Shown one piece after another: positions 1 to 60,964 of a stretch of 60,964 bases of DNA; within the stretch, counting starts at the first letter, position 1, and each line of letters starts with the position of its first letter. The position numbers were made by a program, and so were the translations under genes. The notes under the pieces were generated by a model that was not told where the DNA came from, made no database searches, and saw nothing but the letters and a program-made list of their open reading frames with translations. This DNA comes from Candidatus Caenarcanum bioreactoricola (lineage in GTDB: Bacteria > Cyanobacteriota > Vampirovibrionia > Caenarcaniphilales > Caenarcanaceae): positions 124,173-185,136 of the forward strand of contig MOYB01000001.1 in NCBI GenBank assembly GCA_001899385.1, given 5' to 3'.

Positions 1-48
1 GAGAGGGGATTTTATGCATGCATTCTAGCTAAAGAACGACGCGTTTTA

Positions 49-88
49 GCTCCCTTTCCTTCAGGAGAGGGTGGGGGTGAGGCTTTTC
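49..88. repeat. Diverged, longer relative of the GC-rich palindromic mini-element at the window edge
   Basis: GCTCCCTTTCCTTCAGGAGAGGGTGGGGGTGAGGCTTTTC. CCCTTTCC/GGAGAGGG forms an 8-bp hairpin (one G:U) with a TTCA loop. It is followed by TGGGGGTGAGGCTT, the same layout as CCCCC-TTTA-GGGGG-TTGGGGGGCTTC in the clear copies. Confidence 0.35.
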
Positions 89-168
89 AAAAAGCTAGAG
101 GATGATCTTCAGCTTAATCAATGATTAAAGGAGTTTTTTTTGAAGACTAAGTCGCTACAATTCTTGTT

Positions 169-498
169 TTAGGATTGATTATATACTTCTGCTAATAATT
201 GTTTTTCAGTTATTCCAAGTGTTTTTAATTCAGCTAATAATTGTTTCCACGCTGTTCGAGCCTCTTTTAATGTGCTTATTAAACTTTTTCTACCACTTTT
301 TTCTATAGTCTCAGCATTATTTAAAATAGTTAATACTTGGGCTGCCATTTTCGTAAAACAACCATCTTGTTGTATTTTTAATCTTTGGTAATGATCTAAA
401 GTTGGACTAGCTTTAGGTACAATTGTTTTTGCTTGCTTTCCACAAAGTTGACATTTAAAACTTCTGAGTTGTTTTATATTTTTTGTATCTATAATCAT
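169..498 (-). CDS. Hypothetical small protein with an N-terminal CxxC (KCQLCGK)
   Basis: 109-aa ORF ending in TAA. I recognise no family. Helical C-terminal half. Confidence 0.4.
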   Translation of the reverse strand: MIIDTKNIKQLRSFKCQLCGKQAKTIVPKASPTLDHYQRLKIQQDGCFTKMAAQVLTILNNAETIEKSGRKSLISTLKEARTAWKQLLAELKTLGITEKQLLAEVYNQS

Positions 499-619
499 AG
501 TCCTTAATTCATTTAGTATTAATATAGATGTATATCTTAATTAAAATTCAAAAAAATAAAAAGCTTGAAATTCCGCTTTCTTACAATTACTTAACAAATA
601 TATTTCTAGAATCTATAAT

Positions 620-1936
620 CTAGAAAAGGGTTTCCGTTGTTTCAAATCTATAAAAATTAAAACTTTCCTGATTAAAAGAATCTTTAGTAATTTTAACTAA
701 ATCAGAAATTTCTGAATTAACTATCCAAAGAATATCGTTATCTTGAGTCATTAATAACAAAACATCTTTTTTCTTAAGTTTTTTATTAATCAAAAAATCC
801 TTTAATTTGCATTTATAAGGGCAATTTAGTGGCTGGAAAAATAGACCTGAAGAATATTCTTTAATAAACAATTCTTTATCTTTAAATTTACTTAAATCTA
901 AAATTACTTTATTTCTTATATTTTGTTTTGCTTTTTGTTGTATATCTAAAACTTCGATTTTAAGCTTTTCTAAATCTTCTTTATTATTAATTTCAATTTT
1001 TTCTTTTTTAATTAAAGCTTTTCTATCAATAAAATTAGATAATTTTTCATTATAAGTTATGTTATATTCTCCTTCTTTACAAATAAAATAACAATCTTTT
1101 TTTAAATTAATTTTTATATTTTCATGATTATTTATATGCTTTCTAAGCTTTTCTATAAGTGCAAAATTAAAAGGAATATTATTTCCAGCAAGTAAATTCT
1201 TTAGTGTTAATCGTTGAATTACAACATGCTCTCTCTTTTTTAGGGGGGCTTCTTCTCTTATATAATCTTGTTCTGCAGAAAGAATTTCAATAAAATTCAA
1301 AATATTTCTTTTGTATTCTTGGTTAACCTCTTTAAATAAAGGCAAAATTTGATGCCTTATTAAATTTCTTTTTATTTGTGTATCATAATTACTTAAATCT
1401 TCAAAATAATTTAAATGATTTTTTTTACAATAATTTATAATTTCTTGTTTTTCAAAGTTTAATAAAGGTCTTATGAATTTTATTTTTTTTTCTTTATATT
1501 CAAATTCTTTAATTTTTCTTATTGATAAAAGCCCTTCACTACCACTCCCACGAAGAAGTCTAAACAAAAAAGTTTCTATTTGATCATCAAGATGATGTGC
1601 TGTTAAGATAAGCTCTGCATTAAATTTTTCTGTTGCCTTTAGGAAAAAATCATATCTTAATTTTCTTGCTTTATCTTCTGAGGTTTTAGATTTTATGGGT
1701 GATTCTTCACTAAAGAATTTTATTTTAAATTTTTCACATTGTTTAGCAACAAAATCCTTAGCATCTTTAGAAGCTTGGCTCCAACAATGATCAAAATGAA
1801 TACAAATAATTTCTTTATTATATATATTATTTTCAATACACAAATGAAGAAGACAAATAGAATCTGCTCCCCCAGAACATGCTATTAATATCGGGGAATT
1901 ATTATTTTTTAAGATTTCTTTGATTTCTTCTTGCAA
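620..1936 (-). CDS. tilS: tRNA(Ile)-lysidine synthetase
   Basis: N-terminal PP-loop motif ACSGGADSICLLHL, HHLDDQIETFLFRLLRGSG block, 438 aa. TAG stop. Confidence 0.85.
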   Translation of the reverse strand: MQEEIKEILKNNNSPILIACSGGADSICLLHLCIENNIYNKEIICIHFDHCWSQASKDAKDFVAKQCEKFKIKFFSEESPIKSKTSEDKARKLRYDFFLKATEKFNAELILTAHHLDDQIETFLFRLLRGSGSEGLLSIRKIKEFEYKEKKIKFIRPLLNFEKQEIINYCKKNHLNYFEDLSNYDTQIKRNLIRHQILPLFKEVNQEYKRNILNFIEILSAEQDYIREEAPLKKREHVVIQRLTLKNLLAGNNIPFNFALIEKLRKHINNHENIKINLKKDCYFICKEGEYNITYNEKLSNFIDRKALIKKEKIEINNKEDLEKLKIEVLDIQQKAKQNIRNKVILDLSKFKDKELFIKEYSSGLFFQPLNCPYKCKLKDFLINKKLKKKDVLLLMTQDNDILWIVNSEISDLVKITKDSFNQESFNFYRFETTETLF

Positions 1937-1984
1937 GATTTTAAATATATGTCAAAATTAATAAATATTTTAACTTTAAAAAAA

Positions 1985-3058
1985 ATGAAAAGAGAGCATT
2001 ATTTTTCAATAATTATTTTAACTTTATCAATAATAGGAATATTTTTATCTTTATTTAATAATTTTAATGAAACAAAAAATCCTTTTAATTTAAAAAACAA
2101 AGATTTTATTAGTATTAACAAAGCAAAAATACTTTCACTTAGTTTAGACGGTCCAATGTATGAAGGGGAATCTAGTTCTATGTTGGGTATGACTAGCATG
2201 AGTTCCGCAAGTAGGTTAAAAGCAGAACTAGCAAAAGCTTTAAAAAACGATAATATAAAAGGCATAATAATAAGAATAAATAGTCCTGGTGGTACTGTAG
2301 GAATTTCTCAGGAGATTTATAGTCTTATTACTCAATTAAAAAAGAAAAATAAATTAATAATTGCAACTATGGGAGATGTAGCTGCTTCAGGTGGTTATTA
2401 TGTTGCATCTGCTTGTGATCTTATTTTTGCAAACAAATCCGCTTTAACAGGTAGTATTGGTGTTATTTTAAATACATTAAACTATGAATCTTTAGCACAA
2501 AAACTAGGAGTAAAAAGCGTTACAATCAAAGCTGGAAAATATAAAGATAGTGGAAATCCATTTAGACAAATGAGCGCTGAAGAAAAAGCAATATTTCAAG
2601 ATTTAATAGATGAAACTTATGATGAATTTATACATGATGTTTATTTAGGCAGACATTCTTTAAAATACGGTGATTTCCGTAAAGATTTAACAGAAGAAGA
2701 TATAAGACTTATAGCAGAAGGAAGGATTTATACAGGCAAGAAAGCTTATGAATATGGCTTAGTAGACAAATTAGGTGGTTATGATGATGCTTTAAGTTTA
2801 TTACAAAGCATGCTTAAAAAGAAATACGGACATAAAGAAGACTTAAAAATAATAGAATCTTTATTAGCAAGTGATTCTTTAGATAGTATTTTTAATATAT
2901 TTGGAAGTGATTCTGCTGAAGGGAAAGTCCTTTTTTCAAGAAAATTATTAAATTTAAGATGTCTTATTAATTCAGAAAGTTGTTCTAATTTTAATAATGA
3001 ATTTAATGTAGAAAAATTAAATAGTCCTATACTTGTAATAGCACCACAATTTTTATAA
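1985..3058 (+). CDS. sppA: Signal peptide peptidase SppA (36K type)
   Basis: GDVAASGGYYVASACDLIFA serine motif, GKYKD lysine region, N-terminal TM helix. The ORF track starts at a TTG (1931) that overlaps the tilS start. ATG at 1985 (or 1949) is more plausible. Confidence 0.8.
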   Translation: MKREHYFSIIILTLSIIGIFLSLFNNFNETKNPFNLKNKDFISINKAKILSLSLDGPMYEGESSSMLGMTSMSSASRLKAELAKALKNDNIKGIIIRINSPGGTVGISQEIYSLITQLKKKNKLIIATMGDVAASGGYYVASACDLIFANKSALTGSIGVILNTLNYESLAQKLGVKSVTIKAGKYKDSGNPFRQMSAEEKAIFQDLIDETYDEFIHDVYLGRHSLKYGDFRKDLTEEDIRLIAEGRIYTGKKAYEYGLVDKLGGYDDALSLLQSMLKKKYGHKEDLKIIESLLASDSLDSIFNIFGSDSAEGKVLFSRKLLNLRCLINSESCSNFNNEFNVEKLNSPILVIAPQFL

Positions 3059-3082
3059 TCTAAGATAAAATATATTAAGAAA

Positions 3083-3155
3083 GGGGCTATAGTACAGTTG
3101 GTAGTACGTTTCAATGGCATTGAAAAGGTCACCGGTTCGAATCCGGTTAGCTCCA
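3083..3155 (+). tRNA. tRNA-Ala (anticodon GGC)
   Basis: 73-nt cloverleaf read by hand. Acceptor GGGGCTA/TAGCTCC with the G3:U70 alanine identity pair. D arm GTAC-AGTTGGTA-GTAC. Anticodon stem TTTCA/TGAAA with loop ATGGCAT. T arm ACCGG-TTCGAAT-CCGGT. Discriminator A, CCA not encoded. Confidence 0.9.
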
Positions 3156-3156
3156 T

Positions 3157-4518
3157 TTATACAATATTTCCTGTTAATTTCCAAGCATTTATATCTTTAA
3201 TTTTCACATCAATAATATCTCCAAGTTGAATTGGAATATTTATATTTTGAATTTCACAGATTTTTCCGCCATCAGTTCTACCAAAAGCAAGAACCCCTAA
3301 CCCCCTGAAAGGGGGCTCTTCTTCATTAATTTTTTCTATTAATATTTTTTGTATTGTATTTTCATAAATCTTTTTTGCAAAATTTTCTGCGGTAGTTTCT
3401 ACTACTTGATTAATTATATTTATTCTTTGTTTTTTTTCTTCTTCAGGAATTTTTAATTCTAAATTTTCTTCCCATTTTGCAGCTTGAGTATTTTTTCTTG
3501 GGGAATACATGGCAGTAATACAGGAAGCAAATTCTATTTCTTTAATCATTTTACAAGTATTTTCAAAATGTTCTTGTGTTTCACCGGGAAAACCAACTAT
3601 AAAATCACTTGTAATAGAAGCATTAGGTATTAAATTTCTTATTTGTTCTACCATTTCAAGATAATATTTTGAATTATAAGCTCTAGCCATTTTTCTAAGT
3701 ATATAATCATCACCTGATTGCATTGGTATATGAAAGAATTTACATAATTTAGGAAGCTCTGCAATAGTATTAATTAATTCTTTGTTTATAAAACGAGGAT
3801 GCCCTGTTAAAAATCTTATTCTTTCAATACCTTTTATTTCATGAATATCTCTAAGTAAATTAACTAAAGCATATTTTTCATTTAAGTCTTGTCCATAAGC
3901 AGTTACATTTTGTCCTAATAAAGTAATTTCTTTAAAACCTTGTTCTGCTAATTCTATAATTTCTTCTTTTATTTTTTTAGGATTTCGACTTTTTTCTCTG
4001 CCTCTAACACTCGGTACAATGCAATAAGTACAATTAAAATTACATCCGAAAATTATATTAACCCAAGCACAAGGAAAATTTTGTCTAAACGAAGGTGTTT
4101 CAGGAATATCTTCAGGCAGTTCTTCTATTAATTCACAAAAAGATTGCCTCTTTTGTTTTAAATTTTCTACAAATTCAGCTAATCGATGCATATTATGTGT
4201 ACCAAAAACCAAATCAATAAAAGGCATTCTTTTTTGTATTTCAGAGCCTCTTTCTTGCCCAAGACATCCCCCTAAAGCAATTATGATTTCAGGATTTTTT
4301 TTCTTTAGTGCTTTCCACCGCCCTAAATTGCTAAAAACACGATCCGCAGCACCTTCTCTAATAGTACAAGTATTTGCAATTAATAAATCAGCTTCTTCTG
4401 CTTTTTCAGTAGGAATATAATTAATTTTATGTAATAAGCCGAACATCCTTTCAGAATCAGCTTTATTCATTTGACACCCATAAGTTTTTATATAGCATTT
4501 AAGTGCTTTATTATTCAT
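3157..4518 (-). CDS. miaB: tRNA-i6A37 methylthiotransferase MiaB (radical SAM)
   Basis: YIKTYGCQMNKADSE N-terminal MTTase motif, CNFNCTYCIVP radical-SAM cluster motif, C-terminal TRAM region with GRT. 453 aa. Confidence 0.9.
   Translation of the reverse strand: MNNKALKCYIKTYGCQMNKADSERMFGLLHKINYIPTEKAEEADLLIANTCTIREGAADRVFSNLGRWKALKKKNPEIIIALGGCLGQERGSEIQKRMPFIDLVFGTHNMHRLAEFVENLKQKRQSFCELIEELPEDIPETPSFRQNFPCAWVNIIFGCNFNCTYCIVPSVRGREKSRNPKKIKEEIIELAEQGFKEITLLGQNVTAYGQDLNEKYALVNLLRDIHEIKGIERIRFLTGHPRFINKELINTIAELPKLCKFFHIPMQSGDDYILRKMARAYNSKYYLEMVEQIRNLIPNASITSDFIVGFPGETQEHFENTCKMIKEIEFASCITAMYSPRKNTQAAKWEENLELKIPEEEKKQRINIINQVVETTAENFAKKIYENTIQKILIEKINEEEPPFRGLGVLAFGRTDGGKICEIQNINIPIQLGDIIDVKIKDINAWKLTGNIV
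3291..3321. repeat. GC-rich palindromic mini-element, diverged copy, in-frame inside miaB
   Basis: GAACCCCTAACCCCCTGAAAGGGGGCTCTTC. CCCCC-TGAAA-GGGGG hairpin. Read on the minus strand as EEPPFRGLGV just before the GRT motif of the TRAM domain. Confidence 0.7.
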
Positions 4519-4529
4519 TCCTTTTTAGT

Positions 4530-5093
4530 TTAATAAAACTCTTCTACTTCTGAGCTTTCTTTTAATGTCTTAGCATTTTTATTAGGTATAACTTCTATTT
4601 GGATAATATCTACCCAAGGTTCATTTAAAGCAGTACTAAAAACTTTCCCTTTTATTTTTACTAAATCCCCTTCTTTAATTTTTGTAAAACTTTCGTGATT
4701 TTGAACATCTTTTATTTTCATTGCTAATTTAAGCTCACTAAGCGGTATTTCTGTTTTGGGTCTTAAAATTAAAAAAGAAATATATTCATTATGTTTACGA
4801 AGTGCTTTAGGATAATCTAATGCTAAATCTGAAAAAGAAGTAAATTCACCTTCAAAACAAACTTCCTTATTTAACCATTTATTTGATTCTTTTACTAAAG
4901 AAAAAAGTTCAACTTTTGTTTTGCAATCTTTAACTTCATTTTTAATTTTTTCTTCAGTTTTACTTTCTACTTTTTTAACTTCTTTTTTTATTTCTTTTGG
5001 TTTTTGTTTAGAAACTGCTTGTGCATCAGATTGTAAGCCTAATATATATAAACCTACACTAAGAATTAATAAGAATTTTTTTATTTTGTTCAT
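4530..5093 (-). CDS. Hypothetical secreted protein (signal peptide, Lys/Glu-rich linker)
   Basis: MNKIKKFLLILSVGLYILGLQSDAQA signal-like N-terminus from the ATG at 5093. The ORF-track start at 5120 is a TTG. Overlaps the recN 3' end. Confidence 0.55.
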   Translation of the reverse strand: MNKIKKFLLILSVGLYILGLQSDAQAVSKQKPKEIKKEVKKVESKTEEKIKNEVKDCKTKVELFSLVKESNKWLNKEVCFEGEFTSFSDLALDYPKALRKHNEYISFLILRPKTEIPLSELKLAMKIKDVQNHESFTKIKEGDLVKIKGKVFSTALNEPWVDIIQIEVIPNKNAKTLKESSEVEEFY

Positions 5094-6792
5094 GATTTTT
5101 ATATTCTTGAGCCTTTTCAATTAGTTTACGGGTATAATCAAGAGCTAAACTTTTATCATTTTCTCCTGTCATTAAGTCTAGCAAAGCTTTTACTTTTTCA
5201 TCATCTTTTTTTAATTCTTTTGCAAATAAAATTGTAATATTTTCAGTTTGTGTTTTATAAACAAAATAATGTCTATCTCCAAAAACTGCTACTAAAGGTT
5301 GATGTGTAACGCAAACTACTTGATTTCTAAGAGAAAGATTTGAGAGTTTTTTGCCGATTTGTTCACTAACACTGCCACTTGTACCAGCATCAATTTCATC
5401 AAAAATTATAGTTTTTTGAACTTTAGAATAAGCATTTTCACTAAAGAGTGATCTCAAAAGTAAACAAATTCTTGATTTTTCTCCACCAGATCCAATTTTT
5501 GATAACAAGCCAAAATCTTCACCAGCATTACTCTTAAGCATAAAATCTATTTTATCAAGACCATTTTCATTAAAATCTTCAATTTTAGTAAATTTTACAA
5601 AGAACTCTGCCATAGGCATACCCAAAGTTTTTAATTCTTGGTTCATAGCTATATTCAAAGAAGAAGCAATTTTAATTCTATTTTGTGTAAGATTCCCTGC
5701 AATGATTTTAATTTCATTTTGTATTTTAATTAATTCATTTTCTTTTTTTTCAAGATTTTCTTCAAAGTTTTCAAGATCATTTATTTTAAGTTTTATCTCA
5801 TCATGTAATTTGATTAATTCTTCGAGGTTTTGAACACTATGTTTCCTTTTTATTTTTTGAATATTATTAATTCGAGCATTAAGATCATCTATATTTTCTT
5901 CTTCAGATAAATCTGAAAGTGAATCACTATAATCATTAAGTTCATTTACTATATTATCTAACTGATTATTTGCTTGTTCAAATTCATTTATTAAAGTTTG
6001 AATTTTATCTTCTTTATTGTTTATACTCTTAAGATTTTTAAGACATTTTCTTAAATTATTAGAAATATTTCCTTCTTCTTCAAAAAATAAATTATAAACT
6101 GTTTTAAATTTTTGATTAATTTCTTCTGAATTAGCAAGTTTAAGAATTTTATTTTTGATTTTATTTTCTTCTTCTTCATCTTCAATTTCAAGAGCTTCGA
6201 TTTCATCATTTTGAAATTTGAGATAATCAAGTTCTTTTTGTTTTTCATGCATTTTAACTTTTCTTTCTTCTATTTCTTTATATAAAGTTTTCCAAATCTT
6301 GTATTTTTCCTTATAAAATTTTAACTCCGCTTTTACATCAGAATTAATAGAATCAAGATAATCAAGTTGCCCTTTAGAAGATAATATTTCACTTTGTGCA
6401 TTTTGTTCATGTATTTCAACAAAGATCTCTCCTAATTCTTGCAAAGCTTTTGCACTTATAATTTTGCCATTAATACGACCACGACTACCTTTTTGTGAAA
6501 GCTCTCTACTAATTATTATTTCTTTTTCATTTATATCAACTTCTATTTCATAATTCTCTAAAATTTTTATAATATCATTGTCTATTTCAAAGATTGCTTC
6601 AAGATAAGCTTCAGAGCAATTTTTCTTTATATCTGAACTAGAGCAACGACCTTTAAATATAGAATTTATAGCACTTAAAATAATAGATTTACCAGCACCA
6701 GTTTCACCAGTAATAACGGTCATACCTTCATTAAAAGATAAATCTAATTCGTCTATAAGAAGATAATTTTTAACTTTTAATTCTTTTAGCAT
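5059..6792 (-). CDS. recN: DNA repair protein RecN
   Basis: Walker A GETGAGKSI, long central coiled coil, C-terminal SGGEKSR signature and FDEIDAG Walker B. 577 aa. Confidence 0.9.
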   Translation of the reverse strand: MLKELKVKNYLLIDELDLSFNEGMTVITGETGAGKSIILSAINSIFKGRCSSSDIKKNCSEAYLEAIFEIDNDIIKILENYEIEVDINEKEIIISRELSQKGSRGRINGKIISAKALQELGEIFVEIHEQNAQSEILSSKGQLDYLDSINSDVKAELKFYKEKYKIWKTLYKEIEERKVKMHEKQKELDYLKFQNDEIEALEIEDEEEENKIKNKILKLANSEEINQKFKTVYNLFFEEEGNISNNLRKCLKNLKSINNKEDKIQTLINEFEQANNQLDNIVNELNDYSDSLSDLSEEENIDDLNARINNIQKIKRKHSVQNLEELIKLHDEIKLKINDLENFEENLEKKENELIKIQNEIKIIAGNLTQNRIKIASSLNIAMNQELKTLGMPMAEFFVKFTKIEDFNENGLDKIDFMLKSNAGEDFGLLSKIGSGGEKSRICLLLRSLFSENAYSKVQKTIIFDEIDAGTSGSVSEQIGKKLSNLSLRNQVVCVTHQPLVAVFGDRHYFVYKTQTENITILFAKELKKDDEKVKALLDLMTGENDKSLALDYTRKLIEKAQEYKNHEQNKKILINS

Positions 6793-7615
6793 TAAGAGCC
6801 TCCTTGTTTCTTTCTTGAAATTTAACTTTTCTTTCTACTTTTTTAATATCTTCTTCTGCAGCTAATTCTTCTGGTTTAATTTTACTTTTATTTAATAATT
6901 CTCTTATATTTTTATTATTTTTTACATGTTCTTTTGTAATTAATTCTTCTCCTTGAAGATCCTCTTTTTTTGTATTAAAGTTTGTTATTTCAGTTGCAAA
7001 ATCCTTTGCTTTGATTGTTACAGTAGGTAAAAAATCTGCTAAAGGCTTATTATCTGGGATTTTTAATTTTCTCTTCATATCATTTGTATTATGTCCGCCA
7101 AATAAAGCCTTATCCCCCTTACTTCTAATTCGTCCAAATCCTTTTTCATCTACGCCTCTTTGATAAATATTTCTAGATAATTCTTTCTCTGATTCACTAA
7201 GTTTTTCTTTTGCTTGAATTCTTTCCATTAATTGAATTCGCTCTTCTAAAATTTCTTGCTTTCTTGTTTGTATTGCAAAATAAGTTTGAGCAAAAGCAAT
7301 TTGTTCTTTTCGAGAATCTCCATTTTGTGCAATTAAATAACATGCATATCGAGTAAGTTTTATATCATTTATTTCTTTCTCCGCTCCCTTTGGCATTTTG
7401 ATCGTTTTCCCGACATTAGCAAAATGATCACTAACAGCATGTTTAGAATTAAGACAGGATTCTTTTGCTTTTTCAATTACTTTGTAAAAATTATCCCATT
7501 TTTCATATCCAAGTAATTCTTGTAATTCACGAGCATAGCAAAATTCAATTCCATTTTCTACATGCACATAATCTTCAAATTGTTTATGTAATTTTGTAAT
7601 TATTTCTTTTTTCAT
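6770..7615 (-). CDS. dinD: DNA-damage-inducible protein D (DinD) family
   Basis: Close motif-by-motif match to the remembered E. coli DinD sequence (ARELQELLGY, SDHF, LTRYACYLIAQNGD, AQTYFAIQTRKQE). 281 aa. 23-nt overlap with the recN start. Confidence 0.7.
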   Translation of the reverse strand: MKKEIITKLHKQFEDYVHVENGIEFCYARELQELLGYEKWDNFYKVIEKAKESCLNSKHAVSDHFANVGKTIKMPKGAEKEINDIKLTRYACYLIAQNGDSRKEQIAFAQTYFAIQTRKQEILEERIQLMERIQAKEKLSESEKELSRNIYQRGVDEKGFGRIRSKGDKALFGGHNTNDMKRKLKIPDNKPLADFLPTVTIKAKDFATEITNFNTKKEDLQGEELITKEHVKNNKNIRELLNKSKIKPEELAAEEDIKKVERKVKFQERNKEALNAKRIKS

Positions 7616-7628
7616 ATCTTAAATCTCT

Positions 7629-8030
7629 TTAAATAATTATTTTAGGTAATATAAATTCTTTAGCTTTTAATGCTAAATCATAAGCTTCTTCTGCTTCTTT
7701 TAATGTCGGCATATAAAAATCATCTGCATATCTTATATCAATAGCATAATCATTTAATTTTCCTAATTCAAGATTATTAAAATTTTTATCAATTTTTATA
7801 GATAATTCTTTTAAAATTTCAAGATTATGTGTTTTTGAAAAATTTGTTTTATTAAAAATTAAATATGCTTTTAAATATTTTTCTATAGCTTGTTGTGCAT
7901 GAAAACAAATAATATCTGTATAAGATTCTCTTTGGTTTTCTTGAAATTCTCTTTCTATTGTGCCCAAATCATGTTCTGCTTTTATTAGCCATTGTTTTAC
8001 TAATTCTAATATATCTTCATCTATACTCAT
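7629..8030 (-). CDS. HEPN domain protein (toxin partner of MNT)
   Basis: 133-aa all-helical protein with a HEPN-like layout (AEHDL, FHAQQAIEKYLKAYL, KTHNLEIL, DIRY). Its start overlaps the upstream MNT stop as ATGA. Confidence 0.7.
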   Translation of the reverse strand: MSIDEDILELVKQWLIKAEHDLGTIEREFQENQRESYTDIICFHAQQAIEKYLKAYLIFNKTNFSKTHNLEILKELSIKIDKNFNNLELGKLNDYAIDIRYADDFYMPTLKEAEEAYDLALKAKEFILPKIII

Positions 8031-8341
8031 AAAAGAATCCCTTCTTTATTGGCATTATATGTAGTAGTTCCAGCTATTTGAGAAAATTTCAATATTTCAA
8101 TATTTGATTTAATAATAATATCAACATCAATTAAATTTTTAGCTAATTTATTAACAATAAGACGTCTTAATAATCTTTTTGAATTTATATCTATAGAATT
8201 TTTAATTTCAACCATTAAATCATAATCACTATCTTTATTATAATCTCCTCTTGCTCTAGAACCAAAAAGTATAATTCTAGAAAGATTTTCTCCTACTATT
8301 TCTTGAATTATTTGTTTAATTATTTCTAATTCTTTTTCCAT
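8027..8341 (-). CDS. Minimal nucleotidyltransferase (MNT) domain protein (antitoxin partner of HEPN)
   Basis: GSRARGD...DSDYDL nucleotidyltransferase motif. 104 aa. TGA stop overlapping the HEPN start. Confidence 0.75.
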   Translation of the reverse strand: MEKELEIIKQIIQEIVGENLSRIILFGSRARGDYNKDSDYDLMVEIKNSIDINSKRLLRRLIVNKLAKNLIDVDIIIKSNIEILKFSQIAGTTTYNANKEGILL

Positions 8342-8347
8342 AAAAAT

Positions 8348-8971
8348 TTAACATCTAACTTTTTCTATTTTTTCTACATTAGGAGCTAAAAAATTTATTT
8401 CTTCTATTTTAAATAAAGAATTTTCTACAAGAATAGTATTAACAGTGCAATTTAATATTAAATCTTTGTGTTCTGGATTAATAACTGAAAGAAATGCATA
8501 AATAAAACCTCCATGAGAAACTATTATAATATTGCCATTAGTTTGATTTACAATTTCTTTTACAGAAGTTATTGCTCTTTGTTTTTGTTCTGCAAAGGTT
8601 TCACACCATTCAGGCACCCAACTTTTAGAATCTTTCCAACTATTATAAGTATGTGGATCTTCACGTTCTATGTCTTCTTCTTTTTTACCTTCCCATTTTC
8701 CAAAAAACGCTTCTCTAATTTCTTCTTTTGTAATTAATTCAAGTCCTAATTTTTCACATATTGGTTGAGCAGTTTGCCTTGTTCTAGTTAAATCACTTGA
8801 ATAAATACTTTGAATATTTAATTCTTTTTTATTTTTTTCAAACCAAATAGCAGTGTTTTCTGCTTGACTTTCACCTAATTCAGTTAAAGGAGTATCATAA
8901 TGACCTTGTATTATATTATCTCTATTACCGATAGATTGTGCATGTCGTATTAAAAAAATTTTACGAGACAT
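8348..8971 (-). CDS. Histidine phosphatase family protein (phosphoglycerate mutase-like)
   Basis: IFLIRHAQSIGN (RHG-type motif), SDLTRTRQTA, VSHGGFI second catalytic His. Confidence 0.7.
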   Translation of the reverse strand: MSRKIFLIRHAQSIGNRDNIIQGHYDTPLTELGESQAENTAIWFEKNKKELNIQSIYSSDLTRTRQTAQPICEKLGLELITKEEIREAFFGKWEGKKEEDIEREDPHTYNSWKDSKSWVPEWCETFAEQKQRAITSVKEIVNQTNGNIIIVSHGGFIYAFLSVINPEHKDLILNCTVNTILVENSLFKIEEINFLAPNVEKIEKVRC

Positions 8972-9020
8972 ATGTTTAAAAATAAGATTTAAAGATTATA
9001 TCATATATCTATATATCATT

Positions 9021-9857
9021 TTAATGCTGAGAATCATTTCTTCTTAATTCTTGTATTTTATTATAATTTTCTTCTTCGATTGAATTAATAAGTCTAGGCT
9101 TAAATTTATTTAAATCACGCCAAATTATTACCCAAGCTCTTCCTATAATTCTATCTTTAGGTACAAATCCCCAAACATGTCCATCTTTACTATTATTTCT
9201 ATTATCTCCTAAGCAAAAATAATTATTTTCAGGAACTTTAATTTCTAAATTATTACTTAAAGTTGATTTATCAGGAAAATATTCTTTTAAATCAAAGATT
9301 TTTGATATTGAATAAAAAGGTTTTTCAAGAGGATATTCATTTGAAAAATAATTAGATCCTTGTGAATTAGGATAAACTTCAAGTAATCTTTCTCCGTTAA
9401 TATAAACCCCTTTATTTGCTTTTACTTCAATTACATCACCAGGTAAACCTATTATACGCTTTATATATGCATCTTCAACAGAAGGCATAAAAAAGAAAGG
9501 TTTAATTCTTCCCATATTTATATCTGAAGAAAAACCAGTTCCTCTTGCTAATTTATGTAAAAATCCTTGATTTAATTCTATAAAAGGAGGATAAAACACA
9601 ATTACATCACCTCTTTGAAAGCCATCTTTTTTTATTCCTAATTTTTGTGCATTCAAAGAAATTTTTTCTACTATTAATTGATCTCCTACTTGTAAATAAG
9701 GCAACATTGATTCGCTAGGTATATAACGTCTTTCAAAAAAACCTTGCCTTATAACTATTGCAATAATTATTAATATTAAAATAAATTCTATAATTTCTAC
9801 ACTTATTCTTATAAAAGTAGGTAATTTAAATTTATAATCATTCCATTTTTTAAACAT
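9021..9857 (-). CDS. lepB: Signal peptidase I
   Basis: N-terminal TM helix, SESMLPYL catalytic Ser box, YIKRIIGLPGD, GDNRNNSKDG box. Confidence 0.85.
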   Translation of the reverse strand: MFKKWNDYKFKLPTFIRISVEIIEFILILIIIAIVIRQGFFERRYIPSESMLPYLQVGDQLIVEKISLNAQKLGIKKDGFQRGDVIVFYPPFIELNQGFLHKLARGTGFSSDINMGRIKPFFFMPSVEDAYIKRIIGLPGDVIEVKANKGVYINGERLLEVYPNSQGSNYFSNEYPLEKPFYSISKIFDLKEYFPDKSTLSNNLEIKVPENNYFCLGDNRNNSKDGHVWGFVPKDRIIGRAWVIIWRDLNKFKPRLINSIEEENYNKIQELRRNDSQH

Positions 9858-9865
9858 TGTTATTA

Positions 9866-9895
9866 TACTCCCCCTTTAGGGGGTTGGGGGGCTTC
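9866..9895. repeat. GC-rich palindromic mini-element, intergenic copy between rplW stop and lepB start
   Basis: TACTCCCCCTTTAGGGGGTTGGGGGGCTTC. It is the exact reverse complement of 35075..35104. It abuts the rplW stop codon (9896-9898) and ends 8 nt before the lepB ATG. Confidence 0.85.
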
Positions 9896-10204
9896 TTAAA
9901 GTTTAGGGAAAATATCTAATTCTTTATCTGTTTGAATATAAGCTTTCTTTAAATCAGCAGACATTCTATAACCTTTTTTAGTTCTACGATTTTTACTTCT
10001 TTTTACTGTTGTATTTATACGAAGAACTTTTGCTCCAAATATCTTTTCAAAAGCTTCTGCAATTTGATCTTTATTAAAATTTCTTTTAACAAGAAAAGTA
10101 TAACATTTGCTTTGTGCAAGAATAGTACTTTTGTGAGTAATTATTGGACTTATTAAAATTTCTTTTAATTCTTTTATTTTTGGTTTTTCTAAAACTTGAT
10201 TCAT
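9896..10204 (-). CDS. rplW: 50S ribosomal protein L23
   Basis: Size (102 aa), position after L4, and the FLVKRNFNKDQIAEAFEKIFGAKVLRINT pattern. Confidence 0.85.
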   Translation of the reverse strand: MNQVLEKPKIKELKEILISPIITHKSTILAQSKCYTFLVKRNFNKDQIAEAFEKIFGAKVLRINTTVKRSKNRRTKKGYRMSADLKKAYIQTDKELDIFPKL

Positions 10205-10221
10205 TTTCTTTTCCTCCTTAA

Positions 10222-10917
10222 TTAATTAGAATTACAACTACAACAAGAGCAACAAATGCCTTTTCTTTCCAATCTTGTTAAAAGCCAAGATTCAGTATTT
10301 TTAATAAGATTCTTATCAAAAATTATTACATTTGCATTAAGTGCATCATGTGGATTAAGATTTTGCCAATGAATAACTTTACATTTTTCAATGTTTTTTA
10401 AGCTTTTCAATAAATTAAAATCTGCTTCATTATGTTGATCTAATATAAAAAGAATTTTTTCTCCTGTAATATTTAAATCTTCTAATAATTCTTTTGCCTT
10501 TGCAGTTTTAGGTTCTGTGAATTTTGGATATTCATTAAGGATTTTAATTTCTTTTACTTTTAAACTTAAAAGAGAACATAAAGCTTTTTTTCTTGCTCTT
10601 TTAGGCATAGATATAGTTATTTTATGAGGTTTTGGTCCAAAAATAACTCCCCCACCTGCAAACAAAGGAGATCTTAATGATCCTGCTCTAGCTCTACCTG
10701 TACCTTTTTGTCTCCAAGGTTTTGCACCTCCTCCTCTTACTTCTGATCTTGTTTTTGTAGAAGCAGTTCTTGATGGACGAGTATGTTGAAGCATTAAAAG
10801 TCTATGTACTAAATCTTTTTCTATAAGACCAACTTCTTCGAAAATTACATCAGAAGAAATTTCTAAATCTTCAACTTTTTTATTTTTTAAATCAATTACA
10901 TCAAATTTCATATTCAT
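10222..10917 (-). CDS. rplD: 50S ribosomal protein L4 with a Cys-rich C-terminal tail
   Basis: RGGGAKPWRQKGTGRARAGSLRSPLFAGGGVIFGP core motif. An extra C-terminal RKGICCSCCSCNSN makes it 231 aa. Confidence 0.85.
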   Translation of the reverse strand: MNMKFDVIDLKNKKVEDLEISSDVIFEEVGLIEKDLVHRLLMLQHTRPSRTASTKTRSEVRGGGAKPWRQKGTGRARAGSLRSPLFAGGGVIFGPKPHKITISMPKRARKKALCSLLSLKVKEIKILNEYPKFTEPKTAKAKELLEDLNITGEKILFILDQHNEADFNLLKSLKNIEKCKVIHWQNLNPHDALNANVIIFDKNLIKNTESWLLTRLERKGICCSCCSCNSN

Positions 10918-11615
10918 TACCTCGCTGAATTAAGCTTTCTTTTTCCGACCTTAACTGCATGTGCATTCCATCCTTTTTTAGGTTTTGCTGCTTTTAAAAT
11001 AACAAGTGAATTTTTAGCACCTGCAACAGCACCTTTCACAAGAATAAAACCATGTTCTGAATTATATGATACTAATTCTAGATTTGGAATGGTCACATCG
11101 TTACTATCACGACCTGGCATGTGTTTACCTTTAAATACTCGACCGGGTGTTGTACCTGCTCCAGCAGATCCAATATGTCTGTGATGTTTTGCACCGTGAG
11201 ACATTGGTCTACGATGATGATGCCATCTTTTAATACCGCCAGTAGTACCTTTTCCTTTTGGTCTACTTGTTGCTTCAAGTAATGCCCCTTTTTGTCCAAG
11301 TACTTCTTCAGGATTTAAAACATCACCAACATTATATTTTTGAATAAAGCTTTCATCAACTCTAAATTCCTTAAGTTCTCTAAAAACCTTAAGTTCTTTT
11401 TTCTTACAATGATTAACTTCTGCTTTTGTTAGTCTCTGTTCTTTTTCTTCTTCAACAGATCCGATTTGAATAGCATTATAACCATCTTTTTCATTAGATG
11501 ATTTTTTTTGAATTATAACATTTTCTAAAACTTCAAGCACTGTTACCGGAATAGCAGAGCCTTCCTCATCAAAGATTTGAGTCATACCTCTTTTTTTAGT
11601 CATTAAACCTAGCAT
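10917..11615 (-). CDS. rplC: 50S ribosomal protein L3
   Basis: MLGLMTKKRGMTQIFDEEG N-terminus, GKGTTGGIKRWHH block. Starts 1 nt inside the rpsJ end. Confidence 0.9.
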   Translation of the reverse strand: MLGLMTKKRGMTQIFDEEGSAIPVTVLEVLENVIIQKKSSNEKDGYNAIQIGSVEEEKEQRLTKAEVNHCKKKELKVFRELKEFRVDESFIQKYNVGDVLNPEEVLGQKGALLEATSRPKGKGTTGGIKRWHHHRRPMSHGAKHHRHIGSAGAGTTPGRVFKGKHMPGRDSNDVTIPNLELVSYNSEHGFILVKGAVAGAKNSLVILKAAKPKKGWNAHAVKVGKRKLNSAR

Positions 11616-11998
11616 TATGCATTACCCCCTTCAAGAACTTGGATTTTTACTCCCACTCCAGCGGGAAGATCTATCTTTTGTAAAATTGCCATGGTGTCAT
11701 CTGCCGGTTGAATGATTTCAATAATGCGTGAATGAACTCTCATTTCAAAATGTTCCCCTGAACGTTTATCTACGTGAGTTGAGCTGTTTACGCAATATCT
11801 TCTAATCTTTGTAGGCAGAGGAATTGGTCCGCTTAATTTCGCACCGTTTTCTCTTAAGATATCAACGGTTTGCTTGGTTACGGCATCTATTTGCCTATAA
11901 TCATAGCTTTTTAAGCGAATACGAACTTTACTTGTCTTGCTTTTGGAAGCAGTTGATTTTATCGTAGTTTTGCTTATATTTTTCTTTTGCGAATTCAT
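11615..11998 (-). CDS. rpsJ: 30S ribosomal protein S10 with a Lys/Ser-rich N-terminal extension
   Basis: IRLKSYDYRQIDAVTKQTVD...GPIPLPT...HSRIIEI core. About 20 extra N-terminal residues (MNSQKKNISKTTIKSTASKSKTSK). Confidence 0.85.
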   Translation of the reverse strand: MNSQKKNISKTTIKSTASKSKTSKVRIRLKSYDYRQIDAVTKQTVDILRENGAKLSGPIPLPTKIRRYCVNSSTHVDKRSGEHFEMRVHSRIIEIIQPADDTMAILQKIDLPAGVGVKIQVLEGGNA

Positions 11999-12147
11999 AC
12001 CTAATAAATTTTATACAGAAAAGAAATTATAACTAATTTAAAGAATAAAGTAAAGCAATAATTAAGAAATATATTTATTTTTGACTTGCTTTAAAATTAA
12101 GATACTTTAAGATTTTTAACATGGTAATTGATCTTTTTTTAAGACAA

Positions 12148-12156
12148 TGTTATACT
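12148..12156 (+). promoter_or_regulatory. Candidate extended -10 promoter element (TGTTATACT)
   Basis: TGnTATACT about 60 nt upstream of the 12215 ATG. Same ATGTTATA core as the candidates upstream of hcp and rnj. Confidence 0.3.
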
Positions 12157-12214
12157 GTAATTAAGGAATAATTAAAGCTTTTATAAAATATAAATATAAG
12201 AATAAAATATAAAT

Positions 12215-13621
12215 ATGACGCCAGTACTAAATATACAGTTCAGAAGCACAAACGGAAATGGGAGCAGCTTAACTCCTGTTTCCGATGATACCAAGGCAAA
12301 AAAGAAGAAAAAAAGCTCTTCTGATAGTTTAAATACTGACATACCTAGTCTTTTAAAGAAAGTTTTTGCTTATCAACAACAAAATATAAAAAATAATCCA
12401 AGTTGGACTCCTAATAGTAAAAATCAAGAACAAATATATACAGGACAAGAATTAAAGAAAAGATTAGCTACAAAATATAGTAAAAATGCTTATATTCTAG
12501 GTTTAACACCAGACCAATTAAAAGAAATTTTAGAAGAACTTAGACCAGATATACTAAAAAAACTTCCTGTTAGCCTTGATACTAAAGTAATACCGCCTCT
12601 TAAGAGAGAACATTTTAAAAGAGTACAAAGTTTTACAAAAGATAGTGTAAAACAAGAATTTCAAAATACAAGACAAAAAAATGAAACAGAAGATAAAATT
12701 CTTAGATATGTTGCTATTGTTGAAGGTCCTAATAGTCCTACTGGCGCTCAAATTGAAGTAGTTAATAATACAGGGCTTTCTAATGATGAGTTTGAAAAGA
12801 AATTCTGGTCTTATATAAATAATTCTATTAATGAAGGTGTTAGAACTGAAATCTGGGGAGTTGTTTTGCATGAACTTTTACATAGATATGTTGCAGAAGC
12901 TTGTGATAAAGATTTATTAAAGATTTCTGGTTGGGATGAAATGATAAAAATAGGAGTGTCTGACTTTAAGAAAGAAGGAGAATTAATGACTTCTGGTCAA
13001 GCGGATATGGATGAAAATATCGAATCTACTTCAAAAGAACTTCAAAAACATTTAGATGGCGTACAAGGTTTTTGGAATAATTTTAAACAAAAAATGCTTG
13101 AATTTAATAATGTAATGATGAATTTTAATCAAGCAGTGCAAAGAAATATGACTGGCTCTGCACAACAAGCAGTTAATTTCTGCAATAATACTTTACGTTT
13201 TATTGATGTAAAAACAAAAGAATTAACAGATATAACTTCTGATTTCTTTGAATTATCAAAACAAGCAATGATTTTAATTCTTTCTTCAATGTCTCCTATG
13301 CTACTTTTAAATAGTAAATTCTATGTACATGCAGGCACAATTTCTTCTGAAGATGTAGAAATTAAGAATATTTTTGCAAAAATAATGCATGAATGTCTTG
13401 AATATGCACAAGAATCAAAACAAAGATTAGCAGACTTAGCAAATATTCGAAAGCAGATTATAACTATAAAACAACAACTTATAAAAACAAATGGACGAAT
13501 GTTTGCGGTTCTTACTTTACCAGAAAGTTTTAGACAATTAGGAGAGCAAGGATTATTAGCACAAAAGAATAAAAAAGTTAAAAAGAAAGATGATGATGAT
13601 TTTAAAGAAAAACTAGCTTAA
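12215..13621 (+). CDS. Hypothetical protein with an HExxH motif (VVLHELLHRY), Lys-rich N-terminal region and helical C-terminal half
   Basis: 468-aa ORF, no signal peptide. Single HELLH at about residue 218. No family recognised. Confidence 0.5.
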   Translation: MTPVLNIQFRSTNGNGSSLTPVSDDTKAKKKKKSSSDSLNTDIPSLLKKVFAYQQQNIKNNPSWTPNSKNQEQIYTGQELKKRLATKYSKNAYILGLTPDQLKEILEELRPDILKKLPVSLDTKVIPPLKREHFKRVQSFTKDSVKQEFQNTRQKNETEDKILRYVAIVEGPNSPTGAQIEVVNNTGLSNDEFEKKFWSYINNSINEGVRTEIWGVVLHELLHRYVAEACDKDLLKISGWDEMIKIGVSDFKKEGELMTSGQADMDENIESTSKELQKHLDGVQGFWNNFKQKMLEFNNVMMNFNQAVQRNMTGSAQQAVNFCNNTLRFIDVKTKELTDITSDFFELSKQAMILILSSMSPMLLLNSKFYVHAGTISSEDVEIKNIFAKIMHECLEYAQESKQRLADLANIRKQIITIKQQLIKTNGRMFAVLTLPESFRQLGEQGLLAQKNKKVKKKDDDDFKEKLA

Positions 13622-13668
13622 AATAGGGCATAATAAAGTATAATTTTATTTTAAAGATATTTAGATAA

Positions 13669-14394
13669 ATGCTTATAAAAGGACGACCTATACCTGATGA
13701 ATTAAAACCATTAGATATAGGACTTTATAATAGTTTTTTAGAAGAGATTTTTACAGAAAAAGCTAAGCTAGATTTATTACAATATATACAAAAAGTTCAA
13801 GCTGATTGGAATGTATTTTCAGTTAATGATCGACTTAGAATACTTGAAAATTGTTATGAAATCTTGTTTCTAAATTTTATACCAAAACCAACATATAAAT
13901 TAACTTTTAGTCGTGTTAGATTTACAGCTACTTTTCATTATGATGATTGGTCAATAAGATTTTCACAAAATTATTTTGAAAGAAACTTTTCTGCAATATT
14001 AAAAACATGGTTTCATGAAACTTATCATGGATTATTACATTTTTTATCTTTAAGAATAAATATGAGTAGTGCTACTACAGTTATTAATCCCCCCAAAGAT
14101 ATTTTAATGATAGCAAAAAAATATCCTTTATCTCCAGATAATAAAGCTGCTTGTATGTTTGCAGAAAGAAATCTTATAGGTATGATAGATAGGCACTTAA
14201 CACATACAGAAAGATATTGGGCTGGACTAGATAGTTATTATTTGAATGTTGAAATAATTGTTGAAAATTTAACTATAATGAGTATGAAAAAAATTTTTCC
14301 AAATATGAATTTCCAAAGGAATTATAATACAGCAGAAGAATATATAAATCTAAGAATGCAAGGGCATCCTCCCCTTAAAGCCTCTGGTGGTTAA
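13669..14394 (+). CDS. Hypothetical protein with an HExxH motif (TWFHETYHGLLH), minimal zincin/SprT-like layout
   Basis: 241-aa ORF. A beta-rich segment ending in SIRFSQNYF, about 12 residues, then HETYH, as in small zincin folds. GC-rich PPLKASGG C-terminus. Confidence 0.45.
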   Translation: MLIKGRPIPDELKPLDIGLYNSFLEEIFTEKAKLDLLQYIQKVQADWNVFSVNDRLRILENCYEILFLNFIPKPTYKLTFSRVRFTATFHYDDWSIRFSQNYFERNFSAILKTWFHETYHGLLHFLSLRINMSSATTVINPPKDILMIAKKYPLSPDNKAACMFAERNLIGMIDRHLTHTERYWAGLDSYYLNVEIIVENLTIMSMKKIFPNMNFQRNYNTAEEYINLRMQGHPPLKASGG

Positions 14395-14408
14395 TACAAT
14401 TAGTATTT

Positions 14409-14903
14409 TTAACAAATTCTTGTTTCGGCTTGTGCTTTTTTAATTAATTTATTTTGTTTATTTTCTAATTTTGTTAAAACATAATCAATAGCTAAAGGAT
14501 CTTCTTGTAATTTTTTTTCTATGTTTTTAAATACAGTTAAAATAGCTTTTCCCATTTCACTATCTCTATCAAAATATCCTAAAGTACTATTTAAACGATT
14601 TACTACATAATTTATTGCTTGAAGTTTTATAATAGGATTATCTATAGAAACTGCAGGCATTAAATCTGATATTGCTTGTCCTAATACATCTATTGCTTCA
14701 TTAATTTTATTATATTCATTTGGTATTTGCTGTAAAGGATTTAAACAAAAACAATTAAAAGTATTGTTATTTGCCATGGTTGCTGGCATTAACATTGCAG
14801 GTATAAGCTGATAAGCTTGTGGAGTATTTTCATAATTATTGTTCATACACGTACAAAATATTTGAGGAGGTAAGGGCATCATTTGAAAATTAATAGGATT
14901 CAT
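14409..14903 (-). CDS. Hypothetical protein
   Basis: 164-aa ORF convergent with 13669..14394. Pro/Asn/Cys-rich N-terminal third and helical remainder. Confidence 0.4.
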   Translation of the reverse strand: MNPINFQMMPLPPQIFCTCMNNNYENTPQAYQLIPAMLMPATMANNNTFNCFCLNPLQQIPNEYNKINEAIDVLGQAISDLMPAVSIDNPIIKLQAINYVVNRLNSTLGYFDRDSEMGKAILTVFKNIEKKLQEDPLAIDYVLTKLENKQNKLIKKAQAETRIC

Positions 14904-15015
14904 AATTATATTAATTTAATCTATTCTATTTATTTTTTAATTCATATTTATTATCTTTAGATTAAATAAACTCATTTTGTATAGTAATTTTAGAAGTTAA
15001 ATTTAAGAAAAAGAG

Positions 15016-15570
15016 ATGAAAAACTATAAATTAAAAAGTAAAAGTCAAATAAATTCTATAACTATAAATGAAATAAAAACTTTTCTTAAAATAGACGGAA
15101 ATGAAGAAGATCCTTTAATTTTAGAACTTATAAAAACAGCAGAATCTTTAGCAGAAAAATATACATCAAGAAGTCTTTTAACACAGACTTGGGAATTAAT
15201 AGTTAGTCATTGTGATGAATCTATAAGAAGGCGATTTATAAAATTAAATAAACCTCCTATACAAAAAATCTTAAATTTTAAAATTTACAATAGTTTTTCA
15301 GAAAGAATAATTAATTCTAATGAATATTTTCTTGATAATGATGAATTAATTTTTCATAATGCAGAAATTGCTTTAAATCAAAATTTAAAAATAGAATTTC
15401 AAAGTGGTTATGGGGATTTACCTAGTTCTATTCCAGAACCTATAAAACATTGTTTAAAACTTTGTGTTGCACAATTTTATGAAAACAGAAGAGGAGAAGA
15501 AGTCCTTTCCGAAGGTTGTAAAGTTATTCTCAATCAATATAGAGATTGGTCAAATATTTTTTTAGGGTAA
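15016..15570 (+). CDS. Phage gp6-like head-tail connector protein
   Basis: Characteristic N-terminus ITINEIKTFLKIDGNEEDPLILELIKTAESLAEKYTSRSLLTQTWEL and C-terminal SGYG..IPEPIKHCLKLCVAQFYENR. Confidence 0.65.
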   Translation: MKNYKLKSKSQINSITINEIKTFLKIDGNEEDPLILELIKTAESLAEKYTSRSLLTQTWELIVSHCDESIRRRFIKLNKPPIQKILNFKIYNSFSERIINSNEYFLDNDELIFHNAEIALNQNLKIEFQSGYGDLPSSIPEPIKHCLKLCVAQFYENRRGEEVLSEGCKVILNQYRDWSNIFLG

Positions 15571-15575
15571 TTAAA

Positions 15576-15917
15576 ATGAAAATAAATTTTTTAAAACAAG
15601 CAAAACATAGAATCAAAATACAAGTAATAAAAGTATTAACTGATGAATATGGTGGATATTCTGAAATAATAACAGACAATTTTTTTGTTTGGGCAATAAT
15701 TCAACCAATTGAAAATAAAGAAATCTTTAATAATCAGAAAATTGAAAATCAGGATCTAAAAAAAATAATTATAAGATATATAGAAGGTTTAAGCTCTATA
15801 TGTAAAATAAAAATTGCCAATATATCTTATGAAATTATAAATATACAGAATTTTGATTATGATTTTGAGGGTTTAGGACAAGTATTTCATGTTATAGAAG
15901 CTAAAAAAATATGTTAA
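15576..15917 (+). CDS. Phage head-tail adaptor (head closure) protein
   Basis: HRIKIQV...DEYGGYSE...FVWAIIQPIENKE...IIIRY...ISYEIINI pattern typical of the SPP1 gp16/HK97 gp7-type family. ATG 5 nt after the connector stop. Confidence 0.6.
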   Translation: MKINFLKQAKHRIKIQVIKVLTDEYGGYSEIITDNFFVWAIIQPIENKEIFNNQKIENQDLKKIIIRYIEGLSSICKIKIANISYEIINIQNFDYDFEGLGQVFHVIEAKKIC

Positions 15918-15975
15918 AAAACTTTTTTTTGTGGAAAAGATAATTATAGGATTCTAAATTTTTGGAGACATTTCA

Positions 15976-16158
15976 ATGAAAAATTTAATTAGCAGATTTA
16001 TAAAAGAAGAAAATGCTGATCTTGCTATGTGGATAACATTAATTATATTCCTTCTTATAACAGTAGCTGCTTATATAATTGTATGGCCATGGGCACAAGG
16101 TCAAATAGATACTTCTACAAAGAAAGTATCAGAAAATATGGCTAAGATAGTTAAATAA
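15976..16158 (+). CDS. Small membrane protein with a Flp-pilin-like N-terminus
   Basis: MKNLISRFIKEENADLAMWITLIIFLLITVAAY resembles the Flp prepilin leader plus hydrophobic helix. It lacks the canonical Gly at -1 and the Glu/Tyr pair. Confidence 0.3.
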   Translation: MKNLISRFIKEENADLAMWITLIIFLLITVAAYIIVWPWAQGQIDTSTKKVSENMAKIVK

Positions 16159-16180
16159 TAAAATAGTTGAATATATTATG

Positions 16181-17551
16181 TTATACGAGGTTTGGTAATA
16201 AAAAACCAACCTCATTTTTGATTTTTTCAATTAATTCATCAAGTTTTGCAATTCTAGAACCTTTAAAACCTAGAATATTATTTTCTTTTAATAATTTTTG
16301 GTTTTGAATATATTCTAAAATTTCTTGCTGTGAATTAATTAAAAGTACTTTTTGTTTTTTTCTTTCAAATAACTCTTTCAATATTTCTTGATTTTCGCCA
16401 TTTTGTAGAATAATTAAATCTAATAATCCTGAGATTTCTTCTACCATTTCTTTGTATAAATCAAGAAAAGCTTCTCCTAATTCTGCCATTTCCCCCATAA
16501 TTAGAATTTTTTTCTTAGAGTTGGGTATTTTAGACATTGATTTAGCTAAAATTTTCATTGAATCTGGATTTGCATTATAGCTTTCATCAAGTAAAATAGC
16601 TCCTGAATTTAATTTAATTATTTCGCCACGACCTTTAGTTAAAGAAAAAAGACTTAATCCTTGTTTTATTTGATTATAATTTAATCCTAATTCTTTACAT
16701 ATATCAATTACAATACAAGCATTATTAATAACTGAATGATTGTATGTATTCATAGAGAATTCATGATCTCTATAAACGAAATTAATTTTATTTTCATATA
16801 TTTCAAGTTTTTCAGCTGTTCCAAAGAATATATGTTTACTACTTTTTGGATAAACAAGCTTTTCATCTTTAGGTAAAAGTATAAATTTTAATTGCGGAGA
16901 ATAAAATATCTCTGATTTTGCATTTGCAATAGCTTTTTTACTTCCTAAAATTCCTATATGTGAATTCCCTATATTTGTAATAACGGCAATTTCAGGCTCA
17001 GCAATATGCGTAAGTTCTTTGATTTCACCAATTTGACGCATACCCATTTCAACTATAAGTATATCTGTAGTTTTATCTGCTCGTAAAATCGTTTTTGCTA
17101 CACCTATTTCATTATTTTCATTTGCTTCAGTTGCAACTACTTTAAAATAATCTTGAATACAGGTTTTTAAAATTTCTTTAACAGTTGTTTTACCATTACT
17201 ACCAGTAATTCCTATTACTTTGCAATTTAAATTTTTTCTATGATGATTTGCTATTGTTTGATATGCTTTAAGAGTATCTTTTACAAAAATTACTGGTAAA
17301 TTAAGGGTTTTACACAATTCATAATCAGTCTTATTTAAGCTATTAATATTTAATATAAGTCCTTTTGCTCCTGATTCCAATGCTTGTTTAAAGAATAAAG
17401 TTCCATCAAAATTCTTACCTTTAATTCCAATAAACCATGAATCTTGCTTTTCTCGTGTATCAGTTGAAAATTCCCATTTAGGTAAAATTTCTTCTTTAAA
17501 ATTAAAAATCTCGATAATTTCTAAAATATTCTTTAATTCAAATGATTGCAA
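16181..17551 (-). CDS. murF: UDP-N-acetylmuramoyl-tripeptide--D-alanyl-D-alanine ligase
   Basis: GITGSNGKTTVKE P-loop, Mur ligase middle and C-terminal domains (DESYNANPDSM). 456 aa. Confidence 0.85.
   Translation of the reverse strand: MQSFELKNILEIIEIFNFKEEILPKWEFSTDTREKQDSWFIGIKGKNFDGTLFFKQALESGAKGLILNINSLNKTDYELCKTLNLPVIFVKDTLKAYQTIANHHRKNLNCKVIGITGSNGKTTVKEILKTCIQDYFKVVATEANENNEIGVAKTILRADKTTDILIVEMGMRQIGEIKELTHIAEPEIAVITNIGNSHIGILGSKKAIANAKSEIFYSPQLKFILLPKDEKLVYPKSSKHIFFGTAEKLEIYENKINFVYRDHEFSMNTYNHSVINNACIVIDICKELGLNYNQIKQGLSLFSLTKGRGEIIKLNSGAILLDESYNANPDSMKILAKSMSKIPNSKKKILIMGEMAELGEAFLDLYKEMVEEISGLLDLIILQNGENQEILKELFERKKQKVLLINSQQEILEYIQNQKLLKENNILGFKGSRIAKLDELIEKIKNEVGFLLPNLV
16187..16220 (+). 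terminator. Rho-independent terminator candidate for the 15976..16158 gene
   Basis: GAGGTTTGGT-AATAAAAA-ACCAACCTC (9 bp, one bulge) followed by ATTTTTGATTTTTT. Embedded in the last codons of the convergent murF. Confidence 0.45.
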
Positions 17552-17650
17552 GCTATATTTTCTCCTAATTTTAAGTGATTTTACAAGAAAATAATGATTT
17601 TTGCTATATAATACTATAGTAGTAATTTGATGCTAAAATATCTATATTTA

Positions 17651-17659
17651 TGTTATAAT
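17651..17659 (+). promoter_or_regulatory. Candidate extended -10 promoter (TGTTATAAT) for hcp
   Basis: TGnTATAAT 29 nt upstream of the ATG at 17688. GAAGGT Shine-Dalgarno-like sequence 8 nt before the ATG. Confidence 0.4.
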
Positions 17660-17687
17660 TTTTTTAGTTTATTTGAAGGTAAATTTT

Positions 17688-19286
17688 ATGGCAATGTTTT
17701 GTTATTAATGTGAACAGACTTCTAAGAATTCAGGATGTACTGAAAAAGGAATTTGTGGTAAAAGTGCAGAGACGGCTTTTATTCAAGATTTAATTATAGA
17801 AACAGTAAAAAGAATTTCTTGTTATTATTATAAGCTTAGATTAGAAAGTTATAAAAATAGAAAAATAGATATTCTTTGTGTTAAAGCAGTATTTGCAACA
17901 TTAACAAATGTAAATTTTGATGTAGATAAGCTTAACGAAATACTTTTAAAATTATATGATGCAGAAAGCGAAATGAAATCAGAATATGAAAAGATTTTTC
18001 CAAAAGAGAAACAAGATCTTAAAATTTCTATAAATAAAGATACATTACCTATAAAAAATAGAATTGAACATTTTGGAGCAACTATAGCAGGATTGCAAGA
18101 ATTAATTCTTTATGGATTAAAAGGTATTTGTGCTTATGTTGATCATGCAATGATTTTAGGATATGAAGATGAAGAAATCTTTGATTCAATACAAGAAACT
18201 CTTTATTTTTTAAGTAAAGAAAGTAATAATTTAGATGAATTATTTTCATATGCTTTGAAGTGCGGACAAATTAATTTAAAAGTAATGGAACTTTTAGATA
18301 AAGCACATACTGAAACATATAAACATCCTGAAGCTGTGAAAGTTCGAACTACTCCAGTAAAAGGTAAAGCAATAGTTGTGTCAGGACACGATTTAAAAGA
18401 TTTAGAAGAATTATTAAAACAAACTCAAAATCTTAATATTAATATTTATACTCATGGAGAAATGCTTCCTGCTCATGCTTATCCTGAATTAAATAAGTAT
18501 AAGCATTTAAAAGGTCATTATGGGACTGCTTGGCAGAATCAAATAAAAGAATTCAATGAATTCCCCGGTGCAATTTTAATGACCACAAATTGTATACAAG
18601 AACCTAAGGGTTATTCTGAAAGAATTTTCACAAAAGGGGTTGTAGGATATAAAGAAGTAACTCATATAGAAAATATGGATTATAAAAAACTTATAGATTG
18701 TGCATTAGCATGTAAAGGATTTGAAGAAGATGCAGAAGAAAAATATATAACAACAGGTTTTGGGAGGAATGAAGTACTTAAGCATGCAGAAAAGATAATA
18801 AGTGCAGTGAAAGCAGGCAAGATAAGACATTTCTTTCTTGTAGGTGGTTGTGATGGTGCAAAACTTGGAAGGAATTATTATACTGATCTTGCAAAAGCAA
18901 TTCCTAAAGATTGTATTATTTTGACACTTGCTTGTGGAAAATTTAGATTTAATAATCTTGAATTTGGTGATATAGATGGTATTCCAAGATTATTAGACTT
19001 AGGACAATGTAATGATGCTTATTCTGCAGTAAAAATAGTACTTGCTTTAGCAGAAGCATTTAATACAGATGTTAATAACCTGCCTTTATCTCTTATACTT
19101 TCTTGGTATGAGCAGAAAGCAGTTTCTATATTATTGAGTTTATTATATTTAGATATAAAAAATATAAGATTAGGTCCTAGTTTACCTGCATTTATAACAA
19201 CAGAAGTATTAGAAGTTTTAGTTAATAAATTTCAAATAAAAGCAATTACAACTCCTGAAAAAGATTTACAAGAAATTTTAGGATAA
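17688..19286 (+). pseudogene. hcp: Hybrid-cluster protein / hydroxylamine reductase Hcp, interrupted by an in-frame TAA at codon 7
   Basis: The frame reads MAMFCY*CEQTSKNSGCTEKGICGK..., matching the canonical MFC.QCEQT...GC...G.CGK N-terminus. The rest is intact (VSGHDLKDLEELL, YTHGEMLPAHAYPELNKYKHL, GTAWQNQ, MTTNCI). TAA at 17706..17708. The ORF track only reports from the internal Met at 17973. Confidence 0.8.
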
Positions 19287-19311
19287 AATTAAAAAATAAT
19301 AAACCAAATAA

Positions 19312-19355
19312 AAAAACCTCCTTTTTCTTCATATAAAAAGAATTAGGAGGTTTTT
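19312..19355. terminator. Bidirectional Rho-independent terminator candidate
   Basis: AAAAACCTCC ... GGAGGTTTTT, a 10-bp stem around an AT-rich 24-nt loop, flanked by A and T runs. Lies between the convergent hcp and the small ORF 19402..19572. Confidence 0.5.
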
Positions 19356-19401
19356 AATTAAAAATCTAGATGTTAAAAATTTGTAAAAAAGCTTATTTTA
19401 T

Positions 19402-19572
19402 TCAACTAAATATCTTTGGCATAGTTTCAACTGATCTATTATTATGTATAGGAATTCTTTTTTGTTCTCCTATATTTCTAAAATGCAACTCACTACCATG
19501 ATGTATCTTTTTCCAACGTTGTGAATATATTTTTGGCAAAATTGATGAAACCATACCTATACTGTTAACCAT
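19402..19572 (-). CDS. Small hypothetical protein (56 aa), absent from the ORF track
   Basis: ATG preceded by GGGAGG with an 8-nt spacer. MVNSIGMVSSILPKIYSQRWKKIHHGSELHFRNIGEQKRIPIHNNRSVETMPKIFS, TGA stop. Confidence 0.4.
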   Translation of the reverse strand: MVNSIGMVSSILPKIYSQRWKKIHHGSELHFRNIGEQKRIPIHNNRSVETMPKIFS

Positions 19573-19883
19573 ATAAATACCTCCCTATATCGTTTCTTAA
19601 GTAAATAACCCTATATCTCTTTAGTTTTATTAATCTTTTTAAAAATCTTTTTATCTAATTTGGTATTTAAGTAATAGTTTACCACATTCTTTAGTTTTTT
19701 TTAAAATTTCTAAAAAGATTTAATAAATCATTCGATAATATCAAGTTTAACTCCTAAGGTTACAAAAATCTAGATTTTTATTTTAGATTTTTAAGAAGAA
19801 TTTAGAATAATATAAAACCTTGTTAATTTAGATTTTGTATAGCTTTTTACATTTTATTAATCTTATTTTTTAAAATTAATTTA

Positions 19884-19892
19884 TGTTATAAT
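19884..19892 (+). promoter_or_regulatory. Candidate extended -10 promoter (TGTTATAAT) for rnj
   Basis: TGnTATAAT about 95 nt upstream of the rnj ATG. It would give a roughly 85-nt leader containing the TCTCAAAATTGAGA hairpin and the AATCTAGTAGATT palindrome. Confidence 0.35.
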
Positions 19893-19986
19893 ATCAATGT
19901 TTTAAATCTCAAAATTGAGAAAAGTTTTCCGAAATCTAGTAGATTCTATCGAACGATTGAGGTTGTAAAATACTAAAATAAATTTC

Positions 19987-21732
19987 ATGAATAAATTAAA
20001 TTCTGTTAATAATATAATTCCTAAACTTATAAATAAAGAAGCAAATCAAAAACTAGAAATAATGTGTTTAGGAGGCTTAGGTGAAATAGGAAAAAATACT
20101 TGGGTTGTAAAGTGCAAAGAACAAATTCTTTTAATAGATGCTGGATTAGGCTTCCCTAATGAATCAATGCCCGGTGTAGATATTGTTTTCCCAGATCTTA
20201 GTTATTTACAAGAAAATCGTGAAAAAATTTTAGGGCTTGTAATAACTCATGGACATGAAGATCATATTGGTGGCGTTGTTAATATGATAAAAAACATAGA
20301 TGTACCAATAATTTATGGAGCACCACTTTCAATCGGCTTAATAGAATTAAAATTAAAAGAACATGGATTATTGCAAAAAGCTACTATAAAAAGAATAAAA
20401 GCAAGAGAAACTGTTCAGTTAGGAGATTTTGCTGTTACTTTTTGTAGAAATAATCATTCTATTCCAGATTCTTTTGGACTTATAATACAAACACCTATAG
20501 GTACTATTGCACATTCAGGAGATTTTAAATTTGATAATACTCCTGTAGATAATGAACTTTTTGATATTGCAGCTTTTGCAGAAGCAGGGAAACAAGGTAT
20601 TGAATTATTGGTCTCTGATTCAACAAATGCAGAAAAAGAAGGTTATACAGCTTCAGAAAGATATGTTTATTCAAATATAGAAAAAGTTTTTGTTCATGCA
20701 AAAAAAAGAATTTTTATAACTACTTTTGCTTCTCAAGTTCATAGAATTAAACAAATACTTGAATTAGCACAAGCCTATGGTAAAAAAATTGCTATTTTAG
20801 GTAGATCTATGCTTAATATAGCTTTGATTTCCAGACAATTAGGCTATATGACATTTCCAGACGGCTTAATTATAAGAGCAGAAGAAGTTTCTAATCATCC
20901 TTTAAATAAAATAGTTATATTAACTACAGGAAGTCAAGGAGAGCCTTTGTCAGCTTTAACTAGAATCGCGAATGGAAGTCATAAACAAATCTCTATTTTA
21001 CCAGGGGACACTGTTATAATAAGTGCTACACCTATACCAGGCAACGAAAGATCTGTAGCTTCTGTAATTAATGCTTTGTTTTCAAAAGGTGCAAATGTAG
21101 TTTATGGTAAAGAATCAGGGGTACATGTATCTGGACATGCAAGCAAAGAAGATCAAAAAATACTTTTAAACCTTACTAAGCCTAAATTCTTTATGCCTGC
21201 GCATGGTGAATATAAAATGCTTGTTGAACATGGTGAAACAGCAAAGAAAATTTTAAAAATTAATGATAATAATGTTTTTATTATGAATAATGGAGATGTA
21301 TTAGAACTTTCAACAGATAAAGATAAAAATACTTCTGCACGTATTAATGGAAAAATAAATGTAGGAGTTATTATGATAGATTCAAATAATCATAGTTTTG
21401 GGATAAGAGAAGAAGTAGTTTTAGATAGGCATAAAATGTCTAAACAAGGAATAATAAGTCTTGTAATGTCTATTGATGAGAAAGAAATACTTTGTGGTCC
21501 TGAACTTATATTAAAAGGTGTTATTTTCTCAAATAATGATCAACAGAAATGTTTGGAAGAACTTACAATGAGTGTAAGAGAAGTTATTTTTGAAAAATGG
21601 AAAAATATAAAAAATAAAACTATTAATGAAATAGAAGAAGATTTAAAAAATATTTTAAAAGATTGTTGTAGTAATGAACTTAAGAAAATTCCAGTCCAAA
21701 TTATGATACTTAAAGCTGAAAATAATAAATAA
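19987..21732 (+). CDS. rnj: Ribonuclease J
   Basis: LGGLGEIGKNTWVV, metallo-beta-lactamase HGHEDHIGG, beta-CASP region, SGHASKEDQ, PAHGEY. 581 aa. Confidence 0.9.
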   Translation: MNKLNSVNNIIPKLINKEANQKLEIMCLGGLGEIGKNTWVVKCKEQILLIDAGLGFPNESMPGVDIVFPDLSYLQENREKILGLVITHGHEDHIGGVVNMIKNIDVPIIYGAPLSIGLIELKLKEHGLLQKATIKRIKARETVQLGDFAVTFCRNNHSIPDSFGLIIQTPIGTIAHSGDFKFDNTPVDNELFDIAAFAEAGKQGIELLVSDSTNAEKEGYTASERYVYSNIEKVFVHAKKRIFITTFASQVHRIKQILELAQAYGKKIAILGRSMLNIALISRQLGYMTFPDGLIIRAEEVSNHPLNKIVILTTGSQGEPLSALTRIANGSHKQISILPGDTVIISATPIPGNERSVASVINALFSKGANVVYGKESGVHVSGHASKEDQKILLNLTKPKFFMPAHGEYKMLVEHGETAKKILKINDNNVFIMNNGDVLELSTDKDKNTSARINGKINVGVIMIDSNNHSFGIREEVVLDRHKMSKQGIISLVMSIDEKEILCGPELILKGVIFSNNDQQKCLEELTMSVREVIFEKWKNIKNKTINEIEEDLKNILKDCCSNELKKIPVQIMILKAENNK

Positions 21733-21836
21733 TTAATTCTCTTTCCTTAATTTTATTTAATTATACTCGCTTTTTTATATTTACAGTATTACATATTTGT
21801 TATTATATAAGTATAGACAATAAGGTTTATAATTTT

Positions 21837-22202
21837 ATGGAAAAGTCACGGAGTTTAGAACTGTTGAATCTTTATTTGAGAGATTGTTCAAATCTCACAG
21901 AGAAACTTTTATACAAGGCTTTATTTCAAAATAAGCTTAGTAAAGAAGAAAATGATCTTGCCAAAGAAATAAGTCATGTTGCAAATGTTATGTCTGCAAT
22001 TTATTTTTACAGACAAGAAAAAGATTTAGAAAAAGTCTTAGAAAAGATTCCTGATGAACAAAAAAAAGTTATGGAAGCAACTTTTAGAATAATCTGGAAA
22101 CATCTTCAAAGAATGTCTGATAATGAATTAGCTGATCTTGCAATAGAAACTATTCAAACTTGTACTGATCTTTCTGAAAAAATATATAGTACTATTTTAT
22201 AA
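21837..22202 (+). CDS. Hypothetical helical protein
   Basis: 121-aa ORF, no recognised motif. Confidence 0.4.
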   Translation: MEKSRSLELLNLYLRDCSNLTEKLLYKALFQNKLSKEENDLAKEISHVANVMSAIYFYRQEKDLEKVLEKIPDEQKKVMEATFRIIWKHLQRMSDNELADLAIETIQTCTDLSEKIYSTIL

Positions 22203-22241
22203 ATTGTGGAAAGAATATATTAAAGTTAATTTTTAATTATT

Positions 22242-22538
22242 TTGAATTTAAACTTTCCTAATTTATCTAATTTTGAACAAAAAATCTATTCTAAAATAAA
22301 TAGAGTAGAAGAATCTTCAGATATGAAATCTGTTTTTAATTTATTTATGAACAAATTATCTGATGAAATAAAAGCTCCATATAATATTGCAACAGAAATG
22401 AGCTCTGGGAAAAAAGAATTTGATTCTACAGAACTTATAATGTCTATTATAGAAGCAGAAAGTAAATTAAAAACAAGTATAAGAGTCATTAATGATTTAA
22501 CTAAAGGAATACAAGAATTAACTAGAATACAAGTTTAA
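22242..22538 (+). CDS. fliE: Flagellar hook-basal body complex protein FliE
   Basis: 98 aa. C-terminal pattern ELIMSIIEAESKLKTSIRVINDLTKGIQELTRIQV matches the FliE consensus ending (..EKA...vRNK...AYqEimrMqv). TTG start. Confidence 0.6.
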   Translation: MNLNFPNLSNFEQKIYSKINRVEESSDMKSVFNLFMNKLSDEIKAPYNIATEMSSGKKEFDSTELIMSIIEAESKLKTSIRVINDLTKGIQELTRIQV

Positions 22539-22585
22539 TTACTTTTAAATATCAGTTATACTAATATTTCTAAAGGGTAAAATAA

Positions 22586-23128
22586 ATGACTTCACTTCTA
22601 TCAATAAAATCAATAGATGATATACCCATAGAATATCAAAATACACCTATTGGGCAACTTCTAGAATATCATAATTTGGATAGACCTTTTGATAATTATC
22701 AAACTGCACAAATATTAATTGGTATGTGCATGGATGAAAGAAAACATTTACATATACCTGATAATTTTGCTTTTATTATTCGGACTGGTGGTGCAAATCT
22801 AAGATATAGTGAATTTAAAGTATCTTATGCTATCTCTATCGGAGAAGTAAAACATATTGTACTTATTGGACATAATAATTGTGGTATGGTAAATCTTGCT
22901 GCCTGTAAAACACAATTTATTGAAGGACTTATAAAAACAGCTGGCTGGAATAGAGAACAAGCAGAAGATCATTTTTGTCATTTTGCTCCAATGTTTGAAA
23001 TTGGAAATGAAATAGATTTTATTTTAAGTGAAACAAAAAGGCTTCGACTTCGTTATCCTAAAATCAAAATCGCGCCTTTGTTTTATTTACTTGAAGAAAA
23101 TAAGCTCTATTTGATAAAAGAAAATTAA
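22586..23128 (+). CDS. Beta-class carbonic anhydrase-like protein
   Basis: CMDER (CxDxR) and GHNNCG (HxxCG) zinc-ligand motifs at the expected spacing. 180 aa. Confidence 0.55.
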   Translation: MTSLLSIKSIDDIPIEYQNTPIGQLLEYHNLDRPFDNYQTAQILIGMCMDERKHLHIPDNFAFIIRTGGANLRYSEFKVSYAISIGEVKHIVLIGHNNCGMVNLAACKTQFIEGLIKTAGWNREQAEDHFCHFAPMFEIGNEIDFILSETKRLRLRYPKIKIAPLFYLLEENKLYLIKEN

Positions 23129-23131
23129 AGC

Positions 23132-23467
23132 TTATTCTTCTGCTTTATAAGTAATTCTAGAAACAGGCTGTATCTGCTGTCCATTTTTATTAGAAGGCTG
23201 ATCTACTATATTTACAAAACCTTTCATAGTACATTTAGCTTCTTTTCCACTAGAACAAGCTATTGCATCATCTGGAGTTTTTCCATAAAAAATTCTATTA
23301 TTTGGTAATTGAATATAAACATCTGATACCTTTTCTTCATTAACCTTAATAAGATCATCCCAAGTAATATATTCCTTTTTATTTTCTAAATATTTTATTT
23401 GTCTATTTTTTACTGTTGCTAAAGTATTGCCATCATTATTAATTATAATTCCATAATCTCCTACCAT
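23132..23467 (-). CDS. Hypothetical protein
   Basis: 111-aa ORF, no recognised motif. Confidence 0.4.
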   Translation of the reverse strand: MVGDYGIIINNDGNTLATVKNRQIKYLENKKEYITWDDLIKVNEEKVSDVYIQLPNNRIFYGKTPDDAIACSSGKEAKCTMKGFVNIVDQPSNKNGQQIQPVSRITYKAEE

Positions 23468-23570
23468 ATTAATTTATCTCCTTAAAAAAATTAAACTCTA
23501 ACAAATATATAAATACAAGAAAATTAAAAATAGATTATTATTTTTTAAATGGGAATATTAAATAAATGCA

Positions 23571-24746
23571 ATGATCTCTAGCATAATAAAAACCTTGGGA
23601 ATAAAAAATACAAAATCCCTTTTAAATCAGGAATTCAAACAAGTTGATTTTATAAAACTTAAAGAATTGAATCCTAATAAATTATTTGAAAAATTCTTTG
23701 AAAGAAAATTTAAAAGTAGTTTGTTATCTGTAGCGGAAGAAATACAAACTAATGAAGATGCTTGGAAAGGAATTTTTATTGCTTCTGATTTCTGCTCTTT
23801 AAGGTTAGATCGTGATCTTGTAGAATTTCTTTTAAAAACAACTTTAGGTGAAAGTTCTAATGAAGAAAATTTCTCTTGTAATAAATTAACTGAAATAGAA
23901 AGAGAAATACTTGAAGAAGTACTTTTTGAAATTATAGAAAATTTTGAAGCTGATTTTGAAACTGTTGAAAAATCTAGTATAAATCCTAAAAATATAAGTT
24001 TAATTTATAAAATAGAAAAAGGGAAATTAGCTTTTTCTTTTCCACAAGAGTTTTTAAAATATTATTTCTTTGAAGAAGATTCTACTTTTCCTATTGAAAG
24101 TTTAAAAGAAATTGTTTTGTTTATGAATCTTTGTTTAGGTAGAACAAAAGCAAGTCTAAGTGAACTAAGTAATCTTGAAATTGGTGATTTATTAATACTT
24201 GAAAACAGTAATATTGATTTTAGTGAAATTTCGGGCATAAAAGATTTAGTTAAAATAGATTTTAAAACTTTGAAAAGATTCAATGTTTCAGATGAAATAA
24301 AAGATAGGATAAATAAAATGCAAGATAAAAATGCTTTAGGTGATTTTCAAATTGAAGTAAAAGCTGAATTTAGAGATATAAAGATGAGATTAAATGAACT
24401 TACAGCTTTACAAAATGGTCAAATATTAGATATTAGTGATCTTATTGAAAATCAGATTTTTCTTGTATCTCAAGATAAAACTGTTGCAAAAGGACAATTA
24501 GTTATTGTAAATGATAAATTTGGGGTATTAATTGAAGAAATCTTTCTTAATAATCCAACAAAAACAAAAAAAGAAAATATATTTATAAAACCTTCAAATA
24601 TTAAAACTAAAACTAATAAAGAAACTATTAATGATGATATGTTTGATGATAACGAAAATCAAGAAAAATCAGAGGATTTAGAAGAAGATGAAGACAATGA
24701 ATTACAAAAAAATAAAACTTTAACAAAAGACGAAGATGATTTTTAA
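23571..24746 (+). CDS. Flagellar C-ring/switch protein of the FliM/FliN (SpoA) family with two SpoA-like segments and an acidic tail
   Basis: LCLGRTKASLSELSNLEIGDLLILE (FliM-type SpoA). IEVKAEFRDIKMRLNELTALQNGQILDISD...VSQDKTVAKGQLVIVNDKFGVLIEEI (FliN-type SpoA). Asp/Glu-rich C-terminal 50 aa. Confidence 0.55.
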   Translation: MISSIIKTLGIKNTKSLLNQEFKQVDFIKLKELNPNKLFEKFFERKFKSSLLSVAEEIQTNEDAWKGIFIASDFCSLRLDRDLVEFLLKTTLGESSNEENFSCNKLTEIEREILEEVLFEIIENFEADFETVEKSSINPKNISLIYKIEKGKLAFSFPQEFLKYYFFEEDSTFPIESLKEIVLFMNLCLGRTKASLSELSNLEIGDLLILENSNIDFSEISGIKDLVKIDFKTLKRFNVSDEIKDRINKMQDKNALGDFQIEVKAEFRDIKMRLNELTALQNGQILDISDLIENQIFLVSQDKTVAKGQLVIVNDKFGVLIEEIFLNNPTKTKKENIFIKPSNIKTKTNKETINDDMFDDNENQEKSEDLEEDEDNELQKNKTLTKDEDDF

Positions 24747-25200
24747 AGCTCTTATAATTAATTTAATTATTAATAGTTTTTTTTCTTTTACGTTAGTAGG
24801 ACCTTTATTTAATAGTATTGGTGGTTTTATTGCTTGTTATTTTTTGCAAAAGAAAGCACCCCAAGCTGTTAAAGGAGAATTTATATCTTTGTTTTTTTCT
24901 CTTGTAAATGCTTTAGTATGTTCTTATTTATTTCTTATATGTCTTTATTTTTCATTGAAATTTAATTCTGAAGTATCATGGCTTAATTTTGAGGGCTTAC
25001 AAGAAACATTTTATAATTCTTATAATTTTAAATTAATTCTTTTTTTATCAATAGGTTTTATAAGCTTTATTATGAATTTTATAGGTTGTAAAATCTCTTT
25101 TTATTTAGGTGTAGGAAAAAAAATAGAATCAGAAGAAAAATTAATGTCAAAACTTAATATTGAAGAATTAAATATTTATTTAGAAGAATCTTCGACCTGA
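24736..25200 (+). CDS. Hypothetical integral membrane protein (about 4 TM helices)
   Basis: Hydrophobic 154-aa ORF overlapping the preceding stop by 11 nt. Confidence 0.45.
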   Translation: MIFKALIINLIINSFFSFTLVGPLFNSIGGFIACYFLQKKAPQAVKGEFISLFFSLVNALVCSYLFLICLYFSLKFNSEVSWLNFEGLQETFYNSYNFKLILFLSIGFISFIMNFIGCKISFYLGVGKKIESEEKLMSKLNIEELNIYLEESST

Positions 25201-25488
25201 TGCATAATATTTACCTCTAAGTTTTTGAATTTCTAAATCTAAAAAGATTGAAAGTTCTTCATCTAATTTTAAAAGTTTTTTTGATTGAGATTTAACTTCA
25301 GGCTCTAAATCTTCAAATTCTGCTATTTTTTCAGAACATAAATCTCTTAATTTATCACTTAAAGAATTTCTTTGACTTAATGATTCTTGAAAAGTATTAT
25401 TATTTCTTTTTTTTAAACTATCTAATATATTAAGATTAGCAATTTCTAAGGATTTTAATATTTCTAATAATTGCTTCTGAGAATCCAT
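25180..25488 (-). CDS. Hypothetical coiled-coil protein
   Basis: 102-aa helical ORF. Possibly a flagellar chaperone-like protein, but no diagnostic motif. Confidence 0.35.
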   Translation of the reverse strand: MDSQKQLLEILKSLEIANLNILDSLKKRNNNTFQESLSQRNSLSDKLRDLCSEKIAEFEDLEPEVKSQSKKLLKLDEELSIFLDLEIQKLRGKYYASGRRFF

Positions 25489-25526
25489 ATAATTTATAAA
25501 GTAAATTTAATATAATTATTCCCTGT

Positions 25527-26297
25527 ATGAAAGAAATAATTGAAAAATTTTTAGAATCGAAAAAATATACAAGCTCTTCAAATACTTATAAAGCCTATTT
25601 TAGTGACTTAAAATATTTAGAAAAGCATTTTGATAGTTTAATAGAACTTAATAATTATGATAAACTTCACAAATTAAAAAAATATCTTTCAGAGAAATAT
25701 TCACAAAAAACTATTGCCCGTAAATGGAGTGTTTATAGAGAATTTTTTACTTATTGCCTAAATAAAAAAATAATTAAAGATAATAAAATTCTAAATATAA
25801 GCAATGAATTAGCTAATTATGAAAATAAAATTTCTAAAGAAAAACTAGATCATAAATTACTAGAGCTTATTTGTGATTCTAATCCTATATGGTGGTTTTT
25901 TTATTCAACAGGAGTACGTGTTAAAGAATTTTTACAATATGCTAAACTCAAAAATCTTAATCTTGTAAATAAAGAGTTTATTTTACCTAATAGAAAGACT
26001 TTTTTATGTAGTAAAGCTTTTAATCTACTTCAAAATCATTTAAAAAAAAGAGAAGTTTCTGAATATCTAAATTTAGATTCTGATATATTCACAGATTTTA
26101 AAGGACAAACTTTAACAGAAAATTACTTGTATACCGCATTTATAATAGATTCTAAAAAACTTGGATTGAATTTTAAACTTAAAGATTTAAGAAAATCATT
26201 AATAATAAGATTATTAGAAAATAATGCAAAAGCTGAAGATATAATCTATATGCTTGGATTCAAATCTGAAAAATCTTTAGAAAAATTTCTTACTTAA
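25527..26297 (+). CDS. Tyrosine-recombinase (XerC/D-like) homologue with degenerate catalytic residues
   Basis: N-terminal SAM-like domain (FLESKKYTSSSNTYKAYFSDLKYLEKHF). STGVRVKEF keeps Arg I. The HxLRH box reads DLRKS. The LGH...Y box reads LGFKSEKSLEKFLT and then the protein stops, so Phe sits where the nucleophilic Tyr is expected. Confidence 0.5.
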   Translation: MKEIIEKFLESKKYTSSSNTYKAYFSDLKYLEKHFDSLIELNNYDKLHKLKKYLSEKYSQKTIARKWSVYREFFTYCLNKKIIKDNKILNISNELANYENKISKEKLDHKLLELICDSNPIWWFFYSTGVRVKEFLQYAKLKNLNLVNKEFILPNRKTFLCSKAFNLLQNHLKKREVSEYLNLDSDIFTDFKGQTLTENYLYTAFIIDSKKLGLNFKLKDLRKSLIIRLLENNAKAEDIIYMLGFKSEKSLEKFLT

Positions 26298-26340
26298 ATT
26301 TAGGGTATAAAAATAAATATAGTGTTTTCCCTAATATTTT

Positions 26341-28113
26341 ATGCCAAACAAAACTTTAAATTCATTTAAACCAGTTGCATTTATAAATATATCTCCTGAA
26401 AAAAAATATCCTTTTATTGAATTGAATTTTTCTAATGTATTAAAAAAATTTTTTAAATTAAATCTTGAACAAAAAGAAATTCTTTTGAATCATACCAAAA
26501 AAGTATTTGAAGATTATTTTGAATTCATTGATTATAAAGAAGAAAATTTTCCTTTTGAAATATTTCAAAACTTAATTTATGAAAAAGTTTTTGTTTCTGT
26601 ATATGTAAACAATAAAATGCTTATATCTCGTGTTGGAGATGAAACTCATAATATTTTAGTTGAAATAAAATCTGCTGTAGATAAAATTATTGAAAACAAA
26701 AAATTTGAATTGATAAACCCTGAAGGAAAACTTTTAAATTTTGATATAGAAATTTGTATCTTCCATAATAAACAAATTGTACCTTTAATAAATTTTAAAG
26801 AAGTACAAAAAAATATTAAACTTGGAATCCATGCCGTAGAGATAGAATGTAATAATAGAAGTGCCTACTATAAAGAATGTGTTGCTGTTAAACATAATTG
26901 GACACTTGAAAAATTATTGGAAAAACTTTCTTATAAAGCAGAGTTAAATCCTGATTGTTTTCTTGAACCAAATACTATGCTTTATAAATATGAAACACAA
27001 ACTTTTAGACTTTTTAATAATAAAGTAAAAGAAATATATAGGCATAATACATTAACTGAACAGTCTGCTGTTAATCCACAAGAAATAACTAGACGTCTTA
27101 GCTTAGCAGCTCAATGGTTTAAAAATAATATAAATCAAAATACAGAAAGACTTGAATATGAATATTTCCCAAATAAAGTAGCGTATAGTACTTCTATGAA
27201 TCATGTTCGAGCATTAGCCACTATTTGGTCTATGGCTCAACTACAAAACTTTTTGAATAATAATAGTTTAAGTAATTTAATAGAAACAACATTAAATTAT
27301 TATTTAAACTATGCTATTGAAGGAGAAAATAAAGAATATATTTATTTAGAAGTAGATGATAAAGGGGCTAAGCTTTGTTATAATGCTTTTATTATAATGA
27401 CTTTAATTGAATATGAAAAATATTCTAATACAGATGAGCTTTTAAATAAACTTGGACAAGCGCTTTTAAATGCACAAACTTCAAATGGTTCTTTTAATAC
27501 AGTTTATGGTTTAGATGATATAACAAAAGGTATAGATTATTATCCAGGGGAAATAATGCTTTCTTTAATTAAGTTATATGAAAGAACTAAAGATGAAAGA
27601 TATTTAGAAGCAGTAAAAAAAGCATTTCCATTTTATAGAGATTATTGGAGAAAGAATAAAAATACTGCTTTTGTTCCTTGGCATAGTCAAACATATCTTA
27701 TTTTATATAAATATTTTAAATCTCAGGAATTATCTGATTTTGTTTTTGAAATGACTGATTGGGTAATAAATAATTATCAAATTTTAAATTCAAAATATCC
27801 TGATGAATTAGGAGGAGCACCAAAAAGAGATCCCCGAAATTGTGCTGCTTCTTGGTTAGAAGGTATAAATGATGCATATTCTTTAGCCGTACAAGTAGAA
27901 GATATAAAACATATAAAAAAATATAAAGAATCTATTGAAAAAGGTGCACGATTTATAATGCAATTACAATTTACTGAAGACAATGCTTTTTATGAAATGC
28001 CTGAAAGACTTATTGGTGGATTTAGAGAAGCTATAAATAAAAATTGTATAAGAAATGATTTTGTACAACATTCTATAATGGCTTTAATGAAATTTTATAA
28101 AAACTCATTTTAA
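26341..28113 (+). CDS. Hypothetical protein, C-terminal half resembling an (alpha/alpha)6-barrel fold
   Basis: Repeated helix-pair pattern (DYYPGEIMLSLIKLYERTKDERYLEAVKKAF, FVPWHSQTYLILYKY, WLEGINDAYSLA). 590 aa. Function unknown. Confidence 0.35.
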   Translation: MPNKTLNSFKPVAFINISPEKKYPFIELNFSNVLKKFFKLNLEQKEILLNHTKKVFEDYFEFIDYKEENFPFEIFQNLIYEKVFVSVYVNNKMLISRVGDETHNILVEIKSAVDKIIENKKFELINPEGKLLNFDIEICIFHNKQIVPLINFKEVQKNIKLGIHAVEIECNNRSAYYKECVAVKHNWTLEKLLEKLSYKAELNPDCFLEPNTMLYKYETQTFRLFNNKVKEIYRHNTLTEQSAVNPQEITRRLSLAAQWFKNNINQNTERLEYEYFPNKVAYSTSMNHVRALATIWSMAQLQNFLNNNSLSNLIETTLNYYLNYAIEGENKEYIYLEVDDKGAKLCYNAFIIMTLIEYEKYSNTDELLNKLGQALLNAQTSNGSFNTVYGLDDITKGIDYYPGEIMLSLIKLYERTKDERYLEAVKKAFPFYRDYWRKNKNTAFVPWHSQTYLILYKYFKSQELSDFVFEMTDWVINNYQILNSKYPDELGGAPKRDPRNCAASWLEGINDAYSLAVQVEDIKHIKKYKESIEKGARFIMQLQFTEDNAFYEMPERLIGGFREAINKNCIRNDFVQHSIMALMKFYKNSF

Positions 28114-28148
28114 ATGTTAAAATAATTGATAAAATTTTTATTTTAATA

Positions 28149-29291
28149 ATGATAGAAGCTAAAGAAAAATTTATGGAAATTCCTTTTATAGACTTGAGAG
28201 TGGAAGAGGATTTCAATGAACGAATATTTGATCGTTGGAAAAAAGCTCTTTATCAAAAGGATTTTATTGGTGGACCTGCTTTAAAAGAATTAACTACAAA
28301 TATTCTCAATTATACTGGGGCAAAATACTTTATTCCTTGTGCAAATGGTACTGATGCGCTTCAAGTAGCTTTAAGAGCAGTAAATATAGGTAAAAATGAT
28401 AATGTTCTTATACCAGATTTTACTTTTTGGGCAACTTATGAAGCAGTTATAAATGTAGGTGCAAATCCTATTATAATTGATATTGATCCATATGATTTTC
28501 AGATGGACTTTGAACTTTGTTGCAAAGCAATAGAAAAATATAAACCAAAAGCAATTATACTTGTACATCTTTATGGATGGTGCTCTCAAAAGCTTGATGA
28601 ATTTAGAGCCATATGTAAACAAAAAAATATTTTTTTAATAGAAGATGGTGCCCAAATTATGGGAAGTAAATTTAAAGATGAAGATATTTTTAAATCTGCA
28701 AAACTTGCAACTGTTTCTTTTTATCCAGCTAAAGTACTTGGTTGTGCTGGTGATGGTGGTGGAATTTTTACAGATTCTGAAGAACTTTATAATATTTGTA
28801 TAAGTCTTTGTAATCATGGTAGAGCCACACATTATGGGCATAGTCTTTGCGGATGGAATTCACGCATGGATGAAGTTCAAGCACATTTTTTAATAGAAAG
28901 TCTTAAAGAATTTCCTATACGTCTTGAATCAAGGAAAATAACTGAAAAAAAATATTTAGAATTTTATGAAAAGAATAAAACAAATCTTAAAATATCTATA
29001 GAAAAACCCCCTTTAAATATAACTTCAAATGCTTATCTTCAAGTGAGTCTTGCAAAAGAGAACTATGATTATAAAAGTATTTCAACAAAACTCTTAGAAT
29101 TAGGTATAAAGACTGCTAATACTTATCCATGTCCTGTATCAAAACAGCAAGGTTTAGATAAATCTGTAGAAATAATTAGTGAAGATAATGTTGCAGAACA
29201 TATATCTAAGAAAATAGTTAATTTACCATTATTTCCATATATGACTGATGAAGAAATTAATTATATTTGTGAAAGTTTATTAAAGATATAA
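28149..29291 (+). CDS. DegT/DnrJ/EryC1/StrS family sugar aminotransferase (PLP-dependent)
   Basis: CANGTDALQVAL, LIEDGAQIMG, SFYPAKVLGCAGDGGGIFT (PLP lysine), CNHGR. Confidence 0.8.
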   Translation: MIEAKEKFMEIPFIDLRVEEDFNERIFDRWKKALYQKDFIGGPALKELTTNILNYTGAKYFIPCANGTDALQVALRAVNIGKNDNVLIPDFTFWATYEAVINVGANPIIIDIDPYDFQMDFELCCKAIEKYKPKAIILVHLYGWCSQKLDEFRAICKQKNIFLIEDGAQIMGSKFKDEDIFKSAKLATVSFYPAKVLGCAGDGGGIFTDSEELYNICISLCNHGRATHYGHSLCGWNSRMDEVQAHFLIESLKEFPIRLESRKITEKKYLEFYEKNKTNLKISIEKPPLNITSNAYLQVSLAKENYDYKSISTKLLELGIKTANTYPCPVSKQQGLDKSVEIISEDNVAEHISKKIVNLPLFPYMTDEEINYICESLLKI

Positions 29292-29394
29292 GCCTTTCGC
29301 CCAAACTGTTATACAGGTTTTTTTAGAATCAAATTGCAAATTACTATGAGTTAATATAAAATTAAATAAGCAAATATTTTAAAAATTGCATTAA

Positions 29395-30954
29395 ATGAGA
29401 GAAAATCAAGACTTTTTGTCAATATATCTTACTCCTTCACAAATTTATAAATTAATTTATAATTTTAATCAGGAAGAGAATAATATTAATTTTAAAGATG
29501 CAAGCTTATTAGAATTTAGAAGCTTTTCTACAATAAGTAAAGCTTTATCAAAAAGAGAACAATGTGAAATTCTTGATTTAATAAGAAAATGGATTAAAAA
29601 TTTTCATTCAATTCAAAATTGTAAAATAATAATTTCCGAAGAATTTAAAGAAATTGAAGGATGGAATTTTATTGCAGAATCACTTAAATCTCAATTTAAT
29701 CTCGAAATTAAAGAATTTACGATTGAAGAAGAATGTAGGCAAAGTTTTTTAGGCTTTAAATACGATCTTATTATAAACAAAGAAGATAATCCTCGATCAA
29801 TACTTCAATTAAATATAAAAAATAATGAAACAACTATAATAATTGGAGATTTACAAACTATACATAAAGTTTCTACTTTAAATTTTAGTACAAAAAATAT
29901 AATTAAATTTATAGAACATCTTAAAAAGACTCATGAAGCTTCTATTTTACATCTTTTTCTTAAGTCAAATATCTTAAATCTTATTGAAAATGATTATTTA
30001 ATTAACAATAAAACTTTATTGATTCTTGATGAAAATACTTCTTATTTATTAACTAAAATTTTTAATTTAACTATTAGTCCACAAAGAATAAATAGCGATA
30101 TAATCGTTGAATTAGCAGAAAAAATAGTTGATTCAAATTTCGAATATTTTCAAAGAGCACAATATATGGATAGTGAAAGTCTTATCCCAGCTTCTGCTCA
30201 AATCATTTTATTATCAACTTTTATAGAGAATTTTAATATAAGAGAATGTTTTATTTCTTTTGAAAATCGGCTTAAAGGTTTTGTTATAAATGAAAATATA
30301 GAAAAATTACAAGGAGAATATTTTGGGCATATTTATGATTGGCAAAGGAGTGCAAAAGAAGTACTTTTCAGGAATAATCCTTCTTTGTTTTTACATTCAC
30401 TTAAATCCGCAGAATTAAGTTCTAAAATCTTTGATTCACTTAAAGATCAACTTCATTTTTGGGGAGAAAAGGAAAAAAAATTATTATGGATTGCATGTTT
30501 TTTTCAATCATATTGTTTTAAACTTAATTTGGAAGCACGAATTGAAATTCTAAAAAAAATACATTCTTTAAGTTCTTCAGATTGTCAATTAATTGCAAAT
30601 ATAATTTCACTTGCTGAAGATTGTGATTTAATAAGTCAATCTAAATATCTTTCTAGAATTTCAGCAGATTCAAGGAATTTTGCAAAACAAATTTCTTCTT
30701 TAATACAAATAGCAAATGCTCTTGATATAAGTAAAAGATCTGCTGTAAAAGATTTGAATTTTTCAATTAATCAACATGAAAAAATTATTTTAAAATTATT
30801 TTCTAGAGAAAAAATTTCACCAGAACTTATACAACTTAATTTTGTTAAAAAGAATTTTGAAAATGCTTTTGAATATAAACTTGAAATTGAAATTGAAAAT
30901 CTTAATGAAGATTTTCAATTTATGTCCCAAAATACCTTAAAAGAGATTTTTTAA
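29395..30954 (+). CDS. Hypothetical protein, remotely Ppx/GppA-like with degenerate nucleotide-binding motifs
   Basis: The C-terminal region (LIQIANALDISKRSAVKDLNFSI...LEIEI) resembles the Ppx C-terminus. The expected DxGSNS and GGGS motifs are not conserved. Confidence 0.3.
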   Translation: MRENQDFLSIYLTPSQIYKLIYNFNQEENNINFKDASLLEFRSFSTISKALSKREQCEILDLIRKWIKNFHSIQNCKIIISEEFKEIEGWNFIAESLKSQFNLEIKEFTIEEECRQSFLGFKYDLIINKEDNPRSILQLNIKNNETTIIIGDLQTIHKVSTLNFSTKNIIKFIEHLKKTHEASILHLFLKSNILNLIENDYLINNKTLLILDENTSYLLTKIFNLTISPQRINSDIIVELAEKIVDSNFEYFQRAQYMDSESLIPASAQIILLSTFIENFNIRECFISFENRLKGFVINENIEKLQGEYFGHIYDWQRSAKEVLFRNNPSLFLHSLKSAELSSKIFDSLKDQLHFWGEKEKKLLWIACFFQSYCFKLNLEARIEILKKIHSLSSSDCQLIANIISLAEDCDLISQSKYLSRISADSRNFAKQISSLIQIANALDISKRSAVKDLNFSINQHEKIILKLFSREKISPELIQLNFVKKNFENAFEYKLEIEIENLNEDFQFMSQNTLKEIF

Positions 30955-30955
30955 A

Positions 30956-31633
30956 ATGTGTTTAGCAATTATTCCAGCTAGAGCCGGCTCTAAAGGCATA
31001 AAAGATAAAAATATAAAAAAAATTAATGGGCAAGAATTGATTGCTTATAGTATTATTTCCGCACAAAAAAGTAAAGCTATTTCAAGAATAATAGTTTCTA
31101 CTGATGGTGAAAACATAGCAGAAGTTGCTCTTAAATATGGAGCAGAGGTAGTTTTTAGACCAGAAGAGTTGGCTCAGGATAAATCTTCTTCTGAAGATGC
31201 AATTATTTATACTTTAAATAAACTTTCAGAAAAAGAAAAACTTCCTGAAAACACTTTTATGATTCAATGTACATCGCCATTAACTAATGCAGAAGATTTT
31301 GATTTAGCAGTAGAAGTTATGAAGAAAGAAAAGGCTGATTGTGTTATACCAATGACTGATTTTCATTATTTTTTATGGACTTATGATCAAGACGGTAATG
31401 CTGAAGGTATAAATCATAATATTTATCCAAGATTATTAAGACAAGAAAGAAAGAATCAATTTTTAGAAACAGGGGCGTTTTATTTATTTAATACACAAGG
31501 GTTCTTAAAAAATAAATTTAGATTTTTTGGTAAAATAGAATATTATTTTATGCCTAAAGAAAGAGTTTTTGAGATCGATGAAGTTGAAGATTTACTTATT
31601 TGTGAAAATATTATAAAACAAAGAAATGATTGA
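30956..31633 (+). CDS. neuA: Acylneuraminate (nonulosonate) cytidylyltransferase
   Basis: LAIIPARAGSKGIKDKNI N-terminal motif, QCTSPL, ETGAFY. 225 aa. Confidence 0.8.
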   Translation: MCLAIIPARAGSKGIKDKNIKKINGQELIAYSIISAQKSKAISRIIVSTDGENIAEVALKYGAEVVFRPEELAQDKSSSEDAIIYTLNKLSEKEKLPENTFMIQCTSPLTNAEDFDLAVEVMKKEKADCVIPMTDFHYFLWTYDQDGNAEGINHNIYPRLLRQERKNQFLETGAFYLFNTQGFLKNKFRFFGKIEYYFMPKERVFEIDEVEDLLICENIIKQRND

Positions 31634-33095
31634 GACAGAAAATTTTTTAGATAATTTATTAGAAATAGAAAATAATCAAGAAATTTTTAATTTCAGATTT
31701 AGTTATAATAATTTCCCTATATGGTTTTTAGTTCGTTGGGATATTTTATTTAAAAGCATAAGTCAAAAGAAAAATCTCGAAAAGCCTCATTATACAAACA
31801 AATTGCCTGTTTTAAATACGCATTTTTCAATTATTACAGATTCTTTAAGAAAAAATCCTTTTATTTATAAACAAAATATTGATTTAATCATATTTAATTT
31901 AAGCAATTCTTTTAGAGAAATAAAAAAAGATAATTTACTTTTTAATAAAGAATATGATTATTTTCTAGAAGATATAGACTCTTCAATTTTGATAGAAAAT
32001 TTTCATAAAAAATTATTTGAAGAAAATTCTTTAAAACGTTTATATGAAAACAAACTTTTTTACAATAATATAATTTTTTTGGAGAAATTTTTAAATTTTA
32101 ATTTTGATTTTAATTTAGTTAATTTTTTCAAAGATTATAAAATTATAAAAGCATTTATTAAATTTCTTAAAAGTAAAAAAGAATTTGATTTTTCAGAAGA
32201 TTTTTATAATAAAATTTTTCATAGTCTTATTAAATATAGAAATAAAATAGAATTTACTTCTTCAGTTTATAAAAAACTTTTAATATCATTAAAGCCTAAA
32301 TGTATTATGGTAAGAGCTGCTTGTTATGGAGGACAAAATACTTTTCTTATAAAAACTGCAAAAGATTTAAATATAAAAGTAATTGAATTTCAACACGGTG
32401 CATTTTCAAAGATACATCCTGCTTATAATTATGGACAAGTTTTTTTTAATAATAAAGAATATCAACAATACTTACCTGATTATCTTTTAACTTATGGAGA
32501 ATATTGGAATCAACAAATAAAACTACCTTTTAAGAAAATTTCAATAGGAAATCCTTATTTAGAAGAATATTTAAAAGAAACTATAAAAATTAAAGAATTA
32601 AAATCAAATAAAATACTTATAATTTCTCAAGGGAGTCATAGCAGTGACTTTGTAAATTTAACTTTAGAGTTATCTGAAAAATTAAAAGATAAGAATTTTG
32701 AAATTTTATTTAGACCACATCCTGGAGAAATAAATTTTAAAGATCGTTATAAAATTTTATTAAATAATTCAAATATTTCAATTTGTAAAGAAGAGCAAAA
32801 TATTTTAGATTTAATTAATTCAGCTGATTATCTTATTACAATGTATTCAACAAGTGTATTTGAAGCATTGCCTTTTAATAAAAAAATTATACTTATTGAT
32901 AATGAATATTCTAAATTTTATATACCAGAGGAAATAGGACTTAGATTTAAAAATTCACAAGAGATTTTTGAGTTTTTAATTAAAGACAATAAGAATATTT
33001 ATAATGAAATTAATGATTTTAAAGATTATTTAAAAATTAATTGGAAAGAAAATTATAAGAAATTTTTAACAGAAGAAATTGGAATTTCATTTTAA
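31626..33095 (+). CDS. Putative GT-B glycosyltransferase with an HP motif (capsule/sialyl-type)
   Basis: ILIISQGSHSS...FEILFRPHPGE...MYSTSVFEAL resembles the HP and S motifs of capsule or nonulosonate transferases. 8-nt overlap with neuA. Confidence 0.35.
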   Translation: MIETENFLDNLLEIENNQEIFNFRFSYNNFPIWFLVRWDILFKSISQKKNLEKPHYTNKLPVLNTHFSIITDSLRKNPFIYKQNIDLIIFNLSNSFREIKKDNLLFNKEYDYFLEDIDSSILIENFHKKLFEENSLKRLYENKLFYNNIIFLEKFLNFNFDFNLVNFFKDYKIIKAFIKFLKSKKEFDFSEDFYNKIFHSLIKYRNKIEFTSSVYKKLLISLKPKCIMVRAACYGGQNTFLIKTAKDLNIKVIEFQHGAFSKIHPAYNYGQVFFNNKEYQQYLPDYLLTYGEYWNQQIKLPFKKISIGNPYLEEYLKETIKIKELKSNKILIISQGSHSSDFVNLTLELSEKLKDKNFEILFRPHPGEINFKDRYKILLNNSNISICKEEQNILDLINSADYLITMYSTSVFEALPFNKKIILIDNEYSKFYIPEEIGLRFKNSQEIFEFLIKDNKNIYNEINDFKDYLKINWKENYKKFLTEEIGISF

Positions 33096-33096
33096 T

Positions 33097-34080
33097 ATGC
33101 AAATAAATCAAGAAATCTTAATATTAAAAAATAAACTTTCTAAAATTTCTTTAGAATATACTGGTCTTGTTTCAGAAATAATTAATTTTATTTTTGAAGA
33201 TAAAGGAAAACTCCTTAGACCAATTTTATTTTTTTATATAAGTAAAGCTTTGCAAAAACAAGACAAAGATTTAGATAAAAAATTTTATGATTTTGCACAG
33301 GCAATTGAAATGACTCATATAGCAACCCTTTGTCATGATGATATTTTAGATTCTGCTGATATACGTAGAGGAAAATCTTCTTGTTATAAAAAATGGGGAA
33401 GTAAAATAGCAATTTTAACTGGTGATTTTCTTTTAGCTAAAGCTTTGAATCTTTTAAATAAGATTGAAAATCCTAAAATATTAAAATCTTATTCTTTATT
33501 AATTCATGATTTATGTTTAGGTGAATTTCAACAAGAACAAGATATTTTTAATCTTGAAAATGTAAGTCAAGAAGCTTATATACAAAAATCTAAACTTAAA
33601 ACCGCAAATATGTTTAGCTTTTCTGCTGAAAGTGCTTGTTTATTATCAGGAGTTTCAACTAAAGTACAAACTCAAATGAAAGCTTTTGGAGAAAATATAG
33701 GTATTGCCTTTCAAATAAAAGATGATCTAAAAGATTTTAATATTGCAGAGTCTTCAAATAAGCCTATATTCAATGATTTAAAATGTGGAATATTTACATT
33801 ACCTATTATAATTGCATTACAAAAAGAATATAAAAATAAGTTAAAAGAAATTTTAATTAAAAAAGCTTATACTAAAAATGATTTAGAAAATATATTAGAA
33901 ATATTAAACAAATCAAAAGCTTTTGAAGAAAGTGAAGAGATAATGAAAGATTATTTAAATAAAGCAGAAAAAAATTTAGAAATACTTGAAAATAATATTT
34001 ATAAACAAGAAATTTTAGGATTTTTTAATAAATCTTTTACTCCCCCTTTAGGGGGCTGGGGGGCTATTTTAAATGAATAA
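33097..34080 (+). CDS. ispB: Polyprenyl diphosphate synthase (IspB-type)
   Basis: First Asp-rich motif LCHDDILDSADIRRG and second FQIKDDLKDF. The C-terminal TPPLGGWGAILNE is encoded by the GC-rich element. Confidence 0.8.
   Translation: MQINQEILILKNKLSKISLEYTGLVSEIINFIFEDKGKLLRPILFFYISKALQKQDKDLDKKFYDFAQAIEMTHIATLCHDDILDSADIRRGKSSCYKKWGSKIAILTGDFLLAKALNLLNKIENPKILKSYSLLIHDLCLGEFQQEQDIFNLENVSQEAYIQKSKLKTANMFSFSAESACLLSGVSTKVQTQMKAFGENIGIAFQIKDDLKDFNIAESSNKPIFNDLKCGIFTLPIIIALQKEYKNKLKEILIKKAYTKNDLENILEILNKSKAFEESEEIMKDYLNKAEKNLEILENNIYKQEILGFFNKSFTPPLGGWGAILNE
34038..34067. repeat. GC-rich palindromic mini-element in the last codons of the polyprenyl synthase gene
   Basis: TACTCCCCCTTTAGGGGGCTGGGGGGCTAT. 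One mismatch to 9866..9895 over the first 28 nt, with divergence at the 3' end. Ends 5 nt before the mnmE ATG (34073). Confidence 0.85.
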
Positions 34081-35416
34081 ATCTACTATTATTGCTCAAT
34101 CAACTGTATCTGGTGTTTCTGCAATCGCTGTTGTAAGAATGTCTGGACACAGAGCCTTTGAAATTGCTTTAAAACTTAGTAAAAAAGAATTCTTTAAAAA
34201 TCAAATTGAACTTAGCTGGTTATATGATTCTTTGAATAACAAAATAGATCAGGCTTTAATATTAAATTTCAAAGCACCAGCAAGTTTTACAGGTGAAGAT
34301 GTTATAGAATTTCATGTTCATGGGAATCAATTAATTGTTGAAAATCTTATTGTAGAATGTATAAAATTAGGTGCAGTACAAGCTCAAGCTGGTGAATTTA
34401 CACAAAGAGCTTTTTTAAATAAAAAATTAGATCTTATTAAATCAGAAGCAATAAGAGATCTTATTTACTCTAAAAATCATAAATTATTAAAAGCATCTTT
34501 AAATCAATTAAATGGTAAGTTTAATGAAAAAATTAAGTTTTTAGAAAAAGAATTATTAAATATATTGATTTCAATACAAGCTTATTTAGATTTCCCTTCT
34601 GATGTAGAAGACATAAACATAAAAAAAATAAATTTTGATAAATGTTTAATAATTATAAATAGACTTATAGAATCTGCAAGAAGTTCTAATTTATTTAGGA
34701 AAGGCTTAAAAACAGCTATTATTGGTAGACCTAATGTCGGAAAATCAAGCTTATTAAATTGCTTATTAAATGAAGAAAGATCTATTGTTAGTTCAACTTC
34801 AGGCACAACAAGGGATTTTATAAGAGAAGAATTATTAATAGGGGATGTCCCTATTCTTCTTATAGACACTGCCGGTATAAATAAAGAAACAAATTGTGAA
34901 ATAGAACAAAAAGGTATAAAAAAAGCATTTGAATTAATAGAAAGTATAGATTTAATTTTATTTGTATTTGATTTATCAAAAGGCTTTACAGAAGAAGATC
35001 AAAGGCTTTTTGAAGAAATTAAGGAATTTAATAAAGATGCAAAAATAATAATATTAGGAAATAAAGCTGATCTGGAAGCCCCCCAACCCCCTAAAGGGGG
35101 AGTAAAATTCATAAAAATTTCAGCTAAAGAAAATACAGGCTTAGAAATTTTAATAAAAGAATTACATGAATTAGTAAGTTTTGATAAATTTAGTGGGGAT
35201 TTTGAATTATCTATAACACAAAGACAATGTTTAAGTCTTATTCAATGTAAAGAAATTCTTGAAAATTCTAAAAGTTTAATAACTGGACAATTAGAACTTC
35301 TTTCAGTTAATTTAGAATCAGTATTAAAAATATTAAAAGAAATATCTAGTGGTGAAAATCTCGATTCAGAAGAAATTCTTTCTGCTTTATTTGGTAGTTT
35401 TTGTATTGGAAAATAA
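34073..35416 (+). CDS. mnmE: tRNA modification GTPase MnmE
   Basis: GRPNVGKSSLLN G1, DTAG G3, GNKADL G4, C-terminal CIGK. 447 aa. Confidence 0.9.
   Translation: MNKSTIIAQSTVSGVSAIAVVRMSGHRAFEIALKLSKKEFFKNQIELSWLYDSLNNKIDQALILNFKAPASFTGEDVIEFHVHGNQLIVENLIVECIKLGAVQAQAGEFTQRAFLNKKLDLIKSEAIRDLIYSKNHKLLKASLNQLNGKFNEKIKFLEKELLNILISIQAYLDFPSDVEDINIKKINFDKCLIIINRLIESARSSNLFRKGLKTAIIGRPNVGKSSLLNCLLNEERSIVSSTSGTTRDFIREELLIGDVPILLIDTAGINKETNCEIEQKGIKKAFELIESIDLILFVFDLSKGFTEEDQRLFEEIKEFNKDAKIIILGNKADLEAPQPPKGGVKFIKISAKENTGLEILIKELHELVSFDKFSGDFELSITQRQCLSLIQCKEILENSKSLITGQLELLSVNLESVLKILKEISSGENLDSEEILSALFGSFCIGK
35075..35104. repeat. GC-rich palindromic mini-element, in-frame inside mnmE
   Basis: GAAGCCCCCCAACCCCCTAAAGGGGGAGTA, a 30/30 reverse-complement match to 9866..9895. 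Read as EAPQPPKGGV immediately after the NKxD (G4) motif. Confidence 0.85.
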
Positions 35417-35524
35417 AATTTTATATAAAAAATTTATGATTCTTATATTATTAATTTATAATTCTTATAAAATTTATGTGAAAAATTTATCTAAATAAGA
35501 TTAAAATTAAAAAAGTTTTTTTAT

Positions 35525-36877
35525 ATGAAAGAAATAAAAATGCAAGATAAAGAAAATGATAAAAAAGATAAAGAAATTTTAAATACAAAAAAATTTAAAT
35601 TAGATTTTCATTGGCAAATATTAATAGGTATGATCTGTGGTACTGCTTTAGGTTATACATTTTATCTTGATAAAACTTTTAATTTCTTACCGTCTTTTAT
35701 AACAGTAAATCTTTTTTCTTGGGTTGGTGCCTTATTTTTAAAATTATTAAAATTAATTGTTATTCCTTTGATTTTTTGCTCTCTTATAAATGGCATTACA
35801 AGCTTACAACGAAATCAATTGGGTAAATTAGGAGCTTTTGCTTTTTCGCTTTTTATTACAAGTATTTCTTTAGCAACTGTTGTAGGTATGTCTTGGGTTA
35901 ATCTTATAAAACCTGGTATAGGCTTTGATGTAGGAGCAACTTCTAGTGTTGCTGAATTAGAAAGTATTAAAACTACTATGACTACACAACACGGACATAG
36001 TTTGTTAGATTTTATTCCTAATAATTTCTTTTTTGCACTTTCTCAGGATAACCAAATTATTCAAATAATACTTTGTGCTCTTGTTTTTGGTGTCACAATA
36101 ATCACTTTAGGAGAAAAAGTAGAACTTGTTAAAAATTATTTTCAACAATTATTTCAAATAGTACTCAAAATAACTTCCTGGGTAATGAAACTTACTCCTA
36201 TAGGTGTTTTTGGACTTCTTACACAAAGTATTTCCCTTCAAGGATTTGAACCATTCTTTGCTTTGGGTAAGCTTTTTATAACAGTTATGATTGCTTTGTT
36301 TACAATGCTTTTAGTTGTTTATCCTTTGTTATTATATATAACTACACGCATTACACCCTTAACGTTTTATTCTTCAATAAGAGCTGCAATGTTAACTGCA
36401 TTTAGTACTGGTAGTTCTGTTGCAACAATTCCAGTAACTTCCGAATGTATGAGAAAAATGCATGTTCCTCCTTCTATAAGAAACTTTGTAGTGCCTACTT
36501 CTGCTTCGATGAATCTTAATGGTACTGCTATTTATGAAGGAGTGGTTGTTCTTTTCCTTTCACAAGCTTATTTATCTGCTTCTGGACAACATGCAATTCT
36601 TCCTCTTAGTAAACAATTAGTTCTTATGTTTATAATTCTATTAACAGGCATAGGAACACCGGGCATACCTCATGCAAGTCTTGTTAGTATTGCAATGATA
36701 TTAAAATTCTTAGGTTTTCCTTTAGATGCTTTAGGTTTAATAATTTCAATAGATAGACTTTTAGATATGTTTAGAACTTGTGTCAATGTAACAGGTGATT
36801 GTATGGTAACTCTTATTGTTAATAAATTTGTAAAAGTATCTAAAGATGAAGATGAACAATATGAGTTTGAACCTTAA
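35525..36877 (+). CDS. Dicarboxylate/amino acid:cation symporter (DAACS family)
   Basis: Multi-TM protein with SSVATIPV and PTSASMNLNGTAIYEG hairpin motifs. 450 aa. Confidence 0.75.
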   Translation: MKEIKMQDKENDKKDKEILNTKKFKLDFHWQILIGMICGTALGYTFYLDKTFNFLPSFITVNLFSWVGALFLKLLKLIVIPLIFCSLINGITSLQRNQLGKLGAFAFSLFITSISLATVVGMSWVNLIKPGIGFDVGATSSVAELESIKTTMTTQHGHSLLDFIPNNFFFALSQDNQIIQIILCALVFGVTIITLGEKVELVKNYFQQLFQIVLKITSWVMKLTPIGVFGLLTQSISLQGFEPFFALGKLFITVMIALFTMLLVVYPLLLYITTRITPLTFYSSIRAAMLTAFSTGSSVATIPVTSECMRKMHVPPSIRNFVVPTSASMNLNGTAIYEGVVVLFLSQAYLSASGQHAILPLSKQLVLMFIILLTGIGTPGIPHASLVSIAMILKFLGFPLDALGLIISIDRLLDMFRTCVNVTGDCMVTLIVNKFVKVSKDEDEQYEFEP

Positions 36878-36885
36878 AATAATTA

Positions 36886-38160
36886 ATGAAAATATCTGAA
36901 CTTATAGCACCTGCTGGTTCTTTAGAAAGTTTAGAAACTGCTTTGTTATATGGAGCAGATGCTATTTATGCAGGAGTACCAAATTTTGGTTTAAGAGCAA
37001 AAAGTCTTCTTACTCCTGAAGAGTTAATTTACGGTTCAGAAATTATACATAAACAAAATAAAAAATTATATTTAACACTTAATTCTTTTTTTAAAAATAG
37101 TGATTTTGATAATCTAGATAAACTCTGTAATATTATAAAAGCAATAAATGCTGATGCTCTTATAATCTCAGATTTAGCTGTTTTTACTGAAATGAAAAAA
37201 AATTTTCCTAATATAGAATTTCATGTTTCAACACAAGCAAATATTTGTTCTTATAAAGCAGTAAATTCTTGGGCAAATTTAGGGGCAGATTTGTGTGTAC
37301 TTGCTCGTGAATTAAGTTTTACAGAAATAAAAGAAATAAGAGAAAAATGTCCTAATATTAAACTTGAAACTTTTATACATGGTGCAATGTGCATGTCTTA
37401 TTCAGGTCGTTGCTTACTCTCGAATTTTTTAACTGGTAGAGCTGCAAATAAAGGAGACTGTGCGCACTCTTGTAGATGGAAATATAAAGTCTATTTAGAA
37501 GAAGAAAAACGACCTAATGAATTCTTTGAACTTATTGAAGATGATAAAGGTTCTTATATTTTAAATTCTAAAGATTTATGTTTAATGTCAAAAATAAATA
37601 AGCTTTTAGAAATAGGGATAGATTCTCTTAAAATCGAAGGTAGAAATAAAACTCAATATTATGCAGCTATAGTAGTACGTGCTTATAAGCAAGCAATGAA
37701 AGACTATTACAAAAACTCTGAAAATTTTAATTATAAGCTTTATACAGAAGAATTATTAACTGTTGCAAATAGAGGTTATACAGAAGGATTTTTTGAAGGG
37801 AATCTTTCAGAAAAAGCACATAATTATGAAACAACTGCTTCTAATTCTAAATTTGAATGGGCAGCTTATATAGAAGATTTAAAAGAAGATTATTTTGTTT
37901 TAAGAATTAAAAATAAAATACAAATAGGAGATGTTTTTGAGTTTATATCACCTATTTGGGGACAAGATAAAAAAGTAAAAATAAATAATTTAATAGACAA
38001 CAAAACTTCTTTAAAAAAAGATGTAGTACATGGTTCAGAGAATACAGAAATAAGATTTTATTTTAAAGATTTTTTAGAACAAAATAATAATTTAACTTTA
38101 GAAGAATTAAAGAAAAATTTTCCTAAATATACAGTTATTAGAAAAGAAAAAAGTTTTTAA
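36886..38160 (+). CDS. Peptidase U32 family protein
   Basis: ELIAPAGSLESLETALLYGADAIYAG, FIHGAMCMSYSGRCLLS, LKIEGR motifs. 424 aa. Confidence 0.8.
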   Translation: MKISELIAPAGSLESLETALLYGADAIYAGVPNFGLRAKSLLTPEELIYGSEIIHKQNKKLYLTLNSFFKNSDFDNLDKLCNIIKAINADALIISDLAVFTEMKKNFPNIEFHVSTQANICSYKAVNSWANLGADLCVLARELSFTEIKEIREKCPNIKLETFIHGAMCMSYSGRCLLSNFLTGRAANKGDCAHSCRWKYKVYLEEEKRPNEFFELIEDDKGSYILNSKDLCLMSKINKLLEIGIDSLKIEGRNKTQYYAAIVVRAYKQAMKDYYKNSENFNYKLYTEELLTVANRGYTEGFFEGNLSEKAHNYETTASNSKFEWAAYIEDLKEDYFVLRIKNKIQIGDVFEFISPIWGQDKKVKINNLIDNKTSLKKDVVHGSENTEIRFYFKDFLEQNNNLTLEELKKNFPKYTVIRKEKSF

Positions 38161-38187
38161 TATAAATTTTAAATTAAAAGCCTCATT

Positions 38188-39426
38188 TTAAATCTTATTT
38201 AAGATTGTTTTAAATAGAGATGAACTTTGCTTTGCCATATGACTTGTACTTTTCCTAGGAACAAATGCTGCTCCACTATCAAGCCCTACTGCTAACTCTG
38301 CAAAATCTTCTGCAATAATTGAATTAGGATTACTTTCTAAAATAGCCATTTGAGTTTGTGCTGCTTTTATAGCTCCTAAATAATCATTACTTATATAAAA
38401 AGATATAGGGAATTCAAATGCTTTCTCAAGATCTTGAGTTTTAAATACTCCTACTTGAGCATCATAACGATTTATAAGAATTCTTATTTTATTTTGTTCT
38501 ACTCCTAAATCTTTAAGTACATTTAAATAATTTTTGTTGTCCCAAATAGAAGTTATATCTAAATTTGAAACTATTATAATTTGATCTGCAGCTTCAACAG
38601 TAGCAAGAAATCGTGCATCAAAAGTATGAGTAGGTAAATCTATAAGTATATAAGCGAAATTCTTTGCTAATAAATTAATTGCTCCTTTTAATCTTTCAAA
38701 ATCAAAACCTTGTATTACTGAATCAAAATTTAAACTTGAACCTATAATGGCTAGATTATCTGTTAACCAAGTACAAGAACTTGAAATATAAGAAGCCCCA
38801 ATATTTTCAAGATTTTTACAAATATCTTCTATATTCATTGTAGCTTCTGCACCTAAAAGCTTAGAACAATGATTTGATTGATTTGAAAGATCAAGTATTA
38901 AAGTTTTACGTTTAAGTGCATCTAATTCTGAAAAACAAAATCCTAGATTAGCAGTAACAGTGCTTACTCCAGTTCCTCCTTTGTAACTAGAAAGCATTAT
39001 TATTTGTGCATCTCCTGCTTTTTTAGTTGTTTGAGAATTAGAAGGAGCTGTACTTATATTAATACCGCCTAGAGAATTTAAAATATCTTTTACTTCTTGT
39101 CCTGAGAAAGGAAGGAATAACATATCAGCTATTCCTCTTTTCATGATTTGCATCATTAAATCTGGATCTTTCTGTGGAACAATACAAACAATTCGTGCTG
39201 AAGGATTAACTTCTTTTATTCTATTTATTGTTTCAAAACTATTATTAGGAGAGATAAATTCAATCTCAACAAACATTAATTGAAAACTTAGATCATGTAG
39301 AAAAAGTCCTATATCTTTTTGAGTACAAGGAATTATACATTCAGCTGGCAAACCAGCTGAGCAAAGTCCTTCAAGTATTTTATTTTGATTGCCTGAATTA
39401 TCTGGAGTAATAACTAAAGTCTGCAT
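38188..39426 (-). CDS. CpaE/TadZ-like ATPase (pseudo-receiver domain plus ParA/MinD-type ATPase)
   Basis: The N-terminal receiver-like fold has Glu at the phospho-acceptor position (LMFVEIEF). Deviant Walker A SSYKGGTGVSTVTANLG. Confidence 0.55.
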   Translation of the reverse strand: MQTLVITPDNSGNQNKILEGLCSAGLPAECIIPCTQKDIGLFLHDLSFQLMFVEIEFISPNNSFETINRIKEVNPSARIVCIVPQKDPDLMMQIMKRGIADMLFLPFSGQEVKDILNSLGGINISTAPSNSQTTKKAGDAQIIMLSSYKGGTGVSTVTANLGFCFSELDALKRKTLILDLSNQSNHCSKLLGAEATMNIEDICKNLENIGASYISSSCTWLTDNLAIIGSSLNFDSVIQGFDFERLKGAINLLAKNFAYILIDLPTHTFDARFLATVEAADQIIIVSNLDITSIWDNKNYLNVLKDLGVEQNKIRILINRYDAQVGVFKTQDLEKAFEFPISFYISNDYLGAIKAAQTQMAILESNPNSIIAEDFAELAVGLDSGAAFVPRKSTSHMAKQSSSLFKTILNKI

Positions 39427-39469
39427 ATTTTAATATATTATTTTGCGTAAACTTTATATTCCCAGAAAA

Positions 39470-40225
39470 TTATTTATCAATAACTAATTTATATCCTATT
39501 CCTCTAACTGTTTTTATTATCTTTGGATTAGCAGGATCATCTTCTAATTTTTCTCTGAGATATCTTATATGAACATCAACAGTGCGGGATTCTCCTATAA
39601 AAGACCAGCCCCAAACTTCTTCTAACAATTGATCTCTTTGAAAAACTCTATTAGGTGATAAAGCAAGTTTTTTAAGTAATTCAAATTCTCTTTGTGTTAA
39701 ATATAAACTTTGTCCTTTATATATAACAGTGTAATTTCTAAAGTTCATTTTTAAATTACCAAGTTGAAATTCTTCTATTTCATCTTTTTTTATTCCTTCA
39801 TTATTTTCTTGTGTTGTTAATGTTTTTGAACTTTCTGAAATACGAAGATGTGTTTTTACCCTAGCAACTAATTCTTTAAGACGTGCAGGTTTTGCAATAT
39901 AATCATCAGCACCCATTTCAAGTCCAATAACAGTATCTATTTCATTACTTCTTGCTGTTAACATTAAAATAGGAATACGATTGCCTTCCTCTCTTAATTT
40001 TTTACAAACATCAAAACCATTCATTTTAGGAAGCATTAAATCTAAAATTAAAAGATCTGGATAATTTTTATTCACTAAATTTAAAGCTTCATGTCCATCA
40101 GTAGCTAAAAGAACATCATAACCTTCATGTTTAAGAGTAAATTCTATACTTTTAAGTATGTCGATTTCATCATCAACAACAAGTATTGTTTTTTTATTTT
40201 CTTTTATTTTGTTTATTGGCATCAT
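39470..40225 (-). CDS. OmpR/PhoB-family response regulator
   Basis: ILVVDDE, LLILDLMLP phospho-acceptor, LTAR, ADDYIAKP, winged-helix TVRGIGYKL. No adjacent histidine kinase. Confidence 0.85.
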   Translation of the reverse strand: MMPINKIKENKKTILVVDDEIDILKSIEFTLKHEGYDVLLATDGHEALNLVNKNYPDLLILDLMLPKMNGFDVCKKLREEGNRIPILMLTARSNEIDTVIGLEMGADDYIAKPARLKELVARVKTHLRISESSKTLTTQENNEGIKKDEIEEFQLGNLKMNFRNYTVIYKGQSLYLTQREFELLKKLALSPNRVFQRDQLLEEVWGWSFIGESRTVDVHIRYLREKLEDDPANPKIIKTVRGIGYKLVIDK

Positions 40226-40266
40226 GTATTAATATATTGGCAAAATACACCTTAATATTATTATAG

Positions 40267-40286
40267 TAGAAAATTTTCTAGAAAAT
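40267..40286. promoter_or_regulatory. Overlapping perfect AT-rich palindromes (TAGAAAATTTTCTA and ATTTTCTAGAAAAT), candidate operator
   Basis: Lies in the divergent intergenic region between the response regulator gene and mntP. The second 14-mer recurs exactly at 60058..60071. Confidence 0.3.
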
Positions 40287-40405
40287 GTTTTCTTTTTGTA
40301 AGATTTATATTAAGAAAATATCTATAATATTAAAATTCATATAAAATAAATTTTTCAAAAAATATTGAATAATAAACTATAATTTTTTAAGTTTTTTTAT
40401 AAATT

Positions 40406-40981
40406 ATGTTAACTATATTAAATATTTTATTAATATCTATTGGTGTAGGTATGGATACTTTTGCAGTATGCCTTTGTAAAGGTTTTTTAAATAAAAATCT
40501 TAGCTTATACAAAATATTTTTAATAAGTTTTTGTTTTGGTATTTTTCATATAATAATGCCTTCTTTAGGTTCTTTTTTAGGGGATTTCTTTAGAATTTGG
40601 ATTCAAAAAGCTGATCATTGGTTTGCTTTTATTATTCTTTCTTTTATTGGTATAAAAATGATTTATGAAAGTCTAAAAGATAATGAAGAAACTAATATTA
40701 ATAATGAAATTTCATTAAAAACTATATTCTTTTTATCTTTTGCCTTAAGTATTGATGCTTTTGCTGTTGGAATAACACTGCCTTTTTTAAAATTACCTTT
40801 AATAATTTCGATTATATCTATGGGATTTACAATTTTTTTACTTTCTATTTTAGGGATATTCTTAGGAAAAAAATTAGGAGATCATTTAGGAAATCATTTA
40901 GATAAAAAAGCAGAAATTTTTGGGGGTTTAATTCTTCTTTTTATTGGCTTGAAAATTTTATTAGAACATATAAATTCCTAA
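40406..40981 (+). CDS. mntP: Manganese efflux pump MntP
   Basis: 191 aa and 6 TM helices, with duplicated GMDTFAV / SIDAFAVG motifs. Confidence 0.75.
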   Translation: MLTILNILLISIGVGMDTFAVCLCKGFLNKNLSLYKIFLISFCFGIFHIIMPSLGSFLGDFFRIWIQKADHWFAFIILSFIGIKMIYESLKDNEETNINNEISLKTIFFLSFALSIDAFAVGITLPFLKLPLIISIISMGFTIFLLSILGIFLGKKLGDHLGNHLDKKAEIFGGLILLFIGLKILLEHINS

Positions 40982-42204
40982 TTAAATAAATGATGATGTT
41001 TCATTTTCTTTATTTCTATATAATTTTTATTAATATCATTAATACATATTAAAGGAATTCTTTCTTTTATTTCTATTTCAAAGTTTTTTAGACTAGTTAT
41101 TTTTTCTGGATTGTTAGTCATAAGTCTTATAGATGAAACTCCTAAATCTTTTAATATTTGTGCTGCAATCCAATATTTCCTTAAATCATCTTTAAATCCA
41201 AGTTTTCTATTTGCTTCATAAGTATCTAAACCATCATCTTGAAGTGCATAAGCTTTTATTTTATTTATAAGACCAATACCTCGTCCTTCTTGTCTTAAAT
41301 AAATTAAAATTCCTGCTCCTTCTTTTGCAATCTTTTCTTGAGCAAGTCTTAGTTGATCTTGACAATCACATCTTAAGCTTCCAAAACAATCTCCTGTTAA
41401 GCATTCACTGTGTATTCTAACAATTACTGAATCTTGATTTTTTATATTTCCATAAACTAATGCAACATGTTCTTTTTTATTTACTTTTTCTGTATAACCT
41501 ATTATTTCAAATTCTCCAAATTTACTAGGTAATTTAGCACTTGCTTCTCTAATTATAAGTTGTTCATGCTTAATACGATATTGAATAAGTTGCGCAACAG
41601 TTATAAAAGGAATATTATGTTTTTTTGCAAAAATAGCAAGTTCTTCTCTTCTTGCCATAGTGCCATCTTCATTTACAATTTCACAAATCACTCCAGCGGC
41701 TTTAAATCCAGCCATTTTAGCAAGATCGATAGCAGCTTCTGTTTGACCTATTCTTTCAAGTACACCATTGTCTTTAGCGATAAGTGGGAAAATATGCCCA
41801 GGACGTCTTAAATCAGAAGGTTTAGCATCATCTTTTATACAAGTTAATATTGTATAGGCTCTGTCAAAAGCAGAAACACCTGTACTGACTCCAAATTTAT
41901 GATCTGCATCTATAGAAATAGTGAAAGCTGTACCTTTAGGATCAGTACTTTTATTTGTCATTAATTCTAGATCAAGTTTTTTTGCAATTTCACTAGAAAC
42001 AGGCATACAAATCAAACCCTTAGCTTCTTTTATCATGAAATTTATTATCTCAGGAGTTATTTTTTCTGCTGCACAAATTAAATCTCCTTCATTTTCGCGA
42101 TCTTCATCATCAGCTACTATTACTAAACCGCCCTTTTTTATAGTTTCTATAGCAGTTTCAACATTATCAAAATTAAAATTATATTGTTTTTTTATACTTT
42201 CCAT
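40978..42204 (-). CDS. ribBA: Bifunctional 3,4-dihydroxy-2-butanone-4-phosphate synthase / GTP cyclohydrolase II
   Basis: [11 protein letters not shown] (RibB) and [23 protein letters not shown] (RibA). 408 aa. Confidence 0.9.
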
Positions 42205-42286
42205 AAAATAGTTGAAATTTTTTATATATTATACTAAAAACTTTTATATAATTTAAAAATTCTGAATAAAAGCATAATTTAAAATA

Positions 42287-45200
42287 ATGTTTACTGATTA
42301 CTTTATAAAACGTCCTATTTTCGCTTCTGTATGCTCAATAATAATAGCTGTTGTAGGCTTGATTTGCATGATAAATCTACCTATTGAACAATTTCCACCT
42401 ATAGCTCCTCCTCAAATATCTATAAAAAGTGTATATATTGGTGCAAGCTCTGAAGTAGTTGAATCTAGTGTAACTATTCCTATTGAACAAGAATTAAATG
42501 GTCTTGAAGGACTCCGTTATATGAGTTCAAACAGTGATAATACTGGTACAAGTGAAATAATAATTACTTTAGAACCTTCTAGAAATATTGAAGATGCTAT
42601 TTTAGAAATACAAAATAAAATAAAACAAGCAGAAGCAAGACTTCCAGAAGAAGTAAAAAGAAGTGGAATTACAATAGAAAAAAGTTCTAACTCTATTATT
42701 ATGGCTTTGGCATTTATTTCTCCTAAAAAAACTTATGATAAATTCTTTATAAGTGATTATGTAGAACGGAATGTAAGTGATTCTTTAAAAAGAGTTAAAG
42801 GTGTAGGAAGTGTTTTTACTTTTGGACAAAGAAGATATGCAATGCGTGTATGGCTTGATCCAATAAAAATGGCTTCAAGAAATATAAGTTCTAGTGAATT
42901 AATTTCAGCTTTATCTGAACAAAATATATAAGTACCTGCTGGTAAAATAGGAGAACCTCCTTTTGATGATGGTCAAAGTTTCCAAATGAGTATAAAAGCT
43001 CTTAGTAGGCTTAAAACACCAGAAGAATTTGATGAAATAATTATAAAAACAGATCAAGCTGGTAATCTTATTAAAATAAAAGATGTAGGAAGAGTTGAAT
43101 TAGGTGCTGAAAATTATAGTGATTTTCTTTCTTTTAGTGGTGAAGAAAATATAGTTGGTATGTTAATTAATCAACTACCTGGCTCAAATGCTCTTGATGT
43201 AAATAAAAGAGTTAGAGCTGAAATAGAACACTTAGCTAAAAGTTTTCCAGAAGATTTAAAATATGTAATTCCCTTTAGTCCTACTGAATTTGTAAAAGAA
43301 TCTATAAATGAAGTGGTAAAAACTCTTATAGAATCTATTTTATTAGTTATATTAGTTATATTTATTTTCTTGCAAAGATGGAGAAGTACTTTAATACCTG
43401 CAATTACTATCCCTGTTTCTTTGATAGGTACTTTTATCTTTATGAAACTTGTTGGTGTTTCAATAAATACTTTAACACTTTTTGGTTTAACATTAGCTAC
43501 TGGACTAGTTGTTGACGATGCTATTGTTGTATTAGAAAACATTTCAAGATTTATAGAAGAGAAAAAAATGCCTTCTTTACAAGCAGCATCAGAAGGTATG
43601 AAAGAAATATTTAGCGCTGTTTTAGCAACTTCAATAGTTTTAATTTCAGTTTTCATACCGGCTTGTTTTTTCCCTGGTTCAACTGGAGAGCTTTATAGAC
43701 AATTATCTTTAGCAATTACTTTTTCAATTATAATTTCAACTTTTAATGCAGTTACTTTATCACCTGCTTTGTCTGCATTATTTTTAAGATCAAATCTTAA
43801 AGCAAAAGAAGGTAAATTCTATGATATAATCAATAATTCTATTAAGAGTCTCAAAAATAAAGTAAAATCTATATTAGTTTTCTGCTTTAGAAAACAAGTT
43901 TGGATTTTAAGTTTTTATATTTTTTGTTTAGCTTCTATTTTTATTGTTTATAAATTATTACCATCAAGTTTTGTACCAGAAGAAGATAGAAGTTATTTTG
44001 TAATAAGTGTGCAAGCCCCTGAAGGTACTTCTATAGAAAATACTAAAAAAATAGTAGATCAAGTGCAATATGTTTTAGGAAAAGAAAAAGATCTTCAAGG
44101 AGTTTTTGCAATAGTAGGATTTAGTTTCTTTGGCTCAGGTCCTAATAAAGCAATACTATTTCCAACACTTAAAGAATTTAAACATAGGAAAAAAGTTAGT
44201 CAATCAGCTAAAGCAGTTTTAGCAAGATTAAGACCACAGCTTATGGGAATACCTGGTGCTTATGTTATACCTTTTAATCCTCCTGCAATAGAAGGACTTG
44301 GAAATTTTGGAGGATTTCAATATGAATTAAAAGCAGATGGTACTGTTTCTTTACAAGATCTTGCAAAATATGCTTATATGTTAATGGGAGCATCAACAGA
44401 AGATCCTCGCTTAGCAGGGGTGTTTACAAGCTTTACAGCAAGTGATCCACAAATACAAATAGAAATAGATAGAGATAAAGCAAAATCTTTAGGAGTTGAT
44501 TTAAGAGAAATACTTGCTACATTACAAGTTTATATGGCTTCTGATTATGTAAATGACTTTGATTTAAGAAATAAAATTTATAGAGTTTATGCACAAGCAG
44601 ATAAACAATTTAGATCAAATCCAAAAGACATAGATAATTTATATGTAAAATCTCAAACAGGTGAAATGATACCAATGAGTAATCTTATAATCAAAAAAGA
44701 GACTGTATCACCTCAAGTTATATCACATTTTAATTTAGAGAGATCGGCAGAAATAAGCGGTTCAGCGGGACTGGGTTTTAGTTCAGGGCAGGCAATAAAA
44801 GCAATGGAAGAATTATCTGCCAAACTTTTACCTAAAGGTTTTACCTTTGAATGGGCAGGAATTTCAAGAGAAGAATTAGAAACAGGTAATAAAGTATTTT
44901 TACTTTTTATGTTAGGTATATTTTTTACATTTTTAGTTTTAGCAGCTCAATATGAAAGTTTTATAGATCCTTTTATTATTTTACTTTCAGTACCTTTAGC
45001 AATGTTTACTGGATTTACAGGACAGTTATTAGCAGGATTACAAAATGATGTATATTGTCAAATGGGATTATTACTTCTTATTGGAGTTGCTAGTAAAAAT
45101 GCTATATTGATAGTTGAATATGCAAATCAACTTAGGAAAAATCATAATTCATTATTAAGATCTATTATAAAAGCTACTTTAACAAGATTTAGACCTATTT

Positions 45201-45394
45201 TAATGACTTCTTTTGCTTTTATGTTAGGATTATTACCTTTAGTATTCGCACAGGGAGCAGGATCAGAAAGTAGGCATTCTTTAGGAGTACCAGTTCTTTG
45301 TGGTATGTTCTTTTCAACCTTTTTAAATCTTTTTATATTACCAATATTTTATTACATTATTGTTTCAATGAAAGAAAAGAAATTTTCAGCTTAA
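42287..45394 (+). pseudogene. RND (AcrB/HAE1-type) efflux transporter interrupted by one in-frame TAA
   Basis: ORFs 42287..42931 and 42986..45394 are in the same frame. The junction reads LSEQNI*VPAGKIGEPP, against ..QNAQVAAGQLGG.. in AcrB. TAA at 42929..42931. The combined length of about 1035 codons is typical. Confidence 0.75.
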
Positions 45395-45500
45395 TAAAAT
45401 TTTCTCTTTCCCCTATAAAACTTATGTATAGCCCTAAAAAACTAGAACAAAAGAATTATCTTAGGGAATTTAATTTCTAGATTTTAAACTTTATAAATAT

Positions 45501-48500
45501 ATGCCTATTATTCTTAGTAATTACAAACAGCTCAAAGATATTTCTAATTCTAATGTTATATTAAATGCACTAGATGATGGATATAATTATTATCTGAGTG
45601 CTTTAGCAGGAGAAGATATACTCAATGGAGCAAATAAAGCTGATGTGCTTTATGGTGGCGCTGGAAATGATACACTTCGGGGTAATGCAGGTAATGATTG
45701 TTTATATGGTGAAGCAGATAATGATATTCTCTATGGAGGCATAGGTAACGATACTTTAGAAGGTGGATTTGGGATAGATATTCTTTATGGTGAAGCAGGC
45801 AATGATAGACTTATTGGTGATGATGGAAATGATACAGTTCATGGAGGAACTGATGCTGATACTATATTAGGAGATAATGGAGAAGATATTCTTTATGGAG
45901 ATGAAGGAAATGATAGAATCTATGGAGGAAATGATAATGATATTCTTTATGGTGGACTAGGAAATGATTATCTCTATGGAGACGCTGGTTCAGATACATA
46001 TATATTTGAAGATAATTTTGGACGAGATTATATAATTGATGTAACAAAGATTACTTCTAAAACTTCATATTATGAAAATATTCTTGATTTTTCCGCAATG
46101 ACTCAAGCAATAACAGCAAATTTAAACGCAACAACTAATGCAATTACAAGTGGAACAAATAGTATAAATCTTAATACATCAAGTAAGTTTGGGAAAATAA
46201 CAGGAAGTCAAGCCAATGATACGATAACTGGGAATAATACTCAGTCTACGACTTTTCAGGGGGGGCTTGGAGATGATGTCTTCAATGGTGGAGATGGAAA
46301 TGATACATATGTTTATGCATTAAATGATGGTAATGACATAATCACAGACACAGGAGGGATAGACAATTTAGATTTAAGTGCTTTGATAGGGAATGTAAGT
46401 GGAATAATAAGAATAGTTAATGATTATGAAATAGAGTCTAGTCTTTGGACTAAAGATGGAAATAATTTAATATTAAATTTTGGTTCTAGCAATGTAATTA
46501 CGATAAATAATTTTTATACAACAGGAAGAATAGAAAATATTATTTTGAATACAAGTATAAATCAATCACCTATATTTTCAGGAGATAGAATTGCTGAAGT
46601 TAATGAAGGAAGTTTTTATATTTTAACTTCTAGTGATTTAAATACAACAGATATAGATAATACTAATGATGAACTTGTTTATACAATAAGTGGAATAACT
46701 AATGGAAATATTTTTGTTAATGGTATTCTTTCAAATACTTTTACTCAAGCTGATATAAACAATGAATTAGTTAGATTTGTACATGATGGCTCTGAAACTA
46801 CAGCTGCAAGTTTTAATTTTACAGTTAGTGATGGAACAAATACTTTAGTTTCTCAAGCTTTTGATATTATTGTTAATTCATTGAATAATATTACAAATCA
46901 ACTTTCAGGAGATTTTCTTGTTCCTACTACTAATACTAATAATCAATATCTTGCAGAACTAACAACTTTATCAAATGGTGGTTTTGTCGTTACTTGGCAA
47001 ACTAATGATGTTGGTTTTATTAATATTTTTGATATAAGAGGACGAGTGTTTAATGCGGATGGAAGTCCTGTTAATGCTTCTGATTTTGCTGTTTCTACTT
47101 CTAATATTAATAATCAAGTACATCCAGAAATAACAACTTTATCAAATGGAGGATTTGCGATTTCTTGGTATAGTAGCGATAATGGACTATATGATATAAG
47201 AGGACGCGTGTTTAATGCAGATGGAAGTCCTGTTAATGCTTCTGATATACTAGTTTCTACTAATAATACTAATTCTCAAGCATATTCACAAATAGTAAGT
47301 TTATCAAATGGAGGTTTTGTTATTGTTTGGCAAAGTGATGATAATAGTTCTTCAAATTATGATATAAAAGGAAGAGTATTTAATGCAGATGGAAGTCCTG
47401 TTAATGCTTCTGATATACTTATATCCACTTCTAATACTGATGTTCAACAAGCTCCACAAATAACAAGTTTAGAAAATGGAGGTTTTGTTATTACTTGGAA
47501 TAGTATGGATAATGGTTCTAATTATGATATAAGAGGACGAGTATTTAATGCAGATGGAAGTCCTGTTAATGCTTCTGATTTTGCTGTTTCTACTTCTAAT
47601 ACTAATAATCAATATGTTCCACAAATAACAAGTTTAGAAAATGGCGATTTTGTTATTTGCTGGTATAGCAATGATAATGGTTCTAATTATGATATAAGAG
47701 CAAGAGTATTCAATCCAGATGGAAGTCCTGTTAATGCTTCTGATATACTTATTTCTACTACCAATACTAGTAATCAAGGATATTCAGAAATAACAAGTTT
47801 AGAAAATGGAGGTTTTGTTATTGTTTGGCGAAGTTATGATAGTACTTCAAATTGGGATATAAGAGGACGAGTATTTAATGCAGATGGAACTCCTGTTAAT
47901 ACTGAAGATTTTGCTATTTCTACTTCTAATACTAATATTCAACAACTTCCACAAATAACAAAATTATTAAATGGAGGTTTTGTCGTTATTTGGGAAAGCA
48001 ATGATAATGGTTCTGATTATGATATAAGAGCAAGAGTATTTAATGCAGATGGTACAGCAGTTAATGCTTCTGACATATTAGTTTCTACTTCTAATATAGC
48101 TGCTCAAGAATATCCAGAAATAACAGTATTAGAAAATGATAATTTTGTTGTTGCTTGGGAAAGTAGTAATAATGGTTCTGATTATGATATAAGAGCAAGA
48201 ATATTTGATGCTAATGGCAATCCTCTTGATGATTTAATAGGTATAGGTACAATAAACAATGATTTATTAATGTCTCAAAGTACTTTAAAAGATATTCTTA
48301 TTGGTGATGCTGGCAATGATCTTTATATCTTTAAAAATATTTTTGGAACTGATATAGTTCGAGATACTTCAGGCATAGATTCCATAGACCTTTCAGATTT
48401 TACTTTAGCTTCTGCAACATTCATAAGACAAGAAGGAGCTATAACAGGCGGAGATGATTTATTTATAGATTTAGGAGCTAATGGAAGTATATTAATAGAA

Positions 48501-48614
48501 AAATATTTTACAGAAGATAGTGGAAGTGTTGCTGGTACTGGATTAATAGAAACTATTAGTTTCCAAGATGATTCTTCTGTTGATCTTGCTCAGATTGCTG
48601 CTATGGGTTTATAA
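45501..48614 (+). CDS. Large RTX-type calcium-binding repeat protein with a cadherin-like domain and about 8 propeller-like repeats
   Basis: An N-terminal block of about 13 GGxGxDxUx nonapeptides (residues about 43-170). Cadherin-like segment (NQSPIFSG...FNFTVSDG). Then 54-56-aa repeats RGRVFNADGSPVNASD..VST.NT..Q..P.IT.L.NGGFVI.W.S.DNGS.YDI. A second short RTX-like C-terminal region. Confidence 0.75.
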   Translation: MPIILSNYKQLKDISNSNVILNALDDGYNYYLSALAGEDILNGANKADVLYGGAGNDTLRGNAGNDCLYGEADNDILYGGIGNDTLEGGFGIDILYGEAGNDRLIGDDGNDTVHGGTDADTILGDNGEDILYGDEGNDRIYGGNDNDILYGGLGNDYLYGDAGSDTYIFEDNFGRDYIIDVTKITSKTSYYENILDFSAMTQAITANLNATTNAITSGTNSINLNTSSKFGKITGSQANDTITGNNTQSTTFQGGLGDDVFNGGDGNDTYVYALNDGNDIITDTGGIDNLDLSALIGNVSGIIRIVNDYEIESSLWTKDGNNLILNFGSSNVITINNFYTTGRIENIILNTSINQSPIFSGDRIAEVNEGSFYILTSSDLNTTDIDNTNDELVYTISGITNGNIFVNGILSNTFTQADINNELVRFVHDGSETTAASFNFTVSDGTNTLVSQAFDIIVNSLNNITNQLSGDFLVPTTNTNNQYLAELTTLSNGGFVVTWQTNDVGFINIFDIRGRVFNADGSPVNASDFAVSTSNINNQVHPEITTLSNGGFAISWYSSDNGLYDIRGRVFNADGSPVNASDILVSTNNTNSQAYSQIVSLSNGGFVIVWQSDDNSSSNYDIKGRVFNADGSPVNASDILISTSNTDVQQAPQITSLENGGFVITWNSMDNGSNYDIRGRVFNADGSPVNASDFAVSTSNTNNQYVPQITSLENGDFVICWYSNDNGSNYDIRARVFNPDGSPVNASDILISTTNTSNQGYSEITSLENGGFVIVWRSYDSTSNWDIRGRVFNADGTPVNTEDFAISTSNTNIQQLPQITKLLNGGFVVIWESNDNGSDYDIRARVFNADGTAVNASDILVSTSNIAAQEYPEITVLENDNFVVAWESSNNGSDYDIRARIFDANGNPLDDLIGIGTINNDLLMSQSTLKDILIGDAGNDLYIFKNIFGTDIVRDTSGIDSIDLSDFTLASATFIRQEGAITGGDDLFIDLGANGSILIEKYFTEDSGSVAGTGLIETISFQDDSSVDLAQIAAMGL
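46908..48233 (+). repeat. Tandem coding repeats (162-168 bp units, about 8 copies) inside the RTX protein gene
   Basis: Units start at 47037, 47199, 47367, 47532, 47697, 47862, 48027 and 48192. Long nucleotide-identical stretches such as AGAGTATTTAATGCAGATGGAAGTCCTGTTAATGCTTCTGAT. Confidence 0.85.
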
Positions 48615-48625
48615 GGAGAATTTAT

Positions 48626-51600
48626 TTACATCTCTTGTAAAGCCATTACTGATAATTTCCCGTTAGTTTGTCCTATTGATTTGAGTGCTTCAACTGTTGC
48701 CTTTGCCCCTGCTAATGTTGTTATTAAAGGTAAATCAAGCAATACAGCAAGCCTTCTTATTGACATATTGTCTTGTAATGCTTCTTTTCCAGAAGGTAAA
48801 TTTATTAATACTGAGATCTTTCTATCTGTAAGATAATTTAAAATATTTGGGGAAGATTCTTTTGCTTTTCTCATAAGAATAGTTTCAAGTCCTTTTTCTT
48901 TTAAATAATTAAATGTCCCTTCTGTACAGTAAACTTGATAACCTAATTCTTTAAGATCTTTTGTCATAGATACTGCATATTCTTTTTCTTCGTCATTTAT
49001 ACTTAAGAATACTGAAAGATTTGATGACATAAGATTTTGTCCCGCGGCAATTTGTCCTTTTGCAAAAGCTAAACCAAAAGTTTTATCAATTCCCATAACT
49101 TCTCCTGTTGATCTCATCTCTGGTCCTAAACTTATTTCACATCCAGGGAATTTTTTAAAAGGTAAGACTGCTTCTTTTACTGCAACAATGCCTTTTTTCG
49201 TAAATTCTTTTATATCAAAACCTTCTTTCGGAAGTAATCCTAAATCTTTTATTTCTTCAAAACTTTTACCTCCCATTAATAAACTTCCAACCTTTGCCCA
49301 AGGAATATTTATTACTTTTGAAACAAACGGTACTGTTCTTGACGCTCTAGGATTAACTTCTAGAATATATATTTTACCTTCTTTTACTGCAAACTGTATA
49401 TTCATAAGTCCTACAACTTTTAATTCTTCTGCTAAAAGTTTAGTTGCTTTAATTATTTCATCAACTTCTGTTTCATTAAGGGTTTGTACTGGCAAAGAAC
49501 AAGAACTATCCCCACTATGAATGCCAGCCCTCTCAATATGTTCTAATATTCCGGCTATTATTGTGGTTTTTCCGTCTGATACACAGTCAGCATCTATTTC
49601 TATTGCTTCATCTAAAAATTTATCTATAAGTATTGGGAAAATTAAATCCATTTCCTGAGTATTTTTTATCCAAATTAATAATTCTTCTTTATCATAAATA
49701 ATTTGCATTGCTTGTCCGCCAATCACAAAACTAGGTCGAACTAAAGCAGGATAACCTATTTCTTCAACTTTACTTAAAACTTCTTCATAAGAAAGTGCTA
49801 TTGTACTAGGAGGTTGATTAAGTCCTAATTTTTTTATTATATTATTAAATTCATCACGATTTTCAGCTTTTTCTATTTGAGAAACTGGAGTACCTAAGAT
49901 TTTTACTCCATTAGCTTCAAGTCCTTTAGCTATATTTAGAGGAGTTTGACCGCCTAGCTGTACAATTACCCCTAAAGGTTTTTCTTGTTCATAGATTTCA
50001 AGTACATCTTCAACTGTTATAGGTTCAAAATATAATCTATCTGAAGTATCAAAATCTGTTGAAACTGTTTCAGGATTTGAATTAATCATAATAGTTTCAA
50101 AACCTGCTTGTCTAAGTGCCATACTTGCATGAACACAACAATAATCAAATTCAATACCTTGTCCTATTCTATTGGGACCTCCTCCTATTATTATTATTTT
50201 ATTTCTATCAGATTTTATTACTTCATTTTCTTGTTCGTATGTTGAATAATAATAAGGAGTCTTTGATTCTATTTCACCTGCACAAGTATCTATCATTTTA
50301 AAGACAGGTCTCACTCCTTTTTCATATCTAATTTTTCTTATTTCATTTTCTGTTGTATTAAATATTAAAGCAAGTTGAGAATCACTAAATCCCTGTGCCT
50401 TTATTTCAAAAAGCTCTTCTTTAGAAAGCAATCTTATATCATTATTTCTTAAATTACATTGTCTTTGATATATATTAAATAAATGAGTTAAAAACCATTT
50501 ATCAATTTTTGTAGCAAAAAAAATATCTTCTATAGATGCTCCTAAAGAGAAAGCTTGCCAAACATATTTTATTCTTGAAGCTGATGCTGGCTTGGAGAGA
50601 AGATTTAATAAACTTTCTTTTGTAGTATTTTCACTTATTTTAAAAGGTCCAAAACCATTCCATCCAGTTTCAAGTCCACGAAGAGCCTTTTGAAAAGATT
50701 CCTGAAAAGTTCGTCCTATAGCCATAACTTCCCCTACAGACTTCATTTGTGTACCAAGTTTATCTTCACTTCCGGGGAATTTTTGAAAAGCGAATCTAGG
50801 AATTTTAGTAACAACATAGTCTATACTAGGTTCAAAAGCAGAGGAAGTAGTTTTAGTTATTTCATTAGGCAATTCATCAAGAGTATAACCAATAGCAAGC
50901 TTTGCGGCGATTTTAGCAATAGGATAACCAGTTGCTTTACTTGCTAAGGCGCTTGAACGACTAACCCTAGGATTCATTTCAATAACAATAATACGTCCAT
51001 TTTCAGGATTAATAGCAAATTGAATATTTGATCCGCCAGATTCAATGCCTACTGCTCTTATTATTTTAATTGCTTGATCTCTTAGATTTTGATATTCTTT
51101 ATCAGTAAGAGTTTGAGCAGGGGCAACAGTTATAGAATCACCAGTATGCACGCCCATTGGATCAAGATTTTCTATTGAACAGATTATTGCTACATTATCA
51201 GCAAGATCTCTCATAACTTCAAGTTCAAATTCTTTCCAACCTTGGAGATTTTCTTCTAATAATACCTGACTTGTAGGACTTTCATTTAATGCCTTCCTTA
51301 ACAAACTTTCAAATTCTTCTTGATTATCAGCGATACCACCACCACTTCCTCCCAAAGTAAAAGCAGGTCTAAGAATAACTGGAAAACCTATTTGATTTAT
51401 AACTTTTAGTCCTTCATTAAAATTTGAGACTATTTCAGACTTAGGGGATTCAAGACCGATTTCTTCTATTACTTTTTTAAATAAAGCTCTATCTTCAGCA
51501 AGTTTTATTGCTTTTAATTTTGCTCCAATTAATTCAACATTATATTTTTCAAGAGTGCCATCTTCAGCTAAAGCAACTGCTATATTTAAACTAGTTTGTC

Positions 51601-51874
51601 CGCCCATAGTAGGAAGTAAAGCATCTGGTCTTTCTTTTTCTATTATTCTAGCTACAAATTCAGGAGTAATAGGTTCTATATATGTTTTATCTGCAAATTC
51701 TGGATCAGTCATTATAGTTGCAGGATTTGAGTTAATAAGCACAACTTCATAACCTTCTTGTTTAAGTGCTTTGCAAGCTTGTGTCCCAGAGTAATCAAAT
51801 TCACATGCTTGACCTATAATTATTGGACCAGCGCCTACAATTAATATTTTTTTTATATCAGTTCTTTTGGGCAT
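48626..51874 (-). CDS. carB: Carbamoyl-phosphate synthase large subunit
   Basis: 1082 aa. Duplicated ATP-grasp halves ([21 protein letters not shown] and [20 protein letters not shown]) and a C-terminal MGS-like domain. Confidence 0.95.
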
Positions 51875-51954
51875 TTAATTAAAAAAATAATTATTTACTG
51901 GAAATAAATTATAATCGAATTAATTAGACATTAGAATATAAATTAAATTTAAGA

Positions 51955-53997
51955 TTATTTTTTTACAGCTTTATTCTTTGCTTCTCTTTCTGCTTCTTCT
52001 GCTCTTGCTCTTGCTAATTCTGCCTGTCTTGCTTTTTCATATTCAATAGCTTGTTTTCTTGCTATTAAATCTTGTTCTTTTTGTTTTAAACTAGCAAATT
52101 CTTGTTGTGCTTGTTGTAATTCTTCTTGTATTTGTTGTAATTGTTCTCTTAAAGGTTGATTTTCTCGATTTTTTTCCATTAATTCAGCTTCATATTCTTC
52201 CCGATCTTCTGCTAATTTTTTTTGTTTAGCTTCTATTGTTGCAGTAATTAAACCTATAGATGCCGTTATTTTTGAAATCTGTGTTTCTATTTCTACTTTA
52301 TTTCCTTCAGTATTTTCAATTTTTGCCTTAGCAAGTTGTATTTTTTTACTAGCATCTTCAATTTGTTTTTTTAATTTTTGTATTTGTTGAGTTAAATCGA
52401 GAATTTTATTTGAAGCTTTAATTCCAATTTCAATATTATCAGGAATTATAAATATAAAATTTTCTTCTCCTAATTCATTCATAAAAGCATTAATATCTTC
52501 TTCTGTACTTAAAGAATTAATATGATCTTTTTTAATTGGATTATTATTTTTATCTTTAAGTAATGCTATGTTTTCAGTAAGTATGTATTTAGCTAAATCA
52601 ACAGGACTTGAACAATACATGTCTGAGTAAATTTCTTTGTCTGCACAAAAGTTTTTTTGTATTTCTTTTACTTCTGTCATAAAATCATTTTTTTCATTAA
52701 TTCTTAAGAATACATTTGATTTAATAAATCCATATAAAATATTAGGAATAATAATATCTTCTATTTTTTTCTCTTCTAAATTTTTATTTGCTAAAGATAA
52801 AAGGTTATAAATAAAAGCATTAATATTTTCTTCTTTTAATTCAAGACTTTTAAAAAGCCCTTTAAAATCAATTATTTTAGCAATTTCAAAAACTAAACTT
52901 TTATAATCTTTAAGATTTTTTTTATCAAAAGAATTTATATCTCTAAGCTTTACACCTTCCAAAGGAGCTTTAAAACCTTGCGGAACATCAAGTTCTGTTT
53001 TTTTTTGAATTTCAGAAAAATTATTAGAAGTTTTCCCTTCTTGAATAGTTTTTGCAGTTTCCATTACTATTGATTTATATATTAAACCTAATAATAATAA
53101 ACTTTCTGTATTACATTCTCCCAAATTAAGACTTGAAGATTCTTTAATTGAAAGTGTTGAATATAATCTTAATCTTTTAGCAATATAATGTGCTAATTCT
53201 AAAGCTCCAATATCTTTTTCTCTTATTGAAACAATATTTGTTTTTGAATCATAAGTAAATCTAGCATCATGTCTAAATTTTTCTTCAGATACTAAATTAG
53301 CTGGAATAATTATATCCTTTTTCTGTTCTAAATTTTTTTTATGTCGTTCTAAATATCTTATAAGTAATAATTCAGTATTTCCTATAAAATTTTTATCTGT
53401 TTTAGTTAAATCAGGATTATTTCTAACTGAATTATAAATCAATATATTATTTACTATATTTGGAAAATTTCTATTTTTTTCAACTTTTAAATTCTGTCTA
53501 TTTTGTTGTTCATCTCCTAAATATGCAAAGTTCCAAGTAACATATTCTTTTGGTTTTCCTCTTCTTAAATCTTTAGTTATTCCTTCTTGTGGATAAGCTA
53601 ATCCAATAGGGATTTTTATTTCTAAATTATTTGTTAAGCCTTCATTTATATTAAATTTACGAGAAGAAACGCTCTCTTCTAAATTAGGTCCTAATCCAAA
53701 TTCAATGTCAGATTCATTATAAGCCATAATTAATTGAGCTACTATTCTTACAAAATCAGTATCTTCTTTTAAATTTTCAGGAGTAAATCTTTCTGCTATT
53801 TTAAAATATGTATTTAAGTCTGAAGTTGTAGAAAATAAAGAAAACCCTTGTTCTTTTTCTTTTTTGCTCGATTTTTGTTGAATACTTGAAGAATCAGCAG
53901 TTTCTGGAATTGCTTTATCTGCTTGTTCGCTAGGTACTGATACTGCAGCTCCAACGAGAGTATTAGGAGAAAAATAGGGGAAATTTAACCAAACCAT
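51955..53997 (-). CDS. Hypothetical 680-aa protein with a C-terminal coiled coil of about 170 aa
   Basis: No signal peptide and no recognised catalytic motif. Recurrent hydrophobic-I-I-P-x-N motifs (IIIPANLV, IIIPNILY, FIIPDNIE). The C-terminus is Gln/Glu/Lys/Ala heptad-rich. Confidence 0.5.
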   Translation of the reverse strand: MVWLNFPYFSPNTLVGAAVSVPSEQADKAIPETADSSSIQQKSSKKEKEQGFSLFSTTSDLNTYFKIAERFTPENLKEDTDFVRIVAQLIMAYNESDIEFGLGPNLEESVSSRKFNINEGLTNNLEIKIPIGLAYPQEGITKDLRRGKPKEYVTWNFAYLGDEQQNRQNLKVEKNRNFPNIVNNILIYNSVRNNPDLTKTDKNFIGNTELLLIRYLERHKKNLEQKKDIIIPANLVSEEKFRHDARFTYDSKTNIVSIREKDIGALELAHYIAKRLRLYSTLSIKESSSLNLGECNTESLLLLGLIYKSIVMETAKTIQEGKTSNNFSEIQKKTELDVPQGFKAPLEGVKLRDINSFDKKNLKDYKSLVFEIAKIIDFKGLFKSLELKEENINAFIYNLLSLANKNLEEKKIEDIIIPNILYGFIKSNVFLRINEKNDFMTEVKEIQKNFCADKEIYSDMYCSSPVDLAKYILTENIALLKDKNNNPIKKDHINSLSTEEDINAFMNELGEENFIFIIPDNIEIGIKASNKILDLTQQIQKLKKQIEDASKKIQLAKAKIENTEGNKVEIETQISKITASIGLITATIEAKQKKLAEDREEYEAELMEKNRENQPLREQLQQIQEELQQAQQEFASLKQKEQDLIARKQAIEYEKARQAELARARAEEAEREAKNKAVKK

Positions 53998-54156
53998 TAT
54001 TATATAAAAAGTAAGATTTAATATATATATATTTCATATTAATTATTAAAAATAGACTAAGAGAAAAATTAAAAAAAATAAAGAATAAACATAATTAAAA
54101 ATTAATATTAATAAATAAAGATATTTACATATCACAGCTTAATAATTATAAAAATA

Positions 54157-56847
54157 ATGGCAGGTTTTTTTGAGACAATTGGCAATTACTGGTCAGCACC
54201 AAAATGTGGTTTTTTTAATAAGGAAACTGATATTTCTTATGTAAATCTCCGCTTAAAAAAAGACTATGCAAATTATGGAGATTTTATAAAACAAGAATTA
54301 GTTTCAGATTTTGAAAGAGACAATGTAGAAGATTCTTTAATTACTATTACTGCAACTATTTTAAGAAATTTCCCAGGGAATTCAGATACAAATTCTATAT
54401 TAAGCTCTGGGAATATGATTAGAGTTCCAACTACGCTACTAAAAGAAGAGCATAAAAGAACTCCAAATTACAAAGACAAAATAAAAAATTTAACTTTGGA
54501 AGAAGTAGAAAAATTTACACCTCCAGATCGTAAAAGTTATATATATTCCACTAAAACTGCACAATTAGGAGAACAAGGACAAAATATAAAGCAATTAGTT
54601 GATGAATTTGTAAAAGATAGTAATGCAAATGGATTTATAGATTTTTTTGATCGAGTTCAAAAAACAATTCCTACTATTATAAGAACTTATCCTCGAAATC
54701 CTCATTGTAAGTCTGAAGAACTTTATGAAAGAGAAGATCTTTATTTACCAGCATCTCTTCTTCCTATTGTTAATGAAGAGGATAGACGGATTATTGAAGG
54801 TTTTCCAGTTGTTGAATTACCTGAAAAAATTAATAATACTAATACTCCTGATTCTAAAGAAGAAAAACCTCAAGCTTTTATTCCTAGTCCACCTACTTAT
54901 TTAAAAGAATTTGTAGCAGCTTTAGGATCTCTTCCTAAAAAAATTAGTTTAAGAAATGATAAGAATTCTTCTAGTCTTACAATTAAAGATTTTGTAGAAA
55001 AAGTTTTTCCTAGTTTAAAGATTAATTTATCTGAAAATTCAAAAAAGGATCCTGATTTTTTAAAATTTGTAGAAGATTCTTTAAAACAAGCTAATCCTGA
55101 AATAGAATTTATTACAAATAAAGAAGGGGAAAGCGCATTTAAGCTTAAAGAAGGGAAAAACCCAATAAATTTAGAAGCTTTATCTGCAAAGGCACAAAAT
55201 GAAGCAGCTAGTTGTATTAAAGTTAATGAAGATTCTCAAAATCTAAATAATTTAGCAGAATATATAAAAGAAGAAATGAATGAACTCTATAAATTAATAG
55301 GTGAAACTAAACTTATTAAAACAAAAGAAGCTGATAAAGAAGCATATAATAAAGATATTTTAAAAATATCACAGACTTTACAAGATGCAAATCCTCAAAT
55401 TAAAAATGAAGAAGGAGTATTATTTTGGACTAAAACTAAATGTGCTGAAAATATAGAAGAAGTAAAAGGTAAAAAATTAGAAAAAGGACAAGAATTACTT
55501 ATTCCACCAATTTATGCAAGTTTAATTGCTAAAAAAAATAAGATAAAAGAATTATTAAAAGAAATTAAAAATTACGAAGAAGAAATACAAAAATTAGAAG
55601 GTGATTTAAAAACACAAGAGGATCTTTTAAAATCTAATGTTGAAAATTTAGCTTCTGTACAAGCAGAATTAGATAAAGTTAAAGCAGAGCAGAATCAAAC
55701 AAATCAAAAAGAACAACAACTTTTAAATGAAGAACAACAATTAAATCAATGGCATCAAGAACAGAGAGCTAGGTTTATAATTGAAAATGATCAATTAAAA
55801 AATGATATAAAATATACACAACAAACAATTGCCTATTTTCAATCTGAAAAACAACAATTAACAGGGCAACTTCAACAATTAGGTGCTGAGATTAATCAAT
55901 CAGAAAGTAGTTATCCTAGCTCTAGCCCTAGTCGTCCTGAACGCCCAATCTCCCCCCAAGAAAATCCTACTGAAGAAGAACAACCACCTGTTAGAGCATG
56001 GGCAGATTCTACTCCTGTGCCTGAGATAACTATTGGTCAAGCAACAACAAAAGGCGAAATAAATTATATTAATTCAACTTCGATAGATCCTTCAGGTATT
56101 CCTATTTTAAGATTTAGTGAATTAGAAACTCATATTAATAATATAGATTCTTATATAAATAATGGAATTCAAAGATGTCCTTATCTTTATTATCCAGATG
56201 ATCTAATACCTCCAGAGGAACCACTTGATGGAGCAGCTTATAGTGAAATAATAAAAAAATTAAGAGATAATGGATTAGAGATTAATGATCCTAAAGTTAT
56301 AAAAGCTTTTATTGAAATGGGTCCTTGGTTAATAAATTATGAACTTGACAATAACTATCCAGTTTTTGATAGAAAAGTTGCTCTTATGGCTCTTTTAAAT
56401 AGATTAAATGCTCTAAATAATAAATTCAATGCGGAAGATTGGCAAACATTATGTTATTTAGTTTTAAATAATATTGATCCAGAAATTACTTCTTGGAATA
56501 AAGGTGATATTAGTGATTGGAATGGATTAGTTAAAAAAGGAGTTTTCGCTAAAGGTAAATACCTAAGAGCAGCATTTAATTCATTAAAAGAATCTAAAAG
56601 TGCCGAATTGTCATCTTCTAGCATTTTATTACAAAATTATCGAGAAAATTATATGAAATATGCACAAGCAATAATTGAAATATTAAATGGAGATTTTAAT
56701 GCTACGACACAAGATGGTACAGTTTATAATTTAAAAAAGACATTTAGTTTTAATCATGGATTAGGAAATATATATCAAAATGAAAATTTTTCTGGAACTG
56801 GAAATTATGGTAGAAATAAAAATGATATAACTTTTGCTTTTAAATAA
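54157..56847 (+). CDS. Hypothetical 896-aa protein with a central coiled coil, Pro/Ser linker and C-terminal globular domain
   Basis: LLIPPIYASLIAKKNKIKELL leads into about 135 aa of Gln-rich coiled coil. Then SSYPSSSPSRPERPISPQENPTEEEQPP. Then a domain of about 290 aa. Divergent from 51955..53997. Confidence 0.5.
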   Translation: MAGFFETIGNYWSAPKCGFFNKETDISYVNLRLKKDYANYGDFIKQELVSDFERDNVEDSLITITATILRNFPGNSDTNSILSSGNMIRVPTTLLKEEHKRTPNYKDKIKNLTLEEVEKFTPPDRKSYIYSTKTAQLGEQGQNIKQLVDEFVKDSNANGFIDFFDRVQKTIPTIIRTYPRNPHCKSEELYEREDLYLPASLLPIVNEEDRRIIEGFPVVELPEKINNTNTPDSKEEKPQAFIPSPPTYLKEFVAALGSLPKKISLRNDKNSSSLTIKDFVEKVFPSLKINLSENSKKDPDFLKFVEDSLKQANPEIEFITNKEGESAFKLKEGKNPINLEALSAKAQNEAASCIKVNEDSQNLNNLAEYIKEEMNELYKLIGETKLIKTKEADKEAYNKDILKISQTLQDANPQIKNEEGVLFWTKTKCAENIEEVKGKKLEKGQELLIPPIYASLIAKKNKIKELLKEIKNYEEEIQKLEGDLKTQEDLLKSNVENLASVQAELDKVKAEQNQTNQKEQQLLNEEQQLNQWHQEQRARFIIENDQLKNDIKYTQQTIAYFQSEKQQLTGQLQQLGAEINQSESSYPSSSPSRPERPISPQENPTEEEQPPVRAWADSTPVPEITIGQATTKGEINYINSTSIDPSGIPILRFSELETHINNIDSYINNGIQRCPYLYYPDDLIPPEEPLDGAAYSEIIKKLRDNGLEINDPKVIKAFIEMGPWLINYELDNNYPVFDRKVALMALLNRLNALNNKFNAEDWQTLCYLVLNNIDPEITSWNKGDISDWNGLVKKGVFAKGKYLRAAFNSLKESKSAELSSSSILLQNYRENYMKYAQAIIEILNGDFNATTQDGTVYNLKKTFSFNHGLGNIYQNENFSGTGNYGRNKNDITFAFK

Positions 56848-56933
56848 TTAAATATATATTTTCAAGATATTCTTAAAACAAAGCGAATAAACAAAATTTA
56901 TCTTAAAATATTTAAAACAATAAATTTATTCAA

Positions 56934-58499
56934 ATGATTTTAATATTAGATTTTGGCTCACAATACTCAGAATTAATTGCTAGAAGAATAAGAGAACTTA
57001 AAGTTTATTCTGAAGTATTTCATTATGAAACTCCTATTGAAGAAATAAAAAAATTTAATCCTAAAGGAATAATCTTATCTGGTGGTCCTTCAAGTGTATA
57101 TGAAGAAAATGCCCCTAAAATCGACCCAGAGATTTTTAATTTGAATATTCCAGTCCTTGGTATATGCTATGGAATGCAATTAATGATGATGAATACAGGA
57201 GGACAAGTCCAAGAAATGGGACAAGACAAAGGTGAATATGGTCGTGCAAAATTATATATCGATTCAAATCAAGATATTTTAAGTGGACTTGAAGATTCTT
57301 TTATTAGTTGGATGAGTCATGGTGATTCTGTTGTAAAAATCCCTGATGGTTTTAAAGTTATTGCACATACTGATAATACGCCTATTGCTGCAATCTCAAA
57401 TCAAGAAAAAAATCTTTATGGATTACAGTTTCATCCTGAAGTTATACATACTGAAAAAGGTATGGAAATATTAGCTAATTTTACTTATAAGATTTGTAAT
57501 TGTTCTGCTGAATGGACTACTGCTAAATTTATTGATAAAAGTATTGAAGAAATAAAAAATGAAGCAAAAGATGAAAGAATTCTTTTAGCACTTTCTGGTG
57601 GGGTTGATAGCTCTACTTTAGCTTTTCTTTTACATAAAGCAATAGGAGATAAACTTGTTTGTATTTTTATAGATCAAGGATTTATGCGTCATAAAGAAGC
57701 TGAAAGACTTATAATTACTTTTAAAGATCAGTTTAAAATTCCAGTGATTTATGTTGATGCTAAAAAACGCTTTATTGATAAATTAAAAGGTATAACTGAT
57801 CCTGAAGAAAAAAGAAAACGTATTGGTGAAGAGTTTATAAGAGTATTTGAAGAAGAATCAAAAAAATTAGGAGATATAAATTTCTTAGCACAAGGAACTT
57901 TATATTCTGATGTAATCGAATCTGCAGGCAGTAAGCATAGTTCCAAAAAACAAGGTTATCATAGTAATCCCGCTGCAAAAATAAAATCTCATCATAATGT
58001 GGGCGGACTTCCTGAAAATATGAAGTTTAAGCTTATAGAACCTTTTAGAATATTATTTAAAGATGAAGTAAGAAAAGTTGCCCAAGAACTTGCGGTGCCT
58101 GAACGTATAAGTAGAAGACATCCTTTCCCTGGACCTGGACTTGCAATAAGAATAATAGGTGAAGTAAATGAAGAAAGACTTCATATAGTAAGAATGGCAG
58201 ATGCTATTGTTAGAGAAGAAATTGCGGAAGCTGGTTTGTATAATAGTATTTGGCAAATATTTGCAGTACTTTTAGCTGAAATAAAATCAGTAGGGGTAAT
58301 GGGCGATAAAAGAACTTATGCTCACCCAATTGTAATAAGAGCAGTTAAAAGTGAAGATGGAATGACTGCTGATTGGGCTAAGATTCCTTATGAAGTCTTA
58401 GAAAAAATCTCAAATAGAATAATAAATGAAGTAAGTAATGTAAATAGAGTTGTTTATGATATTACTTCAAAACCCCCTGGAACAATAGAATGGGAATAA
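56934..58499 (+). CDS. guaA: GMP synthase (glutamine-hydrolysing)
   Basis: GATase ICYGMQ and HPE motifs, ATP-PPase SGGVDSS, C-terminal KPPGTIEWE. 521 aa. Confidence 0.95.
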
Positions 58500-58623
58500 A
58501 TGAATTTTATTATAACAAAATCTTATTGATACTATAATTTTTTTCTCTTATAAATATTTTAATATGCTAAACTATTTATTGAATTAATAATTTAAATATT
58601 ATTTTTTAGGGAGATATTTTAGT

Positions 58624-58812
58624 ATGTTAGTTAATTTAGGATCTTTTTTTCTTCCCACATTAGTTAAATTTTCAAGATTTTTAAAAATAGGTTTTAAATC
58701 TAGAAAACTTAAAAGTAATTATACTTTTCGTGAATTAAGAGATTTATTAATAAGAAGAGCAAAAACTCATCCAAGAACATCATCAACTGTTGTTTATGCT
58801 CCTTTTAAATAA
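58624..58812 (+). CDS. Small basic hypothetical protein (62 aa)
   Basis: ORF with GGGAGA 10 nt upstream of the ATG. No homology recognised. It may be spurious. Confidence 0.25.
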   Translation: MLVNLGSFFLPTLVKFSRFLKIGFKSRKLKSNYTFRELRDLLIRRAKTHPRTSSTVVYAPFK

Positions 58813-58821
58813 TTTTATTAA

Positions 58822-59001
58822 TTAAATTTTTTGAACTTTAGGTTCATCTATCTGTTCAATTTTTCTCCAAGATAAAGTACCTGTAATTAAATGACCTTGC
58901 CAACTTTCACCACTAGCTTTATTTAAAAGCACTGGTATGATATGACCATTTGATAGAGTAACTATAATAACTTCGAAATTCCCTTCAGGCTTATTTTCCA
59001 T
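58822..59001 (-). CDS. Small hypothetical protein (59 aa) downstream of metF, absent from the ORF track
   Basis: MENKPEGNFEVIIVTLSNGHIIPVLLNKASGESWQGHLITGTLSWRKIEQIDEPKVQKI. AGAGGA about 9 nt upstream of the ATG. Starts 48 nt after the metF stop. Confidence 0.35.
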   Translation of the reverse strand: MENKPEGNFEVIIVTLSNGHIIPVLLNKASGESWQGHLITGTLSWRKIEQIDEPKVQKI

Positions 59002-59049
59002 CTATCTATTTCCTCTATTTCTTTTATAAATAAGACAATAAAAATTTTA

Positions 59050-59940
59050 TCATGAGTTTTTAATTTTTTTTAATATTTCTTCACAATGTTTTTCTTGTCC
59101 TATTGGCATTAGGTGAATCCCTCTAAATTCTAAATTTTTAATTTCTTCAAAAAGTTCTGAAGCAATTTCAAGTCCTTCTTGTCTTTGATCTTTAGAATTT
59201 TCAAGTCTATTTATTAAATCCTTTGGAACAGTTACTCCATAAATTTTTTCATTCATAAAATTAGCCATTTTGACACTTTTTAAAGGAGTAATTCCAATAA
59301 ATATAGGAGTATAAATTTCTTGTTTAATAAGGGAATCTTTAAATCTCTTTAGTTGTTCTATATCATAAACTATTTGTGTTTGAAAAAATTCTATTCCATA
59401 ATTTTCTATTCTAGCTTTCATTTTTTCTGCTTGTGAAGTTAAATCTTCTACCCCCGGATGTGTTGCACAAGCTAAACATATATCATTAGTTATTTGTTTT
59501 TCTATATGATTATTTGCAAAATCAAAACCATTTGTAAATCTTTTAAAAACTTCTAATACATCATCTGTTGAAAATTCAAAAACATCTTTTGCCATAGGAT
59601 TATCACCCCATTTTGCACTATCACCTTTTAAAATCAAATAATTATGAATCTTTAGACCAAGTGCTCCTAAAACTTCTGCTTGAATAGCAATTGAATTCTT
59701 ATCACGACAAACCATTTGACAAATTGCTTCTATTCCGGTTTCTCTTTGTAAAAGATAAGAGGCAATAACTGAGTTCATACGCATATTACCACCTTGTCCA
59801 TCAGTTATATTTATTGCATGAACTAAGCCTTTAAGTGATTGAGCTATTTTGACTATACTATCGGTATCATAGCCTTTAGGGGGTGCAAGTTCACAAGTAA
59901 TTATAAATTCTTTTGATTTAAGTTTATTTTTGAAAGTCAT
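59050..59940 (-). CDS. metF: Methylenetetrahydrofolate reductase (MetF family)
   Basis: CELAPPKG N-terminal motif, ITDGQGG, CRDKN, TIM-barrel-length 296 aa. Confidence 0.75.
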   Translation of the reverse strand: MTFKNKLKSKEFIITCELAPPKGYDTDSIVKIAQSLKGLVHAINITDGQGGNMRMNSVIASYLLQRETGIEAICQMVCRDKNSIAIQAEVLGALGLKIHNYLILKGDSAKWGDNPMAKDVFEFSTDDVLEVFKRFTNGFDFANNHIEKQITNDICLACATHPGVEDLTSQAEKMKARIENYGIEFFQTQIVYDIEQLKRFKDSLIKQEIYTPIFIGITPLKSVKMANFMNEKIYGVTVPKDLINRLENSKDQRQEGLEIASELFEEIKNLEFRGIHLMPIGQEKHCEEILKKIKNS

Positions 59941-60057
59941 TTTTATTTAAATAAAGACATTATATTTTATAGCTATTCATAAAATATTTTAAGATAATTA
60001 ATTTAAAAATAGTAGAAAAATCTAAAAAATTAGTATTGCTTATTTTTAAATACAAAG

Positions 60058-60071
60058 ATTTTCTAGAAAAT
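60058..60071. promoter_or_regulatory. Perfect 14-bp palindrome ATTTTCTAGAAAAT upstream of metF
   Basis: Exact repeat of 40273..40286. About 118 nt upstream of the metF start codon. Confidence 0.3.
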
Positions 60072-60089
60072 ACTATTTTAAGATCGTTT

Positions 60090-60770
60090 TCATATTTCTC
60101 CTTTTAAAACTTGATTTGTTCTTAATTTTTGTAAAACATAATCTCTATTTTGTTTAATTGCATAATCTTTAGCATCTTTAGTTTCTGATAAAGCTTCCTT
60201 TATTATATTAAAAATTTGAAATTGAGCATTATAATCATCAACTCTTAAAAATAAATCTCTTAATAAATTAAATCTATTGAAATGGACAAAAGATCCTTTA
60301 TTTTCTAAACCAATTAATTCTTTCTTTATTTTAATGCCAATATTTTCAGGAGTTTCACTTTTTTCAACAAAATCTGATTTAAACATTGTATCAAGTATAG
60401 GTTCAGCTTTTAAAGCATTTGTATCTATAGGATCTCCAAAAAAGTCCTTTCCATTTTTCCAATCAAGAAAAGCTTCTCCTAATGTTTTATCTGGAATTGC
60501 TTTAATTATTTTATTAATAGACTTTTTATTTTGAAAAACACTCTTAGTATTTATGAATAAAGCATCAAAGAAAGCTTTTCCTTTATCATTTTTATCAATA
60601 TTATAAATAAAAGTATCTTGCCAAATTTCTTTCATAATATTTTCTTTAGGATTAAAAGATTTTACAAAGTAATCTTTTGCTTCTTTTATAGTAGGAATAA
60701 CTGTAGATTTGATTTTTCCTTTGCCCCAATTTATTAAAGCTTTAAAAGAAGAAGATAATATAGTTGTCAT
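60090..60770 (-). CDS. Hypothetical protein
   Basis: 226-aa ORF, no signal peptide, no recognised motif. Confidence 0.4.
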   Translation of the reverse strand: MTTILSSSFKALINWGKGKIKSTVIPTIKEAKDYFVKSFNPKENIMKEIWQDTFIYNIDKNDKGKAFFDALFINTKSVFQNKKSINKIIKAIPDKTLGEAFLDWKNGKDFFGDPIDTNALKAEPILDTMFKSDFVEKSETPENIGIKIKKELIGLENKGSFVHFNRFNLLRDLFLRVDDYNAQFQIFNIIKEALSETKDAKDYAIKQNRDYVLQKLRTNQVLKGEI

Positions 60771-60919
60771 TTTTTTTATTAAATTAGATTATTTTAAATA
60801 TAGAATAATTAATCTTTATTAAAAAGAAATTATTTGTCTTTACTTTTATGATCTGAATCATTAATTAATACTAAAAAGTAATCAAAGCATAACAAAAATT
60901 TAATTAAATTCTCTTTTTA

Positions 60920-60949
60920 GAAACCCCCCGACCCCCTTGACAGGGCATT
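60920..60949. repeat. GC-rich mini-element, diverged copy at the right window edge
   Basis: GAAACCCCCCGACCCCCTTGACAGGGCATT compared with GAAGCCCCCCAACCCCCTAAAGGGGGAGTA. Same C6-RA-C5 left half and a decayed right arm. Confidence 0.55.
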
Positions 60950-60964
60950 GCTAATTATATACTG

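Follow-up and report, generated by a model that had tools for sequence, protein, structure and literature searches.

The window, by which we mean the whole 61-kb stretch of DNA that was analysed (60,964 nucleotides), has a G+C content of 26.4%, and stretches of at least five C or G are few in it, as an earlier sequence-only reading had stated. A short G+C-rich repeat nevertheless recurs in it, both within and between genes. The host appears from its proteins to be a Caenarcaniphilales-like member of the Melainabacteria, the sister lineage of the cyanobacteria; the closest relatives of its MnmE (48% identity) and MiaB (56-64%) come first from Candidatus Caenarcaniphilales and then from other Melainabacteria and Cyanobacteria. 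The genes and copies concerned are the following, with E values from a profile HMM built from 373 instances of the family.

49..88, no strand: G+C-rich stretch, not a member of the family; no profile match.
3157-4518, minus strand: miaB.
3291..3321, minus strand: diverged copy, CCCCC-TTTCA-GGGGG-TTA-GGGG; profile match 3292-3315, E 0.0035.
9866..9895, plus strand: full copy, TACT-CCCCC-TTTA-GGGGG-TT-GGGGGG-CTTC; profile match 9866-9894, E 4e-8.
33079-34080, plus strand: polyprenyl synthase gene.
34038..34067, plus strand: copy with 3 mismatches; profile match 34038-34066, E 3e-8.
34073-35416, plus strand: mnmE.
35075..35104, minus strand: full copy, GAAGCCCCCCAACCCCCTAAAGGGGGAGTA on the plus strand, 30/30 identical to 9866-9895; profile match 35077-35104, E 6e-8.
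60920..60949, minus strand: partial decayed copy, intergenic; profile match 60921-60938, E 0.92.

The repeat unit is dispersed, G+C-rich and 24-30 nt long, with the consensus R-CT-CCCCC-TTTA-GGGGG-YT-GGGGGG-CT. Its core, CT-CCCCC-TTTA-GGGGG-YT-GGGGGG, is bounded by conserved flanks, R-CT and C/T-T/A, and position frequencies over 132 instances give the ends as 5' R-CT and 3' C-T-W-A; three window copies carry the exact 24-nt core. The unit had been described as a palindromic mini-element. This stands as far as the 5-bp hairpin and the second G run are concerned, but it is not a simple palindrome; the second G run is also able to pair with the C run. The hairpin alone is weak as DNA (-4.7 kcal/mol, z -0.5 against shuffles; ViennaRNA), which rules out an unusual stability of this part by itself. 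Folded as RNA, a check that the sequence-only reading had suggested, the element reaches about -10.4 kcal/mol (ViennaRNA, with hairpins only modelled). A triplex fold would be marginal for the element, with five G.G:C triads. Four of the six reading frames through it are open and yield the Pro/Gly-rich loop peptides PPLGGWG, PFRGLG, PQPPKGG and PNPLKGE.

Sequence comparison bears out the exact reverse complementarity of 35075-35104 and 9866-9895, and the profile likewise recognises the near-identical copy at 34038-34067 and the diverged one at 3291-3321. Two further assignments fared less well: the supposed copy at 60920-60949 is a partial remnant rather than a full unit, its CCCCCC-GA-CCCCC half being intact and the hairpin partner decayed, and the stretch at 49-88, taken for a probable copy, is rejected because the profile gives no match. 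A generic detector of the three-block layout (a pyrimidine block, then its purine complement, then another purine block that repeats this complement, with short loops between them) picked out exactly these four copies and no other site in the 61 kb; it also detects the BoxC element beside E. coli ycjD. The 30-nt element had no match in 100 dinucleotide-preserving shuffles. Rfam has no family for it, either across the window or at 18 related loci, and none that matches window positions 1-400. The window copies are all solitary, with no doublet arrangement among them, and their orientation relative to the host genes is mixed. The copy at 9866-9895 is intergenic and takes up all of the space from the stop codon of rplW (9896-9898, minus strand) to the start codon of signal peptidase (9857), and the S10 ribosomal operon is broken exactly at this copy.

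Three other copies are read as protein. In mnmE the translation is EAPQPPKGGV, immediately past the NKxD G4 motif, in the frame proposed earlier; in miaB it is EPPFRGLGV, within a loop of the TRAM domain; and in the polyprenyl synthase the copy makes up the C-terminal tail, TPPLGGWGAI, just 5' of the overlapping mnmE start codon. The expectation that orthologue alignments would reveal lineage-specific insertions was borne out for MiaB, with a net gain of 6 aa relative to 26 relatives, and for the polyprenyl synthase, which is 9 aa longer than 19 homologues, both gains being in frame. It was not borne out for MnmE, where the loop that follows NKxD does not exceed those of the aligned relatives in length; because this copy adds no length, simple insertion fails to describe every case. 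The peptides encoded by the element are missing from all aligned homologues of the three proteins. The finding that had been named as speaking against insertion, relatives with the same peptide but without the motif, thus did not materialise, and the frames together with these relatives uphold the comparison with Rickettsia palindromic elements as dispersed repeats lying in frame in essential genes. The intragenic copies would have gone into surface loops or, in one case, a C-terminal tail, and they may survive there because four of the six frames are open.

Could the similarity be due to chance or to ancestral coding sequence? Nothing speaks for it except that runs of C and G are of low complexity. 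Against it stand the zero matches expected from the shuffles, profile E values of 3e-8 to 6e-8, the intergenic position of one of the identical copies and the missing peptides. We regard this explanation as having practically no probability; the shuffles, the E values and the MiaB and polyprenyl synthase alignments refute it. No copy was found in about 57 kb from three close relatives. As the sampled relatives are without the element, the A+T-rich host most likely gained the family horizontally, and the family would then have multiplied recently in its genome, since a pair of copies separated by 25 kb shows full identity over 30 nt in spite of a G+C content of 26%.

The element is not limited to the host lineage: an identical core of 22-24 nt occurs at at least 118 loci of species-representative genomes (134 exact instances, with conserved flanks), almost all of them Bacteroidota among the matches listed, and also in 34 viral contig stretches. 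A 37-mer had no match in PLSDB plasmids, and a phage collection gave weak microvirus matches only. An ORF of 402 aa that recurs beside copies was rejected as a transposase: on viral contigs it follows a ClpP-like prohead protease, and the cellular ones are unrelated genes. Allowing up to 4 mismatches there are 266 copies in Bacteroidota, 115 of which are solitary, and the variant seen in miaB is common among them. Copies are intergenic in 57% of cases as compared to about 10% of random positions, and the element ends 0-7 nt from stop codons or inside them, so that the stop is sometimes supplied by the repeat. Close pairs are nearly always inverted doublets with the C6 end outwards (C6..hairpin - spacer - hairpin..G6 in 72 of 77), the arms of some being different variants. 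The urocanase of Ferruginibacter owes a clean insertion of 28 aa, between residues 157 and 158 of PDB 2fkn, to one doublet. The examined flanks of doublets, and of the cassettes described below, contain no direct target duplication. That doublet arms mark the 3' ends of convergent genes was considered and rejected, as most doublets lie between co-directional genes.

We are confident that the window contains solitary copies of a short dispersed repeat that has the layout of BoxC/PIT/TMECO and is abundant in Bacteroidota. BoxC/PIT/TMECO are known from E. coli and further Proteobacteria as intrastrand-triplex repeats (Bergler 1992; Hoyne 2000; Holder 2015, PMC4666352). In vivo, those of E. coli gave no indication that a triplex forms (Holder 2015, PMC4666352), and Salmonella reportedly has no TMECO. 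BoxC/PIT/TMECO share with the present family a C block, a loop, a G block, a short linker (often TTA) and a second G block, the G+C-rich and dispersed character with tens of copies per genome, the frequent inverted pairs whose arms are different linker variants, the lack of target duplication and of a known function, and an adjoining DUF559 gene. However, the blocks are 5-6 nt long here and 9-10 nt in BoxC/PIT/TMECO, and the 5-nt stem falls below the 6-nt threshold of the ITxF search (Holder 2015, PMC4666352). The TMECO consensus, CCCTCNCCC-N3-6-GGGNGAGGG-N3-GGGNGAGGG with stems of 9 nt, does not fit the C5/G5/G6 homopolymers, which mark another sequence family. Moreover, E. coli copies are reported to be always intergenic whereas the present ones also lie in frame inside genes, the G blocks point inward in E. 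coli TMECO 1+2 (one pair compared) and outward in the present doublets, and the hosts are Bacteroidota and a Melainabacteria-like genome instead of Proteobacteria. The earlier designation as an undescribed repeat family thus needs to be divided: the kind of repeat is known, but the sequence of this short 5-nt-stem family is found in no paper by full-text search, and full-text searches with the nucleotide strings or encoded peptides of the element returned nothing relevant.

Another explanation does without any movement: the repeat would be a structural DNA motif that causes local instability or is kept for a role in the cell, possibly as a replication or recombination signal or as a marker of transcript ends, and the copies would resemble each other through selection or gene conversion. 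The break of the S10 operon exactly at the copy at 9866-9895 and the way copies hug gene ends would fit, and E. coli BoxC/TMECO has been linked with local genome variability with no reported association with mobile elements (Holder 2015, PMC4666352). We nonetheless consider an immobile motif unlikely, as it does not sit well with a 24-nt core identical across phyla, the 30/30 identity of two copies in a genome of 26% G+C, clean in-frame insertions in conserved enzymes, close relatives that lack the element, and mixed orientation relative to host genes; PIT elements, too, are described in work cited by Holder 2015 (PMC4666352) as having neither promoter nor terminator activity.

An indication of how the repeat may move comes from Bacteroidota, where it constitutes both inverted ends of cassettes of about 0.5 kb (repeat, gene, inverted repeat; median of 31 complete cassettes, 518 nt) that encode a DUF559 protein of about 120 aa. 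DUF559 is the YcjD family, a putative endonuclease of Vsr fold. Profile comparison relates it to I-Bth0305I, a homing endonuclease of the EDxHD type, whose catalytic domain, 3r3p, it matches with E 1e-4; the match to PDB 3hrl has E 1.5e-26. The genes are small, free-standing and wedged between host genes. A fusion in frame to HisF was also seen in Sphingobacteriia. Among the immediate neighbour ORFs of the repeat, 5 of 133 encode DUF559, and the best 25 of the 183 Pfam families matched by these 133 ORFs include no transposase family. In a reciprocal test on 80 metagenome loci picked by the DUF559 protein only, the repeat was present upstream in 43 of 78, downstream in 39 of 75 and on both sides in 32 of 73, against a background of 0.014 per search interval. 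The two ends of the cassettes co-vary, the observed score being reached in none of 2000 permutations. That doublets are cassettes minus the gene is unsupported, since no DUF559 remnant is detectable in the spacers of 49 doublets, and the 61-kb window itself contains no DUF559 ORF. Our literature search found nothing on Vsr-like genes with terminal inverted repeats; DUF559 genes have been flagged as targets of 'programmed inversions' (PMC9881135), probably because of flanking inverted repeats.

The association extends to other lineages. A degenerate BoxC spans the stop codon of E. coli ycjD and a full BoxC lies 130 nt downstream, the latter being a dispersed element found at a median of 16 places per genome (range 1-29; set of 5,426 E. 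coli genomes). Lineage-specific motifs of triplex type flank the DUF559 genes of Klebsiella, N. gonorrhoeae, Picosynechococcus, Synechocystis, Pseudanabaena and Deinococcus, with 27 matches per 4.06 kb of DUF559 flanks as compared to 6 per 50 kb of an E. coli control region, none of these 6 being of the C/G-block type. Among the distant DUF559 genes carried by viral contigs, the majority are without such repeats.

The cassette layout, one small nuclease gene with an inverted copy of the repeat at either end, is reminiscent of REP/RAYT units (REPtrons), and the repeats might be elements of REP/REPIN type, moved on single-stranded DNA by a once-encoded RAYT (HUH Y1), with DUF559 genes merely places where repeats accumulate. 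The siting is that of REP sequences, downstream of genes, rarely between divergent genes, with stops sometimes supplied and occasional intragenic copies (Di Nocera 2013), some of them in frame; the short hairpins in inverted doublets resemble REPINs, target duplications are likewise not seen, and the RAYTs of Bacteroidota include a subclass peculiar to this phylum, whose flanking structures are called 'atypical' (Quentin 2018). However, the foot of the hairpin bears no GTAG or CGTC tag in 132 instances and an extra G run follows 3' of it, the repeat sequence is not in the supplementary REP lists of Quentin 2018, a motif scan detected no HuH...Y ORF in the 118 loci or the window, and no Y1 transposase family is among the best 25 of the 183 neighbour-ORF families. 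Since, moreover, the bracketed gene encodes a Vsr-fold DUF559 protein and not an HUH Y1 transposase, the two-sided association is specific to DUF559 and the cassette ends co-vary, we give this origin little credence.

We suggest instead that the repeat is a non-autonomous selfish DNA that spreads at the DNA level. A candidate DUF559 endonuclease encoded elsewhere in the genome would recognise the folded hairpin or triplex end, probably on transiently single-stranded DNA, and nick there, and repair synthesis would copy the repeat into A/T-rich sites without target duplication. DUF559 together with triplex-type repeats would then be a counterpart of the RAYT transposases that serve REP sequences. 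Such mobilisation by DUF559 is a tentative part of our explanation, about which we have some doubt; the association could also be the reverse, with the endonuclease gene homing into pre-existing repeat pairs. The explanation as a whole, comprising a triplex-type repeat, the host history and DUF559-driven spread, appears to us somewhat probable.

A rather different route would be spread through an RNA intermediate. This has reportedly been proposed by Elhai et al. in 2008 for SDR1-8 of Nostocaceae, hairpin repeats of 21-27 nt that are said to be mobile, nested and intragenic, and with which reportedly no endonuclease gene occurs. The present element resembles the SDRs in its very small size, its hairpin and its adjacent nested variants (e.g. 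loci L017 and L097) but has other sequences; its host comes from the lineage that is sister to cyanobacteria, and an RNA fold of about -10.4 kcal/mol would suit an RNA intermediate. Yet no reverse transcriptase was seen in the window or among the best 25 of the 183 neighbour-ORF families, copies lie both along and against the direction of transcription, with no strict bias, and purine-type triplexes do not form in RNA (Holder 2015, PMC4666352). We hold this route to be very improbable.

The repeat also differs from several other kinds of known element. MITEs have terminal inverted repeats, target-site duplications, a size of 70-300 bp and a DDE origin; here the examined flanks show no duplication, solitary copies measure 24-30 nt, and no DDE transposase is among the best 25 of the 183 neighbour-ORF families. 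Homing endonuclease genes are not known with hairpin terminal repeats or with hundreds of gene-less repeat copies. EDxHD/Vsr-like homing endonucleases (I-Bth0305I; Dassa 2009, Taylor 2011) share with DUF559 the catalytic fold and small free-standing genes, but the extra DNA-binding region of I-Bth0305I is absent from the DUF559 proteins here. With Rickettsia palindromic elements the repeat has in common that it is selfish, palindromic and in frame in surface loops of essential genes of a reduced, A+T-rich genome. Those elements are about 100-150 bp long and confined to Rickettsia, whereas the present one is 24-30 nt, G+C-rich and shared across phyla, and the in-frame habit alone is common.

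The copies in the window show that a repeat of 24-30 nt, among the smallest for which mobility has been proposed, can spread in a reduced, A+T-rich genome and become Pro/Gly-rich loops of essential proteins such as MnmE, MiaB and polyprenyl synthase. Annotation pipelines should expect such repeats to extend, fuse or truncate ORFs; this MiaB is the only one to lack the precomputed Pfam TRAM match, and the domain was thus missed. The element is tied to BoxC/PIT/TMECO, an orphan class since 1992, of which neither the origin nor the function has been settled in three decades and for which the uncharacterised DUF559/YcjD family is now offered as a concrete candidate enzyme. BoxC/PIT-type repeats may be the cognate DNA of these Vsr-fold endonucleases, the two forming a previously unrecognised nuclease-plus-repeat selfish system, a proposal that we put forward with reserve. 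If it is true, the system would span E. coli, Cyanobacteria, Deinococcus and Bacteroidota, and its smallest members, of 24-30 nt, would move from phylum to phylum and settle within the coding regions of essential genes.

Four real copies of the element, a 24-30-nt hairpin repeat with a second G run, are present in the window, plus one partial copy:

35075-35104: copy in mnmE, element on the minus strand; the window sequence here is GAAGCCCCCCAACCCCCTAAAGGGGGAGTA
9866-9895: intergenic copy, exact reverse complement of 35075-35104
34038-34067: copy in the polyprenyl synthase gene, three mismatches from the 35075-35104 element
3292-3315: copy in miaB, profile HMM E-value 0.0035
60921-60938: partial remnant, profile HMM E-value 0.92

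The 30-nt inverted match from which the sequence-only reading had started was borne out by direct comparison, and the near-identical and diverged copies it had placed at 34038-34067 and 3291-3321 were both recovered by a profile HMM of 373 distinct family instances, all gathered outside the window (E-values of 3e-8 to 6e-8 for the three strong copies). Its copy at 60920-60949 survives in part, as CCCCCC-GA-CCCCC is kept but the hairpin partner is lost, and its probable sixth copy at 49-88 was rejected, since the profile gives no match there. Window positions 1-100, which include 49-88, are G+C-rich, truncated by the window start and not a repeat copy; an Rfam search of this stretch matched no family. 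Runs of five or more C or G are indeed rare (about 30 in the window, at 26.4% G+C), and 100 dinucleotide-preserving shuffles of the window yielded zero matches to the element.

Alignment with orthologues and homologues shows that in two of the three host proteins the elements are lineage-specific insertions, as had been suspected. In MiaB the copy lengthens a TRAM-domain loop by six residues, both against 26 relatives, all of which have this loop at one and the same length, and against PDB 7mjv; copy 34038-34067 constitutes the C-terminal tail of the polyprenyl synthase, a nine-residue insertion two residues before the end as compared to 19 homologues. The mnmE copy does lie in the loop following NKxD, which varies in length among relatives as proposed, but the loop of the window protein has no extra length, and thus the element either replaced about equal sequence or the loop was trimmed later. 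The best relatives of MnmE and MiaB share 48% and 56-64% identity, respectively, the named ones being Candidatus Caenarcaniphilales first, then other Melainabacteria and Cyanobacteria. Copy 9866-9895 occupies precisely the interval that separates the rplW stop codon from the signal peptidase start codon, and the S10 ribosomal operon is interrupted at that point. In this region (4530-11998) the operon comprises rpsJ, rplC, rplD and rplW on the minus strand and does not go on to rplB after rplW; past the copy lie genes for the signal peptidase, a histidine phosphatase, an MNT/HEPN toxin-antitoxin pair, a Bro-N protein and an AAA_23 ATPase, a set resembling an inserted island.

Within the window there is no gene for a transposase, reverse transcriptase or DUF559 protein, and the sole recombinase-type gene is XerC/D-like. 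Phage head-tail connector and head completion genes, probably a prophage remnant, lie amid host genes at 15016-15917, and an AcrB-type RND pump occupies two ORFs (42287-42931, profile positions 2-211; 42986-45394, 227-1020), being either a pseudogene or naturally split, with no repeat copy at the junction. About 57 kb scanned from three related lineages contained zero copies of the element. A relative of the window's organism, the Caenarcaniphilales MAG JARPNV010000001.1, carries a single BoxC-like three-block motif of different sequence between convergent genes (locus L154, 16967-16997; CCCCTCT-ttattaa-AGAGGGG-tta-GGGGTGA).

The consensus of 132 exact instances aligned from other genomes, W-R-C-T-CCCCC-TTTA-GGGGG-Y-T-GGGGGG-[C/T]-[T/A]-[A/T]-A, shows how the unit is built: a hairpin of 5 bp that encloses a 4-nt loop, then a 2-nt linker, then a second run of G. 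Folded as DNA, this hairpin has little stability (-4.7 kcal/mol, with shuffles equally good); in the best RNA structure (-10.4 kcal/mol) it is the outer G run that binds the C run, so that the two G runs are alternative partners of the C run. Read directly from the sequence, four of six frames are open (PPLGGWG and PFRGLG on one strand, PQPPKGG and PNPLKGE on the opposite strand), and two are closed by TAG or TAA within the loop.

When one genome per species was scanned for the exact pattern, at least 118 loci came back, and among the matches listed all but five belong to Bacteroidota (Mucilaginibacter, Pedobacter, Chitinophagaceae, Cytophagales, Bacteroidales), the five being from Candidatus Marithrix (two), a Desulfobulbaceae MAG, a UBP8 MAG and one unclassified MAG. 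If up to four mismatches are allowed, the loci listed hold 266 copies, 151 of them in close pairs, and 72 of 77 pairs are arranged as C6-AR-C5-TAAA-G5, an 11-150-nt spacer and C5-TTTA-G5-YT-G6. Copies in these loci are intergenic in 57% of cases, as compared to about 10% for random positions, are rare between divergent genes, and end 0-7 nt from stop codons or themselves provide the stop codon. In-frame copies occur here too: a Ferruginibacter urocanase holds three, one of them a doublet (a close inverted pair) that cleanly inserts 28 residues between positions 157 and 158 of PDB 2fkn, and in two Mucilaginibacter genomes the DUF2400 protein has a copy at the identical site.

The exact pattern is also found in 34 IMG/VR stretches. 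A 402-aa ORF, possibly a capsid protein, adjoins a copy in viral contigs L126, L127, L131, L133, L139, L140, L142, L146 and L148; L127, L133, L139 and L140 (L148 is identical to L140) have doublets, and the ORF follows a gene for a ClpP-like prohead protease in L126 and L131. In the three contigs tested (L126, L131, L140) the ORF had no Pfam match. The gut microvirus PQ006590 in GenBank has a slightly diverged copy, CTCCCCCTTTAGGGGGCGGGGGGGG (L119, 1854-1880), in a short intergenic region past the major capsid gene, beside a longer hairpin and a T run.

What, then, accompanies the repeat in other genomes? The 133 ORFs immediately adjoining copies matched 183 Pfam families, the top 25 of which include no transposase family, and five of these ORFs contain DUF559 (PF04480), a Vsr-fold endonuclease domain. 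All five loci have the same order of host stop codon, inverted repeat, DUF559 gene of about 120 codons, forward repeat and next host gene, and three separate hisA from hisF in Pedobacter or Mucilaginibacter. In a reciprocal test on 80 metagenome loci, retrieved solely by similarity to an alignment of the five DUF559 proteins, 43 of 78 had a correctly oriented repeat within 220 nt upstream of the gene and 39 of 75 had one downstream; 32 of 73 had both, as compared to a background of 0.014 per stretch of the 220-nt test size. Among the 31 complete units the median length is 518 nt, and the two ends of a unit co-vary in the linker and four adjacent inner bases (observed similarity reached in 0 of 2000 permutations). 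In other genomes, then, DUF559 endonuclease cassettes have this repeat as their two inverted ends, and these ends co-vary. Structural matches of the protein profile are PDB 3hrl ('endonuclease-like protein', E-value 1.5e-26) and the catalytic domain of homing endonuclease I-Bth0305I (3r3p, E-value 1e-4); NCBIfam has no name for the protein beyond 'DUF559 domain-containing protein', the family to which E. coli YcjD belongs. Doublet spacers hold no detectable DUF559 remnant, and the flanks examined of doublets and cassettes show no direct target duplication.

In Pedobacter/Mucilaginibacter the DUF559 ORF reads in frame through the right-hand repeat (PPLGGGGG or PFRGRGG) into hisF at these loci:

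L111, 2715-3920: DUF559-hisF read-through
L033, 3563-4810: DUF559-hisF read-through
L014, 291-1499: DUF559-hisF read-through

There hisF lacks a start codon of its own, and HisF may therefore be produced fused to the endonuclease.

Repeats of this kind are already known. The BoxC/PIT/TMECO repeats of E. coli have the identical three-block layout, an 'intrastrand triplex' of C block, loop, G block, 3-nt linker (TTA or CCG) and second G block (Holder et al. 2015, PMC4666352), but the blocks of the window element are 5-6 nt long and the published search required stems of at least 6 nt. All 23 copies in MG1655 are intergenic, two linker types occur together in each of five inverted pairs, and the repeats lack promoter or terminator activity, are unassociated with flanking gene functions or mobile elements and are linked with local genome variability; ycjD and DUF559 are not mentioned (PMC4666352).

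A generic three-block detector found exactly the four window copies over 61 kb. It also found lineage-specific triplex-type motifs beside DUF559 genes of Klebsiella, N. gonorrhoeae, Picosynechococcus PCC 7002, Synechocystis B12, Pseudanabaena and Deinococcus proteolyticus. In the Deinococcus case the unit comprises:

416-448: inverted copy
465-806: DUF559 gene
808-840: forward copy

Its rate in DUF559 flanks is 27 matches per 4.06 kb, as compared to 6 per 50 kb in an E. coli control region, none of the six being of C/G-block type. For 12 distant DUF559 genes on viral contigs a first, narrow scan found no flanking repeats of the kind seen in the cassettes (0/12), and the detector later found BoxC-like motifs around one (L246). 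The window elements belong to a repeat family that crosses phyla and falls into the BoxC/PIT class by its architecture, and repeats of this class flank DUF559 genes in at least four phyla. E. coli ycjD itself adjoins fabI (envM), the locus at which BoxC repeats were reportedly originally described. Its stop codon lies within a degenerate BoxC, and 130 nt downstream is a full one, CCCCTCGCCCC-TCT-GGGGAGAGGG-TTA-GGGTGAGGGG, a sequence dispersed through E. coli genomes (median 16 places each, n = 5,426). Between ycjD and this BoxC, K-12 has a partial duplicate of the ycjD 3' end (ggagacggtgctggagaatattc...; L267, 2780-2960), and the place looks as though another DUF559 gene once had its 3' end there. 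'DUF559 domain-containing protein' is 14-fold enriched among predicted programmed-inversion targets (PMC9881135), a signal likely caused by the flanking inverted triplex-type repeats.

In-frame palindromic repeats are likewise known (RPE, some REPs). The family had been proposed as possibly undescribed; its kind is not, but as far as the searchable literature shows the 5-nt-block family and its abundance in Bacteroidota are new, as are the element inside essential genes of a Melainabacteria-like genome and the two-sided association of BoxC-class repeats with DUF559/YcjD endonuclease genes. Spread as a RAYT-driven REP is improbable and explains fewer observations than action of a DUF559 endonuclease; so does a structural motif that is not mobile, an equally unpromising reading, and RNA-mediated, SDR-like spread, for which the chances are similarly slim. 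With the DUF559 reading, the enzyme, presumably encoded outside the 61 kb, would act in trans on the folded repeat, which would spread by DNA-level nick-and-copy without target duplication. The association may run either way, with the enzyme mobilising the repeats or with repeat pairs serving as homing sites for the gene. We suggest that the window's lineage acquired the repeat family horizontally and that its recent amplification followed.
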